From: a virus
IMG/VR virus record: IMGVR_UViG_3300043395_003072
Location: 1-64,000 of that record
Length of the DNA: 64,000 nt
Strand: one strand, 5' to 3'
This document shows, in pieces, positions 1 through 64,000 of the stretch. How positions within the stretch are numbered: position 1 is the first letter of the stretch; each line of letters starts with the position of its first letter. The notes under the pieces are model-generated. The model was not told the origin of the DNA. It saw nothing but the letters and a program-made list of their open reading frames with translations, and did no database searches. A program made the translations under genes and the position numbers.

Positions 1-11
1 CTAGGTGTGGG

Positions 12-182
12 ATGGTCCTAGACACAATTGAAGAGATAAACTCTTGTACGTATGAGTACGAGATCGTGCAAGAGGGAGGACTCTTCACTGTCGTAAAAAA
101 ATACGACAGAAAGCTAATTGAGATCTTCACCACCTTGGGCCAGGCTGAAGCCTGGATAAACGACATGGAGGAACCCTTCTGA
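12..182 (+). CDS. small hypothetical protein (may start before the window)
   Basis: Frame 3 is open from the window edge to TGA at 180-182; MVLDTIEE...AWINDMEEPF. Confidence 0.5.
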   Translation: MVLDTIEEINSCTYEYEIVQEGGLFTVVKKYDRKLIEIFTTLGQAEAWINDMEEPF

Positions 183-191
183 CGTTGCCCC

Positions 192-216
192 CCAGCTGCC
201 TTGGGCAAGCAGCTGG
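192..216 (+). promoter_or_regulatory. conserved hairpin, copy 1 (loop CTTGGGCAA)
   Basis: ccagctgc-CTTGGGCAA-gcagctgg; same loop in copy 2 at 517-543. Confidence 0.6.
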
Positions 217-279
217 AAATCTCAACCATCGCCTACAAAAACTTAATCCCTCACAACGTGAGGAGAAACGAGACGAGAC

Positions 280-507
280 ATGCATGCTCCGTGTCCTTCT
301 TGCTATCACGGGGATTTATTGCCCGTGACCCAAGCTATCCTCTCGTGCTCCAATTGCGAGTACGATGAAAAGGCCGTCTTGCTCTCCCAATGGGGGGAGT
401 GGGAACTCTGGGCAGAGGGTAGAGGGGTCCGCCTTTTTCGGGCGGGCATGAATTGGGGGTGGCATGCCTCCGCTGAGGAGGCATGGAAGGTCGTGGACGC
501 AGACTAA
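280..507 (+). CDS. small Zn-ribbon-like hypothetical protein
   Basis: CPSC...CSNC; preceded by the GAGGAG leader. Confidence 0.6.
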   Translation: MHAPCPSCYHGDLLPVTQAILSCSNCEYDEKAVLLSQWGEWELWAEGRGVRLFRAGMNWGWHASAEEAWKVVDAD

Positions 508-516
508 AAAGCGTCC

Positions 517-543
517 CTCAGTCACCTTGGGCAAGTGGCTGAG
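517..543 (+). promoter_or_regulatory. conserved hairpin, copy 2
   Basis: ctcagtcac-CTTGGGCAA-gtggctgag. Confidence 0.6.
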
Positions 544-592
544 TATTAATTGCCTGTCTAAACCTCGTATGAGGAGAAACGAGACGAAACAT

Positions 593-781
593 ATGCAGCC
601 GATTTATATTTGCTTGGTGCAGGATAAGAAAATTAATCATAGCAAATATTGGTCTCGTAAGGTAAAGCTTTGCATGGCTCGGGGTGACTATGAGTTACTC
701 CTGGACTGCAAGCATTACCTTGCGTTGTATGAGAATAAACACTGGGCCGCAAGGCTCATCAACAAGATCGAGGAGTGGTAA
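593..781 (+). CDS. hypothetical protein
   Basis: ATG 593 follows the same GAGGAGAAACGAGACGA leader seen before ORF 280; track start 464 is probably too early. Confidence 0.55.
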   Translation: MQPIYICLVQDKKINHSKYWSRKVKLCMARGDYELLLDCKHYLALYENKHWAARLINKIEEW

Positions 782-961
782 ATGATTCAAGCTTTAATAA
801 TGCTGGCAATTGTTGCTAAAGTGATCATTGAGCTTGGTATTGTGACCGCCATGGTATATTGCTTCTCGCACTACGGTGCGGAATCATTGTTACCCTGGTT
901 GGCGTTTTTCTTTGGGGGAATTGTCATTTCGCTCCTCAATATTGAGGAGCTAGATAAGTAA
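782..961 (+). CDS. small membrane protein
   Basis: 59 aa MIQALIMLAIV...; two hydrophobic segments; abuts both neighbours. Confidence 0.6.
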   Translation: MIQALIMLAIVAKVIIELGIVTAMVYCFSHYGAESLLPWLAFFFGGIVISLLNIEELDK

Positions 962-962
962 G

Positions 963-1205
963 ATGCTCTTTTGGTTTCTAAGTGCGTATATGGTGGCCGC
1001 CGTCTATAACACTCTTTGGTATATTGATGAGTTCTCATATGAACTCAATGATTGCTTGAAGAGTTATAAATATATTATGACGGTGGCTTTGTTTATTGGT
1101 GGGTTGCTCTGGCCTATGAATTTGTTTCAACTCCTCACAAATAAGGAGAAACATCTAAATGAGTGCCGAGAGATCTTCAAGAAACGACCTCGAAATCTAT
1201 CATGA
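963..1205 (+). CDS. small membrane protein
   Basis: Two hydrophobic segments; operon packing. Confidence 0.6.
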   Translation: MLFWFLSAYMVAAVYNTLWYIDEFSYELNDCLKSYKYIMTVALFIGGLLWPMNLFQLLTNKEKHLNECREIFKKRPRNLS

Positions 1206-1458
1206 AGCTTGTCAGAAGATGGGTGCCGCAAAGTTTTCAGACCTCAAGGATGAGTTGTCTGAGTTCATTGCGGAACCTAGTCTAGATGAGCTGAGTGATT
1301 GCCTGCACTCTTTCATGAGAGTATGCAGGCTCCCTTCAACCCTTACCTTCTTCGTCGCAAATAAAACTGCGATGAAGCATGTTAATCGTATGCGGGAATA
1401 TGGTTGCCCCCGTTCTAAGCGCAACCACCTGGCCAATAACTGTAACTGCAACAACTAA
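1159..1458 (+). CDS. hypothetical protein, possibly MazG-like helical fold
   Basis: AGGAG RBS; DELSEF...DELSD acidic pattern. Confidence 0.45.
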   Translation: MSAERSSRNDLEIYHEACQKMGAAKFSDLKDELSEFIAEPSLDELSDCLHSFMRVCRLPSTLTFFVANKTAMKHVNRMREYGCPRSKRNHLANNCNCNN

Positions 1459-1468
1459 GGAGAACAGA

Positions 1469-1900
1469 ATGAGTAATCAGCAAGCAATCGTCGTAAACCA
1501 TGTTGATATCTACAGGGCCATTCCTGAGGCACTTCGCCCCGTTTTCTACATCCACAAGATGTGGAGCGGGGTCAGCTGCATCCGCCTGGTCAAGGGCGGG
1601 TATAAGCAGCTCATGGAGCTCGGGAAGCAGTCTTTCGGGACTGAGTCTCATGCTTTGATCCTCTCCCTCGCGGAGACCGAGATTCTCCGTACGGCGCAGG
1701 CAACCAGGCCTCAGGTTTGGTGTTGTGCTCGTAGGGTGATCAAGGGTTCTGATGGGGTAGACTACGTTGGGGTGTTTATCTTCCTCGGGACCTCAAACTA
1801 TGAGGACTTTATGGAGGACAGCAAAAAGAGGCGGACCACCCAATCTCCTAATAACCCATATCAACCTGACAACACGGCACCTGCGCCGATGGAGTTTTGA
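1469..1900 (+). CDS. hypothetical protein
   Basis: AAGGAG before ATG 1469 inside track ORF 1379..1900. Confidence 0.6.
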   Translation: MSNQQAIVVNHVDIYRAIPEALRPVFYIHKMWSGVSCIRLVKGGYKQLMELGKQSFGTESHALILSLAETEILRTAQATRPQVWCCARRVIKGSDGVDYVGVFIFLGTSNYEDFMEDSKKRRTTQSPNNPYQPDNTAPAPMEF

Positions 1901-2202
1901 TTATGGGTATTAGAGCTGAATGGGACAAGGCTCCTGATTGGGCAAAGCTCCTCTTGGCGATTGCGAGTATCATCGCGATTGTTAAGTGGTTTCCTATCGT
2001 GGAGCTTTTGCAGCTGTTCTTCTATGTCGTGATCATCCCTCTCGGACTTCTCATGGCAATCGGCTTTGTATCGCACGAAGCGTTCGATAGCTTCATCGAG
2101 ACATACAAGGCGGTCATTGAGAAGCTTAGAGAGGGCAATAACACCCCCCCATCTGTTCAGGTATCTACTGAACAGTCTAATAATGAGGAGGCGTCCAACT
2201 AA
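1897..2202 (+). CDS. membrane protein
   Basis: Two TM-like segments. Confidence 0.6.
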   Translation: MIMGIRAEWDKAPDWAKLLLAIASIIAIVKWFPIVELLQLFFYVVIIPLGLLMAIGFVSHEAFDSFIETYKAVIEKLREGNNTPPSVQVSTEQSNNEEASN

Positions 2203-2273
2203 TGGAAGACGCACTCATCTTTAAAATCCTTATTATTTCAATCTCTTTCATCTTGTTCTTCTAAGGAGTAAAT

Positions 2274-2642
2274 ATGTCTTTCATTAATGATGTCTTGAGT
2301 GCTGTGCGTGAGATCGCTGCTACCAATGAGGAGCAGCGCCAAGTCGTGATCAAGAGCACGAAGCGCCTCGCTGAGGCGTATATGCTCGACATGTTCAGAA
2401 CGGTGGACTTCGTAGCGAAGATCACCACCAACATGGATAAGCAAGACTTGATCAAGCTTGCCTTCCCCTCCACCGCTCAGGCGATGAAGGTGATGAACCA
2501 GGAGATGGATAAGGCCTTTGCGCCTCCTCCTGCTCCTGAGCCCACTCCTGAGCCCGAGCTTCGGCTCAAGCCAAAGCCTAACCCCTGGGCTCCCAATCGG
2601 GAGGCTTGGGTTGCTATTTGTGAGAAGAACGCAAATGGGTGA
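2274..2642 (+). CDS. hypothetical protein with Pro/Glu linker
   Basis: TAAGGAG RBS; PPPAPEPTPEPE. Confidence 0.65.
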   Translation: MSFINDVLSAVREIAATNEEQRQVVIKSTKRLAEAYMLDMFRTVDFVAKITTNMDKQDLIKLAFPSTAQAMKVMNQEMDKAFAPPPAPEPTPEPELRLKPKPNPWAPNREAWVAICEKNANG

Positions 2643-2856
2643 TCGTGAGCTTAACGAGTTCCTAGATGTTCTAAGTCGCAATATTACCAAGTCAGTGCTC
2701 GGTACTGACGAGGGTCCCCTTGCGGCTCAGATAGCTAGGGAGTTCTATGCTCGTGCGGATAATAGGCGGCTTGAGATCAAGCAGTTGTTGGAGGAGTACT
2801 TGTTGATGAACAAGGGCGACCCAACAGACCAGATCCTCAAGCTGATCATCGAGTAA
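2635..2856 (+). CDS. hypothetical protein
   Basis: MGDRELNEFL... overlapping the upstream stop. Confidence 0.55.
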   Translation: MGDRELNEFLDVLSRNITKSVLGTDEGPLAAQIAREFYARADNRRLEIKQLLEEYLLMNKGDPTDQILKLIIE

Positions 2857-2881
2857 AAACCTCGGCGCGAGACGATTTGCT

Positions 2882-3120
2882 GATTCTACGCTTGCAAGAG
2901 GAAATCACTCATTTTTGAATGAGTGTTGGACCCCTAGAAAAAGTAGTCTCGCTTATCGATTCTACGCTCAAAACGGCAAATCAGTTTTGCGCCGTACTTC
3001 CTGCACTTCATCTCTTTGGCGGCTCCAAAGTACTGATTTTGCGATTCTACGCTTGTAGGCCAAAATCACTAGTTTAGAGCCCTCAAAAAATGAGTGTTCA
3101 ACCCCCCTCAAAAGTAGTCT
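2882..3120. repeat. intergenic iteron-like repeats: 3 x GATTCTACGCT-N9-AAATCAST plus 2 x 32-mer
   Basis: Copies at 2882, 2958, 3043; AATGAGTGTT-N-AAAAGTAGTCT at 2918-2949 and 3089-3120. Confidence 0.8.
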
Positions 3121-3143
3121 TTTACACTTTCAAAGGAGTTAAA

Positions 3144-3566
3144 ATGAGTCTTCCATGTCTTTGTGTGAACGAGAATGCCCCTCCTATGAGACTGGTGACC
3201 TTGATCGCCAAGCACTATACTCTTAACATTAGGAGTTCAGGAACGTCTTGGGGAATCACATTCTCTCTCGGTAAGGGTGTGATTGCTAGTGTGATCATGT
3301 CTGAGTATGCGTACTGCGAGCCCCGGGAGTATCGGAACAGCATCGACGACTACACTGAGGTAGAGGTCGCCTTTAAGAAGGAAGGCACCTCCGAGTGGTT
3401 TAACGTCGTTGAGTTCTTGGAGCTTGAGAATGATGATGATGAGTTGTCGAATAACATCAAGGATATGTTTGAGAACTCAGAGTACTACCTTTGCCCCTAC
3501 GCTCAAATTGTTGACGTAGACACTCTTTTTACCCTAATCAAGGAGGCGATGTATGAAGACTTTTGA
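3144..3566 (+). CDS. hypothetical protein
   Basis: AAGGAG before ATG 3144; ASVIMSEYAYCEPR...YTEVEVA. Confidence 0.65.
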   Translation: MSLPCLCVNENAPPMRLVTLIAKHYTLNIRSSGTSWGITFSLGKGVIASVIMSEYAYCEPREYRNSIDDYTEVEVAFKKEGTSEWFNVVEFLELENDDDELSNNIKDMFENSEYYLCPYAQIVDVDTLFTLIKEAMYEDF

Positions 3567-3855
3567 GTACGATACTGACTTGGAGGTTGTCTATCAAATC
3601 ATCTCCTTCTCAACCTGGGATGATGATGAGGAGGGTGATAGGCTGCAGGAAAAGGCAATTGCAGCAGGGTATCCTGAGGATGCTGTGTATTGCTTTCTTG
3701 CTGGTGATGAGTTTGATTTTGTGGGTAGAGATTTCTTTGAGCATATGGCGCCTAAGATTGTCTATCTCTTTGAAAACACTCCAGATTATGCATTTGAGAC
3801 GCTTGAGTTTATTACTCAGTTGGGTCTTAAAGAGGAAGAGTACAGGTGGATCTGA
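3553..3855 (+). CDS. acidic hypothetical protein
   Basis: AGGAGG RBS; acidic composition. Confidence 0.65.
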   Translation: MKTFEYDTDLEVVYQIISFSTWDDDEEGDRLQEKAIAAGYPEDAVYCFLAGDEFDFVGRDFFEHMAPKIVYLFENTPDYAFETLEFITQLGLKEEEYRWI

Positions 3856-3924
3856 TGGTCTTTTTCCTCTTTATTATGTGGTTTAGGCGCTGGCATAAGG
3901 AGCAGTTAGAAGGGTGAGTAGTAT

Positions 3925-3980
3925 GCCCCCCGACAGGGGGGCGAGGCTACGAACCCTTCAGGGTTTAGCCGATTTCTTCT
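3925..3980 (+). terminator. tandem GC-rich hairpins closing the left gene block
   Basis: gcccccc-gaca-ggggggc then ggcta..aaccct-tc-agggtt..tagcc and a T-rich tail. Confidence 0.5.
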
Positions 3981-4076
3981 ATAGTTATTAAAACAAAAAG
4001 GTACGCCTGTAAGGAGACCTAAAGTTTTGATATATATAGAGAAAATATAATTGGGATAAGTTGGTGTTATTGGGGT

Positions 4077-4146
4077 AGTCGTAAGTCGTAAGTCGTAAGT
4101 CGTAAGCCAAAAGCCGCAAAGCCTTAAGACTCGTATAGAGTCGTAA
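4077..4146. repeat. 7-bp tandem repeat (AGTCGTA)x4 plus degenerate copies
   Basis: agtcgta x4, then agccaaa agccgca ... gtcgtaa. Confidence 0.8.
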
Positions 4147-4162
4147 CCTCTCTTTTAGAGAC

Positions 4163-4393
4163 ATGGAGATTCTCATGTTAACGCTTGAAGATATTGATTA
4201 CTTGCACGCTGGTTTAGTTCGTATAAGCGATAGTCTTTACGAGATTCAGCTTGGTAATGTTTCAGCGATTATTACCGTGCTTGATAGTGAACGCTATTCT
4301 ATAGCGATGCTTGTAAATGGTCGTAAAGAGCATACTCATAGTCTTAATAGACTCAGTGAGCTTCTTGAGCTTGCTGAGCTAGATATGGTTTAG
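4163..4393 (+). CDS. hypothetical protein
   Basis: ORF track; GGAG near start. Confidence 0.5.
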   Translation: MEILMLTLEDIDYLHAGLVRISDSLYEIQLGNVSAIITVLDSERYSIAMLVNGRKEHTHSLNRLSELLELAELDMV

Positions 4394-4456
4394 CCAGGGT
4401 GATTTTTTACCCTGCGGCAAAATGCCGCACCCCTCTTACTTGGAGTAATAATACAC

Positions 4457-4642
4457 ATGTCTTTTGATATATGGTTGTCTTCATTTAATCGTTGCTCTTC
4501 TATGAAAGAGCGTCTTCGTTTGATCTCTCTTTTAGAGAGAGCTTTAATTAACAATATGGTAATAAATGTGCGCCGCGTTGATGACAAGTCAACTTGGGGA
4601 GATATTATTAATGCATGCATTAAAAGAGTACACCACTCCTGA
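4457..4642 (+). CDS. hypothetical protein
   Basis: GGAG RBS. Confidence 0.5.
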   Translation: MSFDIWLSSFNRCSSMKERLRLISLLERALINNMVINVRRVDDKSTWGDIINACIKRVHHS

Positions 4643-4814
4643 ACAATTACAGATATTAGACTCTATGGCTACTATAGCTGAGACTCTTACTAGATTAGAA
4701 TTATATGGATTACAGAGATTATCTGAGAAACAATATCAAGTATATCTAGAGTATTTAGATTTGTTGGATAAACAGAATATTAAATTACAGGAAGCTTATA
4801 ATGCAAACAAATAA
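4611..4814 (+). CDS. hypothetical protein
   Basis: GGAG before MHALKEY. Confidence 0.5.
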   Translation: MHALKEYTTPEQLQILDSMATIAETLTRLELYGLQRLSEKQYQVYLEYLDLLDKQNIKLQEAYNANK

Positions 4815-5085
4815 TAAGTATGCCGCCGCTGCTTTAGAGATTGCTAATCTTATTTCTCTTAAGCAAGAAGCTTATGGCTGTGCATTTGATAATGCACATA
4901 AAATTCTAGAGGTGTTATATCCAAATGGGATTACGCCCGATGATTATAAAGAACTACTCACTATTACTCGTGTGATAGATAAACTATTTAGGATTGCTAC
5001 TAATAATGATCCAGTATTTAAAGAAGAGCCTTGGAAAGATATCTGCGGATACTCTTTGTTATCTCTCTGTAGAAGTAATAAATAA
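4801..5085 (+). CDS. nucleotide-modification-associated helical protein (DUF1599/Nmad1-like)
   Basis: KQEAYG..F...RVIDKLFRI...E..WKDICGYSLL pattern. Confidence 0.55.
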   Translation: MQTNNKYAAAALEIANLISLKQEAYGCAFDNAHKILEVLYPNGITPDDYKELLTITRVIDKLFRIATNNDPVFKEEPWKDICGYSLLSLCRSNK

Positions 5086-5437
5086 AGAATTTACTTTTCT
5101 TGCTAGAGAGTTTGCTGAAGAGATAGTTTCTAAACTAGATCCTGCCAGCTATATAAAAGATAACTCTTATCTATTAGTTTCTAAAGTAGATCCAGCTTAT
5201 GTAGAGAATTATGAAAAAATGTGCGCCGAGCTTTTTCTTAGATATAATAAAAGAGCTCTAGACATTTTAACTAAAAAAGACTCAATGCTACTGATTTTAT
5301 TAAACAAGAAATACTTTATTGAAAAATACCTAAATATAACAGGAGATTTTCAAGAGTATTGTCTTAGTGTTATTAATGATTTAGTTAGTGAAGTAAGTAA
5401 ATCCGCTAAAGTCTTTGATAAAGGAACTTTCCATTGA
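4994..5437 (+). CDS. hypothetical protein (start uncertain)
   Basis: ORF track. Confidence 0.45.
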   Translation: MLLIMIQYLKKSLGKISADTLCYLSVEVINKEFTFLAREFAEEIVSKLDPASYIKDNSYLLVSKVDPAYVENYEKMCAELFLRYNKRALDILTKKDSMLLILLNKKYFIEKYLNITGDFQEYCLSVINDLVSEVSKSAKVFDKGTFH

Positions 5438-5703
5438 TATATTATTTATGCGCCGTCTATATGATCAGTTGGCTTCTAGTTTATTCAGTGATTTTCAATC
5501 CAGTTGCTGTTTGGCTTGCCAAGCGCTCTGAATATCTAGATAAGCTTCTCAGCTGTATGATTTGTACCAGCTTCTGGGTCTCACTCTCACTTCTCTACTT
5601 TGTTAGAGATTTGCCTACTCATCAATTTGTTTTAACCCCCTTTGTATCACTCTTCTTTGTAAGAGTGGTCGCTCACTTTGTAGGAGATTTACATGATGAT
5701 TGA
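5434..5703 (+). CDS. membrane protein with CxxC (DUF1360-like)
   Basis: LLSCMICTSFWVS with hydrophobic segments. Confidence 0.5.
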   Translation: MIYYLCAVYMISWLLVYSVIFNPVAVWLAKRSEYLDKLLSCMICTSFWVSLSLLYFVRDLPTHQFVLTPFVSLFFVRVVAHFVGDLHDD

Positions 5704-6133
5704 TCAATGCTTTGAGTATGATAATGAGTCCGGTGACTATCTGCTTCCAACTGAGATTGATATCTATGTAGTTGCTAAGCATCGAGATGACTCTCCTCTA
5801 CTCGAAGGAGAGTTGTATCGTTTAGTAAATATTCTAGATGCTTCTACTAGTACTGTTGTGCTTTTTCAAAGCCAGTGTGGTCAGTATAAATTCTGGGAGG
5901 ATTTATTTAACTTTACCAGGAAATATGATTTGGCGGCTTGTCCTCAAAACATTCCTGCAATGCTTTGGATTCTCAAGAAGAAGAAAATCAATTATACAAT
6001 TACCTCTGTTATGAATCCTGATAGTGGATTAGTTCAGTACTCTATTAAGAATGATACTACTGTCATTACAGGTTCAGAGCTTTATATGCTCTTGTTTGAT
6101 TTCATTGATAGTAAGGTTAACTTTCTATGCTAA
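5693..6133 (+). CDS. hypothetical protein
   Basis: AGGAG RBS; operon packing. Confidence 0.55.
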   Translation: MMIDQCFEYDNESGDYLLPTEIDIYVVAKHRDDSPLLEGELYRLVNILDASTSTVVLFQSQCGQYKFWEDLFNFTRKYDLAACPQNIPAMLWILKKKKINYTITSVMNPDSGLVQYSIKNDTTVITGSELYMLLFDFIDSKVNFLC

Positions 6134-7227
6134 CTAATAATGTGTCCGCCGTTTTTGGGTTGCAGTATGGCGACGAAGGTAAAGGCAAGATTGCTTCTGC
6201 TATGGCAGCAAGTAAACGCTTTAGCTTAGTTGCCCGTTATAATGGTGGCCCAAATGCGGGACACACTATTATGATTGGCGATAAAGTTTGTAAAACTAGA
6301 CAGGTACCTTGTGGAGCGCTACACAAGGTTAAGAGCTATATTGGTCCAGGCACTGTACTGGATCTAAAGAAGCTCGCTGTTGAAATTAAAACCTTAAATG
6401 ATACCCTCGGCTTTGATATTGAACAGTATCTAATTATTGATCCAAGAGTCCCTATTATAGAAGAAAAACATATCCAAGAAGATATTGAGAAGTACTCTGT
6501 AAATGGTACTGTATCTACTGGAAGTGGTATCGCTCCAGCTTATAAAGAGTTCTATGGTCGAACTGCTACTCTTGCAGGAGACTTAGAGTTACCTTATGAA
6601 GTTAGAGAAATGCATCGTACTGAGCATCTATTACTAGAAGGTGCACAGGGTATTTGGCTTGATCCTATTCATGGCAACTACCCAAATTGCACTAGTAGTC
6701 ATTGCTTACCTAGTTTTGCATCAGCAACATTTGGCTTTTCACCTTTAGCTTTTAAAGAGATAATTGGTGTCGCCAAGGTTTACGAAACTAGAAGTGGTGC
6801 AGATGATTATTTCTATTGGCCCAAGTCATTTAAAGGGGAGCCTTATCGCCCCAACGATGACCAGCTAAATAAGATTAAAAATCAACTAGAACAGCTACAA
6901 GTATTAGGCAAGGAATTTGGCGTAAATACAGGACGTAAGCGTGCATGTAAGCCACTAGATGTTACTGCACTATGCAGAGCAATTAGAACTTCAGGCACTA
7001 CTCATACAGTAATTCAAAAGCTTGATATTCTAAGAGAAGCAAACTTCTGGTTTGTTTACTTAGATGGTGAGCTTGTAAAGCTAGATAATGAGCAAGAGTT
7101 TTGCAAGATAGTTGATATGTCTATTAAGACTTATAGCAACTGCAAAAAGATTACCTGGTTATCTTCACCTTATACTTTTTATGATGAAGGAGATTTTGTA
7201 GATGATTTCCCGTTACACAATCCCTGA
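6127..7227 (+). CDS. purA: adenylosuccinate synthetase (short form)
   Basis: GLQYGDEGKGK, RYNGGPNAGHT, LEGAQG, YP.CTSS, TGRKR, KLD. Confidence 0.95.
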   Translation: MLTNNVSAVFGLQYGDEGKGKIASAMAASKRFSLVARYNGGPNAGHTIMIGDKVCKTRQVPCGALHKVKSYIGPGTVLDLKKLAVEIKTLNDTLGFDIEQYLIIDPRVPIIEEKHIQEDIEKYSVNGTVSTGSGIAPAYKEFYGRTATLAGDLELPYEVREMHRTEHLLLEGAQGIWLDPIHGNYPNCTSSHCLPSFASATFGFSPLAFKEIIGVAKVYETRSGADDYFYWPKSFKGEPYRPNDDQLNKIKNQLEQLQVLGKEFGVNTGRKRACKPLDVTALCRAIRTSGTTHTVIQKLDILREANFWFVYLDGELVKLDNEQEFCKIVDMSIKTYSNCKKITWLSSPYTFYDEGDFVDDFPLHNP

Positions 7228-8323
7228 TATGCAAGCTATCTGGTCTGATGAGAATCGCTTCTTCAAGTATTCAGTATTTCATCATGCTTATTTAACTGAG
7301 CTTCTAAAGCGTCCAGTTATTTTAACAAAGCTTGATCCTGATTATGAGAAGATCAAACAATTTGAGTCTAAAACTCATCATGAGATGCAAGCATCTTTGC
7401 TTGAGTTTGAAACTCGTATTAACCCTGATGATCTAGAAGCTAAGGCTAATCTTCATAAAAACCTAACATCTTCTGATGTAATCGACACTGTACTTGCGTC
7501 TACTATCAAAGAAGCTAGTAATCTTCTAAAAACAAAGATTGCTGATTGTTTTGATGTTATACAAAAGCTAGTAGATGATACTAATGGCATTTATACTATT
7601 GGAAGAACTCATGGAAAGCATGCAATTCCAATGAAAATGTCCAGCAGGTTCAAAAGAGAGCTACATGATATTCATCTAGTAGCTACTAGTCTAAGAGAAA
7701 ACTGTGATATTCCAGGAAAGCTAAGCGGTCCAGTAGGAGAGCTAGGCTATGATCATAAACTAATTAATGGCTTAAATGCTCAATTTAATCTAGTTAATTA
7801 CATGACTAATGGTTTCTCTAATCAATGTGTATCAAGGCATTATCATTCTAAAATTATCTATGATATTGCACTGCTTGGTACTCTAATTGAAAGACTAGTT
7901 ACTAATATCAGACTTCTATCTATGAACGAAATTGATGAGCTCAGCGAAGGCTTCTCTGAAGATCAAGCTGGCTCCTCTTCAATGCCGCACAAAAAAAACC
8001 CTATCCGTTGTGAAAACCTAGTAGGTATCGCACGCTTGCTGCGATCCTACGTTACCCCCTCCCTAGAAAATGTGCCACTATGGCTCGAGCGAGATATGAC
8101 TCATTCGAGTGTAGAGCGTGTTATATTGCCGGATTCATTTAACTTGATTTACTATATGTTTACCAAGTTGGAAGAGATCCTAAGTACTTTATCTATTAAT
8201 AAAACTTCTATTGAGAGAAATCTTCGCAATTACGAAGGTAGCTCATACAATGAGCTTAATAATTCAAAGCTACCTAGAAGCGAAGCTTATAATCTAATCA
8301 AAGATAAGTATCATGCAACTTAA
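7202..8323 (+). CDS. purB: adenylosuccinate lyase (C-terminally short)
   Basis: MISRY, HKNLTSSD, GRTHGKHA, signature GSSSMPHKKNP, ERDMTHSSVER. Confidence 0.93.
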   Translation: MISRYTIPDMQAIWSDENRFFKYSVFHHAYLTELLKRPVILTKLDPDYEKIKQFESKTHHEMQASLLEFETRINPDDLEAKANLHKNLTSSDVIDTVLASTIKEASNLLKTKIADCFDVIQKLVDDTNGIYTIGRTHGKHAIPMKMSSRFKRELHDIHLVATSLRENCDIPGKLSGPVGELGYDHKLINGLNAQFNLVNYMTNGFSNQCVSRHYHSKIIYDIALLGTLIERLVTNIRLLSMNEIDELSEGFSEDQAGSSSMPHKKNPIRCENLVGIARLLRSYVTPSLENVPLWLERDMTHSSVERVILPDSFNLIYYMFTKLEEILSTLSINKTSIERNLRNYEGSSYNELNNSKLPRSEAYNLIKDKYHAT

Positions 8324-8492
8324 AGATATCATCTCTAAAGAGCGATACAAAGAGCGCATGCAGACTTGTCTTAAATGTGAATACTACAATCCTACTCTGA
8401 AGCAGTGCAAAGAGTGTGGATGCTTCTTAATTCTTAAAGCCGCCTTATCTGTAACCAAATGTCCGAAAGGAAAGTGGAAAGATGAAGATTGA
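8313..8492 (+). CDS. small Cys-rich protein (DUF6171-like)
   Basis: R...CLKCE...QCKECGCF...K......CPKGKW; 59 aa, below the track cut-off. Confidence 0.7.
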   Translation: MQLKDIISKERYKERMQTCLKCEYYNPTLKQCKECGCFLILKAALSVTKCPKGKWKDED

Positions 8493-8703
8493 TATTAAAG
8501 ATTTAGATATTGACCTCAAGGATGATTACTACTACTGGGCTTATAAAAATTATCAAGGTGCTACTATCATTCACCTTTATCCAAAAGAAGTTGCTAAGAA
8601 AGCTTTAATTAATCTTAATAAGTCTATTTGGAAGCCTCTTGTTGAAACTAAGCACGATCCTGATCAACTCGAGCTTTTTACAGAGGAACAGCTAAATGGA
8701 TAA
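8482..8703 (+). CDS. hypothetical protein
   Basis: ORF track; ends QLELF. Confidence 0.5.
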   Translation: MKIDIKDLDIDLKDDYYYWAYKNYQGATIIHLYPKEVAKKALINLNKSIWKPLVETKHDPDQLELFTEEQLNG

Positions 8704-8956
8704 CTTCATTGCTTTTGTAATATTTATCAGCATAATTGTAGGAGTCTTGCTTTATGATAGTAATGCAGAAATTACTATCAAGATATGCAAAACTTCAGAT
8801 GGAAACGTAGTCTTTGCTGGAGAGAAAATTGATTACGATTTTCTTGTAAGGAAAGATCTAATATCTAAAGGATTAGTTTGCTCTGAAAGGCTTTACAAGA
8901 AGCAAGATTGGTATACTTTAAAAAACATAACAAAGCGCTCAATTAATATCAAATAA
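8696..8956 (+). CDS. membrane-anchored hypothetical protein
   Basis: N-terminal TM helix. Confidence 0.55.
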   Translation: MDNFIAFVIFISIIVGVLLYDSNAEITIKICKTSDGNVVFAGEKIDYDFLVRKDLISKGLVCSERLYKKQDWYTLKNITKRSINIK

Positions 8957-8968
8957 GGAATACAAATC

Positions 8969-9451
8969 ATGCAATGGTTTAAAGCTGATGGCGAACATAT
9001 ATTCTGGCAGGATATCTGCAATTCAATTACAGAAATGATCAGATCCGGAGCTGAGCATCAAATTGTAATAGGTTCAGATAGCCAGCCTAATTATAATAAA
9101 TCTATGTTCGTTGTAGCTTTATGCGTTATATCAGACTTTCCAGGTATGGAGAGAAGATATTACTATGCAAAAGTCAAACATGATAAGTATATGCCTCTTA
9201 GAGAACGCATATTAAAAGAAGCTAATCTTTCAATTGAAACTGCTTGCTTGCTAAGAGAGCGTTCTGATCTTGTAAATCAACAAGCTAATATTCAAATTCA
9301 TTTAGATGTTAGCTCTGAAGATTCAAAGAATAAGACAAGTAAAATGTCTTCAAGTATTATTAATCTAGTAAAGGCTTATAACTTTGAAGATGTTCAAATC
9401 AAACCTAATAGTTGGGCTGCTTCTTACATAGCAGACAAACACTCTAAATAA
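8969..9451 (+). CDS. RNase H-like YkuK (DUF458) family protein
   Basis: IGSDSQ, LRERILKEA..S, IHLDV, IKPNSWAASYIADKH. Confidence 0.85.
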   Translation: MQWFKADGEHIFWQDICNSITEMIRSGAEHQIVIGSDSQPNYNKSMFVVALCVISDFPGMERRYYYAKVKHDKYMPLRERILKEANLSIETACLLRERSDLVNQQANIQIHLDVSSEDSKNKTSKMSSSIINLVKAYNFEDVQIKPNSWAASYIADKHSK

Positions 9452-9462
9452 AGGATAAGTAT

Positions 9463-9696
9463 ATGTATCATATTGTAATTAAGAACCCTTATCGAAATTT
9501 TAGCAGTACTATTAATATTCTAAATGAAGATGCTTTGAAATTTCATTTAAACTTTATTAATCGCAATCCCTATTCTTGGAACTTTGATGAAGATCCAGAT
9601 TATTATATTGCCACTGATAATCTAAATACTGATGAAACAGTAATTAAGCTTCACAAGAGCTTTCCTCGTAATCTCCTCAAGGAGCTTTTTGCTTGA
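9463..9696 (+). CDS. hypothetical protein
   Basis: AAGGA RBS. Confidence 0.5.
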   Translation: MYHIVIKNPYRNFSSTINILNEDALKFHLNFINRNPYSWNFDEDPDYYIATDNLNTDETVIKLHKSFPRNLLKELFA

Positions 9697-10061
9697 AGCT
9701 ACCTCGCGGTGTACTTGAATTAGCTGTATCTCAAGCGCTCAAGAGTACTATGCTTCATCAACACGGAGCTGTTGTATGGAAAAATGGTACTATTCTTAGC
9801 GCAGGGTATAACTATCATAAATCTCCTCCTAGCGATAAAGATCAAAGGAGACTCTCTATTCATGGAGAGAAAGATGCTTTGGCTGGCTTGCGTGGAGATC
9901 AAATTTATGGCGCATCAATTCTAGCTGTTAGAGTTAGAAAGGATGGCTCCGTAAGTTCAGGTGCACCATGTAAAGGTTGCTACAAGCTTTTAAAACGTAA
10001 AGGTATCGCTCGTGCCTATTGGTTCGACGAGCATGGACAACTCAACTGCACTTATATGTAA
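9693..10061 (+). CDS. cytidine/dCMP deaminase-superfamily protein
   Basis: HGAVV...GYN, SIHGE, PCKGC zinc motif. Confidence 0.85.
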   Translation: MKLPRGVLELAVSQALKSTMLHQHGAVVWKNGTILSAGYNYHKSPPSDKDQRRLSIHGEKDALAGLRGDQIYGASILAVRVRKDGSVSSGAPCKGCYKLLKRKGIARAYWFDEHGQLNCTYM

Positions 10062-10070
10062 GGAAACAAA

Positions 10071-10256
10071 ATGAATGATCCTAACAATACTAATCGAGAT
10101 GATATTGAAGATGATGAGACCCTAGACGCCTTTAACCGAGATTGGGACCGAGAGGTTGCAAGAGAGGAAGGTATGCTAGGTGGTTTAGATGCTTATAATG
10201 ATTATATGGGTAATTATTATGAGCCAGAATATGATGGTTACGACCAAGATTATTAA
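10071..10256 (+). CDS. small acidic protein
   Basis: REVAREEGMLGGLDAYND; AAGGA RBS. Confidence 0.55.
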   Translation: MNDPNNTNRDDIEDDETLDAFNRDWDREVAREEGMLGGLDAYNDYMGNYYEPEYDGYDQDY

Positions 10257-10265
10257 AAAAACTTC

Positions 10266-10293
10266 TTGCACATAAAAAATTATGTGCTATATA
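10266..10293 (+). promoter_or_regulatory. sigma70-like promoter of the tRNA cluster with overlapping palindrome
   Basis: TTGCAC-N16-TATATA with TG upstream of -10; GCACATAA/TTATGTGC inverted repeat. Confidence 0.55.
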
Positions 10294-10304
10294 TAAAAAC
10301 ATAA

Positions 10305-10378
10305 GCGCTCATAGCTCAGCTGGATAGAGCAACGGCCTTCTAAGCCGTAGGTCATAGGTTCGAATCCTATTGAGCGTA
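10305..10378 (+). tRNA. tRNA-Arg(TCT)
   Basis: Cloverleaf; acggc-CT TCT AA-gccgt; GGTTCGAATCC. Confidence 0.95.
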
Positions 10379-10410
10379 TAAAATACTCTTTGAAAACAAA
10401 GACTTTTTAC

Positions 10411-10485
10411 GCTTCCTTAGCTCAATGGTAGAGCGAGGTGTGTGTTGTAACCCCTGGGTTCTAGGTTCGATTCCTAGAGGAAGCA
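10411..10485 (+). tRNA. aberrant tRNA, Thr(TGT)-like, distorted anticodon arm (possible pseudogene)
   Basis: Perfect acceptor, D and T arms; anticodon arm aggtg-tgtgttgtaa-cccct has a mismatch and a 10-nt loop. Confidence 0.65.
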
Positions 10486-10518
10486 TTAATTTGTATTAAT
10501 CAATGAAAGAATTTTGAA

Positions 10519-10839
10519 ATGATTATCTGTCGTATTACAGAGAATGAATATCTTCAAGTTGTTTATCTTGATGATATGGCTTCAAGAATAGATTCATTAC
10601 AAGTGAGAGTTTCTCTTAAAGAAATCCCATTTATTGAAGATTTTCTTTATAAAGCACTAAAAAGAATTGAAACATCTACTAATACTGTAGATGCTGAAAC
10701 TATAACTGAAGGTGCATATTCTATTTGCCTCTATCCTGCTGTTCATAAAGCAATCATTACCCTTAGAGGAGAAACTATTAAACTTCACTTTGATACTATT
10801 TCAGAACTAAAAAATAAACTAGCTTCCTTAGCTCAATAG
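10519..10839 (+). CDS. hypothetical protein; 3' end overlaps tRNA-Asn
   Basis: ORF track. Confidence 0.55.
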   Translation: MIICRITENEYLQVVYLDDMASRIDSLQVRVSLKEIPFIEDFLYKALKRIETSTNTVDAETITEGAYSICLYPAVHKAIITLRGETIKLHFDTISELKNKLASLAQ

Positions 10840-10895
10840 GTTAGAGCAACTGGCTGTTAACCAGTAGGTTCTAGGTTCAAGTCCTAGAGGAAGCG
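10822..10895 (+). tRNA. tRNA-Asn(GTT)
   Basis: actgg-CT GTT AA-ccagt; cloverleaf. Confidence 0.95.
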
Positions 10896-10898
10896 CTT

Positions 10899-10989
10899 AC
10901 AAACTCTCTACGGTGTTGAAAGAGTCTTAAATCTGTACGATCTGGTGGCATTGCAAGGCTTTTCTTGCAAACAGTCAGATGGAGTTTGT
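10899..10989 (+). ncRNA. candidate structured RNA between tRNAs
   Basis: Closing stem acaaactc/gagtttgt enclosing atctgg/tcagat and ttgcaag/cttgcaa. Confidence 0.4.
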
Positions 10990-10995
10990 TTTTAT

Positions 10996-11079
10996 GCCGC
11001 TGTGGTGGAATAGGTAGTCACAGGGGACTTAAAATCCCCCGCTCTAAAAGGCGTACCGGTTCGAGTCCGGTCAGCGGTA
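10996..11079 (+). tRNA. tRNA-Leu(TAA)
   Basis: gggga-CT TAA AA-tcccc; long variable arm. Confidence 0.95.
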
Positions 11080-11082
11080 TAC

Positions 11083-11155
11083 GGGCGTGTAGCTCAGTGG
11101 TTAGAGCAGCCGGCTCATAACCGGTCGGTCGTGGGTTCAATCCCCTCCGCGCCCA
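11083..11155 (+). tRNA. tRNA with CAT anticodon (Ile2 or elongator Met)
   Basis: gccgg-CT CAT AA-ccggt; paired G1-C72, so not initiator. Confidence 0.9.
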
Positions 11156-11180
11156 CTTATTATAATATAAAGGGTTAAAA

Positions 11181-11504
11181 ATGATTCAATACTTACTTCC
11201 ATGTACGTTACTAGTTATATCTAGTATAATATTTTGGTTTAAAGGTAACGCAAAAGATCTATTCGGTATAGAATGGGGCCCTTTTGAATGGTGGATATAT
11301 ACAAGCCTAGCTACTAACTACATGACACTTATATCATGGTGGAAGTTACTAGAGCTTGGAGATGTATGGAAGGCAGGAGTGATATGGGGAGTAATAAGTC
11401 TTTTTGTAGACCTAACTTTGAATTCCTGGTATTACGGATTCAATTGGAAAGGTCTTGTCGCTATGTGCTTATGCGCATGCGCAGCCATCATAATACATAA
11501 CTAA
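11181..11504 (+). CDS. small 4-TM membrane protein (SMR/DMT-like size)
   Basis: Four hydrophobic segments in 107 aa. Confidence 0.6.
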   Translation: MIQYLLPCTLLVISSIIFWFKGNAKDLFGIEWGPFEWWIYTSLATNYMTLISWWKLLELGDVWKAGVIWGVISLFVDLTLNSWYYGFNWKGLVAMCLCACAAIIIHN

Positions 11505-11530
11505 TAACCTGTAACAACAAAGGAATAACT

Positions 11531-11920
11531 ATGCTTACTAAAGAAGAACAAAATAATTTTGCCTCCTCTGAGGATCCTAAAGATAAAGTGCGAATTGCAA
11601 TCTCAATTGCCTTTTATGTCTCCTCAGTTTCTACTCTCTCTTATGATACTCAAAATCTTGCTTTGCTTGCTGCTCATAGGTGGCAAGTAGCTTATGATTT
11701 TGGTACTATCGAAAGAGTTTATCCTTGGATCTTTGGCTTGCCAAACGATCCTTTCGGAGAGTTTGAAAGACTCTTCGGTATGCAGGGTTGGAATCCTGAT
11801 GATATTATTGTCGACAAGTTTGCAAACGTCATACCCACCAAAGATTATCTCGATGAGCTAATGGCTGGTATTGACGCTTACAAGTTTGATCGTACTGTTA
11901 GTCCTGAGGAAGACTTTTAG
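11531..11920 (+). CDS. hypothetical protein
   Basis: AAGGA RBS. Confidence 0.6.
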   Translation: MLTKEEQNNFASSEDPKDKVRIAISIAFYVSSVSTLSYDTQNLALLAAHRWQVAYDFGTIERVYPWIFGLPNDPFGEFERLFGMQGWNPDDIIVDKFANVIPTKDYLDELMAGIDAYKFDRTVSPEEDF

Positions 11921-12164
11921 TCAACTCTAACCTAACTAGTCTCTCTTCAAGTTCTTTGACGTCTTTTTGAAGTGGCTCAATCACTTCTTCTTCAAGCTCT
12001 TCAATGGACTTAACCTTGTCTTCCTTTAACTCTAAATGCTTTAAAGCTAATTTATAAGCAAAAAAAGATATAAAACAAAGTACTCCAGCCCAAATGTTCT
12101 GCTCTATAATCTTTAAAACGATTATAGTAATATCTATTTCTTTGACATTAGTCTGTTCTGGCAT
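11898..12164 (-). CDS. membrane protein with coiled coil (holin-like candidate)
   Basis: AGGAG RBS on the minus strand; TM helix then heptads. Confidence 0.5.
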   Translation of the reverse strand: MPEQTNVKEIDITIIVLKIIEQNIWAGVLCFISFFAYKLALKHLELKEDKVKSIEELEEEVIEPLQKDVKELEERLVRLELTKSLPQD

Positions 12165-12180
12165 TATAGTTCTCCTATAT

Positions 12181-12261
12181 GGGAAGGATGCTCGATGGTT
12201 GGGCAGCAGGCTGTAAACCTGTGGTCTTTGGACACTGTGGGTTCGACCCCCTCCCTTCCCA
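12181..12261 (+). tRNA. tRNA-Tyr(GTA)
   Basis: gcagg-CT GTA AA-cctgt; long variable arm. Confidence 0.9.
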
Positions 12262-12354
12262 TTTTACTACTAACGTGCGAGTAGTAAAACCTGGCTTATG
12301 AAGCTGGGGCGTTTTTTGGATATCCTCAGTAATTCTGCTGGGGATATCCGTCCT

Positions 12355-12426
12355 GCGAAAGTAACTCAATGGTAGAGTATCTGCCTTCCAAGCAGAATGT
12401 TGCGGGTTCAAATCCCGTCTTTCGCT
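12355..12426 (+). tRNA. tRNA-Gly(TCC)
   Basis: tctgc-CT TCC AA-gcaga. Confidence 0.95.
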
Positions 12427-12455
12427 ATTCTTTTAACTGTAAAAGAGCAATCGTA

Positions 12456-12809
12456 ATGAAAGTAATTCAACCTGTACCTGCAGTTCAAGAGTTTATGCTT
12501 AGTTTCGATATCGCTTGGCCTATACTCGAAACGCTTCATAATAATAACTTAGCAGATAACCTAATAGCTAAAACAATCACAAGCCATCAAGTAGTAGAAA
12601 ATACATTTCTTTATGAAGTATGGCTCATGGGTGATTTTAGTAACCACACTATAGCTGATAAGCTAAATGGAATCTGGATTGCTTTTACTACGAGTACAAT
12701 CCCAGATTATAATCTATGTACTACTATTCTTAAAACAATCAAAGAAGCTAAACTGCTTTACTCTACAAGAGAAGCAGCACTAGCTAATCCTATTGTACTG
12801 AGCGTTTAA
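12456..12809 (+). CDS. hypothetical protein
   Basis: ATG 12456; track start lies inside tRNA-Gly. Confidence 0.55.
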   Translation: MKVIQPVPAVQEFMLSFDIAWPILETLHNNNLADNLIAKTITSHQVVENTFLYEVWLMGDFSNHTIADKLNGIWIAFTTSTIPDYNLCTTILKTIKEAKLLYSTREAALANPIVLSV

Positions 12810-12816
12810 AGGTATT

Positions 12817-13344
12817 ATGCAAAAGAATGTAATTGATGATTACAAAGAGTGGGAAACTATTAAGATCAAAGAAGATTTAGATCGTAAAGCTTTTCCTTAC
12901 TCTGTAATGATGCAACATATTCAAGGTGATTTCAACATTTCTACATTTATTAGAAATGGAAATGCCTTTGGAGTTAAAGAACTATTCTATTATGGCATTA
13001 AGAAATGGGATCGCCGAGGAGCTGTAGGCACTCATAACTACAAGCAACTCACGCATCTTAATTCTTTTGAAGAAATTAAATCTTTAAAAGATAAATACAC
13101 TCTTGTTGCCGTAGAAAACACTTTAGAAAATTCAGTACCAATTCAAGATTTTCAATTAAAAGAAAATCTATTATTTATTTTTGGAGAAGAAATGCTAGGA
13201 ATTTCAAAAGAAGTTCTAGACATTTGCGATTATTCTGTACATATTAATCAATACGGTAGCGTGCGTTCTTTAAATGTAGGCACCGCTAGCGGGATTATAA
13301 TGCAATATGCTTCTAATTACTTTTCTAAAATGAGAAATAAATGA
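12817..13344 (+). CDS. SpoU/TrmH-family RNA 2'-O-methyltransferase
   Basis: NISTFIR...AFG, IFGEEMLGIS, INQYGSVRSLNVGTA (SPOUT motifs). Confidence 0.9.
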   Translation: MQKNVIDDYKEWETIKIKEDLDRKAFPYSVMMQHIQGDFNISTFIRNGNAFGVKELFYYGIKKWDRRGAVGTHNYKQLTHLNSFEEIKSLKDKYTLVAVENTLENSVPIQDFQLKENLLFIFGEEMLGISKEVLDICDYSVHINQYGSVRSLNVGTASGIIMQYASNYFSKMRNK

Positions 13345-13514
13345 GTAGGAACGATCTTAGAATTAAAGAATTACACGAAACAATCTCTCTTTATAAAGAC
13401 AAGCTCGAATATTATGAAGAGATCGATGACAAAAAGAATATTAAGTCTCTAAAAGATTCAATAAAGAAGCTCGAAAAAGAACTTAATAAGCTTTTAAATG
13501 TGAAAGAAGCTTAA
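13341..13514 (+). CDS. small coiled-coil protein
   Basis: 57 aa MSRNDLRIKELHE... Confidence 0.5.
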   Translation: MSRNDLRIKELHETISLYKDKLEYYEEIDDKKNIKSLKDSIKKLEKELNKLLNVKEA

Positions 13515-13542
13515 TCACTTCACTACTTGTATTGGAAATAAC

Positions 13543-13800
13543 ATGTCTAAGAATGCATTAGTATTAACAACTCAAACATATGATTCAAATATCATTACGA
13601 GGGTAATCAAAGACTTTAACTCTTGGTTTACCAGGTACAACATAGATACTTACAGCTTTAAGCTAGTAGATCAACATGCAAAGTTTGATCTTCCCAGCCA
13701 TGATTGTCTTTTGTTACTAGAAGACGATCCATTCGCTCCAGACTTATTGTTGCAAATTTCTATTCTCGATTTAACTGACAAAGAGGTATTCCTAGTATGA
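13543..13800 (+). CDS. hypothetical protein
   Basis: ORF track. Confidence 0.5.
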   Translation: MSKNALVLTTQTYDSNIITRVIKDFNSWFTRYNIDTYSFKLVDQHAKFDLPSHDCLLLLEDDPFAPDLLLQISILDLTDKEVFLV

Positions 13801-14075
13801 GCTGCAGTGTACTTTATTATGTAGATTCCAATGGTCAATCCATGTGGAGATGCCCAAAGACTTTTGGCACTAAAGAAACTCATTACATGCATGAGACTCG
13901 CTGCTGGCGTTTCAACTGTCCAGGAGCTAAGCCTCCCAACCCTGTATCTATTTGTCAAAGAGAAGGTTGCTCAAACTTACGCAGAGCTTCTAGAGATGCT
14001 AAGTATTGCAGTGACAATTGTAGAAAAGTTGCACATCGTCAAAGGCAAAGAAGTGCATTACAATTACCTTCCTAA
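13797..14075 (+). CDS. Cys-rich zinc-finger protein
   Basis: CQREGC...AKYCSDNCR. Confidence 0.65.
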   Translation: MSCSVLYYVDSNGQSMWRCPKTFGTKETHYMHETRCWRFNCPGAKPPNPVSICQREGCSNLRRASRDAKYCSDNCRKVAHRQRQRSALQLPS

Positions 14076-14643
14076 GTTTCTTTATAAAGAAGAAGCTGAT
14101 TACTTACTTAACTACCTGAAAAATGAAATACCTTGGCGCCAAATAAAGTATTACAAGCCCGAAAGGGGATATGTAATTACTCCAAGATTAACTTGGGTAG
14201 CTGGGTTCCACCAAGATACTCATTATAAGCTAAAGAATGGCGTTTTCCCGAACGCTATTCCAGACCCCTTACTCCCACTCAAGAATTTAGTAGAAGAGCA
14301 CACAGGCGTTATTTATAACTTTATTCTATTCGCTCAATATAGGGATGGACAAGATTCAATTACTTATCATTCTGATGACGAAATGTTTCTTGGTTCCTCC
14401 CCTACTATAGCCTCTATCACTGTAGGTGAAGAAAGACTATTTTGCCTAAAGCATAAAGAGTCTAAAGAAGTAGAATCTTTTAATCTAGGGCATGGAGATA
14501 TGCTTGTTATGCAAGAAAACTGTCAAAAAGACTACATGCACTCAGTCCCCAAAACAACTCAACAAAAGTCTCCAAGATATTCTCTTACCTTCAGAAGAGC
14601 ATTAAATGAATATGGTTCTTCTAATTATTATACATACAATTGA
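14053..14643 (+). CDS. AlkB-family 2OG-Fe(II) dioxygenase (ALKBH2/3-like)
   Basis: PRLTW, YRDGQDSITYHSDDE, HSVPK, RYSLTFR; likely GTG start 14053. Confidence 0.92.
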   Translation: MHYNYLPKFLYKEEADYLLNYLKNEIPWRQIKYYKPERGYVITPRLTWVAGFHQDTHYKLKNGVFPNAIPDPLLPLKNLVEEHTGVIYNFILFAQYRDGQDSITYHSDDEMFLGSSPTIASITVGEERLFCLKHKESKEVESFNLGHGDMLVMQENCQKDYMHSVPKTTQQKSPRYSLTFRRALNEYGSSNYYTYN

Positions 14644-14762
14644 TTTTCCTTTAATATTCTGTTAAATAGGCTCAAAAAGGAGCTTATTATGGAAGAAACC
14701 TTTTACTTTACCTTTATAATTTTCTCTTACTCTTCAATAATTATAGGAAATATTTTAAATAA

Positions 14763-14978
14763 ATGAGTAGTGTTCCTCTAGAAGTAAAAACTTTCATTAA
14801 TGAACTTAACGTTTTACTTCGTAAGCATAAGATGATTATCGACTTCACTACAGGCTCTCTAATCTTCAAGCAATATAATCAAGGTAACCTTGAGGATAAC
14901 TACACAAGAGTTACACTTGCTGATGATTTCTCTGAGCTTTACGAGTCTAAACTAATCCACTCACAGGAAGACTCTTGA
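14763..14978 (+). CDS. hypothetical protein
   Basis: ORF track. Confidence 0.5.
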   Translation: MSSVPLEVKTFINELNVLLRKHKMIIDFTTGSLIFKQYNQGNLEDNYTRVTLADDFSELYESKLIHSQEDS

Positions 14979-15436
14979 TTGATCCAGTACTATTCTGTTT
15001 AGTTTTTCAGAACTTAATTTCCTTTAATAAAATTGATGCTACTCCAGAAGCTGCTAAGGTTTTCTGTGAACAAGCAGAGAATTTAGTTAGCGCTGCAGAA
15101 GCTAACGATCTCTCTCCTTTTATATTGGCATCAATTATTTATTGCGAAAGTAGATGGATTCCAGAAACCAAAAGCACTGCTGGTGCTTGTGGTTTAGCTC
15201 AAGTAGTACCCAAGTATTTTGGTGTTACTTGCCAAGAGCTAGTAAATAATCCTGACTTAGCAATAGAAACTGGAGCTTATGCTTTTCATCTTTGGAAGTT
15301 GCGTACCAAAGGTGATCGTTATAAAGCTTTAGAGTGCTATAGCACTGGAAATAAATGCTCTTACCCTGATTACGCAAATAAAGTTATATCTACAGCAAAT
15401 CTTTTTAGAAAGACATACGAAAGGTTAAATAAATGA
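14975..15436 (+). CDS. SLT-family lytic transglycosylase
   Basis: IIYCESRW, GACGLAQV, AL..Y..G. Confidence 0.88.
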   Translation: MIDPVLFCLVFQNLISFNKIDATPEAAKVFCEQAENLVSAAEANDLSPFILASIIYCESRWIPETKSTAGACGLAQVVPKYFGVTCQELVNNPDLAIETGAYAFHLWKLRTKGDRYKALECYSTGNKCSYPDYANKVISTANLFRKTYERLNK

Positions 15437-16131
15437 AGATTTATGGTTCTCTTACAGTACCGAATCTAGCTTGGCGCCACACATACAACAGTATCCTCAC
15501 ATTCTTCAATGAGGAGATCAAGAATAGCTTTATCCGAGCTAGTCAATTTCATGTAGCGAATCTAGATTCAGATAAGACTGTTGATGAAATTACTGAACTC
15601 TTTGATGAGTACTCTGTTACTAATAAGCTTAGCCCTTATCAAGATTATCTAATTAGATCTTCTTTGTTTAATGGTGGCAACTTTTGCAAGCCAAAGCGTA
15701 GCAATTTTACACCTTACACTAACCGCACAACTTACATTCATGCAGTTGGTGTTAAGCTAAACATTGATAAAGATAATCATTCAATTACTCTAGAGACTTC
15801 TGAGTTTGATGATTTCGATAAGTATATGGCTTCTAATGGCTTCATTACAGAGTTTACTACTATGGTGAATAGTATTAATTGGCCCACTCGTACAGGGCCT
15901 TCTAAGACTGTTAGGGGTTGTACTCTAGTTAAGGAAGACGCTCGAAGCAATCGCACGCTTTACTATCAAGTAGGACCTTATCCTCCTGTGATGGATTATA
16001 GCTCAGATGAAACTCTTCCTGAGCCTGCACATTTGTCTTCTACTATGCTTCGTAATATCAAAGTCTCTTCTGTTACTCCAGACCCTATGTTGCAGCCTCT
16101 GCCCCAGCCAGAGGATCTTAGTGAGGTATAA
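15433..16131 (+). CDS. hypothetical protein
   Basis: 232 aa coupled ORF. Confidence 0.65.
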   Translation: MKIYGSLTVPNLAWRHTYNSILTFFNEEIKNSFIRASQFHVANLDSDKTVDEITELFDEYSVTNKLSPYQDYLIRSSLFNGGNFCKPKRSNFTPYTNRTTYIHAVGVKLNIDKDNHSITLETSEFDDFDKYMASNGFITEFTTMVNSINWPTRTGPSKTVRGCTLVKEDARSNRTLYYQVGPYPPVMDYSSDETLPEPAHLSSTMLRNIKVSSVTPDPMLQPLPQPEDLSEV

Positions 16132-16410
16132 ATGACTCCTTCAGAACTTCGTAGTAATATTAAGACTATATTCTCATACTATCAGATGAATGCACTTTCT
16201 ACTGTACTTGATCCCGATACAGATCTAAATATTATCAATGCAATCAGTTTTCTAAACTCAGTTATGAGTGACCTAAGCATTGAAGATATTGCAGAAAATA
16301 GAATCCCAGAAGATAAACGCTTGTTTGCTTCTTATGCAATTATGTGTTCAACTCTTGCTTTGCATAATATTGCTAATAAGAATAACATGAATGTTAAACT
16401 GGACCTATAA
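16132..16410 (+). CDS. hypothetical protein
   Basis: GAGG RBS. Confidence 0.55.
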   Translation: MTPSELRSNIKTIFSYYQMNALSTVLDPDTDLNIINAISFLNSVMSDLSIEDIAENRIPEDKRLFASYAIMCSTLALHNIANKNNMNVKLDL

Positions 16411-17246
16411 TGCTAGATATTGTTTTAGATCAAGAAACTAAATCTGCGCTACTCTATTCTAACAGAAGCGACATTCCAGGTTCAGTACATCTAATGCAGT
16501 ATATGGGTGAAGATGGTATCACCCAAGTAAATGCAGCAAGAGCTTCCTTTATGAAGGAAGTTACTGAAATGTCTCCTCGAGATTATAAGCTACTAGAGTA
16601 TTGCATTAGAGAGAAGCACACTAGTGTAGCTGAGCACAATGTACTTACTTTTAGATTTAAGGTGCCTCTTTTTGTTGCTAGACAACATATGAGGCATCGT
16701 ACTTGGTCTTATAATGAAGTCAGCAGGCGTTATACTAGTGAAGCTTTAGACTTCTATCTCCCTAGAACATTCAGAAAGCAAGCGGCTTCTAACCGTCAAG
16801 CTTCTATTGATTCTGATGAAATCTGGAATCCTACTATCTCAGAGATTCATGGAACTAGACACATTTGGCCTCTTAAAGCATATGAAGCAGGTAAGGAAAT
16901 AACAGAGCGCTCTGTTAAGATGTACAATGCAATGCTTGAAGCTGGCGTATCTAGAGAGGAAGCACGTATGTTTCTTCCTCAGAATCTCTATACTACATAT
17001 TGGGGTACAGTTAATCTTAATAATTTCTTGAAGTTTTATGAGTTGCGCTCACATGAAGGCGCACAAAAAGAAATTGTTGAAGTCGCTGAAGCCTGTATGT
17101 CTCTTGTTCAAATGGTATGGCCTCACACTGTTGAGAGATATCAAAAAGCAAAACAACCAACAGTAAATAATATTATTAGTCAAATCAATCTACTAACCTC
17201 AGATGAGCGTGAGACGCTCATTAGTTCTCTAAATACAAAAGGATAA
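16410..17246 (+). CDS. thyX: flavin-dependent thymidylate synthase
   Basis: HTSVAEH, RQHMRHRTWSYNEVSRRY, AR.FLP, LRSHEGAQKEI. Confidence 0.95.
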   Translation: MLDIVLDQETKSALLYSNRSDIPGSVHLMQYMGEDGITQVNAARASFMKEVTEMSPRDYKLLEYCIREKHTSVAEHNVLTFRFKVPLFVARQHMRHRTWSYNEVSRRYTSEALDFYLPRTFRKQAASNRQASIDSDEIWNPTISEIHGTRHIWPLKAYEAGKEITERSVKMYNAMLEAGVSREEARMFLPQNLYTTYWGTVNLNNFLKFYELRSHEGAQKEIVEVAEACMSLVQMVWPHTVERYQKAKQPTVNNIISQINLLTSDERETLISSLNTKG

Positions 17247-17250
17247 TAAC

Positions 17251-17622
17251 ATGTCTAATTTTAATCAGTGGATCGGCGAAGGCAATCTCTCTTGTGACCC
17301 CGAGCTTCGTTTTACTCACGATTCAAGTCGTCCAGTAACTAACTTTAATCTCTTCGTTGATAATACTTACAAGTCAAAGAAGGGTGTTGAGGAAGCTGTA
17401 ATGAAGAAGCGTAGCTCTCGCATCCCAGTAGTAGCTTGGGCTGCAAAAGCAGAGGCTATTTCAAAGAACTTCAAGAAGGGAGATAAGGTCCGAGTAGTCG
17501 GCCATATTCGTACCCGCCTTGTAGAGAAGGATGGGGTTACTTTCAATAGCTTTGAGATTGTAGCTGAGGAAGTAACTCTTATTCGAAAGTACACTCCTCG
17601 CGAAGATCTATCTCAGGACTGA
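17251..17622 (+). CDS. ssb: single-stranded DNA-binding protein
   Basis: GNL..DPELRFT, VVAW..KAE, KKGDKVRVVG.IRTR, EIVAEEV. Confidence 0.9.
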   Translation: MSNFNQWIGEGNLSCDPELRFTHDSSRPVTNFNLFVDNTYKSKKGVEEAVMKKRSSRIPVVAWAAKAEAISKNFKKGDKVRVVGHIRTRLVEKDGVTFNSFEIVAEEVTLIRKYTPREDLSQD

Positions 17623-18512
17623 GAAAAAGCTTTAGCTTGCTCAAGTACTGCAGCCATATCTAAAGAAGAGCAATCTACTTTATTGTCTGTAAGGTTGTAA
17701 TGGTTAATGAATCCATTAAATGCTCCTTGCACACAATCCTCATCTACTCCTTTAGTTAAACACACATCTAGATTCATTCCAGTAGCATCATGAATAGCCG
17801 CCCACAAAGCAGCTAGTGCTTGTAGTTGTACAGGATAAAAGTCTAGGTGTGGTCCAGTTTTGCGTCCATGAACTCTTGATTCAACGATAGGTCTCGGTCC
17901 AAAACCTTTCTTTACATACCAGTCCTGGTATTTTGTATAGTAAGCATTTGAGACTTCGACACCAATACCATTTACATTCCAAAGTCTAGCTCCAGCTTGC
18001 CAAGCTACATGCTGAATATCTAGCAACTGATAAATGGTACCATCGTTATCAATTAAGAAATGCATAGACAATCCTCTCTTGGCGATTATGTTCGCGCAAG
18101 ACTCGGAAGAGAGGCACACATCCCAATGATTTACAAATTGAATAGGTCTTCTATCCGGCCTTCCTGACCAATCATTATATGTACCTTCCTTACATCCGAG
18201 TCCACCGTGCTCATCCCAGAGAATTACCTTATCCCAAGCGATTGGGAATCTTCTCTTATTGTAAACAATGTTCTTGTCACCTTTCCTTCTATTCCTCTTA
18301 GGTGGAGTATAATCTGCTTCTGCTAAAAGTTTCGTCTCTAACCTACGAAGAGTAGCAGGTCCGACAAGACCATCTGCTTTTAAGTCATGTTCCTCTTGGA
18401 AACGCTTAACTGCTTCTGTTAACTGCTCATTGAAAGTGTCGCAACCAAACCACTCAGAAGTCCAACCGTACTTCTTAGCGCTTTCAATATTAAATTGAAT
18501 TTCTTTTGTCAT
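17613..18512 (-). CDS. endolysin: peptidoglycan-binding domain + N-acetylmuramoyl-L-alanine amidase
   Basis: AVKRFQ..HDLKADGLVGPAT; HWD, SMHFLIDNDGTIYQ, GIGVE, H...KVDC. Confidence 0.88.
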   Translation of the reverse strand: MTKEIQFNIESAKKYGWTSEWFGCDTFNEQLTEAVKRFQEEHDLKADGLVGPATLRRLETKLLAEADYTPPKRNRRKGDKNIVYNKRRFPIAWDKVILWDEHGGLGCKEGTYNDWSGRPDRRPIQFVNHWDVCLSSESCANIIAKRGLSMHFLIDNDGTIYQLLDIQHVAWQAGARLWNVNGIGVEVSNAYYTKYQDWYVKKGFGPRPIVESRVHGRKTGPHLDFYPVQLQALAALWAAIHDATGMNLDVCLTKGVDEDCVQGAFNGFINHYNLTDNKVDCSSLDMAAVLEQAKAFSQS

Positions 18513-18639
18513 AAAAGCTCCAAAAAAGAAAAGAGAAAATATTATGAGATTTGTTAAGAGAAATTTCTTTAAGATTTACGAATCAGCCAAGATTGTTTTT
18601 GATGCTGCAGTAGCTCTCTTTGCTATCTGGTACATCTAA

Positions 18640-18903
18640 ATGAACTGGTACTTTTTACCAGCCTGGCTTGTTTCTATCTTAGCTTTTATAGGGCTCTCAG
18701 TACTCAGTCAAGCGTTATTATACATGATGCGCATGGCTGTTAATTACATAGTATTTAAAGAGCCGTATAGAAGCGATAAAGAAATGAGATACTTCTTATT
18801 ATTAGAAGAAAATAAAAAACTAAAAGATAAGCTTTCTGAACTAGAAGAACAAAACGATCAGATTAGCCGCTCTATCATTAAACAACTGCAAGATAAACTT
18901 TAA
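18640..18903 (+). CDS. membrane protein with coiled coil
   Basis: TM helix then heptads. Confidence 0.55.
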   Translation: MNWYFLPAWLVSILAFIGLSVLSQALLYMMRMAVNYIVFKEPYRSDKEMRYFLLLEENKKLKDKLSELEEQNDQISRSIIKQLQDKL

Positions 18904-18913
18904 GGAAATTATC

Positions 18914-19366
18914 ATGCCTAATTATAATGTAACCTTTACCTTCACCGGTCACTCTCCTACCTATGTCGTCCAAGCTAGCTGCGAAGCTGAGGCTTATGAT
19001 GTTGCTTTTGAAAACTTCGAAGATGACGGGCGCCCTCTAGAGGAAATCGAGTGGAACACCTTTGACTCTGATGTTACCGAGAGGATGGCTTTGCGTCCTG
19101 TGGGTTATACAAGTATGCGTGCGCTGGTTGATCAGCAAGCTAGCATCGAAACTCTTCAGCGTCAGGTTCAAGAAGAGATGCAACGTTCTGCTGTTCAAGC
19201 AGGTCTTAATGCTGCTGTAGCCAATTATAATCGCTTTACTCAAGAGCCTGTTACTCGCACTTATGTAGCTACTGATCCAGTTTATACACGACTCGTTGAT
19301 ATTACTCCTGTTGCTGTTGCACCTTCACGCCCTGCTACACCAGGTTATGTGCGTCTAGTTCGCTAA
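18914..19366 (+). CDS. hypothetical protein
   Basis: TAAGGA RBS. Confidence 0.6.
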   Translation: MPNYNVTFTFTGHSPTYVVQASCEAEAYDVAFENFEDDGRPLEEIEWNTFDSDVTERMALRPVGYTSMRALVDQQASIETLQRQVQEEMQRSAVQAGLNAAVANYNRFTQEPVTRTYVATDPVYTRLVDITPVAVAPSRPATPGYVRLVR

Positions 19367-19485
19367 CAGTTACTTAATATTAAGAGATATCAGAGAAGAT
19401 GCGAATGCATCAAAACTGAGTATTTATACTCAGAGCAAGACCAAAGTATTTTTAAGATAATAACAACCCACATAGTATTAGGAGC

Positions 19486-20358
19486 TTGGCTTTGCTCATC
19501 AAGTCTACTATTGATAATAAATATATTCCTTATCACGACAAAGTTATGTATTCTTTTAACAAGATCCTTGGAAAGGTACATAATAAACTTATTGATACAT
19601 CTCCTATCCTTAGCGGTAGCGCTGCAATATCTTTATTATATGCCCCTAAAAAAGCATTCAGTGACTTAGATCTTTATTTCAGCAAAGAGTCAGATTATCT
19701 AAATGCATTTAATTTTATTAAAGAAGTAGTACCTCAAACAAAAGAAAATACATATATAGATACTAAAGATAACGAAGAAGATATAGACGAAGAAGGTAAT
19801 CTACTTTACTACATTACTGATAATGCAGTCTCAGTAGTTACTCCAGCATACAAGATCCAGCTTATTAAAAGAGAGTTCTTATCTCCCGAAGAACTTATCT
19901 ACAAGCATGATTTTACAAATGTCTCTGTAGCTATATCTCCTCAAGGTATTTATACAACAAAAGAAACCAATTCAGCTTGGTTTGAAAAGAAACTTGTTCT
20001 TAGAAATTATCAAATAAAAGATGACGCTTCTTTAGAAGATACACTTATGTTTTATTATAATTTTCTAAACAGAGTTAATAAATATAGACTTCGCTATTCT
20101 CTTAAATTATCGAATGAGCTATATTTTAAAATAAAAACTATCAAAGATAACCTAAACTATCTTTTAAATGATGACTCTTCAGAACAAGTTACTCGTGCTC
20201 TTGAAAACGTTGCTTTGAATACGAATCCATACTACTCCGGAGAAAGAAAGATTTTTGCTATTGCTTCTTTAAAGAGCAAGCTTCTAGACACTGCAAAAGT
20301 CTTACTGGCATCAGGACTCATGTTAGAGAATTCAAACAATGAAAATATTCTGTTTTGA
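19486..20358 (+). CDS. Pol-beta superfamily nucleotidyltransferase
   Basis: LSGS...SDLDLYF (GS + DxD), IQLI, HDFT. Confidence 0.72.
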   Translation: MALLIKSTIDNKYIPYHDKVMYSFNKILGKVHNKLIDTSPILSGSAAISLLYAPKKAFSDLDLYFSKESDYLNAFNFIKEVVPQTKENTYIDTKDNEEDIDEEGNLLYYITDNAVSVVTPAYKIQLIKREFLSPEELIYKHDFTNVSVAISPQGIYTTKETNSAWFEKKLVLRNYQIKDDASLEDTLMFYYNFLNRVNKYRLRYSLKLSNELYFKIKTIKDNLNYLLNDDSSEQVTRALENVALNTNPYYSGERKIFAIASLKSKLLDTAKVLLASGLMLENSNNENILF

Positions 20359-20566
20359 TAGAGAAAATTGCGGATACTTCTACTACTTGGAAGAAGAAGA
20401 CTACAAGAACATAGACTTCTCCAATAAATTCATCAACTGTCCCGAGTGTACTTCCTTAGCAGCTTATGTTCCTGACGATTTTGTTATGGAAACAAGCAAA
20501 GAAGAGTACATTCAAATCTATGCTAAGATTAATAAGGTATTTAAAGAATATGACGACGACAATTAA
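20339..20566 (+). CDS. small Zn-ribbon protein
   Basis: CFDRENCG...CPEC. Confidence 0.6.
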   Translation: MKIFCFDRENCGYFYYLEEEDYKNIDFSNKFINCPECTSLAAYVPDDFVMETSKEEYIQIYAKINKVFKEYDDDN

Positions 20567-22949
20567 TTACTATAGAGATTCGCAAAACAATCTTGCTTCT
20601 TTTGAATTGCAAGATGATGTTTTTCCAGGTTTTACTGATTTGCCTGATGATGCTTCTAGAGCATTACTCCTCTCAGCTTACTCTTCTTCTTTTTCTCAAG
20701 ACCCTATTCTAAGTTATGCTGGTAACAACCTCTTGACTGGTTATCCTTTCCAGGCAGAAAGAAGGACTCTTAATAGTCTTACTCCTCTATTAAGCCTAAC
20801 AGATCAATCTACTGCAATTTACAATAGTACAAGATATACAAGCCCAAGTTACTTTAATAATGTTGATAGCTTCTTACCAAGTATTAGCTTTAACAAGGAT
20901 GTATATAGGCAACTTTATACTGATCACCAAGTAGTAGCCTTTCAAAACACTTATACTACAGAGTTCCTTACTCAAAATGAAACAGTAAGAAGTTATACTC
21001 GTGGATCAATAAACGATCCTCAAGTGTTTTTCGAAAATCCACCTCAGCTTCCATACCTTTACTATTGTAAGAAAAAGCTAGTTGGAACTGTTGATAATCT
21101 ACCTGTCTTTTCAACTTTAGTTCCAGAAGCTTTTGTAACATTTAAAGATAAATGCATTAAGCTAGATGATATTACCTACCACTATGCTCCATTTGTTAAA
21201 AGCTCTTTTCCAGGTACTCATCGCCGGTGCTATGCAATTAAAAGCAACTTGAAATCAACTATAAAGTCTGGTGTTTTTGCTGACATTAGCACTGAAAATG
21301 CAAAGCTAATGGATATTATTGCTAACTCTACAGCTAAGCGTTTTACAGTAATTGAAGTACCAGGATGGTCATCTGCAGCTAAACTAAATGATCCTCTCAA
21401 GATTGTTGAATATACTAAGTCTCAGGTTCAAAAGCGTAAGGCTTGTTTGATTCCTGCGCTCTTCAAAATGCAATTTAGAGATGAAAACTTTCAACTAAAG
21501 GATTGCTATCATTTCTCTCTTGTTTTGAATGTAAAGCTATTCTTCTCAACTATTGCTAGTATTAATTCTTTTTCGAATCTAATAAATTCGTTAGGAGAAG
21601 GCGATGGTTTAAAGTTCTTTAATCCAGAAGCATACAAAGAAGCAATTTACAAAAAGCTTGGAATCTTAAGTTATTATAGCAGTCAGATGGTAGCCTCCTT
21701 GCCAGAAGCACAACTCAATATGCTTCTACACAAGTACACTACTCAAACCAAATCTACGCATCTTAATAGTGCTGATTGCGACGATATATTTTCTATTAAA
21801 CTTAATGTAAATCCAACTATCACTACAAACCTAGATAAAGCTAACGCTAAGTATGAAGAGATTAAGAACAATATCAAAACATACAAAAAGCACTTTCTAG
21901 AAACTTTTAATCAAAAGTCTTCTGCAGTTACCACATATATTGATTACAAAAGACGACTTAAAGAAGTAAAAGATACTTACGAAAATACTACACTTCATAA
22001 TCTTACCACAGTAATTGATAATATCTCCTTCTCTACGAGAGTAGCTCAAGTTGTAAAAGAATTTGAAAACGCTTATGAGGCAGATAAGAAAAGAGCTTTA
22101 TCTGAAAAAGATTATGTAAAAGATGAGTTCTTTAATAATCTTGCAAAAGATGGAATTTATATCGAATCTATCTCTTTTAAAACTAAAAATGGCAACACAA
22201 AGACCCTTACAGCTAACACTTTTGATAAAACCCAAATCTTAGACCACTTACTAAGTAATGATAGATCAAGTCTAATTCAATCTATCTCTAATATTACTTT
22301 GGTAACTACTAAGCCTCAGAAGATTAAGGTAGATAACGACCCAAATATGATTGTTGTAGGCGGTCCTTACCGAGTGTATGCTGAGCCAAATCTCCTGCAA
22401 GTTTCCTTAGCAGAACTTCCTGCTGTTTGGGGTTATAATCCAAACAACACTGATTATATTTACGTTCACCCTCATGCTGCTAGTGTTACAATTAGCTCCA
22501 CAACAGTACTTGATAAAGCTAGAGCATGTTTAGGTGAAGCTGCTCCAATGCTTCACAAAGCTGGTACTACTGGCGATATCAAGATGATGATCTATACTAT
22601 TCTTATCTGGCTTCGCTCAGCGAATAGTGCAGATCCTTGGGGTCGTAATTATGTTCACTTTCCTAAGCTATCTGATGTTGACTTCGAAGGTATTACTATG
22701 GAGAAGTTTAACAAGATTAGGGAAGAGCAAAGTCTTGAGGTTAATGAGGAAGATATTGATTCTTTCCTTTTAACTGATTTAGGAGACCCCGAAGAGGACG
22801 ATGATAGTGAGGAAGATCTCCCCTCTACAGACGACCCTGTAGTTGAAGATCAAACTATTACTATTGAGCAAATCTTTGATACAGCTTCTCCTCCGGCCTA
22901 TGTAAGATGGTCGAATTTAGCAAATCAACCCACAGACCCAACAAGGTAA
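20550..22949 (+). CDS. large coiled-coil protein with C-terminal prokaryotic E2 (UBC-like) domain
   Basis: HPH (22467) ... ACLG (Cys 22527) ... WLRSAN..DPWG; directly upstream of JAB, E1 and Ubl genes; likely ATG 20550. Confidence 0.68.
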   Translation: MTTTINYYRDSQNNLASFELQDDVFPGFTDLPDDASRALLLSAYSSSFSQDPILSYAGNNLLTGYPFQAERRTLNSLTPLLSLTDQSTAIYNSTRYTSPSYFNNVDSFLPSISFNKDVYRQLYTDHQVVAFQNTYTTEFLTQNETVRSYTRGSINDPQVFFENPPQLPYLYYCKKKLVGTVDNLPVFSTLVPEAFVTFKDKCIKLDDITYHYAPFVKSSFPGTHRRCYAIKSNLKSTIKSGVFADISTENAKLMDIIANSTAKRFTVIEVPGWSSAAKLNDPLKIVEYTKSQVQKRKACLIPALFKMQFRDENFQLKDCYHFSLVLNVKLFFSTIASINSFSNLINSLGEGDGLKFFNPEAYKEAIYKKLGILSYYSSQMVASLPEAQLNMLLHKYTTQTKSTHLNSADCDDIFSIKLNVNPTITTNLDKANAKYEEIKNNIKTYKKHFLETFNQKSSAVTTYIDYKRRLKEVKDTYENTTLHNLTTVIDNISFSTRVAQVVKEFENAYEADKKRALSEKDYVKDEFFNNLAKDGIYIESISFKTKNGNTKTLTANTFDKTQILDHLLSNDRSSLIQSISNITLVTTKPQKIKVDNDPNMIVVGGPYRVYAEPNLLQVSLAELPAVWGYNPNNTDYIYVHPHAASVTISSTTVLDKARACLGEAAPMLHKAGTTGDIKMMIYTILIWLRSANSADPWGRNYVHFPKLSDVDFEGITMEKFNKIREEQSLEVNEEDIDSFLLTDLGDPEEDDDSEEDLPSTDDPVVEDQTITIEQIFDTASPPAYVRWSNLANQPTDPTR

Positions 22950-22953
22950 TATC

Positions 22954-23976
22954 ATGAAATCTGTTTCCGACTTTAGAATGTTAAATGCTCCACCAAATAT
23001 CCTTGCAACAAGGAAAACAATTCAAGCGATCAAGCATATTGTTAAGATTGCTCCTGAAGAGGCTCAGTGGTTTCATACAGTCGAGTATGACTCTGAATCA
23101 AACTCTTTGATACTTGGTGAAGAACTATATATCCCTGAACAAGTTTGTTCTGCTGCAGAAGTTGATACTAGCTCTAGTATGATTGTTCGCTTTTACAAAG
23201 AGCTATCAGCTAAATATGATCAAGAGACTACAAATAATATTCTTAAATCTATGACTTGTTGGTGCCATAGTCACCACAATATGGCACCTAATCCAAGTGG
23301 TCAAGATGTAAGGCAGTTCTCTACATTAATCCAGCAATCCATAGATCAAAATCAGTCTTCTTGGCAAATCATGCTAATCTTCAATAAGAAAGATCAGTTT
23401 TATAGCCGAGTTTATGATCCAAATTCTGGCAACGTTTACGAGGGTGTCCCTATTGATGTTGTCGAGGATAGCTTTGATTTTAATTACATTGATGTTGCTG
23501 CTAAAACAAAGTTTAAAACTCCTACACCAGCACCTGCAGCTTTCGCTAATTATAAGTTTGGATCGCCTACACAGGTAAAGAAGATCCCAACAGATAATTA
23601 CAATTCTCAGATTGCTGAAACTATTATGGATCAAATTTTTACTACTAAAGATCTACTTCTAGATAAGTTTAAATTCTCTAAGAAAGAAGCTCAAACTTAC
23701 CTAGCTAATATCCATCAATGTTTAACCGATAAAGAGATTCTTTGGTTTTATAGTGTATTGTCTGGAAAGAAAGATATCATTATTGAATCTTATTCAGATG
23801 AAATTGCTAGTAATAAACTCAAAGAGCTTGAGCTTCCTCTAAATACTTTCTTTATAAACTTATTTACTTCAGGTAAGTTTACTCCAGATCATTGTAAGAA
23901 AGCTTTGAAGGCTATCTTTGAGCTAGATGACTGTCCGACTATTAGTGAATTAATCCAGAAAGTGAAGTTGGCTTAA
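22954..23976 (+). CDS. JAB/MPN+ (JAMM) metallopeptidase, Ubl-processing/deconjugating
   Basis: E(AQWF) ... HSH-x7-S-x2-D (WCHSHHNMAPNPSGQD). Confidence 0.9.
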   Translation: MKSVSDFRMLNAPPNILATRKTIQAIKHIVKIAPEEAQWFHTVEYDSESNSLILGEELYIPEQVCSAAEVDTSSSMIVRFYKELSAKYDQETTNNILKSMTCWCHSHHNMAPNPSGQDVRQFSTLIQQSIDQNQSSWQIMLIFNKKDQFYSRVYDPNSGNVYEGVPIDVVEDSFDFNYIDVAAKTKFKTPTPAPAAFANYKFGSPTQVKKIPTDNYNSQIAETIMDQIFTTKDLLLDKFKFSKKEAQTYLANIHQCLTDKEILWFYSVLSGKKDIIIESYSDEIASNKLKELELPLNTFFINLFTSGKFTPDHCKKALKAIFELDDCPTISELIQKVKLA

Positions 23977-24668
23977 TGCAAGTAAGTTTCCTTAGGCATA
24001 GTGGTTTCTTTGGTCCTGAAGATGTAAATGGTAAAACTCTAAATATTATTGGAGTTGGTGCCACAGGAAGTTGGGTTGGTCTCATCGCTGCTAAGATGGG
24101 CTGGCATAACTTCCGAGTCTGGGACCTTGATATCGTTGAGTCTCATAATCTACCTAATCAAATTTATAGTGCAAAGCACATTGGTATGAAAAAGGTTGAT
24201 GCTTTTGAGCAAGTACTAAAGGAGTTCAATCCTCAAGTACAAGTTCAAAAGTATGATCGTTTTTATACAAACCAAGAAGACATTTCTAAAATGGATTTTG
24301 GTTCTTATATGTTTATTGCAGTAGATAGTCTTTCCGCAAGGAAAGATATCATTGAAGGTGTTAAGAATAATCTCTTCTTAGAGTTAGTTGCTGAGTCCCA
24401 AATGGGTTTTACTCATGCTACTATTAACTACTTTGAGCCTAATGATTACCTTCAGTTAGATACTTACAAGTCTATGCTAAAAGATGATTCTGAAGTAACT
24501 GAATCAGCTTGCAATGAACGTATCATTACTACCTTGACAGCAATGGTTGCTTCTGAGATAGTTCAGACAATCTCTGCTCACGCTTCTAAAAGTCGTAGAA
24601 CCGACGGATATAAGCGCCCACATAAACAAATCTTCTCTCTTAACCCTCTAAAAGTAATTACTTTTTAA
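23976..24668 (+). CDS. ThiF/MoeB/E1-family activating enzyme
   Basis: IIGVGATGS, DLDIVESHNLPNQ, KKVDA, AVDS..AR; candidate catalytic Cys179 (SAC). Confidence 0.93.
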   Translation: MQVSFLRHSGFFGPEDVNGKTLNIIGVGATGSWVGLIAAKMGWHNFRVWDLDIVESHNLPNQIYSAKHIGMKKVDAFEQVLKEFNPQVQVQKYDRFYTNQEDISKMDFGSYMFIAVDSLSARKDIIEGVKNNLFLELVAESQMGFTHATINYFEPNDYLQLDTYKSMLKDDSEVTESACNERIITTLTAMVASEIVQTISAHASKSRRTDGYKRPHKQIFSLNPLKVITF

Positions 24669-24680
24669 TAAGGAATTAAA

Positions 24681-24875
24681 ATGACAACACGTGAACAACT
24701 ACAAGAAATCGTAGATCTTCTAACCCCTGCACTTGACGATGCTGCTAAGTTTGATCGAGGCATGGAAAGCCCAGGTACTCGTGTAAGAGTTGCTGCGTCT
24801 CAAGCTTCTAAGCTACTAAAGGCACTTCGCTCATCAATTCAAGAGACTCGCAAGTCTCGTAAGGATCAAGAATAA
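24681..24875 (+). CDS. histone H1-like Hc1 family small protein
   Basis: DAAKFDRG...GTRVR...K..R matches the Hc1 core pattern. Confidence 0.7.
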   Translation: MTTREQLQEIVDLLTPALDDAAKFDRGMESPGTRVRVAASQASKLLKALRSSIQETRKSRKDQE

Positions 24876-25099
24876 TGGTTACTATTACTCTCGTTGTAAT
24901 TCCTGGCCCCGGTGCTCGCACCGTTCAACTCTCCGATACAGCTACAATTCAAGATCTTGTGGTTCAAGAGAATCTCCACGGTCGCGATATTATTGTAGAT
25001 GGTCAAGGAGTAGCACCTGCTAGCTGGTCTTCAACACCAATTTCTTCTGGTGTTGAGATCTTTGCAACTGGCTCCGTTAAGGGCAACTCTTCTAACTAA
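24875..25099 (+). CDS. ubiquitin-like (beta-grasp) protein, single unit with short C-terminal extension
   Basis: ITLVVIPG..RTV.L...T..DL...IIVDG...EIFATGSVKG|NSSN; ThiS/MoaD/Ub-type pattern. Confidence 0.85.
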   Translation: MVTITLVVIPGPGARTVQLSDTATIQDLVVQENLHGRDIIVDGQGVAPASWSSTPISSGVEIFATGSVKGNSSN

Positions 25100-25173
25100 T
25101 TATCTCTTTATAAGATTTTAAGAAAACAGCCAGATTATTAAGAGATATTAACCTGTTACTTTAATTACCAACT

Positions 25174-25200
25174 AAGGGGCAATAAGCCCCTTTTTCATTT
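25174..25200 (+). terminator. Rho-independent terminator-like hairpin
   Basis: ggggc-aataa-gcccc-tttttcatttt. Confidence 0.6.
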
Positions 25201-25219
25201 CATTATTAAGGATTTTACT

Positions 25220-25894
25220 ATGGCTACCATTACTCTCGTCGTTATCCCTGGTCCTGGCGCTCGCACCGTAACCCTCGCAGCAGGTGCTTCTGTTGCTGAC
25301 CTTGTGTGTCAAGAGAACCTCCATGGTCGTGATATTATTATCAACGGCCAAGGTGTTCCTGCTGCTACTTGGGCTACAGCAACAGTCCCTGAGGCTGCAG
25401 AAGTCTTTGCTACTGGCTCCGTTAAGGGCAACTCTAACTCTATCACGCTTGTTGTTATCCCTGGGCCTGGTGCCCGTAGTGTTGCGCTTCCTGCTGGTGC
25501 AACCGTTGCAGATCTAGTTTGTCAGGAAAACTTGCATGGTCGTGATATTATTATTAATGGCCAGGGCGTAGCGCCTGCGCTTTGGCCAACAACACAGGTG
25601 CCTAGCCAGGCTGAAGTTTTTGCAACCGGATCTGTTAAGGGTAATGCTCATACTGTTACTTTGATTGTGATCCCTGGACCTGGCGCTCGCATCGTACAAG
25701 TAGAGCAAGGAACTACTGTTGCTGATTTTGTTTGCCAAGAAAATCTTCATGGCCGTGATATCATTATTAATGGCATTGGCTTGATTCCAGCAGACTGGGC
25801 TTCTACACCAGTTCCTCCAAACGTCGAGATCTTTGCTACTGGTTCAGTTAAGGGCAATAAGGATTCATCTGTGCCCGCAAATTTTACTATGTAA
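25220..25894 (+). CDS. poly-ubiquitin-like precursor: 3 tandem 71-aa Ubl units + 11-aa tail
   Basis: Three repeats each ending FATGSVKGN; 3x71+11=224 aa; paralogous to 24875..25099. Confidence 0.88.
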   Translation: MATITLVVIPGPGARTVTLAAGASVADLVCQENLHGRDIIINGQGVPAATWATATVPEAAEVFATGSVKGNSNSITLVVIPGPGARSVALPAGATVADLVCQENLHGRDIIINGQGVAPALWPTTQVPSQAEVFATGSVKGNAHTVTLIVIPGPGARIVQVEQGTTVADFVCQENLHGRDIIINGIGLIPADWASTPVPPNVEIFATGSVKGNKDSSVPANFTM

Positions 25895-25932
25895 GAGCTG
25901 TTGGCGAGACTGCTAAGAAAGCTTTCGTCAAC

Positions 25933-26166
25933 ATGCTCGAACAAGAGCAGGCTTGGGCTGATGTAAAGGCAACCCCATCTCCACTCTTGTCTAAGAACCG
26001 TTACTTTATTGTTAATACTTTTGTATTTAACAATGATATCCAAGCAGCTTTAAATTATGTCTATGAGAACTGGCAGTCTTTTAGATTTAAGAAGAAAGCT
26101 GCTGGAGCACTGATCCTCTCTGATACTGACTATCTGTTTTTTACTTACGACTTACCTAAGGATTAA
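25933..26166 (+). CDS. hypothetical protein
   Basis: ORF track. Confidence 0.45.
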   Translation: MLEQEQAWADVKATPSPLLSKNRYFIVNTFVFNNDIQAALNYVYENWQSFRFKKKAAGALILSDTDYLFFTYDLPKD

Positions 26167-26170
26167 TTAA

Positions 26171-26587
26171 ATGTCTGACAAGATTACTGTTTTTGTTATT
26201 ACTGGTGATTCTAAAACTGTACTGAATTCTGTTAAAGAGATGGTAGCTTCTGGTGCAGTTGCTATCAAAGCCTCTACAGAGACAAAAGCTATTGCAGCTC
26301 CTGCAGTGCTTTCCTTGCACAAAACCAAGTGCACTGATGTTCCATTCTCAAAGCTTTATATCAAGCCAGCTGCAGAGTTCTTAACTGGAGTTGGCAATGG
26401 TATTGTCCGATTTTCGGAGATGCTAAAATTTATCAATAAGAAAGTTGGCTCTATGCCTTCAAACAGAGAGCTTTCTTCTTTCTTGCGCAATAACAATTAC
26501 ATTCGTCTTCGTCAAACTATTGATAGTAAATCAACCTTCTTCTGGGTAAAGAAAGGATCTGTTTATGCTCTCGGAATCTCTAAGTAA
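26171..26587 (+). CDS. basic hypothetical protein, possible winged-helix C-terminus
   Basis: SNRELSSFLRNNNY.R. Confidence 0.5.
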   Translation: MSDKITVFVITGDSKTVLNSVKEMVASGAVAIKASTETKAIAAPAVLSLHKTKCTDVPFSKLYIKPAAEFLTGVGNGIVRFSEMLKFINKKVGSMPSNRELSSFLRNNNYIRLRQTIDSKSTFFWVKKGSVYALGISK

Positions 26588-26801
26588 TGCTTTTCAACGC
26601 ACTGACCTTGAGAACAACGGTATCATCTATCGTTGGAATCTAAATAACGTTCCAGATGCAGTAACTCAAATCTTATTTCTAAATGATTTGATTCTTCACG
26701 AAATGTCCTCTGGACGTGTTTGCAAAGTAAGACCTGACAAGCGTAAGCGAGCTCAAGGTCTTGTTGTTGTATTTTCTAATCCTTTGGAGGGTTCAAAATA
26801 A
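26565..26801 (+). CDS. hypothetical protein
   Basis: AAGGA RBS. Confidence 0.5.
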   Translation: MLSESLSNAFQRTDLENNGIIYRWNLNNVPDAVTQILFLNDLILHEMSSGRVCKVRPDKRKRAQGLVVVFSNPLEGSK

Positions 26802-27109
26802 TGGGTGCTCAAACATTTTATGATGAAGGCTCAGGCACTGATCCAAAGCAAGTCTTTAAAGATTTAGTTCAAGACGCTTTGCATTGGCATGGACACTCTC
26901 CTTATTCTGGTACCATCAAGGAAAAGCATAACTTTATTATGGCTACTAAGGATATTTTATCTGTAGAAGATGCTTATTCTTTAGCTGATAAACTAATTAG
27001 TACGCCTAACTATTCCGATAAATGGGGCCCAGCTGGTTGTATCCAGATGCTTCCTTCAGCAGGCAATACTACCCCAAGATATCTATTCTTTGGTTGGGCT
27101 TCGTCTTGA
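26801..27109 (+). CDS. conserved phage hypothetical protein
   Basis: GH..YSGTI.EK, DKWGPAGCI, YLFFGWASS. Confidence 0.7.
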   Translation: MGAQTFYDEGSGTDPKQVFKDLVQDALHWHGHSPYSGTIKEKHNFIMATKDILSVEDAYSLADKLISTPNYSDKWGPAGCIQMLPSAGNTTPRYLFFGWASS

Positions 27110-27537
27110 TCATTCAAGTTGTCGGCTTACCTTGCTCCGGAAAGTCTTATTACATAAATAACTTTATAGAAAAATATCCTCAATATAATTTTCTTAAGAA
27201 AGATATTTTAGATTTTTCTGGAACTACGCGAGAAAGAGACTTCTTGTTTGATATCATAGATAATAAAGACAAGAACTTATTTGTCGAGTCGGCTTGCGGT
27301 ATATCACCCCTGAAGAGTACAGTCATATTAGTCAGAGCTTCAAAAGAAGAACACTTGATTAATATGCAAAAAAGGCAAGAAAAGTACTCAAAAAATCTAC
27401 TAGAACAAATAAATAGCCAGATTATTCCTGCTAATTACACAGTTTATAATCAAGAATCTTTTGAAGCTTTAATACTATCTCTAATAGGAGCAAAGCATCA
27501 TGAGAGAGTTGATAATAAGCCAAGAAGAAATCGATGA
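27106..27537 (+). CDS. P-loop kinase-like protein
   Basis: IIQVVGLPCSGKS Walker A at N-terminus; likely TTG 27106. Confidence 0.65.
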   Translation: MIIQVVGLPCSGKSYYINNFIEKYPQYNFLKKDILDFSGTTRERDFLFDIIDNKDKNLFVESACGISPLKSTVILVRASKEEHLINMQKRQEKYSKNLLEQINSQIIPANYTVYNQESFEALILSLIGAKHHERVDNKPRRNR

Positions 27538-28336
27538 GCTATTTAAAGAAAATAAACTCTTAGTTGATATTGAGGCTGCTCAGAATGAATACCTTATTCT
27601 AAAAGCTTCAAGCTCTGCTCTTGTTAAATACAAAAGACCACACTTTACACCATTAAGAGATTTTAAAACTTATCAAGGTATAAAGCCTAAAGATGCACAT
27701 CAGAAATGTTTCTTTGATTCAGTGGCAGATGATCAGATACTAATGACTGTTGTGCTTGGTAAGGCTGGTACTGGTAAAACATTACTGGCTATGGCTTATG
27801 CTGTTGATCAGTATTTCAAATCAAACAAAACAATAGTATTAATAAAGCCTACTATTTTTGTAGGTGGCAAATCTTCAGTTATGGGTCCTGTGCCTGGCGA
27901 TGTTAATGATAAACTCGCAGGTACAATGTCTTCATTTATAGTGCATATGAACGCTTTGCTTGGCCACAAGGCTTCTTTCATACTCGAAGATATGCTTGAT
28001 AAAGGTAATCTTAAGCTCTTACCTATCGAGCAAGCTAGAGGAATGAACTTAGAAAATTGCACTGTAATATTAGACGAAGCTCAAAACTGTGATATTCATG
28101 CTATGAAAACAATTGTTTCTAGAGTCGCCTCAAATAGTAAGCTTATTGTACTTGGAGATCTCTCTCAAATAGATGCTCCATTTAGAAGAACCGACTCTGG
28201 TCTTCATATCTTCATAGAGTCTAAAGCTTTTAAAGACTCTATTGTTACTTCACAAATCACTTTAACTACACAATACAGATCAGCCTTAGCTGATTTATGC
28301 GAAGCTGTATCTGAGGAATACTATAAGGATAAATAA
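27500..28336 (+). CDS. phoH: PhoH-family ATPase
   Basis: GKAGTGKTLLA, PGDVNDK, RG, ILDEAQN, LGDLSQID, RS.LA. Confidence 0.93.
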   Translation: MRELIISQEEIDELFKENKLLVDIEAAQNEYLILKASSSALVKYKRPHFTPLRDFKTYQGIKPKDAHQKCFFDSVADDQILMTVVLGKAGTGKTLLAMAYAVDQYFKSNKTIVLIKPTIFVGGKSSVMGPVPGDVNDKLAGTMSSFIVHMNALLGHKASFILEDMLDKGNLKLLPIEQARGMNLENCTVILDEAQNCDIHAMKTIVSRVASNSKLIVLGDLSQIDAPFRRTDSGLHIFIESKAFKDSIVTSQITLTTQYRSALADLCEAVSEEYYKDK

Positions 28337-28339
28337 TTA

Positions 28340-28774
28340 ATGTACGCTGCTTCATTTAATATCTACAAGAAATCTGCTGCTGCTCAATTCTCACTGCTAC
28401 CTCCTCGTCGTGATGAGAATGGTCGTGTATCTAAGAATGGAGCTATTCTTGTAGAGATGGCACCTAGTATTGGCGAGAAAGCTTATGACTGGAAGGGCAA
28501 GAAGCTTACCTTTGCTTTTGGAATCAATGATCTAGTTCAGTTCTTTGACGATCAAACCAATCCAAAGTGGGGTCAGTTCCTTCATGATAATGAGGGTCAA
28601 ATCAAAAAGCTTTCTATTACTCATGGAGAAGGTAAGTATGAGGGTACTTATATGATGGGTATCTCTTCTGGAGATAACCGAGTATCTGTCTCTCTTTCAG
28701 GAGGCGAGTTCGCTACATTGCATCGCCTATTTACTGCTGCACTCCCTAAGATTCTTGGATGGGACAGTGTCTGA
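28340..28774 (+). CDS. Whirly-like ssDNA-binding protein
   Basis: IYKKSAA, G.ILVEMAP..G...YDW, FLHD, EFATL...LPKILGW follow the plant Whirly consensus in order. Confidence 0.75.
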   Translation: MYAASFNIYKKSAAAQFSLLPPRRDENGRVSKNGAILVEMAPSIGEKAYDWKGKKLTFAFGINDLVQFFDDQTNPKWGQFLHDNEGQIKKLSITHGEGKYEGTYMMGISSGDNRVSVSLSGGEFATLHRLFTAALPKILGWDSV

Positions 28775-29066
28775 TTTTAAAATAGTAACTAAAGATTCTT
28801 CTATTAACTTAACAAAAGAAGAGCTCTTTAAAACTATATTAAAGACTGTTTTTGAAGATAAAGATAATCAGAGTTTAAGATTTTCTGACGAATACGCCGA
28901 GGCAATACTTGCTATCCTTGGTGCAGATTCTAATAAAGAATTTTATAATATATCTTTAAAACAGTTAACTGCTATTGCTTTCATGGCTGGTTACTACTAC
29001 AAGCTGTTTTTGAGTAAAAATAATGTCACAATCATCGACAGAGATTCAAAAGAAGGAAGCTCTTAA
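28755..29066 (+). CDS. hypothetical protein
   Basis: ORF track. Confidence 0.5.
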   Translation: MDGTVSDFKIVTKDSSINLTKEELFKTILKTVFEDKDNQSLRFSDEYAEAILAILGADSNKEFYNISLKQLTAIAFMAGYYYKLFLSKNNVTIIDRDSKEGSS

Positions 29067-29147
29067 CTTTTTAGTTGACTTCCTATCTGATTTAATTGTA
29101 ACCGTGATTCTCAAATATAAGAATCACACAACTAACAAGGACAAATA

Positions 29148-29615
29148 ATGTTTTCTTATACTGTTAAAATTCGACGTATCAACTCTGCTAGCAGCTTTAA
29201 GGCTATTGCTTCAGTTCTCATTGATAACATGATTGAGATTGATGGCTTTAAAGTAATCAATGGTCGTAATGGATTATTCGTAAGTGTACCTAGCCACAAA
29301 GGCGAAGTAGTCGAAGATGGAGTCAAGGTAGAGAAATACTTTGACGATGTAAAATTCCCTGGAGAAGAAGCACTTGAGTTCTCTAAGGAGCTCAAAGAGG
29401 CTATCTTGTCTGCATACAATAACACTTCCACTAGTACTGGTTCTCCTTCTGAAGTTTTAGCTACAAAGCCTACTCCTAAAAGGCAAGTAGTTGATCAAGA
29501 AGAAACTGCTACTCGTAAATCAGTTGCGGCTACAGCTAAAGCTTCTGCAGCAACTACAGAGTCAGCTAAACCTGCTACAGCAACACGTGAGCGCAAACCT
29601 CTCTGGGGTTATTAA
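29148..29615 (+). CDS. spoVG: SpoVG-family nucleic-acid-binding protein with low-complexity tail
   Basis: KAIASVLID...I.GFKVINGRNGLFVSVPS...D...P...ELKEAILSAY. Confidence 0.85.
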   Translation: MFSYTVKIRRINSASSFKAIASVLIDNMIEIDGFKVINGRNGLFVSVPSHKGEVVEDGVKVEKYFDDVKFPGEEALEFSKELKEAILSAYNNTSTSTGSPSEVLATKPTPKRQVVDQEETATRKSVAATAKASAATTESAKPATATRERKPLWGY

Positions 29616-29617
29616 TA

Positions 29618-30172
29618 ATGACTGACGACTACGAGCCCGTAGAAGTAGTCGGAATTGAAGCTGAAGATCTTGTTGATGAATTAAAGCTAGGTGCAGAAAC
29701 ATATTCACAAATCACAGAAGCTTTTATTAAAGAATTTGTTTTTTATGACAAAACTTTATATCAATGGGCTAACGATTTGATGATAGATGTTCCGTCAGCT
29801 AAAAGTCTCGATATACAAAACTTCAGAGAACTTCTGACTCAACTTGCAACAAATATTCAAATATCATCTAACTATTACTCTCTTGCAGCATCTATGGTTG
29901 ATGCGATTGGTGGAGGTAATAGTATGAAAAAATCTGACCTAGTTAACATTATAGTAGGAAATTATGCTGCTAAAGGAGCTAAAAGACCTGCTGCTTCTGT
30001 CATTGAGCGCATGGCTGACTCTTATCTCTCTAATACTGTCTCTGCTGAGAAAGCTGCAAAGATCGTAAAGAATTTTTGGAAACAAAGATTTGATACTCTT
30101 CTAGAGCTTAGAAAAGTGTTTGAACAAATAGGTCTATCACTCTCTGTAGAGATGAAGTTTACATCGAATTGA
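29618..30172 (+). CDS. helical hypothetical protein
   Basis: ORF track; coiled-coil character. Confidence 0.55.
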   Translation: MTDDYEPVEVVGIEAEDLVDELKLGAETYSQITEAFIKEFVFYDKTLYQWANDLMIDVPSAKSLDIQNFRELLTQLATNIQISSNYYSLAASMVDAIGGGNSMKKSDLVNIIVGNYAAKGAKRPAASVIERMADSYLSNTVSAEKAAKIVKNFWKQRFDTLLELRKVFEQIGLSLSVEMKFTSN

Positions 30173-30178
30173 GGTTTT

Positions 30179-30421
30179 ATGATAGACGGATTAATACTAG
30201 GAATTATTACCTGGTTTAGCTTTTGCTTAACATTTGTTCATTTGCCTATTCAGGCTAGAAACTTTATGCTTAAATACCCAATGGCTACTGATGCTACAGC
30301 TGCTGTTGCTTCTTTTTTCTTACTCACAGAAGTAAGTAAGTCAATTGTAGCTGCTGTAGCTTCTATGATATGTGGTGTGCTTGTAAGTTTAAGCTTGATC
30401 ATTTACGAACATATCCGCTAA
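30179..30421 (+). CDS. small membrane protein
   Basis: Three hydrophobic segments. Confidence 0.55.
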   Translation: MIDGLILGIITWFSFCLTFVHLPIQARNFMLKYPMATDATAAVASFFLLTEVSKSIVAAVASMICGVLVSLSLIIYEHIR

Positions 30422-30447
30422 TATCAAAAACTCACCTCAATTATCAT

Positions 30448-30473
30448 AAGACCGTTTAGGTCTTTTTGTTTTT
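30448..30473 (+). terminator. terminator-like hairpin
   Basis: aagacc-gttta-ggtctt-tttgttttt. Confidence 0.5.
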
Positions 30474-30486
30474 GGAGCAAAATAAT

Positions 30487-32184
30487 ATGAATTATCAATT
30501 TTCAGAACATGCATTATCTCTACTAAATAATTATTATATGAAAGATGGAGAGGCTCCGACTGAAGCGTTCAGGAGAGCTGCTTACGCTTATACTCCCAAT
30601 AAAGAGCTAGCTGAAAGAATTACTAAGTATGCTAACGATGGTTGGTTCATGTTTAGTAGTCCTATTCTCTCCAATGCAGGTCGCTCAGGCCTACCTATTA
30701 GTTGCTTCTTAACTTACGTAGAAGATACTGTAGAATCGCTAATAGAGCATACTAACGAGCTCAGGTGGATGAGTGTTATGGGTGGTGGCGTTGGTGGACA
30801 CTGGTCTCATGTAAGATCAGTGTCTAAGAAAGCTCCCGGCCCTATTCCATTCTTGAAAACCGTAGACTCAGACATGCTAGCATACTCTCAAGGTTCAACC
30901 AGGAGAGGAAGCTATGCCGCATATATGGACATTTCTCATCCTGATATCATTGAGTTTCTTAATATACGAATGCCTACAGGCGGAGACTCTAATAGAAAGT
31001 GTCTTAACATTCATAATGCTATTAATATTACTGATGCATTTATGAATGCTGTCTATAGAGATAAAGAATGGCAACTCATCGACCCTCATAGTAAAGAAGT
31101 AAAAGATACAGTAAACGCTAGAGACCTCTGGCATCGTATCTTGGAAGTAAGGTTTAGAACTGGCGAACCTTATATTCATTTCATTGACACTTCTAACAAA
31201 GCTTTGCCTGAATCTCTAAAAGATCAAGGATTACAAGTACTTGGCTCAAATCTTTGCTCAGAAATAACCCTTCCGACAAACTTTGAACGCTCTGCTGTAT
31301 GTTGTTTATCTAGTTTGAATTTAGAGTATTTTGACGAATGGAAAGATACTTCTATTGTTCAAGACTTAGTTGAGTTCTTAGATGACGTACTTCAATATTT
31401 TATTGATAAAGCTCCAGAACATTTAAGTAAGGCTATCTACTCTGCAAAGCGTGAGCGCTCATTAGGCTTAGGAGCTATGGGGTTTCACTCTTATCTCCAG
31501 AAGCATAATGTTGCTTTTGAATCTATGTGGGCTACTGTTAAGAATCGCCAAATCTTTGAGCATATAAAGTCAGAAGCTTTAATTGCTACAAAGAGACTTG
31601 GTGAATTAAAAGGTGCTTACTTAGACGATACTCATACAGGACATAGAAACTCTCACTTACTTGCGATTGCTCCCAATGCAAACTCAAGCATTATCTTAGA
31701 GACTTCTCCCAGTATAGAGCCTTGGAAATCTAATGCTTTTACTTATAGAACTAGAGCTGGCTCATTTCTTCAGTTTAATAAATATCTTCTAGAGATACTA
31801 AAGACCAAAGGTGATGAAGCTTGGCTCCAAGATACAATCCAATCTGTTATCTTGAATCAAGGTTCGGTTCAGCATTTAGATTGCTTAGATGAACATCAGA
31901 AAAATGTTTTTAAGACCGCCTTTGAGCTTGATCAAATGTGGATTATTGAGCATGCAGGTGTACGCCAGGAATGGATATGCCAAGCTCAATCCGTAAATCT
32001 ATTCTTCCCAGCCAATACTGATGTTAACTATGTTAACTTAGTGCACCTTGCTGCTCATAAGAAAGGGCTCAAGTCTCTTTACTATCTAAGGACTACAGCT
32101 GGTGTTATTGCAGAGAAAGTTTCTACTCAAGTCGAAAGACGTAAACTTAAAGATGTAGAGGAGTGTCTATCATGTCAGGGTTAA
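30487..32184 (+). CDS. nrdA: class I ribonucleotide reductase alpha subunit
   Basis: SSPILSN, PISCF, SNLCSEI, LAIAPNANSS, LKSLYY, C-terminal CLSCQG. Confidence 0.95.
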   Translation: MNYQFSEHALSLLNNYYMKDGEAPTEAFRRAAYAYTPNKELAERITKYANDGWFMFSSPILSNAGRSGLPISCFLTYVEDTVESLIEHTNELRWMSVMGGGVGGHWSHVRSVSKKAPGPIPFLKTVDSDMLAYSQGSTRRGSYAAYMDISHPDIIEFLNIRMPTGGDSNRKCLNIHNAINITDAFMNAVYRDKEWQLIDPHSKEVKDTVNARDLWHRILEVRFRTGEPYIHFIDTSNKALPESLKDQGLQVLGSNLCSEITLPTNFERSAVCCLSSLNLEYFDEWKDTSIVQDLVEFLDDVLQYFIDKAPEHLSKAIYSAKRERSLGLGAMGFHSYLQKHNVAFESMWATVKNRQIFEHIKSEALIATKRLGELKGAYLDDTHTGHRNSHLLAIAPNANSSIILETSPSIEPWKSNAFTYRTRAGSFLQFNKYLLEILKTKGDEAWLQDTIQSVILNQGSVQHLDCLDEHQKNVFKTAFELDQMWIIEHAGVRQEWICQAQSVNLFFPANTDVNYVNLVHLAAHKKGLKSLYYLRTTAGVIAEKVSTQVERRKLKDVEECLSCQG

Positions 32185-33164
32185 CAGAGTTTTCTAAAGT
32201 CTATAAGCCTTTTCAATACCCTTGGGCTATGGAGTATGCAGAGCAACATGAAAAGATTCATTGGGGCTCGTGGGAAGCTAAGCTACAAGAAGATGTAGCT
32301 CAGTGGAAGAACAAGGTTATTACAGATAAAGAGCGCGCCCACATTACACAGATACTTCGTATCTTCACTCAAAGCGATGTAGCTGTTGGTGGTAACTATT
32401 GCGATATCTTTATTCCCAAGTTTAAGAATAATGAGATTCGTAATATGTTACTTTCTTTTGCAAATAGAGAAGGTACTCATCAACGCTCATATGCTTTGTT
32501 AAACGATACTCTCGGCTTAGCTGAATCTGAATATTCTAGCTTTCTCAATATAAAGGAGATGGCTGATAAAATAGATTTCATGCTTGAGACCGATTACAAA
32601 CCAGAGAACGAAGCTCAAGAGTTAGCTTTTGATCTTGCTCGCTCAGTTTGTAATGAAGGTATGTGTCTCTTCTCAGCTTTTGTTATGTTACTAAACTTTC
32701 AAAGGTTTGGTAAAATGAAAGGTATGTGCGAGATAGTTGAATGGTCCATTCGTGACGAAACTTTACACGTAGAAGCCATGACTAAATTATTCCACACTTA
32801 CTGCGAAGAGAACCCAAAACTAGTTACAACACAGCTTAAAAAGTATATTTATACTAACTTTACTAGAGCAGTAGCTATGGAAGATGCTTTGATTGATTTG
32901 CTCTATACAGATTACGAAAGTGAATCTCTCTCTGCTGATCAAGTTAAAACTTATATTCGTTATTTAGCTGATAGGCGTTTAATCCAACTAGGTTTAAAGC
33001 CACAATTTAAACAAAAGAAGAATCCTCTTGAATGGCTTGACTGGGTTGTCTCTGGCGACTCATTCAAAAATTTCTTTGAGGGTACTGTTACTGACTACAA
33101 TGCTGCTGGCATGGTAGGTCAAATTGACTGGACTGTTTTAGGAGATTCTAATGAAAATCAATGA
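32172..33164 (+). CDS. nrdB: ribonucleotide reductase beta subunit
   Basis: YKPFQYPWA, FTQSD, EGTHQRSY, RDETLH, NFFE..VTDY. Confidence 0.95.
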   Translation: MSGLTEFSKVYKPFQYPWAMEYAEQHEKIHWGSWEAKLQEDVAQWKNKVITDKERAHITQILRIFTQSDVAVGGNYCDIFIPKFKNNEIRNMLLSFANREGTHQRSYALLNDTLGLAESEYSSFLNIKEMADKIDFMLETDYKPENEAQELAFDLARSVCNEGMCLFSAFVMLLNFQRFGKMKGMCEIVEWSIRDETLHVEAMTKLFHTYCEENPKLVTTQLKKYIYTNFTRAVAMEDALIDLLYTDYESESLSADQVKTYIRYLADRRLIQLGLKPQFKQKKNPLEWLDWVVSGDSFKNFFEGTVTDYNAAGMVGQIDWTVLGDSNENQ

Positions 33165-33483
33165 ATATGTAAAAGAAGCTTATAATAATGCCGCCGAGAA
33201 AGGTTGGCATGAAAAAGAGCGCTCTATAGGCGAACTAATTGCACTTATGCACTCTGAGCTATCTGAAGCCTTAGAGGAACATCGTAATGGTCATGCACCT
33301 AATGAGACTTATTATCCAGAAGGCTCTTTAAAGCCAGAAGGTATTCCTGTTGAGTTAGCTGATTGCGTTATTCGTATTTTTGACTTTTGTGGGAAATATG
33401 ATATTGATCTTGAAGATGCTATAAATACCAAGATGCAATATAACAAATCCCGGCCTCACAGGCACGGAGGCAAAAAGCTTTAG
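33151..33483 (+). CDS. MazG-like NTP pyrophosphohydrolase
   Basis: LMHSELSEALE, ELADCVIRIFD, KMQYN..R..RHG. Confidence 0.88.
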   Translation: MKINEYVKEAYNNAAEKGWHEKERSIGELIALMHSELSEALEEHRNGHAPNETYYPEGSLKPEGIPVELADCVIRIFDFCGKYDIDLEDAINTKMQYNKSRPHRHGGKKL

Positions 33484-33491
33484 GATGATAA

Positions 33492-34109
33492 ATGCTAAAA
33501 GATATGGACTTAGCAGACGATTATGAAAAATTACTTAAAGTAGTACTTGATGCTGCACTTGTTGATTTTATTAAACTTCAACACCCTAGAAATAGAACTA
33601 AAAAGTATTTAGAGGAAGCTTTAGATACTTCCGTTGAATTGTTTTTTGACCCTGATTTTCGCTTTGAATATTTTTTCAATCAAGATGATCCTAATGAAAA
33701 ATACTCTTTAAAAGAAGCCTTAATCAGATTATTAAAAACAAGGAATATTTCTATGACTAAAGTAAAAAATCATGTCGTCAATGAGTCTATATCTTATTGG
33801 TGGGAAAAGAATTTCCACGATATAAAAGTACCAACTAAAGTTAATTTAGCTGGTAAGGTTTTTTATATAGTAAATTCAAAACAAGAACGAATAGATTATG
33901 AAAATAATAAACTCTATTTTGCCTGCAAAAAAGAAGCAGCAGATAGAGTTTTTTTTAAACTATGTCTTAAAGTTCTTATAGAAGAATCTAATTTAGATTT
34001 TACAGATGAACAACTAGAGCTTTTTTATAAATACTTTTATCTTTTCTTAAAAATAAATGATGCATTTCCTACATTAAAATTGAAAGATAACCAAAATGAA
34101 TTGGATTGA
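33492..34109 (+). CDS. hypothetical protein
   Basis: AGGA RBS. Confidence 0.6.
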   Translation: MLKDMDLADDYEKLLKVVLDAALVDFIKLQHPRNRTKKYLEEALDTSVELFFDPDFRFEYFFNQDDPNEKYSLKEALIRLLKTRNISMTKVKNHVVNESISYWWEKNFHDIKVPTKVNLAGKVFYIVNSKQERIDYENNKLYFACKKEAADRVFFKLCLKVLIEESNLDFTDEQLELFYKYFYLFLKINDAFPTLKLKDNQNELD

Positions 34110-34794
34110 TATTATAACCGGTATACTGCTTTTAGGTTTAACATATGCTCTTTATAGGTCTACTCAAAAAGTAGAAATACTTAATGAGTGGATTAATATG
34201 GTTGCTTCTCAAAATGAATTTCTAAATAAAAAACATGATCAGCTATCTGAATATTATAGTACTGAAAACCATGCTTTAGAGGCAACAATCAAAGAGCTAA
34301 ACTCTCGTAATGCTCACTTGGTTGATGAATTAAATACATTCTACAAGGACAACTCTTCTTTAAAAGAACAGATTTATCATTTAAAAGATAAGCATCCTGA
34401 AGAACTTAAAAAAGCAAGAGAAGAAGCCTTAACTAAATCAAGATCAGTAATGCGCGGTCAAGCTACAGAGCATCTCGCTCCTTATATTATAAAAGATACA
34501 AATCCTAAAGATTATCGCTTTATGGGTAACCCTGTAGACTATGTAATATTCGAAGGTCTATCTGATGTACTTGACGGTCAAGCTGATACAATCAAATCAA
34601 TTACATTTCTAGATATTAAAACTGGTAAGTCTTCTTTAACTAAATCTCAAAGAAGAATTCGAGATGCAGTAAATTCTAGCTTTGTAACTTTTAAAGTATT
34701 AAATCTAGATGAGCTTGTTGAAAAACAAGCAGAAGGAACTGTTCAAGATGAACATAGCGTTCAAGACGAAAACGGGTCAAATCCGCCAGATTGA
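34096..34794 (+). CDS. TM + coiled coil + Holliday-junction-resolvase-like nuclease
   Basis: SRSVMRGQATEHLAP, RFMGNPVDYVIF, FLDIKTGKS.L...QRRIRDAV. Confidence 0.85.
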   Translation: MNWIDIITGILLLGLTYALYRSTQKVEILNEWINMVASQNEFLNKKHDQLSEYYSTENHALEATIKELNSRNAHLVDELNTFYKDNSSLKEQIYHLKDKHPEELKKAREEALTKSRSVMRGQATEHLAPYIIKDTNPKDYRFMGNPVDYVIFEGLSDVLDGQADTIKSITFLDIKTGKSSLTKSQRRIRDAVNSSFVTFKVLNLDELVEKQAEGTVQDEHSVQDENGSNPPD

Positions 34795-34972
34795 TATTGA
34801 TGAGTTGCTACCTATCATAGAAATCCCCGAGTATAACTTTACCACTCCTCAGAGTATAGATCTTTATGATAGCTCAATGCTTACTCTTAATGTTAAAACA
34901 TTAGTATTTAAAAAAGTAGAAATGAAACTTCCGCATTATAATATGTCTTGGATTGAATATCATGAGGTCTGA
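34748..34972 (+). CDS. hypothetical protein
   Basis: MNIAFKTK...; AAGGA upstream. Confidence 0.45.
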   Translation: MNIAFKTKTGQIRQIDIDELLPIIEIPEYNFTTPQSIDLYDSSMLTLNVKTLVFKKVEMKLPHYNMSWIEYHEV

Positions 34973-35387
34973 TTGGCATCAGTACTTTATGAATATAGCC
35001 TTTACTGTTTCTGCTAGAGCTACATGTCCAAGGCGTAGCGTTGGTTGCGTAATAGTAAGAGACAGATGCATTCTGGCTACTGGTTATAACGGTAGCTTAT
35101 CTGGAATGCGGCATTGCACTGATGGTGGTTGCATGATAATCGATGCGCATTGTATTCAAACTGTGCATGCAGAATTGAATGCAATTGCACAAGCAGCAAA
35201 GCAGGGGGTATCTCTCAAAGATTCAACTGCTTATGTTACTACTAGACCTTGCTTCAATTGCTTTAAAGGTTTAGTAGCTGCAGGTATTACTACTATCTAT
35301 TATCGAGAGACTTATGAATCTCACGCTAATCATTTCATTAATTATTATTTAGAGAAACATCCTGACTTTGTATTGGAGCAAATATGA
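34953..35387 (+). CDS. dCMP deaminase (ComEB-like)
   Basis: ATC.RRSVGC, TGYNG, HAELNAI, PCFNC. Confidence 0.93.
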   Translation: MNIMRSDWHQYFMNIAFTVSARATCPRRSVGCVIVRDRCILATGYNGSLSGMRHCTDGGCMIIDAHCIQTVHAELNAIAQAAKQGVSLKDSTAYVTTRPCFNCFKGLVAAGITTIYYRETYESHANHFINYYLEKHPDFVLEQI

Positions 35388-35605
35388 TTTTAACTAAACT
35401 ATGCCCAATTACACTTAAAGAAAATACATATCAGATCCCTATTACTGAAGAACAGTATTTTGCTTGGAGGAACGGAAATCAACTTATTCAAGCTGCTTTT
35501 CCTCATCTAAATGAATACGATAGAGAGTTTCTTATTTCTGGCATGTCATTCGAAGCTCAAGATGTTTTCTTTAAAGATCCTCTTGATTTAAATGAAAGAG
35601 ACTAA
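35384..35605 (+). CDS. conserved phage hypothetical protein
   Basis: LIQAAFPHL...DREFLISG. Confidence 0.65.
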   Translation: MILTKLCPITLKENTYQIPITEEQYFAWRNGNQLIQAAFPHLNEYDREFLISGMSFEAQDVFFKDPLDLNERD

Positions 35606-35760
35606 TGAAACACTTAATTAAAAAACTACCCCCCAAGTATCGCATGACAATACATAATATTGTGGGTCATCCTTTAATGGAGATACTTAACTTAGTTGGT
35701 CTCAAAACTATTGCCGATATAGTTCATGACTCAACTTTACCCTTAGACTCAGAGGAATAA
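35605..35760 (+). CDS. small hypothetical protein
   Basis: 51 aa; HNIVGHPLMEI...HDSTLP. Confidence 0.55.
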   Translation: MKHLIKKLPPKYRMTIHNIVGHPLMEILNLVGLKTIADIVHDSTLPLDSEE

Positions 35761-35763
35761 TTA

Positions 35764-36843
35764 ATGGCTATTAAGAAGCTTACTGGTATACCCGAAATAG
35801 ATATGATTGCTTCTTCCCTTGCAAAGAAATTTGGCAAGGAAGATATCATGTCTGTTGGTCCTAAATATGAGAAGGTAAAAACTATCTCTACTGGCTCTAT
35901 TAGTTTAGATGCCGCTCTTGGTGTAGGTGGGCTTCCCAGCGATAGAGTTGTAGAAATCTTCGGCCCACCATCTGCAGGTAAAACTAGCTTATGCTTGCAA
36001 GTAGTAAAGAACTATATCAATGCTCACGGCTACACTAGGATGCCTGTGTATATCGATCTAGAACGTACTACAGGGCTTGATCTTGTTACTAGTATGGGTA
36101 TCGATGCAGGTAAGATGTTATTCTGCTATCCAGATACTGCAGAGGAAGCTTTACAGCTTGCTCAAGATCTAGGCAAGACTGGCAAAGTAGGTATCATTAT
36201 CTTTGACTCTATTGACGCAGCTCAATCAGAGCGAGATACTAAGCGCTTAATGAATGAGATGGGCGTAGGTGATCTTCCAAGATTACTATCAAAAGCTCTC
36301 CGTGCTATCTCTAAGATTAGCGTAGACAGTGATTGTCTTTACTTGTTTATTAACCAAGTACGCATGAATATTGGAGTTATGTATGGAAATCCAGAGACAA
36401 CGAGTGGGGGTAACGCTATTCCATTCTATGCTTCTGTTAGGCTTAGAGTAAGCAGCAAACCTTCTTCTGATACAGAAGGTGCTCTTACTATGAAGGTTAA
36501 AGTAGTAAAGAATAAAGTTGCGCCCGCTCTTAACAAGGAAGCTATCTTTGAATTCATTGCAGGTAAAGGTACTGAGACTTATGCTGACTTAGTATCTTAT
36601 GCAAAGGATATTGGATTGCTTCGTTTTGCTGGCTCTGCAGTTAAATGGTTTAATCCAGATAATGGCGAAGAAGAAACACTATGCTCTGGTGGTAAAGCCG
36701 GCGCTGTAAGTTTCTTCAAGTCTAACAATGACAAGTACTTAGCTTTTAAAGCTTTATGTTTATCTAAAACAACACCAACTGTTACCGAGGCTACTGAAGA
36801 TGACAGCTCAGATAGTGAAGACCTCTCACACGATCAGGTTTAA
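35764..36843 (+). CDS. recA: recombinase A
   Basis: STGSISLDAALGVGGLP, GPPSAGKT, FINQVR, GNPETTSGGNA..FYASVRL, VVKNKVAP. Confidence 0.96.
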   Translation: MAIKKLTGIPEIDMIASSLAKKFGKEDIMSVGPKYEKVKTISTGSISLDAALGVGGLPSDRVVEIFGPPSAGKTSLCLQVVKNYINAHGYTRMPVYIDLERTTGLDLVTSMGIDAGKMLFCYPDTAEEALQLAQDLGKTGKVGIIIFDSIDAAQSERDTKRLMNEMGVGDLPRLLSKALRAISKISVDSDCLYLFINQVRMNIGVMYGNPETTSGGNAIPFYASVRLRVSSKPSSDTEGALTMKVKVVKNKVAPALNKEAIFEFIAGKGTETYADLVSYAKDIGLLRFAGSAVKWFNPDNGEEETLCSGGKAGAVSFFKSNNDKYLAFKALCLSKTTPTVTEATEDDSSDSEDLSHDQV

Positions 36844-37108
36844 AGAATCGTGGGATGAGGTATCTAATAAAGTCTATGATATCTTACATCTACTTCCATG
36901 GAATAAGGATCATGTAGACTTCTTAACTTATATTACTAAAGAATATTCTAAAGGTCTTGATGACTTTTATAAAGAGAATATCTTTATCTGTCCCCGCTGT
37001 GAAGAAAAATCTATTTTAGGAAGAATGTGTCCTGCTCATAAGCATGCAGTGTGCATTGCTCCTAAAGTAGAACTAGACTATTGTGATGACGAAGAAGATG
37101 AGTTGTGA
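36800..37108 (+). CDS. hypothetical Cys-containing protein
   Basis: CPRC...CPAH. Confidence 0.5.
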   Translation: MTAQIVKTSHTIRFKESWDEVSNKVYDILHLLPWNKDHVDFLTYITKEYSKGLDDFYKENIFICPRCEEKSILGRMCPAHKHAVCIAPKVELDYCDDEEDEL

Positions 37109-38405
37109 ACATAATCATGAAGTGGCTTGTAATCATTGCGAGAAGCAATTTGTACACTTGCATGTGCATACAGAATACTCGCTTCTTGATGGAATTAATA
37201 AGGTAGATAGGCTCCCTAAGCATGTAAAAGCTATGAATCAACCTGCTGTTAGTCAAACAGATCATGGTACGATTTCTGGTTGTTACAAGTTTTACAAGGA
37301 GGCTAAAAAAGCTGGCGTTAAACCAATCATAGGCATGGAAGCTTATTATACGGTTGGTGATAGAGCTGCAAGAGAGCCAGATGAAATGGGTAAGAACTAT
37401 TATCATCTTATTCTCTTAGCTCAAAATAACGTCGGGCTACATAACCTTATTAAGCTATCATCTTACTCCTATACAGAAGGTATGTATCATAAACCTCGCA
37501 TTGATGATGAGTTGATTGCTCAATACTCAGAAGGCTTAATTGCTACTACTACTTGTCTTGGCAGTAGAGCTTCTCAGTTGATTCTAAACGGAGAAGTTAA
37601 AGCCGCAGAGAAATTGATACATCATCACAAGGCTATGTTCAAAGACAGGTTCCTTGTCGAGCTACAACCTCATGTAGATCCTGAACAGATGCTAGTAAAC
37701 AAGACCCTGCTTCAGATCGCTACTTCTAATGATCTTCCTATGGTTATTACTGGTGACTGCCATTACCAGCATGACCACGATAAGATGCACCATGAAGCTG
37801 CGCTTTGTATGCAAACTAAAACTAAACTATCCGATGAGAAGAGATTCTCTTTTGGAGAGCTAGAAGTACATGTATCTGATCATGATTGGATGTGGGCTAA
37901 AGCAGAAGCTCAAGGACTTCCTTATGATGTAATATCTAATACTGTATCTGTTGCTAATATGATAGATAGTGATTCTTACTTCATGGATCGAATGAATCGC
38001 TATCCTAAATATCAAGAGATTCCAGATAACCTTAGATCATTTGAGCTATTAGAAATAGAAGCTCAACATGGTTTATGGGCTAGGTTTAATAGTATGCCGC
38101 CTCAAGAATACAGAGACAGGCTTGCTCATGAACTCAAAGCTATTAAGAAGATGGGCTTTTCAGATTACATGCTAATCGTTGCTCAATTTATGAATGGCGC
38201 AAGAGATTATGGAGTGATGCATGGCCCTGGTCGAGGTTCCGCAGCTGGCAGTCTAGTTGCCTATGCTCTAAGAATTACAGAAGTCGATCCTATTAAATAC
38301 AACTTGGTGTTCTCTCGCTTTCTAAATGAAGGTCGCGGAGCTACACCCTTAATCTTTAACCATGAGATGGCTGCTATTGCAGACAGCCACCGACTACCTT
38401 TTTAA
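37083..38405 (+). CDS. dnaE: DNA polymerase III alpha, fragment 1 (PHP domain to GRGS/FLN motif)
   Basis: HLHVHTEYSLLDG, TDHG, KPRID, DCHY, GPGRGSAAGSLVAY, FSRFLN; ends before the catalytic DID. Confidence 0.93.
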   Translation: MMTKKMSCEHNHEVACNHCEKQFVHLHVHTEYSLLDGINKVDRLPKHVKAMNQPAVSQTDHGTISGCYKFYKEAKKAGVKPIIGMEAYYTVGDRAAREPDEMGKNYYHLILLAQNNVGLHNLIKLSSYSYTEGMYHKPRIDDELIAQYSEGLIATTTCLGSRASQLILNGEVKAAEKLIHHHKAMFKDRFLVELQPHVDPEQMLVNKTLLQIATSNDLPMVITGDCHYQHDHDKMHHEAALCMQTKTKLSDEKRFSFGELEVHVSDHDWMWAKAEAQGLPYDVISNTVSVANMIDSDSYFMDRMNRYPKYQEIPDNLRSFELLEIEAQHGLWARFNSMPPQEYRDRLAHELKAIKKMGFSDYMLIVAQFMNGARDYGVMHGPGRGSAAGSLVAYALRITEVDPIKYNLVFSRFLNEGRGATPLIFNHEMAAIADSHRLPF

Positions 38406-38416
38406 GGATAATTACA

Positions 38417-38587
38417 ATGACTACTATTTATGCGATTCAGAATAAAACAAACAATAACTTTGTTCCTGTAAACGGCACTATGTTTTTCTCAAAGCGTAGT
38501 GATGCTCGTGCAGCTCGTGCAAACCTTCAGGGAAATGATTATCGAATTGTTACTACTACTGTTACCGATTGGAAGACAGCTAAGTAA
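38417..38587 (+). CDS. 56-aa basic protein between dnaE fragments
   Basis: AAGGA RBS; MTTIYAIQNK...KRSDARAARA. Confidence 0.6.
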   Translation: MTTIYAIQNKTNNNFVPVNGTMFFSKRSDARAARANLQGNDYRIVTTTVTDWKTAK

Positions 38588-38656
38588 CTAACACCCACCT
38601 TTACAGTGGGCGCATCTCTTTAACATCCATCTCTTATAGGTTATGATGCTTCTCAT

Positions 38657-40252
38657 ATGCTCTCCAAAGATATATGTTTAAAATATATAGATACTAAAGT
38701 TATTGAAGAAAGATTAGATCAAATAGATCCTGACTTTCTAGAATATGAAGTAAAGATGATATCTCGAGAAGATATTAATCGAATACATAATGTACTAGTA
38801 GTTCAAGATTTTAAATTTGAAGAAAATCCTCATAACAGTATCTTGCTTTATATTACTGGGTTAACCGATCAATTTGATTTTGAAGCTATGAGATCGAATA
38901 TGATTGGTGGTGCACCCCCGGATATCGATATAGATCACGATGCGCTAGAGCGTGAGAAAGCTATTCAATGGTGTATTGATTATTGGGGGCGAGAAAAAGT
39001 CGCCAATATTATTACTCATGGAACTTTTAAACCTAAAAGTCTAGCTAGATCTTATTATCGTATTACTGAGAAGGATCAAGAAGATTTAACAGAACTTCTT
39101 AAAATGATTCCGCCTCCTAAGTATGGCAAGGAAGCCTCTCTCTCAGAAATACTAGAACAAAACCCAAATCTATCCGAAGAAGAGAAGTATAAAACCTTTC
39201 TTGAATTTGCAGATAGAATAGAAGACATGGTTGCAAACTTTGGTATTCATGCGGCTGGCGTAATTATTTCTGACAAAGAAATCTCAGATACTATTCCTAT
39301 CTGGAAGAATTCTAAAGCAGATAGAATTACTCAGTTTGATAAAGACGAATGCGAAGAGCTTGGGTTGCTCAAGTTCGACTTCCTCGGTATCGATACTATC
39401 TCTATTATCAAAGAGTGCGTTTCGCTTATCAAGAGAGACAAGGGTGTAGAAATACAGCCTTACTCTATCCCAGATGGCGATACTCTAGCTTATGAGAAAC
39501 TAAACGAAGGGCATCTTGTTGGTGTGTTTCAAATGGAGACCTCTGGTACTGCCAAGAGGTTAATCATGGATATTCAACCAACTAGCATTGAGGACCTTAG
39601 TGCTATTAGTGCCATTAATCGCCCTGGACCGTTACAAGCTAATCTTGATAAAACCTATATAGCTAACAAACTAAACAAAGCTCCACCAGATACGCTTCCT
39701 GCTCAAGTAGCTGAGATACTCAAAGCTTCATACTGGACCTTGATATATCAGGAGCAGATTATGTCTTTGTTTACTGAGCTTGCAGGGTTTACACCTCAAG
39801 AGGCAGATGAAGTACGTCGAGCTATGGGTAAGAAAAAGCTAGAAGTATTAGAGCCTTACAAAGATAAGTTTATTATAAAGTCCCAAGAAATTGGAGGCTT
39901 GCTCGCTGAATATGCTCAATCTTTATGGTCTGATATATTAGGTTTTGCAGATTACTGTTTAGCTGGAAATACTCAAGTTAAGATTAAACAAACTCCTTAT
40001 GTAAAAACTATTGCAGATATAGTAGATGACCAAATATCACCTACTGTTTTCTCTTATAATGGCTCTGAATTTATAAGACAGAGGGTTGAACAATGGCATT
40101 ATAAGGGAGTAAAACAAACTTACACTTATCTTTGCGAAAACGGAGCGTCAGTTACTTGCACTCCAGATCATAAATTCCTTACAATAGATAATAAATTTAA
40201 ATCTATTGATGAAATTTATACTAATAACTTAGAGATATACACCATAGAATAA
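38657..40252 (+). CDS. dnaE: DNA polymerase III alpha, fragment 2 (catalytic core) fused to split intein N-half
   Basis: PDIDID, GIHAAGVII, GLLKFDFLG, GVFQME, RPGP, YQEQIM, RRAMGKK, FADY|CL. Confidence 0.95.
   Translation: MLSKDICLKYIDTKVIEERLDQIDPDFLEYEVKMISREDINRIHNVLVVQDFKFEENPHNSILLYITGLTDQFDFEAMRSNMIGGAPPDIDIDHDALEREKAIQWCIDYWGREKVANIITHGTFKPKSLARSYYRITEKDQEDLTELLKMIPPPKYGKEASLSEILEQNPNLSEEEKYKTFLEFADRIEDMVANFGIHAAGVIISDKEISDTIPIWKNSKADRITQFDKDECEELGLLKFDFLGIDTISIIKECVSLIKRDKGVEIQPYSIPDGDTLAYEKLNEGHLVGVFQMETSGTAKRLIMDIQPTSIEDLSAISAINRPGPLQANLDKTYIANKLNKAPPDTLPAQVAEILKASYWTLIYQEQIMSLFTELAGFTPQEADEVRRAMGKKKLEVLEPYKDKFIIKSQEIGGLLAEYAQSLWSDILGFADYCLAGNTQVKIKQTPYVKTIADIVDDQISPTVFSYNGSEFIRQRVEQWHYKGVKQTYTYLCENGASVTCTPDHKFLTIDNKFKSIDEIYTNNLEIYTIE
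39956..40249 (+). mobile_element. split intein N-half (98 aa)
   Basis: Block A CLAGNTQV; block B CTPDHKFLT; ends at stop with no C-terminal Asn. Confidence 0.93.
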
Positions 40253-40263
40253 GGAACAATTAC

Positions 40264-40629
40264 ATGGCTACTCATGCAAATAACTCACTACGGGGTGTAC
40301 TTATTACAAGCTCTGTAGTCAATGTAGATGTAGATAATAATACTACTCTTGGTGAAGCTGAAGTAAGAACCTTGCTCCCCGTAGAACATGATCTTACTCC
40401 ACAAATAAACGGCTTTACTACTGAGTTCGTGCTTAATCCAGCTATTGGTCAAGGTACGGAACAATTCGTAGAGGTTTATTTAGATGGCCAAAGGCTTAAT
40501 AGAAGTTTTACTTCTGGTGGAGCAGACTACTATTTAAATCCAAATAGAGTTAGATTATTGTTATCTACTGATTTCTTATTAAACCAAAACTCAGTACTGA
40601 TTATTAAATATATCGAAGCTGCAGAATAA
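40264..40629 (+). CDS. virion structural protein (beta-rich)
   Basis: VYLDGQRL...DY motif; paralog of 49921..50214. Confidence 0.55.
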   Translation: MATHANNSLRGVLITSSVVNVDVDNNTTLGEAEVRTLLPVEHDLTPQINGFTTEFVLNPAIGQGTEQFVEVYLDGQRLNRSFTSGGADYYLNPNRVRLLLSTDFLLNQNSVLIIKYIEAAE

Positions 40630-40640
40630 AGGAGTCAACT

Positions 40641-43600
40641 ATGACAATAAACAGAAGAACTAAATTTAGACCTGGCTCCTTAGATGCTTCAATTGTAAAA
40701 GATAATACTGGACTTCTTATTGAAGAAGATACTGGCAAATTATCTGCCCAGCCTTTAGTTGATGAGGACCTTGTACTTCATCAACGAATAAATGATTTAT
40801 ATTGGAAAGACCCATTAGAGGTCTTTGACGATATTACCGCACCTGAAGATTATAGAGTTGGCGATACCTTTTATATAAAAGAAGCTCAACAAATATATAT
40901 CTATGGCGGAGTTCAAATTACTATCCCTGAAGGTGTTGATGTTTATCAACCACAGGCATGGATAGATGCTAATAGGCAAGAGGTTTTCTTTCCTATAGCT
41001 GTTGGTTTGGACAAAGACTCCCTTGCTACAAAAGCTTATGTTAACTCAGAGATATTGAATCTAATTGATAGCGCGCCTCAGTTACTCGATACTTTGAATG
41101 AGCTTGCTGCTGCAATTAATGATAATCCAAACTTTGCTACTGATATATTAAATATCACTACAAGTCTTCAAAACAGCAAAGCCGATAAAACATCCGTCTA
41201 TACTAAGACAGAGGTCGATAATAAAGACGATGCTATCTATGATTACGTAGATACTTTAAATGCTCAAGCTAGAAGAGTGCCTGACTATGTTGTTGGTGCT
41301 GGCGCTTATGCAGACGACAATAATATTCAAGAACTTTTAAATGCTATTGATCTCACTGAGCTTTCTGAATTTAAAACGATTTATCTTAGAAAAGGCACTG
41401 AGTTTCCAGTAGTAACAAATATACTTGCTCCTTCTTTAGTCTTTACTTCTTTTGATAAAAATATAATTAAACTAAATCAGATAAATATAAACACTCAAGA
41501 AGCTTTAGAAGATTCTCCTAGCATTATCAGCTTTAGTAATATTTCTGCTAATAAATTAACCATAGCTTCAACAACTGCTCAAGTAGAAGTATTTATAAAG
41601 TCATGTCAGTTTGATAGAATTGATATTCTTTCTTCAAATGCAATTGTACATATAGAAGATTCTCTTCTAAACAAAGTTATAGTAAATAACTCTGTATTAC
41701 ATATTAAAAACTCTATATTGGATTCCTTAGATAATATTGAGCTTTTAAATATTGCTGGCTCAAGTAAAGTAAATATCTTTACTTCCAAGCTAAGAGGTCA
41801 GACATTTATCGCTGATACTGCAAAGCTTTATTTAAATAAGAATGAGCTCTTTAATATAGAAAACAATCCTTATTTAATTGTTAATTCTCTTACGAGTCTT
41901 TTGAGTCTAGAAAACAATAGCTTTTTCTCTGACTCTAGTTTCGCTACTTACCACGTAGATGGTATTGGTCAGCTTTATGCTAACTTAAATAACTATGATC
42001 GTAGACTAAATCCCGCATTAGATTCTGATAGCTCTTATACTACTAAAATAACTGTACAACCATTATTAAATAATGGAGCTGGGCTTCCTGTACAAAACTA
42101 CTACCTTCCAGTAGGGTACGGTGATTTCTTTTATAATGACGAAAGAGCCAGGGATACTATTGCAGAAATGCTTCAAGTTCAACCTGGCATAGTCAAAAAC
42201 TACGACGATATAAATAATACGCTCACTCTCAGCTTAAACATCAGTACTGCAAATCTTAGTGACGAAGCTAGCATTGCTTATAAAGATAGAGTCAATAGTT
42301 TTACTAAAGCTAATACTTTTGCAGCTACGCTTACAGCGAATGCTGGAATTTATACTAACTCTATTAGCGCTTCTTTTGGCACTATCAGTAATCTAAAAAG
42401 TACAACAGCTTCTTTAAGCGACAACTCCAATAAAGTAGCCACTACAGCTTTTGTACAAGCCAAATATGCTCAATTAGAATTTGATCTTCAAGATCTTGAA
42501 CTCAATGAGTTGAAAGATGTTGATATTATAAGTCCTCAAGAAAAACATTACTTGACTTATATTCCTACATCTACTTTAACCGGAATTACTATAAATGCTC
42601 ATTGGGCTAACCGAAGTATAGATTCTTTTGATTTAACAGATAGTGGAACTCTCGTTAGAGTTGGAAATTCTGTATTTGTTTTAGCAGATATAGGTCGTCC
42701 AGCTTTGTTAGATCAAAGTGGCGCTGCCGTTGGACCAATGGATGCTTGGCCCTCTACTTCTCAGATCCTAAGATGGAGTGGTCAACAATACGATATTGCC
42801 GGAACTTTAACTAAAGGATCTGGCCAGTGGATATCTGATTTTGCTAATAATCCAATATTAAGAGCTACGGAAGAACCTCTAGGTGCTGCTGGTTACGATG
42901 GTTGGGGTAAAATAGCCTTAGCTGATTTTGAGGAAGTTAGAGATGGTTCTAACTCTACTAAAGCTGTAGTACCCAGCTTACTACACACTTACTATGCTAG
43001 TGTTACTTTATCTAATTTAGATTCTACTCAAGTAAGATTGGCTAGAGAAAATATTGGCTTTCCAAATAGTCCTCAAGATTCTACTTACTTAGTATACTCT
43101 GCTGATGATAACGCATGGGTTACTACTAAAACTGCAAGGCCTAGCTATCTACATGTAAGCGCAGATGTAAATCAAACCATATATCCTGGTTTATTTTACT
43201 CAAGCGCATCTGCTTCTACTTTAATGACTTTAACTTTACCTAATGACTCTTCTGGCGATATCTTTTTTAGAAAAGCTGACGATAATACTAAAACTGTAAG
43301 ATTTGTTGTAAAAAATAATAGTTTCCCAATAATTACTTCAGATAATGTAGTGCTCACTACTTTTGATGTTACATCTCAAGGGCAAACTATTGAGTTTTCT
43401 AAAGTAGAAATAGAAGGCTCTCCTTATTGGTTAGCTAAGGGTTACTATCAATCATCTACTACTGGCGCGATTGATAAAGAGTTCATACAAGATGCGGCCG
43501 CTGAGTTGTTCACACAGAACTCTCATGCCCCTGCGATATCTCTCACCTATCAAGATTCTGACCATAGAATAGATCTTGCTCTTAATTATGCAACCAATGC

Positions 43601-44384
43601 TCAAGTTCTAGCTGGCGTAGTAAACAATCTTCCTGTTACACCAGCTGGTGTAAAAGCAGCCTTAGATGCAAATGTCCCTCAAGGTGTTTTGTTTTCAGCA
43701 AACAATTTAAATGATTTAAATAATAAAGCTACTTCAAGAACCAATCTTGGTTTAAAAACAGCAGCTATATATGATGTTGGCTTTACAATAGATACTTTGC
43801 CTAAAAATGCTCAATCTCTTGCCGTTAATAAACTTATTGCTTACAATGGAACAGGTTTAGTTTCTGCTTCTGGCGATATATTAACCTCACTCGAAGCCAA
43901 TTCAACTACACCTGGACTTGCTACATTAGCAGATCCTTCACAACCACTAGCTGATCCAACAGCCCCTTCTGTAGCCAATACTGTAGTAACTTTAAGTTAT
44001 TTAAGCCAAATACTTAATAATTCAAATAGCTGGCTTACTGTTTTATTAAATCAAGTAGTTGAGGGGGAATCTACTGGTAACGGAGCCGGAGCTTTAACTT
44101 ATACTCCAATGACTGAAACAACTTTTGTTGCAGACTACTTAAAGTATTACAGCCTTTCTACTTCCCTCAGCTCTATAGTAATTACTCTTCCTGCAATAAC
44201 TTCTTTAAACTTAGGTAAAAGGATAGAGTTTAAGCTTGCTTCCAATACTGCTCCTAGAAAAGTAACAATACTTACTTCTGGATCAGATACTATTGATCAT
44301 GTGTACACTGAAATAGAACTCGTAGAACAAGGACAGCATATAGCTCTCATACCTGGCATATCAAATAACTGGGAGATCGCATAA
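40641..44384 (+). CDS. long tail fibre / receptor-binding protein
   Basis: APQLLDTLNELAAAINDNPNFAT, KVATTAFV, LNELKDV, NNLNDL..KATSRTNLG fibre motifs; beta-helix-like segment. Confidence 0.8.
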   Translation: MTINRRTKFRPGSLDASIVKDNTGLLIEEDTGKLSAQPLVDEDLVLHQRINDLYWKDPLEVFDDITAPEDYRVGDTFYIKEAQQIYIYGGVQITIPEGVDVYQPQAWIDANRQEVFFPIAVGLDKDSLATKAYVNSEILNLIDSAPQLLDTLNELAAAINDNPNFATDILNITTSLQNSKADKTSVYTKTEVDNKDDAIYDYVDTLNAQARRVPDYVVGAGAYADDNNIQELLNAIDLTELSEFKTIYLRKGTEFPVVTNILAPSLVFTSFDKNIIKLNQININTQEALEDSPSIISFSNISANKLTIASTTAQVEVFIKSCQFDRIDILSSNAIVHIEDSLLNKVIVNNSVLHIKNSILDSLDNIELLNIAGSSKVNIFTSKLRGQTFIADTAKLYLNKNELFNIENNPYLIVNSLTSLLSLENNSFFSDSSFATYHVDGIGQLYANLNNYDRRLNPALDSDSSYTTKITVQPLLNNGAGLPVQNYYLPVGYGDFFYNDERARDTIAEMLQVQPGIVKNYDDINNTLTLSLNISTANLSDEASIAYKDRVNSFTKANTFAATLTANAGIYTNSISASFGTISNLKSTTASLSDNSNKVATTAFVQAKYAQLEFDLQDLELNELKDVDIISPQEKHYLTYIPTSTLTGITINAHWANRSIDSFDLTDSGTLVRVGNSVFVLADIGRPALLDQSGAAVGPMDAWPSTSQILRWSGQQYDIAGTLTKGSGQWISDFANNPILRATEEPLGAAGYDGWGKIALADFEEVRDGSNSTKAVVPSLLHTYYASVTLSNLDSTQVRLARENIGFPNSPQDSTYLVYSADDNAWVTTKTARPSYLHVSADVNQTIYPGLFYSSASASTLMTLTLPNDSSGDIFFRKADDNTKTVRFVVKNNSFPIITSDNVVLTTFDVTSQGQTIEFSKVEIEGSPYWLAKGYYQSSTTGAIDKEFIQDAAAELFTQNSHAPAISLTYQDSDHRIDLALNYATNAQVLAGVVNNLPVTPAGVKAALDANVPQGVLFSANNLNDLNNKATSRTNLGLKTAAIYDVGFTIDTLPKNAQSLAVNKLIAYNGTGLVSASGDILTSLEANSTTPGLATLADPSQPLADPTAPSVANTVVTLSYLSQILNNSNSWLTVLLNQVVEGESTGNGAGALTYTPMTETTFVADYLKYYSLSTSLSSIVITLPAITSLNLGKRIEFKLASNTAPRKVTILTSGSDTIDHVYTEIELVEQGQHIALIPGISNNWEIA

Positions 44385-44875
44385 TGGCTTATAAAATAAC
44401 TAATGTTAATGGCGATAGAGGTCCTAATATAGTATTACAAACCACTCAGATACCTGAGGGTTCTAATCTTTACTTTACTGAACAAAGAGGCTTTGATGCT
44501 TCTCTTTTAAATAGAACTCAAAATCCTACTTATTTAGACAAGCATTTTTATACTATTGGAGCTTTAGAACAAAAAGTTGGAGATCTTTATTGGCATATTA
44601 TAAATCCAATCAAGATTGTCCAAGTATTTGCTAAAGTAAAAATTCCATCAGCTGGTAATAGTATTGCACTTTATGTACAAAAAAACGGTGGAAATTCTCC
44701 AGATAAACTACTATATGATATAACGATTAATCCTGGAGCTCTTTCTGCTACCGTTGGTGGCGACAAGATATTGCAGCCTGGAGACTATATTCAAATAGAT
44801 GTAGCTTCTATAGGTACAGTAAGTCCTGGTGCAGATTTAACTCTATCATTCAAATACCATAACATTCTATCTTGA
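44384..44875 (+). CDS. tail-fibre-associated protein
   Basis: IPEGSNLYFT; GDYIQIDVASIGTVSPGADL. Confidence 0.6.
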   Translation: MAYKITNVNGDRGPNIVLQTTQIPEGSNLYFTEQRGFDASLLNRTQNPTYLDKHFYTIGALEQKVGDLYWHIINPIKIVQVFAKVKIPSAGNSIALYVQKNGGNSPDKLLYDITINPGALSATVGGDKILQPGDYIQIDVASIGTVSPGADLTLSFKYHNILS

Positions 44876-44882
44876 GGTCATT

Positions 44883-46979
44883 ATGCCAATTCTAAAGAAA
44901 TCAAATGCTGTTACATTTCTTCCTTACGACATTGCACTATATAGTGCTTCTTATAAAAATCCATTTTATCAACAGTATGCAGCCGGCTATAACACTTTAT
45001 TAATCGAAGATGAAGATCAGTCTACACTTTACCTAGATGGTGAAGCTTATGAATCTACAAGCTTAGTACCTTTCTTTGAAAAGAAACCACAAGCATTTAA
45101 TCCTGCTCGCCAAGATATATCTACCATGTATGAAAAGAATACTTTATTTACAAAGTATTCTTTTGCAAATGCTTGTCTTCAAACTCACTCATTAGTAACT
45201 ACTCAAAATAGTTACAATTCAGATAATAATTTAGGTTTAACTAATTTATCTAAAGCAGCAGATTTAACAGGAAATATGTCAACTGCTTTATTGCAAAGTG
45301 TAATCATTGGTGGTGAGACTTTTACTTTTTATCTAACAAGGCATTGGCCAAGAATAGTAAGCGCCCAAAACTCTTATGATCCTGCAGAACAAAAACTCAT
45401 TATGATTCAGGGGACTTCTTTTGAAAATTCGACTGCAATAGTCGAATACTCTATCCCTCTAGATACACTTGATTATACTTCTTATAGTACAATTCCTGGT
45501 TATACTTTTCTTTATATAGATACTGTAAATCGTTATATTTATTTTCTTGATAATGCTAGAAGAAACGGATCAGCTGCTTATACTCATGAATACTTTAATA
45601 AAGTAGTTGCTTTAAAATTTAACATCCCATCACAAGATGGGGTATTAAGTTTTGCTGCTTCTCCTACAGTACTTATTCATAATAGATCTACTGCTAGTTT
45701 TGTTCTCTTCCCTATGCTTGCTAGAACAATTCAAAGCTCAATTATATCTTTTTGTGGATTAGATGCATTCAATAACCTTGTTTTTGTAGAGCAGTATAAT
45801 AGAGCAGCAGCTTATCCTAGATCTGCAACTCCTGCTAATAAGTACTGGCTGCGTTTTCATATAGTAAAATATACTTCAGGAACTCCAAGCGTAACAAGAA
45901 CAGTAGACCTATCCTCATCTTGGGATATTGGTGCTTCTCCCAGTGCTTGGGCTCCTGGACATTCAGCGAGTATGCTTAGTTATCCTACCAAGTTTATTTC
46001 AGACAGCACTACTCCTACAATAAAAAGATCCTTACTTGTACTTCCTCAGCAAACTTATCAAATTGCTCCAATTGTCATTACCTGGAACTCTGCTTTAGAC
46101 TCAAGCAATGTTAGTACTACTCCATTTTCTATGGCTGCAGTTAGCCAATCAAATTTAACTTATCCATCAGGTACTACTTCTTTAGACTATATTGATATTC
46201 GATATGATAACGTAGTAAGTAACGCTTCTTCTGCTTATCAAAGCATATATGGTTTTCAAAAAGCTATTGTAACCAAATTAGCAGGCTCAACCTATATTAC
46301 TTTCTTTACTTCCTGGAAGTATCAAGTAAATATGGATGTAGCTAAAACAATAGCAACAAGAAAGATGAATGCTATTTGTTATAGACTTACAAATCTTGAG
46401 ACTAACCCAGCCTTAGAGTATATTCAAAGCTTCCCCATTGAGGCTTTAGATTATTTCTTAACTGACTCAGATACAACGTTAAATGTTATAGATAATGATG
46501 GAATCAGTTTTTACTCCTTAAGCCCTTCTGGTTGGGTAAATACCTCAAGAGAAGTTGGAGCCTTTACATCTATTGCTCTGGATAGTTTTGGAAGATTTTG
46601 GGCTACAAAGATTGCTGGTAAAAATTATTTACAATGGGATCAGCCATACTCAATTTGGTTACGCCCTTTCTATGACCCTAAGTTAGAGTTGCATATTATT
46701 CCTAGGACTTCTGCTTATACTACTAGCATTGAGTTTACAGATACCGATGTAGAATATAACGGTGTAAACATTAACAATACCCTCAAAGTTAACGCTTATA
46801 ACGCGCTTGGTCAAAGAATCGCTACTACTGTATTGCTTTCTATTGAAGGACCCAATATGGAGTTCCAAGTAGGAGGTACTCAACTTCAAGTAACTACTTC
46901 TACTATTCAAGATACTAGCGTTCCCGTAGTGATTACAGGCCCAGGTTATGTTAACGTTACTGCTAGCTTCGTGATCTAA
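44883..46979 (+). CDS. putative virion structural protein
   Basis: S/T/Y-rich; Ig-like C-terminus; paralog of 47887..49920. Confidence 0.55.
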   Translation: MPILKKSNAVTFLPYDIALYSASYKNPFYQQYAAGYNTLLIEDEDQSTLYLDGEAYESTSLVPFFEKKPQAFNPARQDISTMYEKNTLFTKYSFANACLQTHSLVTTQNSYNSDNNLGLTNLSKAADLTGNMSTALLQSVIIGGETFTFYLTRHWPRIVSAQNSYDPAEQKLIMIQGTSFENSTAIVEYSIPLDTLDYTSYSTIPGYTFLYIDTVNRYIYFLDNARRNGSAAYTHEYFNKVVALKFNIPSQDGVLSFAASPTVLIHNRSTASFVLFPMLARTIQSSIISFCGLDAFNNLVFVEQYNRAAAYPRSATPANKYWLRFHIVKYTSGTPSVTRTVDLSSSWDIGASPSAWAPGHSASMLSYPTKFISDSTTPTIKRSLLVLPQQTYQIAPIVITWNSALDSSNVSTTPFSMAAVSQSNLTYPSGTTSLDYIDIRYDNVVSNASSAYQSIYGFQKAIVTKLAGSTYITFFTSWKYQVNMDVAKTIATRKMNAICYRLTNLETNPALEYIQSFPIEALDYFLTDSDTTLNVIDNDGISFYSLSPSGWVNTSREVGAFTSIALDSFGRFWATKIAGKNYLQWDQPYSIWLRPFYDPKLELHIIPRTSAYTTSIEFTDTDVEYNGVNINNTLKVNAYNALGQRIATTVLLSIEGPNMEFQVGGTQLQVTTSTIQDTSVPVVITGPGYVNVTASFVI

Positions 46980-46998
46980 TAATAATCTGGAGGGAATC

Positions 46999-47700
46999 AT
47001 GCCACAATTTGAGTTTTTAGATAGAATAGTTAATACTATTTCTCTACAAACAAAGCCTGCATCTAAATTTAAGAAAAAAACCACTTCTTATTTTTACGAT
47101 ACTGATTCCCTTCAGGTTTTTAAAAAACTAAATTCAAACTCTTATCTTGCTGACTTTACTTTTCTTAATGTAAATACTCGTGCAAGCTTATTATCTACAA
47201 TAATATCTTCAAGTATATTTTCAGTACCTACTGATTATATATATATGAATAGTTCTACTTCTATTGAAATAGACTATTTTAGTCCTCAAACTACTCAAGA
47301 AAAAACAGAAACTCTCTTATTCTTTTCACAAGAAGCTTCTGCTAATTCACTTCACTACTTAAATGAATCAGCTCAACTAAACTATTTGTTAAATAGTTAT
47401 ACAGCTTATACTGACTTAAATCAGTATACTGATATTTCTTTAATAAATAGTTCCGAATCTTTACTTGTAGCTTCAATTCAAGATAGCTATCAGGACTATC
47501 CTATAGGCTCTGCTGCTTCTGTATCTTTAAATACTCCTGCTTATATCTATGTTCAAAAGGTAAATGACGATTTAATTCTTGCTTTAGATTTACAAGAGAA
47601 TTTAATTATTGAATATACCGAACCTCAAGATGTTGAGGAGTATGTGCCTCCAAATCCTGAAGACCTTATAATCATAACTCTAAAAGAATTTTGGGGCTAA
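46999..47700 (+). CDS. hypothetical protein (structural block)
   Basis: GGAGG RBS. Confidence 0.5.
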   Translation: MPQFEFLDRIVNTISLQTKPASKFKKKTTSYFYDTDSLQVFKKLNSNSYLADFTFLNVNTRASLLSTIISSSIFSVPTDYIYMNSSTSIEIDYFSPQTTQEKTETLLFFSQEASANSLHYLNESAQLNYLLNSYTAYTDLNQYTDISLINSSESLLVASIQDSYQDYPIGSAASVSLNTPAYIYVQKVNDDLILALDLQENLIIEYTEPQDVEEYVPPNPEDLIIITLKEFWG

Positions 47701-47702
47701 AA

Positions 47703-47903
47703 ATGACTGAATTACAACTCGTTGAAGGCTGTCTTTATGTTTATGAAGATAGCGTATTAATAATGACCACCAGGGGCAACCCTACTCTATATAATCAACC
47801 TTTTCTAACCTTAGAAGAAGCTCAAGCTTGGTATCTTACCACAGTTCCTCAAGAGCAAATACAAGTAGAAGAAGAGGAGGTTCAAGATGAGAGTACTATC
47901 TAA
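47703..47903 (+). CDS. small acidic protein (structural block)
   Basis: PFLTLEEAQAW. Confidence 0.5.
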   Translation: MTELQLVEGCLYVYEDSVLIMTTRGNPTLYNQPFLTLEEAQAWYLTTVPQEQIQVEEEEVQDESTI

Positions 47904-49920
47904 TACTATTATAAAAAGACTTGGTGCTTTAAATTACGAGTATCCTCAAAACAAAATATTAGCAGGTTTTGATGCTAATAATATTTATGCAAATGATCTC
48001 AAAATTCATAATACGTCTAAATTAGAAAGACCTTATAAAGAGACTTTCTTCTCTACGCACGATACTTCAAACACAATTCCTTACAAAAATTATTTGGCTA
48101 CGGAATTTCCTTGCAACTATTCTCCTCGATCAAATGTAGAAGCAGAAGACAATACAAGAAACTACACTGCTGGAAAAATAGATAAAACTCCTATTTGGAA
48201 AAACACTGCATACATGAATGTTCTTGATAAAAACTTAAGAGCGAAATGTGGAACTCTTTACAGTTTTCAAGATTCAGCATCAGTAAATCACTTTGTGCAG
48301 ATAGATTATAATGAACCTATTCTTTCCGCTTCTCACAACTACACAATCAATATTTCCCTAGTTCAAGGAAATGACTTATCTAGTATTCAGGCTAGTACTA
48401 TTAAGAGTTATTCTAATGGAATAATTACTCCTTTTAATCCAAACTATGTTTATACTGGAGTACCTTCCATTTTCTGGATAGATACAACTAGAAAATTTAT
48501 TTATTTAAATATGTATGCTGGTTATACTTATAGTGCAGATATTAATAGTTATCAGTACCAAGCTAGACTTTTATATAGAGTTAGTTATACTACAGTTGCA
48601 GATGGCGGTTCCCTCTCTCTTGGCAACTATGAGTACATAGCTACTCCAGGAACAAGCTTTTATACAATGGCCTACATGCATGCCGATCAATTGTTTCTTT
48701 GTGGTTTTGGTAACAATGGCAATCCAGTATACTTAAGAGCAGTTGAAAAAAATGCTGCAGGCTCTATCAATAGCTGGTACAACGCAGCGCCTTATACTGA
48801 TACACACTATCATAGGTATATAATATTTGAACACGTACTTAGTAATAATACTATTCTCACTTTGCACGATTTTGACTCTACTACTGGTTGGGGCCTTGGC
48901 GCTAACATAAACGATACTTCAAATAGAATAACTGGCCATTGCTCCCCTACTTGTTTTGAACAAGTAGATAGCGACAATTATAATGCTTTTTTTCCTGGGT
49001 TTAATACAAATAATCAACTGACTCCAATCCTTATAAAATGGAATAAAGCTACAAATGTTTTTCAACCAATAAGAGTACCTACAAGCATACAAGCTACAAT
49101 TAAAAATCAGTATCAAGATGTACATGACGATGCAGTTCCTTACACCTATACATTTAGTAACACTACATTAAGTCTTAGTTTAAAAGTTGTAGCTCCTGTA
49201 GTTATGGAAATTGTTACTGGTGAATTAGGTAATAAATATTTAGTAGTATATAATGACCTATTCAATAACAGAATGAGAGCTTATTGCACTTCTACCGGCG
49301 TTAGAAATATTGTTACATTCTCTATAACAAATAGTTGGTATACTCTAACTCACCTACAGACTGCTTCTATTGATTCTTTGTTTTCTTTGCCATTAAATTC
49401 TAATAGAACTAAATTAGCTGTTGCAGAAGCTGCAAATGTTTCTCTTTGGTCATTTAACGAAATAAATTACTGGCAAAAAACTATTACTACTCCAGCTATT
49501 GCCTATTATCTTGTTAGAAAAGATGATAATTCTTTTTATGCAGTAACTATGGAATCGGATACACTTGGAGATTTAGCTATTACTCAGTATCCAGAGAGAA
49601 GATATTCTACTTCTAGGATTCTTGAAATTAATGAAAATGCCAGTTCTAAGCAAATAGTTATAAATCTTGGTTCAGATGTTTCTTATACAGGTACTTCTCA
49701 AAATAAAACTATTTCTGTAGATGTATTGGATAATGGTTTAAGGTCTGTTGAGTCTGTAACCCTTACTATAAGCTCAGATAATGCAGTTTTTGATACTACT
49801 CCTCAAGCTAATACTACTACAATAGTAACTTCATCTACTGCATCTACTTCAGTGCCTTTAATTCTAAACTCTCCAGGTGTAGTATTTATCAGCGCTAAAT
49901 TTACTGATCTGGAGGTTTAA
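47887..49920 (+). CDS. putative virion structural protein
   Basis: Paralog of 44883..46979. Confidence 0.55.
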   Translation: MRVLSNTIIKRLGALNYEYPQNKILAGFDANNIYANDLKIHNTSKLERPYKETFFSTHDTSNTIPYKNYLATEFPCNYSPRSNVEAEDNTRNYTAGKIDKTPIWKNTAYMNVLDKNLRAKCGTLYSFQDSASVNHFVQIDYNEPILSASHNYTINISLVQGNDLSSIQASTIKSYSNGIITPFNPNYVYTGVPSIFWIDTTRKFIYLNMYAGYTYSADINSYQYQARLLYRVSYTTVADGGSLSLGNYEYIATPGTSFYTMAYMHADQLFLCGFGNNGNPVYLRAVEKNAAGSINSWYNAAPYTDTHYHRYIIFEHVLSNNTILTLHDFDSTTGWGLGANINDTSNRITGHCSPTCFEQVDSDNYNAFFPGFNTNNQLTPILIKWNKATNVFQPIRVPTSIQATIKNQYQDVHDDAVPYTYTFSNTTLSLSLKVVAPVVMEIVTGELGNKYLVVYNDLFNNRMRAYCTSTGVRNIVTFSITNSWYTLTHLQTASIDSLFSLPLNSNRTKLAVAEAANVSLWSFNEINYWQKTITTPAIAYYLVRKDDNSFYAVTMESDTLGDLAITQYPERRYSTSRILEINENASSKQIVINLGSDVSYTGTSQNKTISVDVLDNGLRSVESVTLTISSDNAVFDTTPQANTTTIVTSSTASTSVPLILNSPGVVFISAKFTDLEV

Positions 49921-50214
49921 ATGAGTAATGTCTCTTATCCAATAACAATAATCAATTCTACGATTAATATAACTGGTGAAAATTCAGTTGGTACTATAAT
50001 CACTACTCATGATCTCTCCTCTTTTATTGATGGCGAGACTGTAGTCTTTCCCTTATCTCCAGCGCCTAACCCAAGTAATGTATTTGTAGTAAGCCTAGAT
50101 GGTTTGGTTTTAACTCCAAACGCAGACTATACAAAAACAAGCAGCTTGCTTACTTTGAATTTTGATGCTCCTCAACCAGGAGCTAAACTTTTAGCTTTCT
50201 ATCAGGATCTTTAA
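49921..50214 (+). CDS. virion structural protein
   Basis: HDLS..IDG...VSLDGLVL...DY. Confidence 0.55.
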   Translation: MSNVSYPITIINSTINITGENSVGTIITTHDLSSFIDGETVVFPLSPAPNPSNVFVVSLDGLVLTPNADYTKTSSLLTLNFDAPQPGAKLLAFYQDL

Positions 50215-50215
50215 A

Positions 50216-51766
50216 ATGCCAAGAGTTACAAAAGTAAAAGTAGATGGCTTAGATATCCCTAATATATTCTCTCCAGGATATTCATTAGACTCTTCAGGTT
50301 TAGTTATAGCTTCTAGCACACCAGGTCCTCAAGGTCCTCAAGGAGCACCTGGTCCACAAGGCGATAAAGGTGATACTGGAGACCAAGGCCCTCCAGGTGT
50401 TAATGCTTTATGGAACTATACTGGAGAATATAATAATGGTGCCGAATATGCTGTAGGAGATATAGCTACTTATGCAGGAAGTCTATGGTACAGATCAGAT
50501 TCTAATGGAGGAAATGTTGGTGATGTTCCTGGTCTCGGTAGCAGTTTTTGGGATCTGCTTTCTTCTAAAGGTGATCAAGGACTTCAAGGGGAGCAGGGTA
50601 TCCAAGGCTTGCAAGGGCCTCAAGGAGAACCTACTGACATTACAGATTTAGAACAAAATCGTTTATATTCACAGGTTATTTATGTAAATAATTCAGTAGA
50701 AGATATTCAACCTGCTATAGATCAAGTAACTAGTCAAAACATTTTAGTTTGGACATCTCCAGGTTCTTATGGTGGTTCTACTTTAACTTTAAATGATAAA
50801 ATACTATTGAAATTAAAAGCAGAAGGTTCTTCTACTGGTGGTTTTGGTATTGCAGAATTACCTGAAAGAGCTTTAACAATTACTGGCTCTGCCTCAACTA
50901 GAAACCTTATTGAAGGTTTTCAAATAGAAGGTTTAGCTACAATTAATGGTACTCAAGGAAGACATGCTTTTATTAACTGCCAACTTTTAGGTGGTTTAAC
51001 AATTAATAATGCTTGTTCAAATTTTATAACTATTCGTGATTGCGAAATTGTTGGACCTGTAAGTATTGCTGCAAGCGTTACTGCTGTTATTTATTTTATT
51101 AATTGTAATTTTCTAGGCGTTACTTTTAGTAACTCTGCTACGCCTACTCAAGTTATTATTGCTAATTGCAATGGATTCCCTTCAGCTTCTGCTTTGTCAG
51201 TAACTTTAGTGGGTCAGAATGGATTTTCAGATCTTTCTATTAGAGGTTTCTTTTCTGCTTTAACGCTTCCAAATGCATTAGCATTCACTGGAAATACTAA
51301 TCAGTTAACTAATGGTGCCGGATTCATTACTAGCAGCCAAGCACCAGTACAATCTGTCAATACTGCTACTGGGGCCGTTACTATTAGTGGACAAAACACA
51401 AACACAAACCACACTCCAATAAACTACACTACTTCAGGTAATACGTTAACGCAACACCTTGCTGGTATAGACTCTAAGTTAAATTTCTTACAATTAACTT
51501 ACGAAAGAAAAACAACTAGCTTTAATGCTTCAACTAGTTATCATTATTCAGTAGATACTAGCGCTGGAGATGTTATTGCTACGTTACCATTAAGCTCCTC
51601 TGCAGGAAGAGTTATTGGTTTTAAACGTAGGGCTGGTAATCACGTTTTAACCGTAACTCCTTCTGGTTCAAATACAATTGATAGTAATGGAGCTTATAGT
51701 TTAACTCATCAAGAGTATATACGTTTACTTGATAGTGGTTTAGGTGATTGGGAGATTATCAAATAA
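50216..51766 (+). CDS. collagen-repeat tail fibre protein
   Basis: GXY repeats flanking a carbohydrate-binding-like module (YAVGDIATYAGSLW), then beta-helix and VQSVN. Confidence 0.8.
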   Translation: MPRVTKVKVDGLDIPNIFSPGYSLDSSGLVIASSTPGPQGPQGAPGPQGDKGDTGDQGPPGVNALWNYTGEYNNGAEYAVGDIATYAGSLWYRSDSNGGNVGDVPGLGSSFWDLLSSKGDQGLQGEQGIQGLQGPQGEPTDITDLEQNRLYSQVIYVNNSVEDIQPAIDQVTSQNILVWTSPGSYGGSTLTLNDKILLKLKAEGSSTGGFGIAELPERALTITGSASTRNLIEGFQIEGLATINGTQGRHAFINCQLLGGLTINNACSNFITIRDCEIVGPVSIAASVTAVIYFINCNFLGVTFSNSATPTQVIIANCNGFPSASALSVTLVGQNGFSDLSIRGFFSALTLPNALAFTGNTNQLTNGAGFITSSQAPVQSVNTATGAVTISGQNTNTNHTPINYTTSGNTLTQHLAGIDSKLNFLQLTYERKTTSFNASTSYHYSVDTSAGDVIATLPLSSSAGRVIGFKRRAGNHVLTVTPSGSNTIDSNGAYSLTHQEYIRLLDSGLGDWEIIK

Positions 51767-51775
51767 AGGAAATAA

Positions 51776-51889
51776 ATGAAAATTGTCTCCAAGCAAGATG
51801 CTGGAGAGCAAGTAGTTTACGATATTGGAGTGGCTAGCTTAGAAGGTCATAACAATTTCTTACTAAACAATGGGCTCGTAGCATCTAAC
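51776..51889 (+). mobile_element. split intein C-half (38 aa)
   Basis: MKIV...VYDIGV...HNNFLLNNGLVASN then Cys+1. Confidence 0.93.
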
Positions 51890-53038
51890 TGTTTTAACAA
51901 AGCGCATAGTGTTAGTTACTCTGTTCTAACTTACATTACTGCATACCTAAAGGCTCACTACCCTGTTGAGTTTTTCACCTCTCTGATGTCTACTCGATCA
52001 AAGACTTTGCAACCTAAAACCTGGGCTATTAAAGCTCCAGAATATATCAAGGAAGCAAAACACTTTGGAGTAGATATTAATCCTCCATCTGTAAATCAAA
52101 GTAGCTTTGAGTTTACTGTTATAGGCTCAGAGATTTACTTTGGACTTAATGCTATTAGGGATGTAGGGCAAACAGCTGCAAGAGCTATTATTGCAGCTAG
52201 AGGCTCTATAGCTTTTAAAGATATTAAAGACTTTCTTAATAGAGTTAATCTTCAGAAGGTAAACACTAAGGTCTTTGAGGCTCTTGTTAAAGCAGGTGCT
52301 TTTGACAAGATGGGTTATACTCGATCAGAGCTTCTAGAAAATACTTCTGCTATTTATTCTTATATAAAAGATATAGAAGATTATAAACAGCGAGAAATTG
52401 ATTTTGTTGAAAGAGAAAATCACAATCTTAGAGTTGTTCCCTTAATAGAGCGTAGAGATTTTCTTAGAAATGAAATCAAGAAGATAGAGAATAGAATAGC
52501 TAAAGCTAAAGATAAGCCTGAAGATGCTGCCACACTTCTAGCTTATCAAGAAGAACTTCAACCTCTAGAAGATCAAGCACTTAAACGTTTACCTGCTTTG
52601 CAAAAGTTTGAGCTTCCAGTATTTCCTGAACTTCAAAGGAATAAACTTGTGCCTTTGAATCTTAAAGAAATTATGGAGCAAGCTCAATATATAGGTTGCT
52701 ATATTGGTGGTCATCCACTAGATCTTATTTCTATTGAGAAAGATGATCTGGATACTCTAGAAGAAGATACGTATGCAACTGTAGCCGGTGTTGTTCTATC
52801 TACTAAAACTGTAAAAACAAGATCAGGCAAGATGATGGCTTTCTTTGAAATAGATGATTCTACTAGCAGTGCAGAGATTGTAGTATTTCCGCAGCTCTGG
52901 TCTAAGGTAGAAGCTCTAGAAGTAAAAGAGACTGATATTTTAAAGTGCCGAGTTAAAGTTGAATCTACAGATCCAGATATAAAACTAATTCTTCAATCAA
53001 TAGAAAGATTTAAAATACAAAATGAAATGGACACCTGA
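51776..53038 (+). CDS. dnaE: split intein C-half fused to DNA polymerase III alpha fragment 3 (HhH/OB)
   Basis: ASN|CFNKAHSVSY, AYLKAHYPVEF, PPSVNQS, GLNAIRDVG, LVKAGAFD, GCYIGGHPL, OB fold. Confidence 0.95.
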   Translation: MKIVSKQDAGEQVVYDIGVASLEGHNNFLLNNGLVASNCFNKAHSVSYSVLTYITAYLKAHYPVEFFTSLMSTRSKTLQPKTWAIKAPEYIKEAKHFGVDINPPSVNQSSFEFTVIGSEIYFGLNAIRDVGQTAARAIIAARGSIAFKDIKDFLNRVNLQKVNTKVFEALVKAGAFDKMGYTRSELLENTSAIYSYIKDIEDYKQREIDFVERENHNLRVVPLIERRDFLRNEIKKIENRIAKAKDKPEDAATLLAYQEELQPLEDQALKRLPALQKFELPVFPELQRNKLVPLNLKEIMEQAQYIGCYIGGHPLDLISIEKDDLDTLEEDTYATVAGVVLSTKTVKTRSGKMMAFFEIDDSTSSAEIVVFPQLWSKVEALEVKETDILKCRVKVESTDPDIKLILQSIERFKIQNEMDT

Positions 53039-54089
53039 AGAAGAAAAACTATTAGCTCGCTCTTTAGGCAAGCTTAACTATGCGGAGATTACTAGCCTAA
53101 TCAACGCAAAATATAATGAGAATACCCCCGGCTTTCCTTACCAAAGAACAGAGCCTGCAGTTCGCAGGAAGATCTTAAGGGATAAAATCACTCCAACTGA
53201 AACTAAAGAGTATTCAGATAACTGGGATTTTATTATTGAGACTGCCAAGGAGTATCGTTCAAGATCTACCAAGTTAGATGTTGGATTGTCTGATAGTAAA
53301 GAGCGCAAGATTATTTCTTTTAGTGATTTACACTTACCATTCTTTCTTTGGGAAGATATGGAAAAAGCTCTAATACAACACAAAGATGCTAATATTATAG
53401 TACTCAATGGTGACATTTTAGATGCTTATATATTCAGTACATTTTCTAAAAGTAAAAACATTGCAGCTATCAAAGAATATAAGATGGCTTTCGATCTAGT
53501 ACATTACCTCTCTGATAACTTTGAGAAAGTAGTATTAGTTTCAGGCAACCATGACTATCGAACATCTAGAGCTTTAAAGATGGCAGGCTTTTCTAATGAT
53601 GCCTCTTCTGTCTATGGTGGAGACTTGCTCTTTAGAATAGCTAATGGTGAGAAACTAAATGATCAAGCTGTTCTCGAAGAGAAGATTGAGTTTGATAATG
53701 TTTACTATCAACGAGCAGATCCGTGGTATGTACGTATAGGCAAAACTATATTCTGCCACCCATCAGGCTTTGGAAGTAAATATCCTGGAGCTACTGTAGT
53801 AAAACTACTTGACCATTTCTCTGAGAGAATGCAAGATAGTGATTTCGATTCTATCGTTGTAGGTCATACTCATAAAGTATATAAAGGTATTGTCTCCGGA
53901 AAGCTTCTTATTGAACAAGGAGCTATGGCTCATAGGCTCCCTTATCAATTCCAAGCAGACCTTAAATTTAAAAATGCAATGAATGGATATGCCGTAATTT
54001 ATCAAGACGTTTCCGGCAATACCAATTTCAACGATTCCACCCCAATTTACATAGGTTCACATCTACCTACTAAGAAAGGTCTAATATGA
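53022..54089 (+). CDS. calcineurin-like metallophosphoesterase with N-terminal HTH-like domain
   Basis: SDLH, NGDILD, GNHD, GHTH; MKWTPEEE. Confidence 0.85.
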   Translation: MKWTPEEEKLLARSLGKLNYAEITSLINAKYNENTPGFPYQRTEPAVRRKILRDKITPTETKEYSDNWDFIIETAKEYRSRSTKLDVGLSDSKERKIISFSDLHLPFFLWEDMEKALIQHKDANIIVLNGDILDAYIFSTFSKSKNIAAIKEYKMAFDLVHYLSDNFEKVVLVSGNHDYRTSRALKMAGFSNDASSVYGGDLLFRIANGEKLNDQAVLEEKIEFDNVYYQRADPWYVRIGKTIFCHPSGFGSKYPGATVVKLLDHFSERMQDSDFDSIVVGHTHKVYKGIVSGKLLIEQGAMAHRLPYQFQADLKFKNAMNGYAVIYQDVSGNTNFNDSTPIYIGSHLPTKKGLI

Positions 54090-54427
54090 CTACTGCTACC
54101 GACAATATGCCTAAAGAAGTTGCTGATCAACCAACTCCATTTGGTTTTACTATGAATCTGGCTCAAGCTCTTGAGTCTCGAATTGATTATAATTTCAATT
54201 CAATTATCCAGCTTTCTCTTCTTGTCGAGTTTCTTTATGACAAACTTGAAGAGAAGGGTTTAGGTATTGAACTTGACGAAAGCTTCCAGAAGTTTCAAGA
54301 AGAACGACTCGCTGATATCAAGAAGCAGTTCCAAGAAATTACTGAGTCTGTAAATAAAGAAACGGAAGCTGCAGCTAAACAAGCTGTAGAAGAGATTGCT
54401 GAAAAGCTAGATCTTAAGGATAACTAA
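54086..54427 (+). CDS. hypothetical coiled-coil protein
   Basis: ORF track. Confidence 0.55.
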   Translation: MTTATDNMPKEVADQPTPFGFTMNLAQALESRIDYNFNSIIQLSLLVEFLYDKLEEKGLGIELDESFQKFQEERLADIKKQFQEITESVNKETEAAAKQAVEEIAEKLDLKDN

Positions 54428-55452
54428 TGTCTTATCAAAGTAACTGGTCATTTGTTAATTGGATTACTAATGAGCTCTGTAAGATTCCATTAGATGAACA
54501 AAAGGCCCCTACATTATGGCCAAGCTCTGCTACGGCTATTGTAAATAACCAGGTAATGGGGAAATGTAGGCGCCAAGCATATTATCGTTATGCTACAGAT
54601 CTATATAACTTCAGCCCCAAGTATTCTCACCTAGAAGAACTTATCTCTACAATCAAGCAGAATAAGCTTCCTCCAAGTCTTTATACTCAATGGATTTGGA
54701 AACAAGGTGAGCTTTACGAGCAACACTGCATTGATCTTGCAAGAGACTCAGGTATTTATGTAGGTACTCAGGTATCTGTATATATCCCCGCTTTCAATGT
54801 TTCAGGGAAGATCGATCTTATTGTACTTAACCCAGAAACCTCTACTTATCATATTGTAGAAGTTAAATCTGTTTATGGATTTAATGCTAACTCAGTAATT
54901 GGTACTGATGCTAATCATCGTATGGGCAAGCTTGGAGAACCAAGAGATGCTCACTTAATGCAGCTAGGTATCTATCAGTGGTGGTATGGTAACCCAAAAG
55001 CTTGGGGTCCAGGTATTCTTCTCTATGGTTCTAGAGATACTGGCAGGGCTGCTGAGTATCTTGTTACTGTAGAAGAGATCGATGGCTTAGATTATATCTT
55101 CTATCAAGGTCAATACCCTGTAAAGACTGAAAAAGTTAACAGTGGCATTACTATTCAAAGCATTATGAATAATTACAAAATGATTATGGATGCTGCGGAT
55201 TCTAATGAGCTTCCACCTAAAGACTTTGAACTTATTTACTCTCAGGAAAAGATTGACGCTATGTATGAAGCTGGTCAGTTAAATAAAACTGATACAGTAC
55301 AATATGAGCGCCGTAAGAAGCAGATAGAGGAAGGTAAGACTAAGCTTACTAAAGAAGTAATTAAAGGTGATTGGCAATGTAGATTGTGCGACTACAAGAA
55401 AGTATGTTATCCAGATGCTCCCGATACAGAAGACGGAGATGTCTCCGAATAG
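54427..55452 (+). CDS. Cas4/PD-(D/E)XK-like exonuclease
   Basis: PSS..KCRR, GKIDL, VEVKS, QLGIY, WQCRLCDYKKVC. Confidence 0.8.
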   Translation: MSYQSNWSFVNWITNELCKIPLDEQKAPTLWPSSATAIVNNQVMGKCRRQAYYRYATDLYNFSPKYSHLEELISTIKQNKLPPSLYTQWIWKQGELYEQHCIDLARDSGIYVGTQVSVYIPAFNVSGKIDLIVLNPETSTYHIVEVKSVYGFNANSVIGTDANHRMGKLGEPRDAHLMQLGIYQWWYGNPKAWGPGILLYGSRDTGRAAEYLVTVEEIDGLDYIFYQGQYPVKTEKVNSGITIQSIMNNYKMIMDAADSNELPPKDFELIYSQEKIDAMYEAGQLNKTDTVQYERRKKQIEEGKTKLTKEVIKGDWQCRLCDYKKVCYPDAPDTEDGDVSE

Positions 55453-55684
55453 CTTCTATGTTGAAGCTAATGTAAATAACAAGCATATAGATATCTATGG
55501 GCCGTACTCGAAAGAGGCGGCTTTTGATTTTATAGTTAAAGATTTACTTTCTTGTTTAAAACAAAAACATGCATCTTCATTCTTTTTATCATCATTACTT
55601 TATTATTTAGATGAAAATCAAAATAAGATTGTATTTTTAAAAAGAAACCTATCTAGGATAAATAATGAGAAGCCACAACGATAA
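55439..55684 (+). CDS. hypothetical protein
   Basis: MSPNSFYV... overlapping the upstream stop. Confidence 0.45.
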   Translation: MSPNSFYVEANVNNKHIDIYGPYSKEAAFDFIVKDLLSCLKQKHASSFFLSSLLYYLDENQNKIVFLKRNLSRINNEKPQR

Positions 55685-56708
55685 AATATTTTCTTTAGAA
55701 GACCCTACTGCTCCTAAGCTTACGACAGATGATGTACTTCTAGTACCTACTATTGGAAAGCTACAGTCCCGATCTCAAGCAAAAGTAGACTCTACATTTA
55801 TTTATTCAAGTCCAATGGATGTAGTTACTGGGTTAGATCTATGTAAAGCTATGCTTAACGAAAGACAAGCTCCAGTACTTTGTAGGTTCCTACCAGAACC
55901 TGAACGAAGATATGCCTTGTCTTTATATCATGCTAATTCTAACTTCTGGTATTCTGTTGGTTTAAATAAAGAAGATTATGATTTCTTAGATTTTTACTTC
56001 ACTCAAAAAGGTAAGAATTCAAAAGTAAATGTATCTGTAGATATAGCCCATGGTGCAACTGAACAAGCTTATAAGCTTTATAAACTGTACTCAGAAGCCC
56101 CTTGGTGTAGAGCTATTATGTCCGGAACAGTAGCTACTCCAGAAGCTGCTGAATATGTGAGTAATTACTGCTCTCATATACGCGTTGGAATAGGTCCAGG
56201 AAGCGCTTGTTCTACAAGGATAGTCACTGGTTGCGGGTATCCTAATCTCGCTGCTGTATACGAAATTAGAGCTACATTAGGAAGTGATCATTATATTATT
56301 GCTGATGGTGGCATTAGATCTTCAGGAGATATCATTAAATACTTAGCGGCAGGTGCTGATGGCGTAATGCTTGGTAGTATGCTCTCTAGTATTGATGAGT
56401 CTCATGGATGGTTAGAACCATTTATTGGCAAACCATATAAGTATTATAGAGGTCAAGCTTCTAAGCAGTTTCAAATTGAACGTCGAGGGAAGGTTAATGG
56501 TGCGCCCGAAGGTGTTCAATCAAATAAAAAGATTTATAAATCAGGTAGCTTCTCTGATTTTAATAATCAAACAAAAGCATCAATTGCTTCGGCAATTTCG
56601 TATCTAGGTATTAACTGTATACAGGATTTAAATCCTGACAATGTTAAATTTGTTCGAATAACTACTTCTGGCTTACAAGAAAGCCACCCCCATATTTTAT
56701 TAAAATAA
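55665..56708 (+). CDS. IMP dehydrogenase / GMP reductase family (no CBS domains)
   Basis: LT.DDVLLVP, SSPMD, DIAHG, GIGPGSACSTR, IADGGIR, YRGQAS, PEGV. Confidence 0.9.
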   Translation: MRSHNDKIFSLEDPTAPKLTTDDVLLVPTIGKLQSRSQAKVDSTFIYSSPMDVVTGLDLCKAMLNERQAPVLCRFLPEPERRYALSLYHANSNFWYSVGLNKEDYDFLDFYFTQKGKNSKVNVSVDIAHGATEQAYKLYKLYSEAPWCRAIMSGTVATPEAAEYVSNYCSHIRVGIGPGSACSTRIVTGCGYPNLAAVYEIRATLGSDHYIIADGGIRSSGDIIKYLAAGADGVMLGSMLSSIDESHGWLEPFIGKPYKYYRGQASKQFQIERRGKVNGAPEGVQSNKKIYKSGSFSDFNNQTKASIASAISYLGINCIQDLNPDNVKFVRITTSGLQESHPHILLK

Positions 56709-56723
56709 AAGAAGGAGAATTAA

Positions 56724-59228
56724 TTGTACATTACTCAAGTCGATGAAGTTGTAACTCTTCTAAGAGGAAAGCTTCCTGACTATCTTAAACTTAAACTTGG
56801 TAAAGATTTTGATCCTACTAAGAAATTTAAATGCTTTGCTCATGACGATAACAGTCCCAGCATGCATCTCAATCCAAAGTCTGGTAATGAGACTGTAAAG
56901 TGTTTTGGTTGTGGTTTCCACGGCGATATCTTTACGGTTGCTAATCAGCTTGATAACTTACCTACCAATGGCCCTGAATGGCTATTTACTACGCTCCCTG
57001 AGCTGGCAAAACTATTCTCTATTGACTATCTTCCAGGCACTCTGACCGAAGAAGATAAAGAGAGAATTAATCTTTACAAAATTGCTCAAGATATCTCCGA
57101 TATCTTAGCTTCATTATCTCTTAATGATAATGAATATATTCTTGAGCGCAACTGGCTTCAAAAGCATGTTTCTGTAGGTTCTATTGATCAGACTGTTCTC
57201 ATTAATAAGTTGATGGAGCGAGGCTGGTCTTCTGAGTATATTAACTCTACAAATCTAATTAAGACTCGTTTCGTATCTTATTTTGGTGAAGACAAAGTTA
57301 CCTTTGCTATTAAAGATCATGTAAAGCGTACTGTTGGTTTTATTTGTAGAAATATTAATCATGAAGAAAAGCAGATTCCTAAATATATCAATACTCCAGA
57401 GTCTTTGATTTATAAGAAGAATCAAGCTTTATTAGGTTTAGATGTAGCTTATCAGGAAGCTAAAAAGTATGGACTTTATATCGTTGAAGGTCCAGGCGAT
57501 CTTATGCAACTTTATCGCCTTGGGGTCAAGAATGCTGTTGCTGTATGTGGCACTGCTTTTACTGAAGCTCATTTACTTCTTCTCAAGCAATTAGGAATCA
57601 GAAAGATTTTCTTGAACTTTGATTGGGATCAAGCGGGTTATGCTGCTACTCAACGAGTTCTAGAATCTATTCTCAAAACTACATCTGGTTTTTCAATCAG
57701 CGTAGTAATGGCTCCTGCTTCTGGAGACTACAAGGATGTAGATGATTTCTTGAAGGGGAAGGAGACTGCTCACGAATACTGGGATCTCCATAAGATGACT
57801 GCTTTTGAATGGCAGCTCAACTCATTCTCAGATCAAGATACTCCAGATATCATTTGCCAGAAAATGATTCCTATTGTCGCTGCTGAAGAAGCTACTGTAA
57901 AGCGTGAGCTTTATATTAAAGAGCTTTCTCAGTTCACCACAGTATCTGCTGGCTCTATTGCTGCAGATGTAAATGCTATTCGTAATAATAAGTTCTCTGA
58001 GCGTTTAGAGAAAACTAAAGCTGCTGCAGAATCTTATCTACGAGCTGTTACTGAAGATCCAGACTCTATTCGTTCTCATATTGCTAATCACGAACAACAA
58101 GTTGAGCTTATCGAGAAAGAATTCAAACAAGACTCTATCGGTATTAATTACCAGATTAGTCGCTTCGAAGCTATTCAGCAGCTTAGAGAAGAGAGTCAAG
58201 ATGATGACTCCGCTACTTCTTTTAAGATGAATTACTTCAAGCAGTTTGCTTTGAATATGAATGGCGGTATGCCCTGGACTACTGGCACTCTTATGTATGT
58301 CGGTGGTCGTGCTAACTCTGGTAAGACTGCAACTTGCTTGATGATTGCAACTGATGTCGCTTTGAGTGATGAGAACGCTGTAGTTCTAATTCACTCTACT
58401 GACGATTCTTATGAGCAAATCGAGCCTCGTATCAAAACTAATATCTATCGTATGACTTGTCCCGAAGGTCCTACGCTTACTATTGGTATGGTAGTTCAGC
58501 CTAAGCTTAATATGCGTGGTAAGGGTGATGAGCATTGGCAAGCTTTTAAACGAGCCAATGATACATTCAGAGAGCTCATTGAGAAAGAACGTCTTGTTAT
58601 TATCGACAGCGAAGACGGTCCTACATTATCTACTCTTGAGCAAAACTTAAGGTATTATAGGAATCGCTATCCAAATAGAAAGATTTTAATGGTGTGTGAT
58701 AACACCCACAACTATATTGAATTCATGAATTTGGAACAATCAGCTCGTATGACTGCTATCTCTAACCAGCAAAAGAATCTTACTGTTAAGTATCATGCTT
58801 GTATGATTGCTACTGCAGAGTATCGCAAGAACATGCCTATGGATCATAGCAAGATTAAGCTTCCGGTTGACGATGACCTTGCAGATGCCCGTGCGCTCAT
58901 GTATCGTCCCAACGTTATCTGGCATGTATATAACGATATCCATGATCGTAAAGAGCATGCAGAGATCTTCTGGCGAGATGAAGAAGGTAATATGCGCCCC
59001 CGCTTACTACTACACTTCACTAAGAACAAGATCTCAGGTTTCAAAGACAAGCTTATTCTTGACCTTGATCCTGCAACTGTAAGCCTTACTCCTGTAGATC
59101 CAAAGCAAGCTCTTCGCGATGCAGAGAGCTTCAAAGAGTTGAAAGAGTCAGGTTACGTACATACAGATGGCAAGCAAGTTAAATATATCGAAGCAGACGA
59201 ATATGACGAAGGAGAGTTAGATGGCTAA
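56724..59228 (+). CDS. primase-helicase fusion (CHC2 Zn finger, TOPRIM, DnaB-like)
   Basis: CFAHDD.SPS..CFGC, KYINTPES, VEGPGD, FDWD, GRANSGKT, KNK. Confidence 0.9.
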   Translation: MYITQVDEVVTLLRGKLPDYLKLKLGKDFDPTKKFKCFAHDDNSPSMHLNPKSGNETVKCFGCGFHGDIFTVANQLDNLPTNGPEWLFTTLPELAKLFSIDYLPGTLTEEDKERINLYKIAQDISDILASLSLNDNEYILERNWLQKHVSVGSIDQTVLINKLMERGWSSEYINSTNLIKTRFVSYFGEDKVTFAIKDHVKRTVGFICRNINHEEKQIPKYINTPESLIYKKNQALLGLDVAYQEAKKYGLYIVEGPGDLMQLYRLGVKNAVAVCGTAFTEAHLLLLKQLGIRKIFLNFDWDQAGYAATQRVLESILKTTSGFSISVVMAPASGDYKDVDDFLKGKETAHEYWDLHKMTAFEWQLNSFSDQDTPDIICQKMIPIVAAEEATVKRELYIKELSQFTTVSAGSIAADVNAIRNNKFSERLEKTKAAAESYLRAVTEDPDSIRSHIANHEQQVELIEKEFKQDSIGINYQISRFEAIQQLREESQDDDSATSFKMNYFKQFALNMNGGMPWTTGTLMYVGGRANSGKTATCLMIATDVALSDENAVVLIHSTDDSYEQIEPRIKTNIYRMTCPEGPTLTIGMVVQPKLNMRGKGDEHWQAFKRANDTFRELIEKERLVIIDSEDGPTLSTLEQNLRYYRNRYPNRKILMVCDNTHNYIEFMNLEQSARMTAISNQQKNLTVKYHACMIATAEYRKNMPMDHSKIKLPVDDDLADARALMYRPNVIWHVYNDIHDRKEHAEIFWRDEEGNMRPRLLLHFTKNKISGFKDKLILDLDPATVSLTPVDPKQALRDAESFKELKESGYVHTDGKQVKYIEADEYDEGELDG

Positions 59229-59508
59229 AGATACAGATATTGGAATTTATTTATTCTCAGACAAAACATTTTACTATCTAGAAGCTGGTGATAATTTTAT
59301 CGGCAATACTCTAGATAGAGTTCGCAAAACTTTGATTCAACGAGGCAAGATTGTTGGTCTTGTCGAGACTCCTCATAAGCAATCATATGAGATGATTACT
59401 GTTAAGGAGGCTCGAGCTAGAGACCTTAAAATGCAACCTGTTTATATATCTAAACATGTTCAGCAACTTGCACCAACAGAGCCTGCCAAGCAGAAAGGAT
59501 TTAAGTAA
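59221..59508 (+). CDS. hypothetical protein
   Basis: GGAG RBS. Confidence 0.55.
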   Translation: MAKDTDIGIYLFSDKTFYYLEAGDNFIGNTLDRVRKTLIQRGKIVGLVETPHKQSYEMITVKEARARDLKMQPVYISKHVQQLAPTEPAKQKGFK

Positions 59509-59813
59509 TGCCTTACTCCTCTCCAGTTTGGTTTGCTAGTGTAGGGTTTCTCATTTGTTTTGCAATCGTAGGTTATATTTGGCCCGAGCCGCCGAAATAC
59601 GAAGTCTTTTGTAAGGCTACTATTGAAGAGTTAGCTAAAACTAAGAACTCTTTATCATTACAATCTACTAGATGTTTAACTGAAAAAGCTAAGCTTGTAG
59701 AGGATTGTAAGGTTGATATGGATAAGTTTTGCGCTAGCAAAATAGAAGCTGTTTCTAAATTATGCGATGAAATTAACTGCACACTTTTGGAGGTCATATG
59801 CTCAGAGCAATGA
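59508..59813 (+). CDS. membrane-anchored Cys-rich protein
   Basis: N-terminal TM helix; Cys-spaced helix. Confidence 0.5.
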   Translation: MPYSSPVWFASVGFLICFAIVGYIWPEPPKYEVFCKATIEELAKTKNSLSLQSTRCLTEKAKLVEDCKVDMDKFCASKIEAVSKLCDEINCTLLEVICSEQ

Positions 59814-60277
59814 TTATTTCTTTATGTTTTTTCTCTTCTACTGCTTTTGCACAACCTAATAGCAAGAGCTTTGCTTTGAATCTCGGAACTTATTCTGCTG
59901 ATTTAACTTTTGTTAAGAAGGGCGTTCGTTCACCTTACGATGCTGTACTTTTTAACACTGGTAAACTATCAGAACTAAAAGTTCACTTTGATACTATTGA
60001 GCAATCTTGTCAGATACAAAAGAATCTAATTACAGACTCTTGCGTTGCTGAGACCGAGGCTTTAAAGCTTGAAATCTTTTCACTTCAAGATGAAATCGAT
60101 AAACTTAATAGTACTTATAAAGAAGATGTTTCTCATAGAGACAAGCTATTAGCTTCTTTAGAATCGCAACTAGATCTAGAGAAGAAGAATGCTTCTTTTG
60201 AAAAGACAGTTATTTATATTATAGGTGGTACTACTACTATAGCTTCGGCTGTAATTACTTATCTGCTAGTAAAATGA
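59798..60277 (+). CDS. exported coiled-coil protein with C-terminal TM helix (spanin-like candidate)
   Basis: Signal peptide ending AFA; heptads; C-terminal hydrophobic helix. Confidence 0.45.
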   Translation: MLRAMIISLCFFSSTAFAQPNSKSFALNLGTYSADLTFVKKGVRSPYDAVLFNTGKLSELKVHFDTIEQSCQIQKNLITDSCVAETEALKLEIFSLQDEIDKLNSTYKEDVSHRDKLLASLESQLDLEKKNASFEKTVIYIIGGTTTIASAVITYLLVK

Positions 60278-61017
60278 CACATATATTAGAAAGCCAAATT
60301 GTTACCGCAAGCTATTGTTCTGAACTCTATAAGCTTAAAGGTGACTATACTGAGCTCTCTTATATTCAAAAAACAATAGCTACTTCTATTAAATATATAT
60401 ATGAAAGTACTAATAATCTTGAGAACTTTAGCAAGCTAGACAAGATTGTTGGTGCCTCAATATTTAAAGCTTTAACTGAAGATTCTGTTAAGTTTAATAG
60501 CTTTACAGATTATGAACGCAGAACCTTTACGGCTTATTGCTCTAATATGATTTATCAGTTCTTTAAAGTATACCCACCTTCTGAATGGATTCTTGTTTTA
60601 AGAGAACCTATTTATCATGAATATTACAATAAGACTGCATTTGTTTTTTGTACAGATATTATTCTTAGAAAAAGAAATGATAGCCGTTTGTTTTTTCATG
60701 CAGTGGATTTTATAAAGGATGTATCTTTAACTCCGCTAACTGATCTTTATAAGCATAAACGTAACCTTGTAAGCAAAGTACTATGGCGAGCCTTTAATAA
60801 ATTTAAGCTAAGTTATTTCGTATTTTCTTTTAGAGATTTTAATTATACAAATAATATGAATTTACCTCCTATAGAGAGTAAAGAGATTATTGTTGATAAA
60901 GAAATTAAGCTTGGTGCACATTATCAACATCTACTAAATGCTGATAATATTCCCAAGAGATTAATTTGTCTTGATAGAAAATGCCCTAAAAGAAAGGAAT
61001 GCATGAAAGATGAATAA
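60274..61017 (+). CDS. hypothetical protein, possibly degenerate PD-(D/E)XK fold
   Basis: C-terminal C...CP.RKEC. Confidence 0.45.
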   Translation: MTHILESQIVTASYCSELYKLKGDYTELSYIQKTIATSIKYIYESTNNLENFSKLDKIVGASIFKALTEDSVKFNSFTDYERRTFTAYCSNMIYQFFKVYPPSEWILVLREPIYHEYYNKTAFVFCTDIILRKRNDSRLFFHAVDFIKDVSLTPLTDLYKHKRNLVSKVLWRAFNKFKLSYFVFSFRDFNYTNNMNLPPIESKEIIVDKEIKLGAHYQHLLNADNIPKRLICLDRKCPKRKECMKDE

Positions 61018-61306
61018 CTACGGTGATTTTATACTTGCTTCTAGAACACGTTTAACGCTCCCTAGCCACATCTTTGGCGGTGGTCCATGGACACATATGG
61101 CTACCGTTAAAAGATCTCTTAGAGAGTACGTTTGCTTGCTTCATGAGCCTACTCAAAAGATTTACATCGAAGAGATTAGTGCTACTGGACAAATGCACCA
61201 TATAGAAGATGATGCCTTGTGGAGTGATCTTCTAAACTTTCTATTCAGTAAAGGGATCGTTGGTTTTGTAAAAGACCAAGAGGTTGTTGTTGGCAAACTC
61301 AACTAA
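61010..61306 (+). CDS. hypothetical protein
   Basis: KIYIEEI...IEDDALW. Confidence 0.55.
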   Translation: MNNYGDFILASRTRLTLPSHIFGGGPWTHMATVKRSLREYVCLLHEPTQKIYIEEISATGQMHHIEDDALWSDLLNFLFSKGIVGFVKDQEVVVGKLN

Positions 61307-61718
61307 ACTAAAGAATCAATTCTTCCATTATGAGAATGCTTCTAAGTTTCATAATGATGTAAGAGCTGTTTTTATAAATGATGATTTCTTTAAGAAACTT
61401 CAATGCTTTCAAGAAGTATTAGTCTCTGAATTAGTAGAAGGTTACTCAAATAATTATGATGCTGTAGATTGGTATATTCGTGAGCTTAATTGCATTATCG
61501 AATTACATGGTAAACAGCATTATGAGCAGGTTAAATTTTCAAATAATAATTCTTTCTTTGAAAATAAGAAGGAGTTTCACAATATCCAATATAGAGATAA
61601 TCGTAAGAAAACTGCGCTTATTGATGCTGGATATTTATATTTGGAAATCTCATATAAAGATGCTAAGAAAATAAATGCAGAATTTCTAAAAGAAAAACTA
61701 TTCTCAATTGGAGACTAA
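61284..61718 (+). CDS. Vsr/DUF559-like endonuclease
   Basis: DWYI..LNCIIELHGKQHY...RDNRKK...LEISY. Confidence 0.75.
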   Translation: MLLANSTKLKNQFFHYENASKFHNDVRAVFINDDFFKKLQCFQEVLVSELVEGYSNNYDAVDWYIRELNCIIELHGKQHYEQVKFSNNNSFFENKKEFHNIQYRDNRKKTALIDAGYLYLEISYKDAKKINAEFLKEKLFSIGD

Positions 61719-62355
61719 AATGAAAAACCTAAAAGATCTTATTGTTCAAGAAATGTTATCTCAACCAGATATCGACTCTTGGCATATTCATGAGACGAAG
61801 TATTTTGGACCTACTACAAGGTCTCTCTTCTTTACTACCGAAGTTACTTCTGAGACAGCTGCTATATTGATTAGTCAGCTTTTACATCTAGAAGAACTTG
61901 ATCCTGAAGAACAGATTACTCTCTATCTGAATACTGAAGGCGGTTCCTTAACTGATGGCTTAGCTATCTATGATTGCATTACCAATATTGCTTGTCCTGT
62001 AGTTATTATTGCTACAGGCCTATGTGCTTCTGCAGGATTGTTAATCTTGAGTGCTGGTGATTATCGCGCTGCCACGCCTAACACTACATTCTTCTATCAC
62101 CAACCCATTCTTGGTGATTCTCATATTAACTCTACTGCTGATATGGAATCTCTTAATAGCCATTACGCTTACTGCAAAGATAAAGCAGATGGCATTATTA
62201 AGAAGCGCACTAAGATGAAAAAGCTTGTATGGGATAAACATTTCAAAGACAAGACAAGCTTCTATTTTACTCCAGAAGAAGCTATCGAGTTTAAATTCAT
62301 TGATAAAGTTATGCCTTCAAGAAAAGCAAAATTCACAGTTGAGGAAACTAAATGA
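61708..62355 (+). CDS. clpP: ClpP-like serine protease
   Basis: QLLHLE, LYLNTEGGS..GLAIYD, GLCASAG (Ser), HQP, YFTPEEA...FIDKV. Confidence 0.9.
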   Translation: METKMKNLKDLIVQEMLSQPDIDSWHIHETKYFGPTTRSLFFTTEVTSETAAILISQLLHLEELDPEEQITLYLNTEGGSLTDGLAIYDCITNIACPVVIIATGLCASAGLLILSAGDYRAATPNTTFFYHQPILGDSHINSTADMESLNSHYAYCKDKADGIIKKRTKMKKLVWDKHFKDKTSFYFTPEEAIEFKFIDKVMPSRKAKFTVEETK

Positions 62356-62699
62356 CTAGTAGAGGAAGAGGCGCTAGAATTAAAGGCGCTACATTTGAAC
62401 GCCAGTTAGCTAAATACTTCACTGAAAATACTCCACTAGAAGCTAAGCGTGGCCTTGGTCAAACTAGGCTTGGTGGCGCAGAAGTCTCTGATGTAGATAT
62501 GCCTATTATTCATGTAGAAGCTAAACGCCATGCTAGATGTAACATCAAAGCTGCGCTTAGACAAGCTATTGAAGATGCAGCCGTTAATGGCAAGATCCCT
62601 GTAGCTATTACAAAAGATGATCGTGAAGAGATTCTTTGTACTATGCTACTAGATGATTGGGTTAAACTATTTAATGGGTATTTGAAAACCCTGGATTAA
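62352..62699 (+). CDS. Holliday junction resolvase (Hjc-like)
   Basis: KGATFER, SDV, HVEAKR, ALRQA. Confidence 0.8.
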   Translation: MTSRGRGARIKGATFERQLAKYFTENTPLEAKRGLGQTRLGGAEVSDVDMPIIHVEAKRHARCNIKAALRQAIEDAAVNGKIPVAITKDDREEILCTMLLDDWVKLFNGYLKTLD

Positions 62700-62701
62700 T
62701 T

Positions 62702-63403
62702 ATGGAAGTTCAAGCTTTAGAATTTAAGGGAGATTATAAAAGGTTTGAGAAAGCCTATGTGCGATATAGGCAAACTAAAAAACCTGAGTATATGGAATAT
62801 ATCTATAAGAATATCAAAGATAACTTTATTAAATTTGAAGAACTAATTCTTTCTAGGAATTATAAATCAGATATAACAATTTATACTTTGATGTGTTTGC
62901 TAGAGAAAGATTCCAAGACTCCAGTAAGTTTAAAGCGTTTACTTTATATCTTTGAGGAATGGATGCAGTCTATGCATCTTACCTGGTTTGATATTTTTAC
63001 TGAAGCTTTCTTGTTACATATGAACAAGTTCTTCAGGATATCTAAATGGTATAAAAGCCCAAGGCATCTTGCCTATTTTATATCTCTTGATATGAAAATG
63101 TTTGTCTTCGCTAAAATAAGAAATATCTACTTTTTAAAAAGAAGAGATATCTCTTTAACAAATTCTAAGCGAAAAGAATATTTTCTTGAACAAGAAAAAG
63201 TATTTGATCCAATTCATTTTGATTCATATTCTTTTATAAAAGAACTTGAACAAAATAAAAAAATGCTTAGTATCTTTATGAAACAAATCTTTAATAAAAC
63301 TTTAAACAAACAGGATAAAGAATATTTATGTCACTCAATAAGTCAGAAGCTATTAGACAACTTGGAAACAACTCAAATGTTACCAACCAGCAATCCCTTG
63401 TAA
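62702..63403 (+). CDS. hypothetical protein
   Basis: ORF track. Confidence 0.5.
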   Translation: MEVQALEFKGDYKRFEKAYVRYRQTKKPEYMEYIYKNIKDNFIKFEELILSRNYKSDITIYTLMCLLEKDSKTPVSLKRLLYIFEEWMQSMHLTWFDIFTEAFLLHMNKFFRISKWYKSPRHLAYFISLDMKMFVFAKIRNIYFLKRRDISLTNSKRKEYFLEQEKVFDPIHFDSYSFIKELEQNKKMLSIFMKQIFNKTLNKQDKEYLCHSISQKLLDNLETTQMLPTSNPL

Positions 63404-63825
63404 AGAAGCTTGCTGGTCCTCAGATTAATAAGCAAATCAAGCATATTATTCCCGGAGGAGCTACCTTAACAGAGGATATCTCTAAAGAGAATCTACCTGC
63501 AGCTATTGAGACATGGCTAAAGAGAGTACGCCACTTTAAAGATGTTATTATCTCCTTTGTAGATAACTATGCTACTAAAGAGTATCAAACATCTACAGTA
63601 GTGGACTTTAATGCATCGACTAAGCTTCCTCAATGGGAACTAGAGTCGAAGAAGTGGCTAGCTGAAAGAATCGCAGAGGTACTTGTAATGGATCATGTTT
63701 TTGCTGTAAAAGTTGATAAGACAGGAATTCATGTGATTCTAGATAAGACTCAGAAGTTCTCACCTGAGTCTGAATCTTGGGAGCCACATCTAATCTTTAC
63801 ACCTCATAAGCCTACAGGATTTTAA
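63328..63825 (+). CDS. hypothetical protein
   Basis: ORF track. Confidence 0.55.
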   Translation: MSLNKSEAIRQLGNNSNVTNQQSLVKKLAGPQINKQIKHIIPGGATLTEDISKENLPAAIETWLKRVRHFKDVIISFVDNYATKEYQTSTVVDFNASTKLPQWELESKKWLAERIAEVLVMDHVFAVKVDKTGIHVILDKTQKFSPESESWEPHLIFTPHKPTGF

Positions 63826-63827
63826 TC

Positions 63828-64000
63828 ATGGGTCTATTTGAAGAACGCCAAGCTTCTGCTAAGAAAGTAGTCGCTTTACAAAACGAAATCATCTCTCTTA
63901 AGACACAGCTACAAGCAGTACCTGATTGTTCTGCTTGTCAGAAAGAGCTTGCTGCTCTCAAAGCTCAAGTAGAGTCGCTCAAAGCTCAAGTAGCTAAGCT
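63828..64000 (+). CDS. coiled-coil protein, truncated by the window end
   Basis: MGLFEERQAS...LKAQVESLKAQV. Confidence 0.5.
   Translation, partial: MGLFEERQASAKKVVALQNEIISLKTQLQAVPDCSACQKELAALKAQVESLKAQVAK

Follow-up and report, generated by a model that had tools for sequence, protein, structure and literature searches.

To our knowledge, genes built of tandem complete modifier units, and modifier–cargo fusions cut by a protease, have been regarded as a trait of eukaryotic ubiquitin, and the bacterial multi-domain ubiquitin-like proteins (Ubls) studied so far work intact. ISG15 and FAT10 are also multi-domain Ubls that are used intact. In QbsE/QbsD/QbsC and CysO/Mec+, a ThiS-like carrier is paired with a ThiF-type E1 and a JAB that trims the residues after the terminal Gly. 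In type I Bub (6E.1), the JAB of BubCD cuts the linear BubAB Ubl–E2 fusion after a conserved Gly to give an activatable Ubl; Bub Ubls have 1–3 beta-grasp domains, and Bub works via oxyesters, without an E1 Cys (Ye et al. 2024, PMC11601596). The Ubl3 domains of Bil and Bub are differentiated and act intact as filaments (PMC11601603). In type II CBASS, Cap2 works on substrates ending in Gly or Ala, and a C-terminal Ser, Val, Arg or Trp abolishes its conjugation (PMC10097602).

The window analysed here (the 64,000-nt stretch at positions 1 to 64,000 of IMG/VR record IMGVR_UViG_3300043395_003072) comes from a large, uncultured, aquatic phage that encodes a Ubl once singly and three times head to tail in one gene (Table 1). 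The original prediction of a separate monomer and a 224-aa three-unit protein was borne out (the 74-aa ORF 24875–25099 and ORF 25220–25894). Its invariant segments IPGPGAR, QENLHGRDII and FATGSVKGN were indeed identical in a gap-free alignment of the four units, and it was correct that neither product has a free C-terminal Gly as translated. A search of the phage's own genome with the monomer recovered the three other units at E 2e-29 to 4e-29, and a unit HMM recovered all four at about 5e-43 to 1e-44; the four-unit repeat is not due to chance. The monomer has 265 homologues of 40–130 aa. Its start (24875) shares one base with the stop of the Hc1-like gene upstream, and an AAGGA ribosome-binding site, read from the sequence, lies 8 nt ahead of the ATG at 25220. 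The hairpin between the two genes is weakly supported, since the terminator consensus scan found 2 sites against 1.3 expected. The resemblance between the monomer tail (NSSN) and an array junction (NSNS), proposed as a sign of common origin, is weak because linkers vary freely in relatives (e.g. VSS, TSS, QDT and MSN).

Table 1. Features of the Ubl locus, in window coordinates
Feature	Position	Strand	Evidence or remark
827-aa protein with C-terminal candidate E2-like conjugating domain	20466..22949	+	Motif
JAB/JAMM metallopeptidase, 340 aa	22954..23976	+	JAMM residues, weak profile matches
Minimal ThiF-type E1-like adenylating enzyme, 230 aa	23976..24668	+	Pfam ThiF
Hc1 (histone H1-like) basic protein, 64 aa, between E1 and Ubl genes	24681..24875	+	Pfam Hc1
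Free-standing Ubl gene, 74 aa: 71-aa beta-grasp unit ending FATGSVKGN, then tail SSN	24875..25099	+	ORF
Terminator-like G+C hairpin followed by T run, between monomer and three-unit genes	25174..25192	+	Consensus scan
Poly-Ubl gene, 224 aa: three head-to-tail 71-aa units and 11-aa tail	25220..25894	+	ORF, alignment, HMM
Poly-Ubl unit 1 (MAT-ITL...FATGSVKGN)	25220..25432	+	HMM E 5e-43
Poly-Ubl unit 2 (SNS-ITL...FATGSVKGN)	25433..25645	+	HMM E 8e-44
Poly-Ubl unit 3 (AHT-VTL...FATGSVKGN)	25646..25858	+	HMM E 9e-44
Poly-Ubl C-terminal tail KDSSVPANFTM, 11 aa	25859..25891	+	Kept in nearest relatives L011, L012, L013
102-aa protein (orf102), no recognised fold family	26801..27109	+	Domain fused after arrays elsewhere

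The layout, with a 71-aa period equal to a free-standing ORF and three units followed by an 11-aa tail, resembles that of eukaryotic polyubiquitin (yeast UBI4, human UBB/UBC) and ubiquitin–ribosomal protein fusions. In both, units are joined head to tail without a spacer, each keeps its C-terminal activation motif (a presumed one in the phage) and a short cap follows the last; copy number varies between relatives, separate single-unit genes and unit–cargo fusions occur, and a dedicated protease is required for unit release (predicted in the phage). However, the phage units are not ubiquitin: their fold is nearer ThiS/MoaD/SAMP and their tail is K-G-N rather than R-G-G. The role of protease is predicted for a JAMM enzyme from a neighbouring gene instead of a USP or UCH, and the host is a phage, for which cleavage is a prediction.

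As in type I Bub, a Ubl, an E1, a JAB and an E2-type partner (a candidate in the phage) are found in one operon. In contrast to Bub, the phage has separate genes for JAB and E1, an invariant Cys is retained in its E1, and its Ubl stands apart from the candidate E2. Its units are equal, full-length copies that each carry the tail motif, and the system is phage-encoded rather than part of a defence island. We rejected a type I Bub (6E.1) identity because of the separate JAB and E1, the unfused Ubl and a BubCD match limited to the Rossmann half (E 5e-4). Bil (BilABCD) and its Ubl3 proteins also combine Ubl, E2, JAB and E1 and include multi-beta-grasp Ubls (Chambers et al. 2023, PMC10557695; 2024 oligomerisation preprint, PMC11601603). 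The phage E1, unlike that of Bil, is a single 230-aa ThiF domain, and a Bil identity was rejected on this ground (BilD architecture from PMC11601596). The Qbs and CysO/Mec+ systems share the small ThiS-like beta-grasp protein, the ThiF-type E1 and the JAB, but their carriers end in Gly-Gly, are single units and lie beside sulfur-acceptor enzymes, and none of these three traits holds for the phage. Type II CBASS (Cap2/Cap3) is alike in E1-type conjugation of a Gly or Ala C-terminus and reversal by a JAB, which bears on a sister clade of the phage family with Ala in place of Asn, although CBASS acts on a CD-NTase instead of a beta-grasp Ubl and has a fused E1–E2 (PMC10097602).

By fold, the unit belongs to the beta-grasp Ubl superfamily, with a mixed sheet gripping one helix and a flexible C-terminal tail. 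The AF2 model (pLDDT 90.6) has strands at residues 2–9, 13–19, 37–41, 44–46 and 61–66 and a helix at 25–31, with low confidence from residue 67 on. The nearest structures in Foldseek were ThiS (3cwi, E 8e-4), MoaD (6jbz_B, TM 0.74), SAMP1 and ubiquitin. The units were rejected as ubiquitin homologues in the narrow sense, because they had no match to Pfam ubiquitin, structural alignments gave 11–15% identity to ubiquitin, and ThiS and MoaD were closer. In Pfam, PHROGs, NCBIfam and PADLOC, no family scored above its cut-off for the Ubl; a weak TIGR01683 thiS match (E 2.7e-4) fell below it, and some homologues have been named ThiS by JGI. Neither the locus nor the Ubl had a match in the INPHARED phages by blastn or tblastn.

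Protein identity between the units was 62–79% and nucleotide identity 63–72%. The wide divergence at third codon positions that had been claimed was confirmed, with third-position identity of only 35–58%. Between units, pS was 0.49–0.79, dS ranged from 0.8 to saturated and dN was 0.15–0.28; the dN/dS comparison proposed as a check gave about 0.2–0.3 where computable, with synonymous sites at or near saturation. Tandem Repeats Finder detected no repeat at the DNA level because the copies are too diverged. The DNA divergence and this null result fit old copies held by selection on the protein, and since the units appear old and under purifying selection, the suggestion of 'four slightly different modifiers' is plausible. 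K69 was the sole Lys in 118 of 120 homologues, and the window's units have no Lys at their 280 other positions, compared with 18.6 expected. This lysine desert would suit a protein exposed to lysine-directed ligation.

The gene row (827-aa protein, JAB, E1 and Ubl genes) is conserved in about 20 related phage contigs, and every long locus, Ala-type ones included, has its E1, JAB and Ubl genes in tight synteny. The commonest free-standing form is a 71-aa ORF ending ...KGN (42 of 120 close homologues). As this length equals the repeat period, the arrays are whole genes joined head to tail. The proposed comparison of copy number across relatives showed that it varies from 1 to 4 units per gene, in layouts of 1+3, 1+2, 1+1 and 1+1+1 and as 2x, 3x or 4x arrays. 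The closest relatives (L011–L013) have the same 1+3 layout, and their array tails are [KQ]DSSVPANFTM in L011 and L012 and MEDSSVPPNFTM in L013. The complete tail motif was kept in all 96 complete units from 38 loci, and K-G-N at all 168 internal junctions of 120 long proteins. This retention, together with synonymous sites at or near saturation between the window's units and a dN/dS of about 0.2–0.3, indicates that selection maintains each internal tail.

Two further arrangements in relatives bear on processing. In L009/L032 and L030, the sole Ubl gene found in the recovered DNA encodes a 2x unit followed by a 27-aa Arg-Gly tail, with E1 and JAB still present. Because the Ubl occurs there solely as a 2x unit with a tail, it would have no free end without processing, and on the sequences recovered processing would be obligatory in these loci. 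A domain like orf102, which is separate in the window, is fused in other phages directly after the last K-G-N of 1x, 2x, 3x or 4x arrays (P0121, P0124, P0241, P0245 and P0345); we counted this cargo fusion as support for processing. The orf102-like domains align with an invariant C80 and an F-G-W-A end (alignment A6). No relative was found in Pfam or the PDB, and the Atlas gave only unnamed viral clusters.

The putative protease is encoded immediately downstream of the 827-aa protein. Its catalytic domain spans about residues 1–190 and its C-terminal half is variable. It carries the complete JAMM/MPN+ motif E ... H-x-H-x7-S-x2-D, with E36, H105, H107, S115 and D118 unchanged across 12 phage orthologues and 3 Ala-type loci. 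The match to Pfam Prok-JAB was below cut-off (E 0.0019, 18.5 bits against 25), and PADLOC returned weak generic JAB and E1-E2 matches only. A model of the JAB–Ubl complex scored 0.90 in three runs compared with 0.02 for the best control; at least 93% of contacts were common to the runs and partner pLDDT was at least 93. The pass mark had been calibrated on 80 solved complexes, of which 58 reached it, and on 110 mismatched pairs, of which 2 did. In the modelled interface, E36, H105, H107, S115 and D118 of the JAB meet Ubl residues 65–74, so that the JAB is modelled as holding the Ubl tail at its catalytic residues. Solved JAMM–ubiquitin complexes already exist, and resemblance to these may account for part of this pass. 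The modelled interface lies on the most conserved residues, an outcome that conservation in the supplied alignments could produce by itself.

These data bear on whether the 224-aa protein is instead a three-domain Ubl that is used intact. In that case the final tail alone would be trimmed, and the internal K-G-N motifs would persist because they serve binding or through gene conversion. Intact use has precedent, as Ubl3 proteins are common in Bil and Bub, where they act as intact dimers or filaments (PMC11601603), and a 2006 paper noted polyUbl in bacterial 6E operons (PMC1779556). The phage units, however, are near-equal full copies and not differentiated domains, and copy number differs between close relatives, in which monomer genes coexist with arrays. 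Within-array units are often each other's nearest relatives in the unit tree, a clustering that could reflect gene conversion. This tree has poor resolution (28 of 66 forks open over 68 columns) and thus gives only a loose picture of gene-1 and gene-2 groups and within-array pairs, and the full tail at all internal junctions, despite synonymous sites at or near saturation, argues against intact use. In addition, the linker of about 9 flexible residues is accessible (tail pLDDT drops after residue 66) and the model places residues 65–74, including three beyond Asn71, on the JAB. We consider intact use improbable.

It is also conceivable that the units are never activated and serve as structural or chaperone beta-grasp repeats (e.g. 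solubility or assembly tags), with the E1 and JAB acting elsewhere. In the 7.5 kb of sequence available for the distant 4x K-G-N array P0211 (locus L052), E1 and JAB genes are absent, and conserved tails and cargo show that the fusions are functional in their own right. Yet the tight E1–JAB–Ubl synteny extends even to Ala-type loci, the flexible tail is invariant and the JAB–Ubl model is strong, which leaves this reading hardly credible.

Processing into units of about 7 kDa is the best reading of the sequences and the model, and a reasonably probable one. The cut that the BubCD JAB makes in the BubAB fusion is a precedent for it. The original prediction had the JAB cutting after each Gly70. 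Its processing part is supported by junction retention, variable copy number, the fused-only 2x genes, the invariant JAMM residues and the model (0.90), whereas the exact cut at Gly70 is one of two readings, considered below.

The neighbouring E1 matched Pfam ThiF (PF00899; E 6e-20, 71.8 bits against a cut-off of 28.1). Its nucleotide-binding loop G26-x-G28-A-T-G31-S, D117 and C179 are invariant, C179 in 12 Asn-type and 3 Ala-type E1s. By our own comparison of sequence motifs, C179 would correspond to ThiF Cys184 and MoeB Cys187. Profile matches in the PDB covered the Rossmann half only (PaaA, TcdA, UBA5, MoeB, Cap2, ThiF, MccB and BubCD), and for the E1 alone, distant ThiF genes with 24–31% identity were found in crAss-like, Flavobacterium and Xanthomonas phages of INPHARED.

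An E1 of ThiF size with Cys at the presumed ThiF/MoeB position raises the possibility that the units are ThiS/MoaD-type sulfur carriers. The E1 would then convert their C-terminus to a thiocarboxylate that feeds a thio-cofactor or thio-nucleoside pathway, and the JAB would only trim precursors. The nearest folds (ThiS and MoaD), the weak TIGR01683 match and the JGI names point the same way, and QbsD and Mec+ are precedents for trimming by a JAB. Nevertheless, the Gly-Gly end is absent, the complete phage genome has no homologue of ThiG, MoaE or a PLP cysteine synthase (PALP), the E1 lacks a rhodanese domain, and it is not evident why a sulfur carrier would need a lysine desert, four paralogous units or fused cargo domains. 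We consider this very improbable.

Under the preferred reading, processing of precursors, we infer the cleavage, its exact bond, the thioester transfer, the E2 role and the targets as follows. Both genes would encode precursors of a phage ubiquitin-like modifier, each 71-aa unit being a complete beta-grasp protein with the flexible tail G-S-V-K-G-N. The JAB would bind the conserved unit face (IPGPGAR, NLHGRD and FATGSVKGN) with the tail threaded into its zinc site, and would cut every junction and the C-terminal tail at the invariant K-G-N, yielding four units of about 7 kDa each from the two genes. The E1 would then adenylate the exposed C-terminus and probably transfer it onto Cys179. From there, the unit would probably be handed to the Cys of an HPH...CLGE domain in the 827-aa protein and on to phage or host lysines, and the JAB could also reverse conjugation.

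This candidate E2 was identified by motif. The C-terminal region of the 827-aa protein has an invariant HPH-x(17-30)-C-L-G-E ... W..ANS.D.WG pattern, in which H69, P70, H71, C89, G91 and E92 of the alignment are invariant. A PDB profile search with this C-terminus gave only noise and Foldseek returned nothing below E 0.1. VIA-align gave Z 2.8–3.3 to UBE2S, Ube2K, UbcH7, UBE2G2 and Pex4p over 67–96 residues, scores that are no better than those of unrelated rows and within noise.

The exact bond depends on which residue is activated. Gly70 is invariant across the wider family and is followed by Asn in this clade or Ala in the sister clade: in 107 motif-carrying representatives, residue 71 is Asn in 50, Ala in 54, Gly in 2 and Val in 1. 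Exactly one residue after K-G is where 80 of these 107 end, and none ends at Gly; among close homologues, 45 of 120 end exactly at ...KGN, and none of about 230 family members ends at Gly. Because most proteins end at residue 71 and none at Gly, the mature end could be Gly-Asn. The activated C-terminus would then be residue 71 (Gly-Asn, or Gly-Ala in the sister clade), with the JAB cutting after Asn71, the 71-aa forms left untrimmed and the E1 adenylating the Asn or Ala carboxylate; we rate this as unlikely, but with a real chance. MccB, an E1-like enzyme that adenylates a C-terminal Asn, is among the PDB matches of the phage E1 (E 3.5e-5, Rossmann half only), and a cut after Asn would give downstream units and orf102-like cargo their free-standing N-termini minus Met. 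The invariant position is nevertheless Gly70, although the activated residue is expected to be the most constrained. Gly70 also presumably lines up with the terminal Gly of ThiS and MoaD, judged by strand-to-end distance in our own sequence comparison. Eukaryotic Ubls destined for conjugation are normally all made with a cap, so the missing free Gly is not decisive. The behaviour of Cap2 cuts both ways: it conjugates Gly or Ala C-termini, but Ser, Val, Arg and Trp abolish conjugation, and Asn is larger than Ser (PMC10097602).

Other differences between the clades are uninformative about the bond. JAB residue 117 is Gln in 12 of 12 Asn-type and Thr in 3 of 3 Ala-type loci, and from Asn-type to Ala-type E1s A178 becomes P and T30 becomes V. 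These differences cannot separate G|N from N|x because all fall on a single clade split, and in sequence comparison the register of the fusions does not separate them either. We counted the invariance of Gly70, with residue 71 toggling between Asn and Ala, for a cut at G|N, which we modestly favour over N|x. MccB-like succinimide or phosphoramidate Asn chemistry was rejected as a general mechanism, since half of the wider family has Ala in place of Asn; given this alternation, the chemistry cannot depend on the Asn side chain. An MccA/MccB-type system was also rejected, as the 230-aa E1 has no N-terminal extension and Asn alternates with Ala.

A literature search found no paper on this phage Ubl family. 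It appears that large aquatic phages of a widespread lineage use a eukaryote-style layout with very small parts, namely a 7-kDa tag, a JAB and an E1 of 230 aa. If the cleavage is true, the precursor strategy would have arisen outside eukaryotes, the phages would provide a compact and easily reconstituted conjugation system, and Ubl conjugation would be phage equipment and not solely bacterial defence. Asn or Ala after an invariant Gly also poses the question of which C-termini an E1 can activate. Were the end Gly-Asn, which we suggest only tentatively, a minimal E1 would transfer a protein via its C-terminal Asn, and the JAB would free orf102-like cargo and Arg-Gly tails with native N-termini. 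As far as we know, this would be the first Asn-terminated ubiquitin-like conjugation, and it would occur in a phage system that in addition parallels the polyubiquitin and ubiquitin-fusion genes of eukaryotes.

The small basic protein encoded between the E1 and the monomer Ubl matched Pfam Hc1 (E 6e-8, 32.9 bits against a cut-off of 23.5), and by synteny its gene is kept in the same position in the Asn-type phages.

Two genes for ubiquitin-like (Ubl) proteins lie at the 3′ end of a co-oriented gene row in the source virus record, which is 158,462 bp long and rated complete by CheckV. The original prediction described three 71-aa head-to-tail units with an 11-aa tail and a separate monomer; this was confirmed by the ORFs, by a gap-free alignment of the four units (62–79% protein identity) and by searching the phage's own genome, in which the monomer matched each repeat at ~1e-29. 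The wide third-position differences around invariant IPGPGAR, QENLHGRDII and FATGSVKGN were also borne out, with a nucleotide identity between units of 63–72%, a third-position identity of 35–58%, pS of 0.49–0.79 and dN of 0.15–0.28. Since the DNA has strongly diverged, dN/dS between repeats is ~0.2–0.3 where dS is finite and Tandem Repeats Finder detected no tandem repeat at the DNA level, the copies appear to be old and kept by selection on the protein. The likeness of the monomer tail (NSSN) to a repeat junction (NSNS), read earlier as a sign of common origin, carries no weight because linkers vary freely in relatives. A terminator-like hairpin between the two genes (consensus scan, weak on its own) means that they may be differently expressed.

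Features of the gene row and the Ubl genes (window coordinates)
Feature	Position	Strand	Remarks
827-aa protein	20466-22949	+	C-terminal region with invariant HPH-x(17-30)-CLGE motif
340-aa JAB/JAMM metallopeptidase (JAB)	22954-23976	+	E36, H105, H107, S115, D118 invariant, 12 orthologues
230-aa ThiF-type adenylating enzyme (E1)	23976-24668	+	PF00899 71.8 bits; Gly-rich loop, D117, C179 invariant
64-aa Hc1-like basic protein	24681-24875	+	Pfam Hc1 E 6e-8
74-aa Ubl monomer	24875-25099	+	ORF
Terminator-like hairpin	25174-25192		
224-aa poly-Ubl (3x gene)	25220-25894	+	ORF; three 71-aa units, then 11-aa tail KDSSVPANFTM
Unit 1	25220-25432	+	71 aa
Unit 2	25433-25645	+	71 aa
Unit 3	25646-25858	+	71 aa
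102-aa protein	26801-27109		
144-aa protein	28340-28774		

Every long related contig shows one recurring gene order: NTase, Zn-ribbon, large protein, JAB, E1, Hc1, Ubl genes, PhoH and Whirly-like gene. These contigs come from marine and freshwater metagenomes, with 50–76% E1 identity among them. As a candidate E2, the 827-aa protein had no PDB sequence match and no Foldseek match, and its VIA-align comparison with several E2 enzymes gave a Z of only ~3.

An AlphaFold2 model of the unit (57-sequence alignment) is a confident beta-grasp (pLDDT 90.6) whose best structural matches are ThiS (3cwi), MoaD (6jbz_B), SAMP1 and ubiquitin. Confidence drops past residue 66, which is why the final six residues, G-S-V-K-G-N, are read as a flexible tail. 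The unit reached the cut-off of no Pfam, PHROG or NCBIfam model and does not count as ubiquitin in the strict sense. K69 is the sole lysine in 118 of 120 close homologues, and the window's four units have none at the other 280 positions, compared with 18.6 expected from the window's long ORFs, an expectation that treats four mutually related units as independent and makes the P value naive. This near-absence of lysine is a possible sign of lysine-directed conjugation. The phage genome yielded no homologue of ThiG, MoaE or PLP cysteine synthase, so a sulfur-carrier role is less likely.

The best-supported reading is that the Ubl genes encode precursors that are processed into units, and we consider this probable rather than firm because the evidence is comparative and model-based. 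Among Ubl homologues (265 of 40–130 aa and 128 longer), unit number varies, as the proposed copy-number comparison revealed: layouts across 38 loci include 1+3, 1+2, 1+1, 1+1+1 and a single 2x gene, and long proteins have 2, 3 or 4 units at 70–74-residue spacing. The tail is kept in 96/96 complete units in the loci and 168/168 internal junctions in the long proteins. G-S-V-K-G-N hardly varies across the 120 close short homologues listed, with GTVKGN and ASVKGN as minor variants, and their most frequent form is 71 aa long with Asn as its last residue. In L009/L032 and L030, related phage loci that still have E1 and JAB, the sole Ubl gene in the locus stretch is a 2x unit plus a conserved ~27-aa tail with GRPSGGGRGNN; an activatable end there would therefore need endoproteolysis. 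In a poorly resolved unit tree, the units of several arrays are each other's nearest relatives, which indicates repeated duplication or homogenisation.

In 31 long proteins, a ~98-aa domain directly follows the last K-G-N; in the window it is a free gene, that of the 102-aa protein. It occurs after 1x to 4x arrays (P0121, P0124, P0241, P0245, P0345), its Cys80 is invariant, its C-terminus carries an F-G-W-A motif, and no known fold was recognised in the 102-aa protein. By analogy with the BubAB Ubl-E2 fusion, it may be released cargo or a system partner. About a quarter of single-unit homologues have a conserved basic tail of 24–36 aa after K-G-N (...GPS.TGRPSGGGRGNN.P..K; loci L007-L010, L015, L017, L018 and others; proteins P0011, P0036, P0038). 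The window's clade has no such tail, its last unit carrying a conserved DSSVP[AP]NFTM instead.

A zinc-containing complex model of the 74-aa monomer and JAB residues 1-195 supports binding of the unit by JAB. The score was 0.90 in 3/3 runs (best control, 0.02), with at least 93% of contacts common between runs and a partner pLDDT of at least 93. The calibration of the tool, in which 58/80 solved complexes and 2/110 mismatched pairs reached the mark, applies only roughly to this run because custom alignments and an accompanying metal were used. JAMM-ubiquitin complexes have been solved, so the score may partly reflect likeness to these. The modelled interface comprises E36, H105, H107, S115 and D118 of JAB and Ubl residues 7-14, 33-45, 63 and 65-74, i.e. 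the invariant patches and the entire tail, including three residues past Asn71.

Within the processing model, we lean slightly towards a cut after Gly70, with Asn71 as a one-residue cap, over a mature Gly-Asn end. Gly70 is the invariant position, and conjugated eukaryotic Ubls are likewise always synthesised capped. Searching 1.84 billion representatives with a profile gave 121 family members, 107 of them with the motif, in which the residue after K-G is Asn (50), Ala (54), Gly (2) or Val (1); 80 of the 107 end exactly at this residue and none stops at the Gly before it. Three Ala-type loci, L043, L048 and L050, each have a single Ubl that ends in KGA, and the large protein, JAB and E1 are all present. 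The somewhat less likely alternative is that the mature end is Gly-Asn (Gly-Ala in Ala-type loci). It is favoured by the complete lack of uncapped forms and by the narrow choice of residues at position 71; a precedent for it is Cap2, which conjugates C-termini that are Gly or Ala (PMC10097602). Asn side-chain chemistry as in MccB is disfavoured because Ala alternates with Asn. JAB residue 117, which directly precedes the zinc ligand Asp118, is Gln in 12/12 Asn-type and Thr in 3/3 Ala-type loci, and from Asn-type to Ala-type E1, Ala178 (adjacent to Cys179) is replaced by Pro and Thr30 by Val. These positions may determine specificity for residue 71 but, as all differences fall on one clade split, they decide nothing on the cut site.

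Tandem Ubl domains were noted in bacterial 6E operons in 2006 (PMC1779556), three-beta-grasp Bil and Bub Ubls work as intact dimers and filaments (PMC11601603), and a linear Ubl-E2 fusion is cut after a conserved Gly by the BubCD JAB (PMC11601596). In contrast to 6E, Bil and Bub, the phage units are equal whole copies, each with a tail, monomer genes and cargo fusions occur beside arrays in the family, and the system, with its separate, minimal JAB and E1, belongs to a phage lineage. The defining E1 architecture of Bil, gene fusions of Type I Bub and features of MccA/MccB are absent. Eukaryotic polyubiquitin and ubiquitin-fusion genes are closest in predicted working, although the phage system does not belong to that family. 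We found no literature description of a K-G-N Ubl phage family.

In Asn-type loci, the gene for Hc1 (chlamydial histone H1-like) always separates E1 from the Ubl genes; in the window, its stop overlaps the Ubl start by one base. It is missing from this position in L043, L048 and L050. The large HPH...C.GE protein of Ala-type phages (L043 3447-5783, L050 626-2959) has a C-terminal WGR domain (precomputed Pfam PF05406) that the window's 827-aa protein lacks. In Bacteroides phage crAss001 (MH675552.1 81394-83792, locus L047), gp76 (annotated ThiF), a distant E1 at 26% identity, directly follows gp77 (annotated metalloprotease) and may belong to a comparable module; none of the papers searched connects crAss001 with ThiF. 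P0211 (locus L052 6001-6855) is a distant 4x tandem beta-grasp protein with all units ending K-K-I-K-G-N, and no homologue of E1 or JAB turned up near it within the 7.5 kb of L052. In P0145 (212 aa, representative library), the N-terminal 160 aa resemble, in our reading, the first part of an HK97-type major capsid protein and are joined to the C-terminal 50 residues of a Ubl unit that ends in K-G-N; this protein may be a chimera produced by assembly or gene calling, or may point to targets. All related phages encode the 144-aa protein found downstream of PhoH, at 64–88% conservation, and its homologues (including those in L043 and L048) have a precomputed Pfam Whirly (PF08536) match.

Follow-up and report, generated by a model that had tools for sequence, protein, structure and literature searches.

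Whirly proteins have been called plant-specific or plant-unique, both in a 2022 review (PMC9070903) and in a 2026 preprint (bioRxiv 10.64898/2026.10.24.761589), and elsewhere a 'eukaryotic' component that arose in the green-plant ancestor, with no donor named (PMC11135702, PMC4758235). The literature describes the family as absent from Synechococcus elongatus and Cyanidioschyzon. The described proteins closest to the phage gene reported here are the plant and algal Whirlies (StWhy2, 3N1H/3R9Z; PBF-2 p24, 1L3A; AtWHY1-3, 4KOO/4KOP/4KOQ), which belong to the same Pfam family, PF08536, and have the same full-length fold. The K67A mutant of StWhy2 retains tetramers and short-ssDNA binding and loses 24-mers and cooperativity (PMC3245945), and a recent preprint reports that Arabidopsis Whirlies boost in vitro strand exchange by RecA (bioRxiv 10.64898/2026.10.24.761589).

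Already known from phages are automatic database labels and Whirly-fold proteins such as ChmC. The name 'Whirly transcription factor' of UniProt A0A6J5NR37 (uncultured Caudovirales phage, BFVD) is such a label, for which we found no discussing paper; the protein is of the same phage subfamily as ours (E 1e-17, TM 0.93, 48% identity). Our literature search, with most subscription journals outside its reach, turned up no publication about PF08536 proteins of phages. Encoded by phages of the Chimalliviridae, ChmC forms a homotetramer with the Whirly fold and binds single-stranded nucleic acids, with a preference for RNA (58 nM vs 184 nM; PMC11077065). Its sequence resembles no known protein, and it has a disordered tail and a role connected with the phage nucleus, whereas the phage Whirly is a sequence-level member of PF08536. 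By its description ChmC is also set apart through a disordered N/G-rich and acidic tail, a feature lacking in the phage Whirly, which is ordered over its 144 residues to the C-terminus. Trypanosome MRP1/MRP2, Pur-alpha and the PC4 homologue of phage T5 belong to the PC4-like superfamily with the same beta-beta-beta-beta-alpha repeat fold (PMC7549692); here the likeness is of fold only (6-12% identity), with other oligomers and ligands.

The window, the whole 64,000-nucleotide stretch of DNA that was analyzed, is the beginning of a virus record of 158,462 bp that CheckV rates as 100% complete. Genes of that record for a terminase large subunit, portal, major capsid, tail sheath and baseplate wedge show it to be a contractile-tailed phage. 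An earlier note, made from the letters alone, had proposed that one open reading frame in the window encodes a phage homologue of plant Whirly; this is now supported by its sequence and fold, by a predicted tetramer and by the genome around it. The reading frame was delimited exactly (Table 1), and every motif quoted from it is present in order. PF08536 was the sole Pfam family matched (44.9 bits, E 1.4e-11; gathering cut-off 23 bits), in an alignment from residue 8 to 129 that spans model positions 1-135 of 136, so that the Pfam check suggested with the proposal came out positive over nearly the full model. The only significant matches in a PDB sequence search were six plant Whirly sequences (best StWhy2, E 2e-11, residues 4-142), and an HMM built from eukaryotic Whirlies alone scored the reading frame at 101.9 bits, with 1000 shuffles reaching at most 8.6.

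The gene is single-copy within the phage genome, and its ATG lies 3 nt downstream of the PhoH stop; a promoter scan gave nothing above chance. The Whirly domain begins at residue 4, and an in-frame stop upstream at 28334-28336 leaves no room for a transit peptide. Codon-position differences from related phages (a comparison set up for five, with L011 left out) fall mostly at third positions, at 44/28/97 for L013 and alike for L008 and L026; the gene is under purifying selection. The shuffle control, the codon-position pattern and synteny reject a chance or artefactual reading frame, and plant or algal contamination is rejected too, since a complete phage genome and 19 IMG/VR loci carry the gene.

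Table 1. Features of the Whirly locus in the 64,000-nucleotide window.
Feature	Position	Strand	Evidence and remarks
Separate OB-fold SSB, 123 aa	17251..17622	+	Pfam SSB E 8.7e-17; lacks the usual long acidic tail
PhoH-like ATPase	27500..28336	+	Pfam PhoH E 1.5e-38; directly upstream in 19/19 IMG/VR loci
Probable ribosome-binding site AAGGA	28325..28329	+	Within the PhoH gene, near its end; 10 nt upstream of the ATG; read from sequence, presumed function
Whirly-family gene	28340..28774	+	144 aa; bare domain without transit peptide or acidic tail; predicted homotetramer
YKKSAAA, counterpart of plant FKGKAAL	28364..28384	+	Alignment to 3n1h; Ser12 at StWhy2 Lys67, the 24-mer lysine
Stretch with Trp51, Lys55, His82, Lys89 (StWhy2 W110, R113, H139, K153)	28490..28606	+	Nearly invariant across the family; 6-residue His-to-Lys loop
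SpoVG-like nucleic-acid-binding protein	29148..29615	+	Pfam SpoVG E 2.4e-15; downstream in 18/19 loci
All-helical 184-aa protein	29618..30172	+	Kept in 19/19 IMG/VR loci
Holliday-junction-resolvase-like endonuclease	34096..34794	+	Pfam Endonuc_Holl E 3.9e-31; same co-oriented block
Phage RecA, proposed functional partner	35764..36843	+	Pfam RecA E 2.4e-65

At about 26-29% identity, phage and plant Whirlies have in common a helical-core tetramer (predicted for the phage protein), the conserved Trp, His, Lys and Glu, and a terminal P..LGW. Unlike its plant counterparts, the phage protein lacks a transit peptide and a C-terminal tail, has KKSAAA for KGKAAL and Ala for W100, carries a shorter His-to-Lys loop, is phage-encoded and lies outside the lineage closest to eukaryotes. 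The AlphaFold2 model (pLDDT 94, pTM 0.87) has the Whirly fold of two four-stranded sheets and two helices, beta-beta-beta-beta-alpha twice, with order maintained to the C-terminus. Plant Whirlies rank first in Foldseek (TM 0.79-0.86), and in a full structural scan StWhy2 (3n1h) gave Z 19.3 with an rmsd of 1.9 Å over 140 aligned residues, alongside p24 at Z 18.9, MRP1/2 at 13.5 and Pur-alpha at 6.7.

Four copies are predicted to form a cyclic whirligig homotetramer through their helices, as in the plant structures with which a comparison had been proposed, at a score of 0.93 against 0.00 for the best of three controls, on a scale whose mark was passed by 20 of 30 solved pairs and 1 of 23 single chains and for which four copies lie outside the calibration. 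Prediction runs agreed in at least 96% of contacts, with pLDDT of at least 90. Since plant tetramers have already been solved, the prediction may reflect memory of them, and it speaks for likeness, not for binding.

Residues F64, W110, H139 and K153 of StWhy2, which we take to be its DNA contacts, map to Y9, W51, H82 and K89 of the phage protein. Among 254 distant rows, conservation is 85% at Y9, 100% at W51, 98% at K55, 99% at H82 and 93% at K89. The StWhy2 numbering was anchored on K67 and F138 (PMC3245945). The change from KGKAA to KKSAA that the earlier note had pointed out is real: the land-plant KGKAAL motif, with its second lysine, is absent, and serine stands at this position in 82% of 79 close relatives. 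Algal and Marchantia Whirlies likewise lack the motif (PMC9070903), and the alanine at the W100 position recurs in 78% of eukaryotic rows (most non-land-plant ones). The match had also been called colinear over the full length, which is correct for the order of the motifs but not for their spacing, as the loop between His82 and Lys89 has 6 residues, compared with 13 in 25 of 27 eukaryotic rows and in 141 non-eukaryotic ones.

The gene belongs to a co-oriented block in the order JAB, ThiF, PhoH, Whirly, a 103-aa ORF, SpoVG, the 184-aa helical protein, NrdAB, the resolvase-like nuclease, RecA and DnaE. Around Whirly, gene order is kept down to 29% identity among the 19 IMG/VR loci, two pairs of which are near-duplicates. 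RecA lies within 8 kb downstream of Whirly in 11 of these loci. The DnaE gene appears split (37083-40252 and 51776-53038), with tail-fibre-like genes between the parts. A UvsY-like mediator role had been considered for the 184-aa protein; fold searches returned a weak match (E 0.2) to a Campylobacter phage 'repair and recombination protein' and generic helical bundles. Its best BFVD match, A0A172Q062 (E 2e-4), comes from the cultured Acinetobacter phage vB_AbaM_ME3, as does the second-best BFVD match of Whirly itself, A0A172Q074 (E 6e-4), a homologue by fold only.

Further upstream, a ubiquitin-like block (20466-25894) comprises an 827-aa protein, JAB, ThiF, and single and triple small repeats ending in VKGN. 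This JAB/E1 block precedes Whirly in 18 of the 19 loci (ThiF also in 18), and ThiF occurs within 10 kb of Whirly in the distant lineages L028, L030, L033 and L034 too. A tRNA cluster at 10305-12426 has seven calls, six of them assigned; the remaining one, at 10411-10485, has an unassigned four-base anticodon.

Taken as a whole, the evidence leads us to favor, with appreciable reservation, a tetrameric, sequence-nonspecific ssDNA binder that aids phage recombination beside the OB-fold SSB. We infer ssDNA binding from family membership and the conserved candidate contact residues, and a role with RecA from replication and recombination neighbors in several lineages combined with the RecA stimulation by plant Whirlies. 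The minimal Whirly domain would assemble into a four-fold 'whirligig' homotetramer and bind ssDNA of any sequence between the sheets of adjacent subunits. During infection it would coat ssDNA arising from recombination-dependent replication and repair, melt secondary structure, prevent annealing at microhomologies and assist the phage RecA in finishing strand exchange. Because the position of StWhy2 K67 is occupied by serine, the protein would probably act as a tetramer, with no cooperative 24-mer shell like that of plant WHY2. It would also work beside the phage OB-fold SSB and not in its place: an OB-fold SSB is found in four of five related phage records as well, which led us to reject the idea that Whirly replaces SSB, and since the phage has its own, Whirly would be an additional ssDNA binder. 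With it, uncultured phages of this group (150-200 kb) could have two ssDNA-binding systems, one of them not of the OB type.

The gene context in the window (RNR, resolvase, RecA, DnaE) fits this recombination role, and distant family members adjoin DNA ligase, UDG-PolA and primase genes, with RecA within 10 kb in five of eight long distant contexts. Linkage to replication genes nevertheless carries little weight, because these phages have most of them gathered in a single co-oriented block, and it counts against a RecA role that the immediate neighbors are PhoH and SpoVG; the alanine in place of W100 is a further point against the overall reading. The adjacency to SpoVG, which extends to the distant Whirly of L033, is one of the grounds on which the protein might instead be mainly an RNA binder, serving as a chaperone of mRNA or a regulator of translation in the manner of ChmC or MRP1/2, perhaps working with SpoVG; the Whirly-fold proteins ChmC and MRP bind RNA, as do maize and barley WHY1. 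We consider this reading unlikely, given that the phage protein is much closer to the ssDNA-binding WHY2 than to MRP (Z 19.3 vs 13.5; 29% vs 11% identity), lacks the ChmC type of tail, and has distant relatives beside ligase, PolA and primase genes.

A nucleoid-type or protective protein, which would pack phage DNA or shield ssDNA from host nucleases or sensors with no specific link to RecA, is a poorer candidate still. Plant WHY1 compacts nucleoids (PMC9070903), the phage already owns an SSB, the protein is predicted to be basic (pI 8.8) and its gene follows the ubiquitin-like block, all of which would suit such a function, but cooperative coating by WHY2 requires the K67 that is missing here, and we found nothing to tie the gene to a defence system. 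Small natural variants such as this one, without K67 and without the 13-residue loop, could help to separate the tetramer, 24-mer and RecA-stimulating functions of Whirly.

The Whirly family is large and diverse in phages, with by far its greatest diversity on phage-like contigs. We found 86 close homologues, nearly all metagenomic, and at least 256 related clusters (50% identity, E up to 0.001), mostly of short phage-like proteins; a broader profile gave 137 matches, and ESM Atlas clusters are mostly viral where the taxon is known. Among GTDB genomes the subfamily was matched once, on a 111,807-bp contig (PBLS01000003.1) in the Magnetovibrio sp. SP232 MAG. This contig equals an IMG/VR virus in length and gene order, so a cellular bacterial origin of the subfamily is rejected; its presence in the MAG may point to a host or result from mis-binning. 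A search of 400 other sampled Alphaproteobacteria and of 14 control genomes, Synechococcus elongatus among them, returned no PF08536 protein. Three tblastn queries had no match among 50,697 cultured phage records, and PHROGs held no matching family.

The phylogeny that the earlier note had called for places the eukaryotic Whirlies beside a phage-like lineage and the window protein in another clade. A tree of 47 rows (LG+C20+F+G4) unites the eukaryotic Whirlies in a single clade (100/99), puts five phage-like proteins next to them as sister group (83/87) and assigns the window protein to a separate phage clade (98/98); quick trees of 150 and 89 rows agree. These trees rest on about 155 columns, with rows biased towards query similarity and with fragments and DPANN sequences left out, and four eukaryotic rows carry organism names, the rest being labelled from sequence and placement. 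AU tests rejected the pairing of eukaryotes with the window pair (p 0.004) and with the window protein's 11-row clade (p 0.013, the clade being defined from the tree itself), and on these values we rejected the window protein as the eukaryotes' sister. Together with the 6-residue loop, set against the 13-residue HDP loop, the AU rejection also places it outside the eukaryotic clade.

The sister lineage shares the eukaryotes' 13-residue His-to-Lys loop, and its proteins rank highest with the eukaryotic HMM, in which the window protein is 34th of 339. Where contigs are long, its members (L030, L034, L040, L041) encode RecA, RlaP, ligase, Whirly, UDG-fused PolA, DnaG primase and ThiF. One of its proteins, P0381, carries the NCBI label 'Thorarchaeota' and probably stems from a mis-binned viral contig. 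A comparison of the PolA of these phages with organellar polymerases gave no support for a link.

When the tree was rooted with seven plasmid proteins, the root came to lie among phage-like rows. Monophyly of the eukaryotes was not rejected (p 0.43) and neither was that of the phages (p-AU 0.33), that is, a placement of eukaryotes outside all phage sequences, and the direction of transfer is therefore not settled. The phage or bacterial origin of Whirly that the earlier note had raised thus gains from the diversity of the family in phages, from its absence in the sampled Alphaproteobacteria (one viral contig in a MAG apart) and control genomes, and from the position of eukaryotes beside a phage-like lineage, but not through the window protein's own clade, which is rejected as sister, nor from the rooting. 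Because the phage family is large and diverse, a phage origin of plant Whirly is plausible and testable: the family carries the plant sequence signature, and a candidate donor lineage can be named. The window protein is a real, unstudied variant of a known family, which opens the question of Whirly origin and does not settle it.

We tentatively suggest, giving it slightly less than even credence, that Whirly was originally a recombination accessory of large tailed phages, and that it passed to the green-plant ancestor from phages whose Whirly has the 13-residue HDP loop and which encode UDG-fused PolA, RecA and primase, a transit peptide being added later. If so, organelle DNA metabolism would owe Whirly, like Twinkle and the T7-type RNA polymerase, to phages, and the recently described stimulation of RecA would be an ancestral phage function. 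That the gene was instead picked up recently from an alga or plant, and so says nothing about Whirly origin, is very improbable: the root of the Whirly tree is not fixed and one of four trees puts the phage-like P0208, with a long branch, among the eukaryotes, but the window protein is placed well within a phage clade, its union with eukaryotes is rejected, synteny persists despite great divergence, and there are hundreds of non-eukaryotic clusters.

Outside green plants, a Whirly was found in the chrysophyte Mallomonas annulata (P0182, EukProt), and three proteins, P0168, P0209 and P0235, group with it inside the eukaryotic clade; contamination is possible for these proteins. Weaker and longer Whirly-like proteins (160-400 aa, unannotated; Pfam at most 23.4 bits) occur on 81 large proteobacterial plasmids, with loci (L044:1144-1968, L051-L056) in Hydrogenophaga, Stutzerimonas, Methylibium, Klebsiella, Shewanella, Pseudomonas and Acidithiobacillus. 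About half of these plasmids are predicted to be conjugative, and the protein is possibly an ssDNA binder for transferred DNA.
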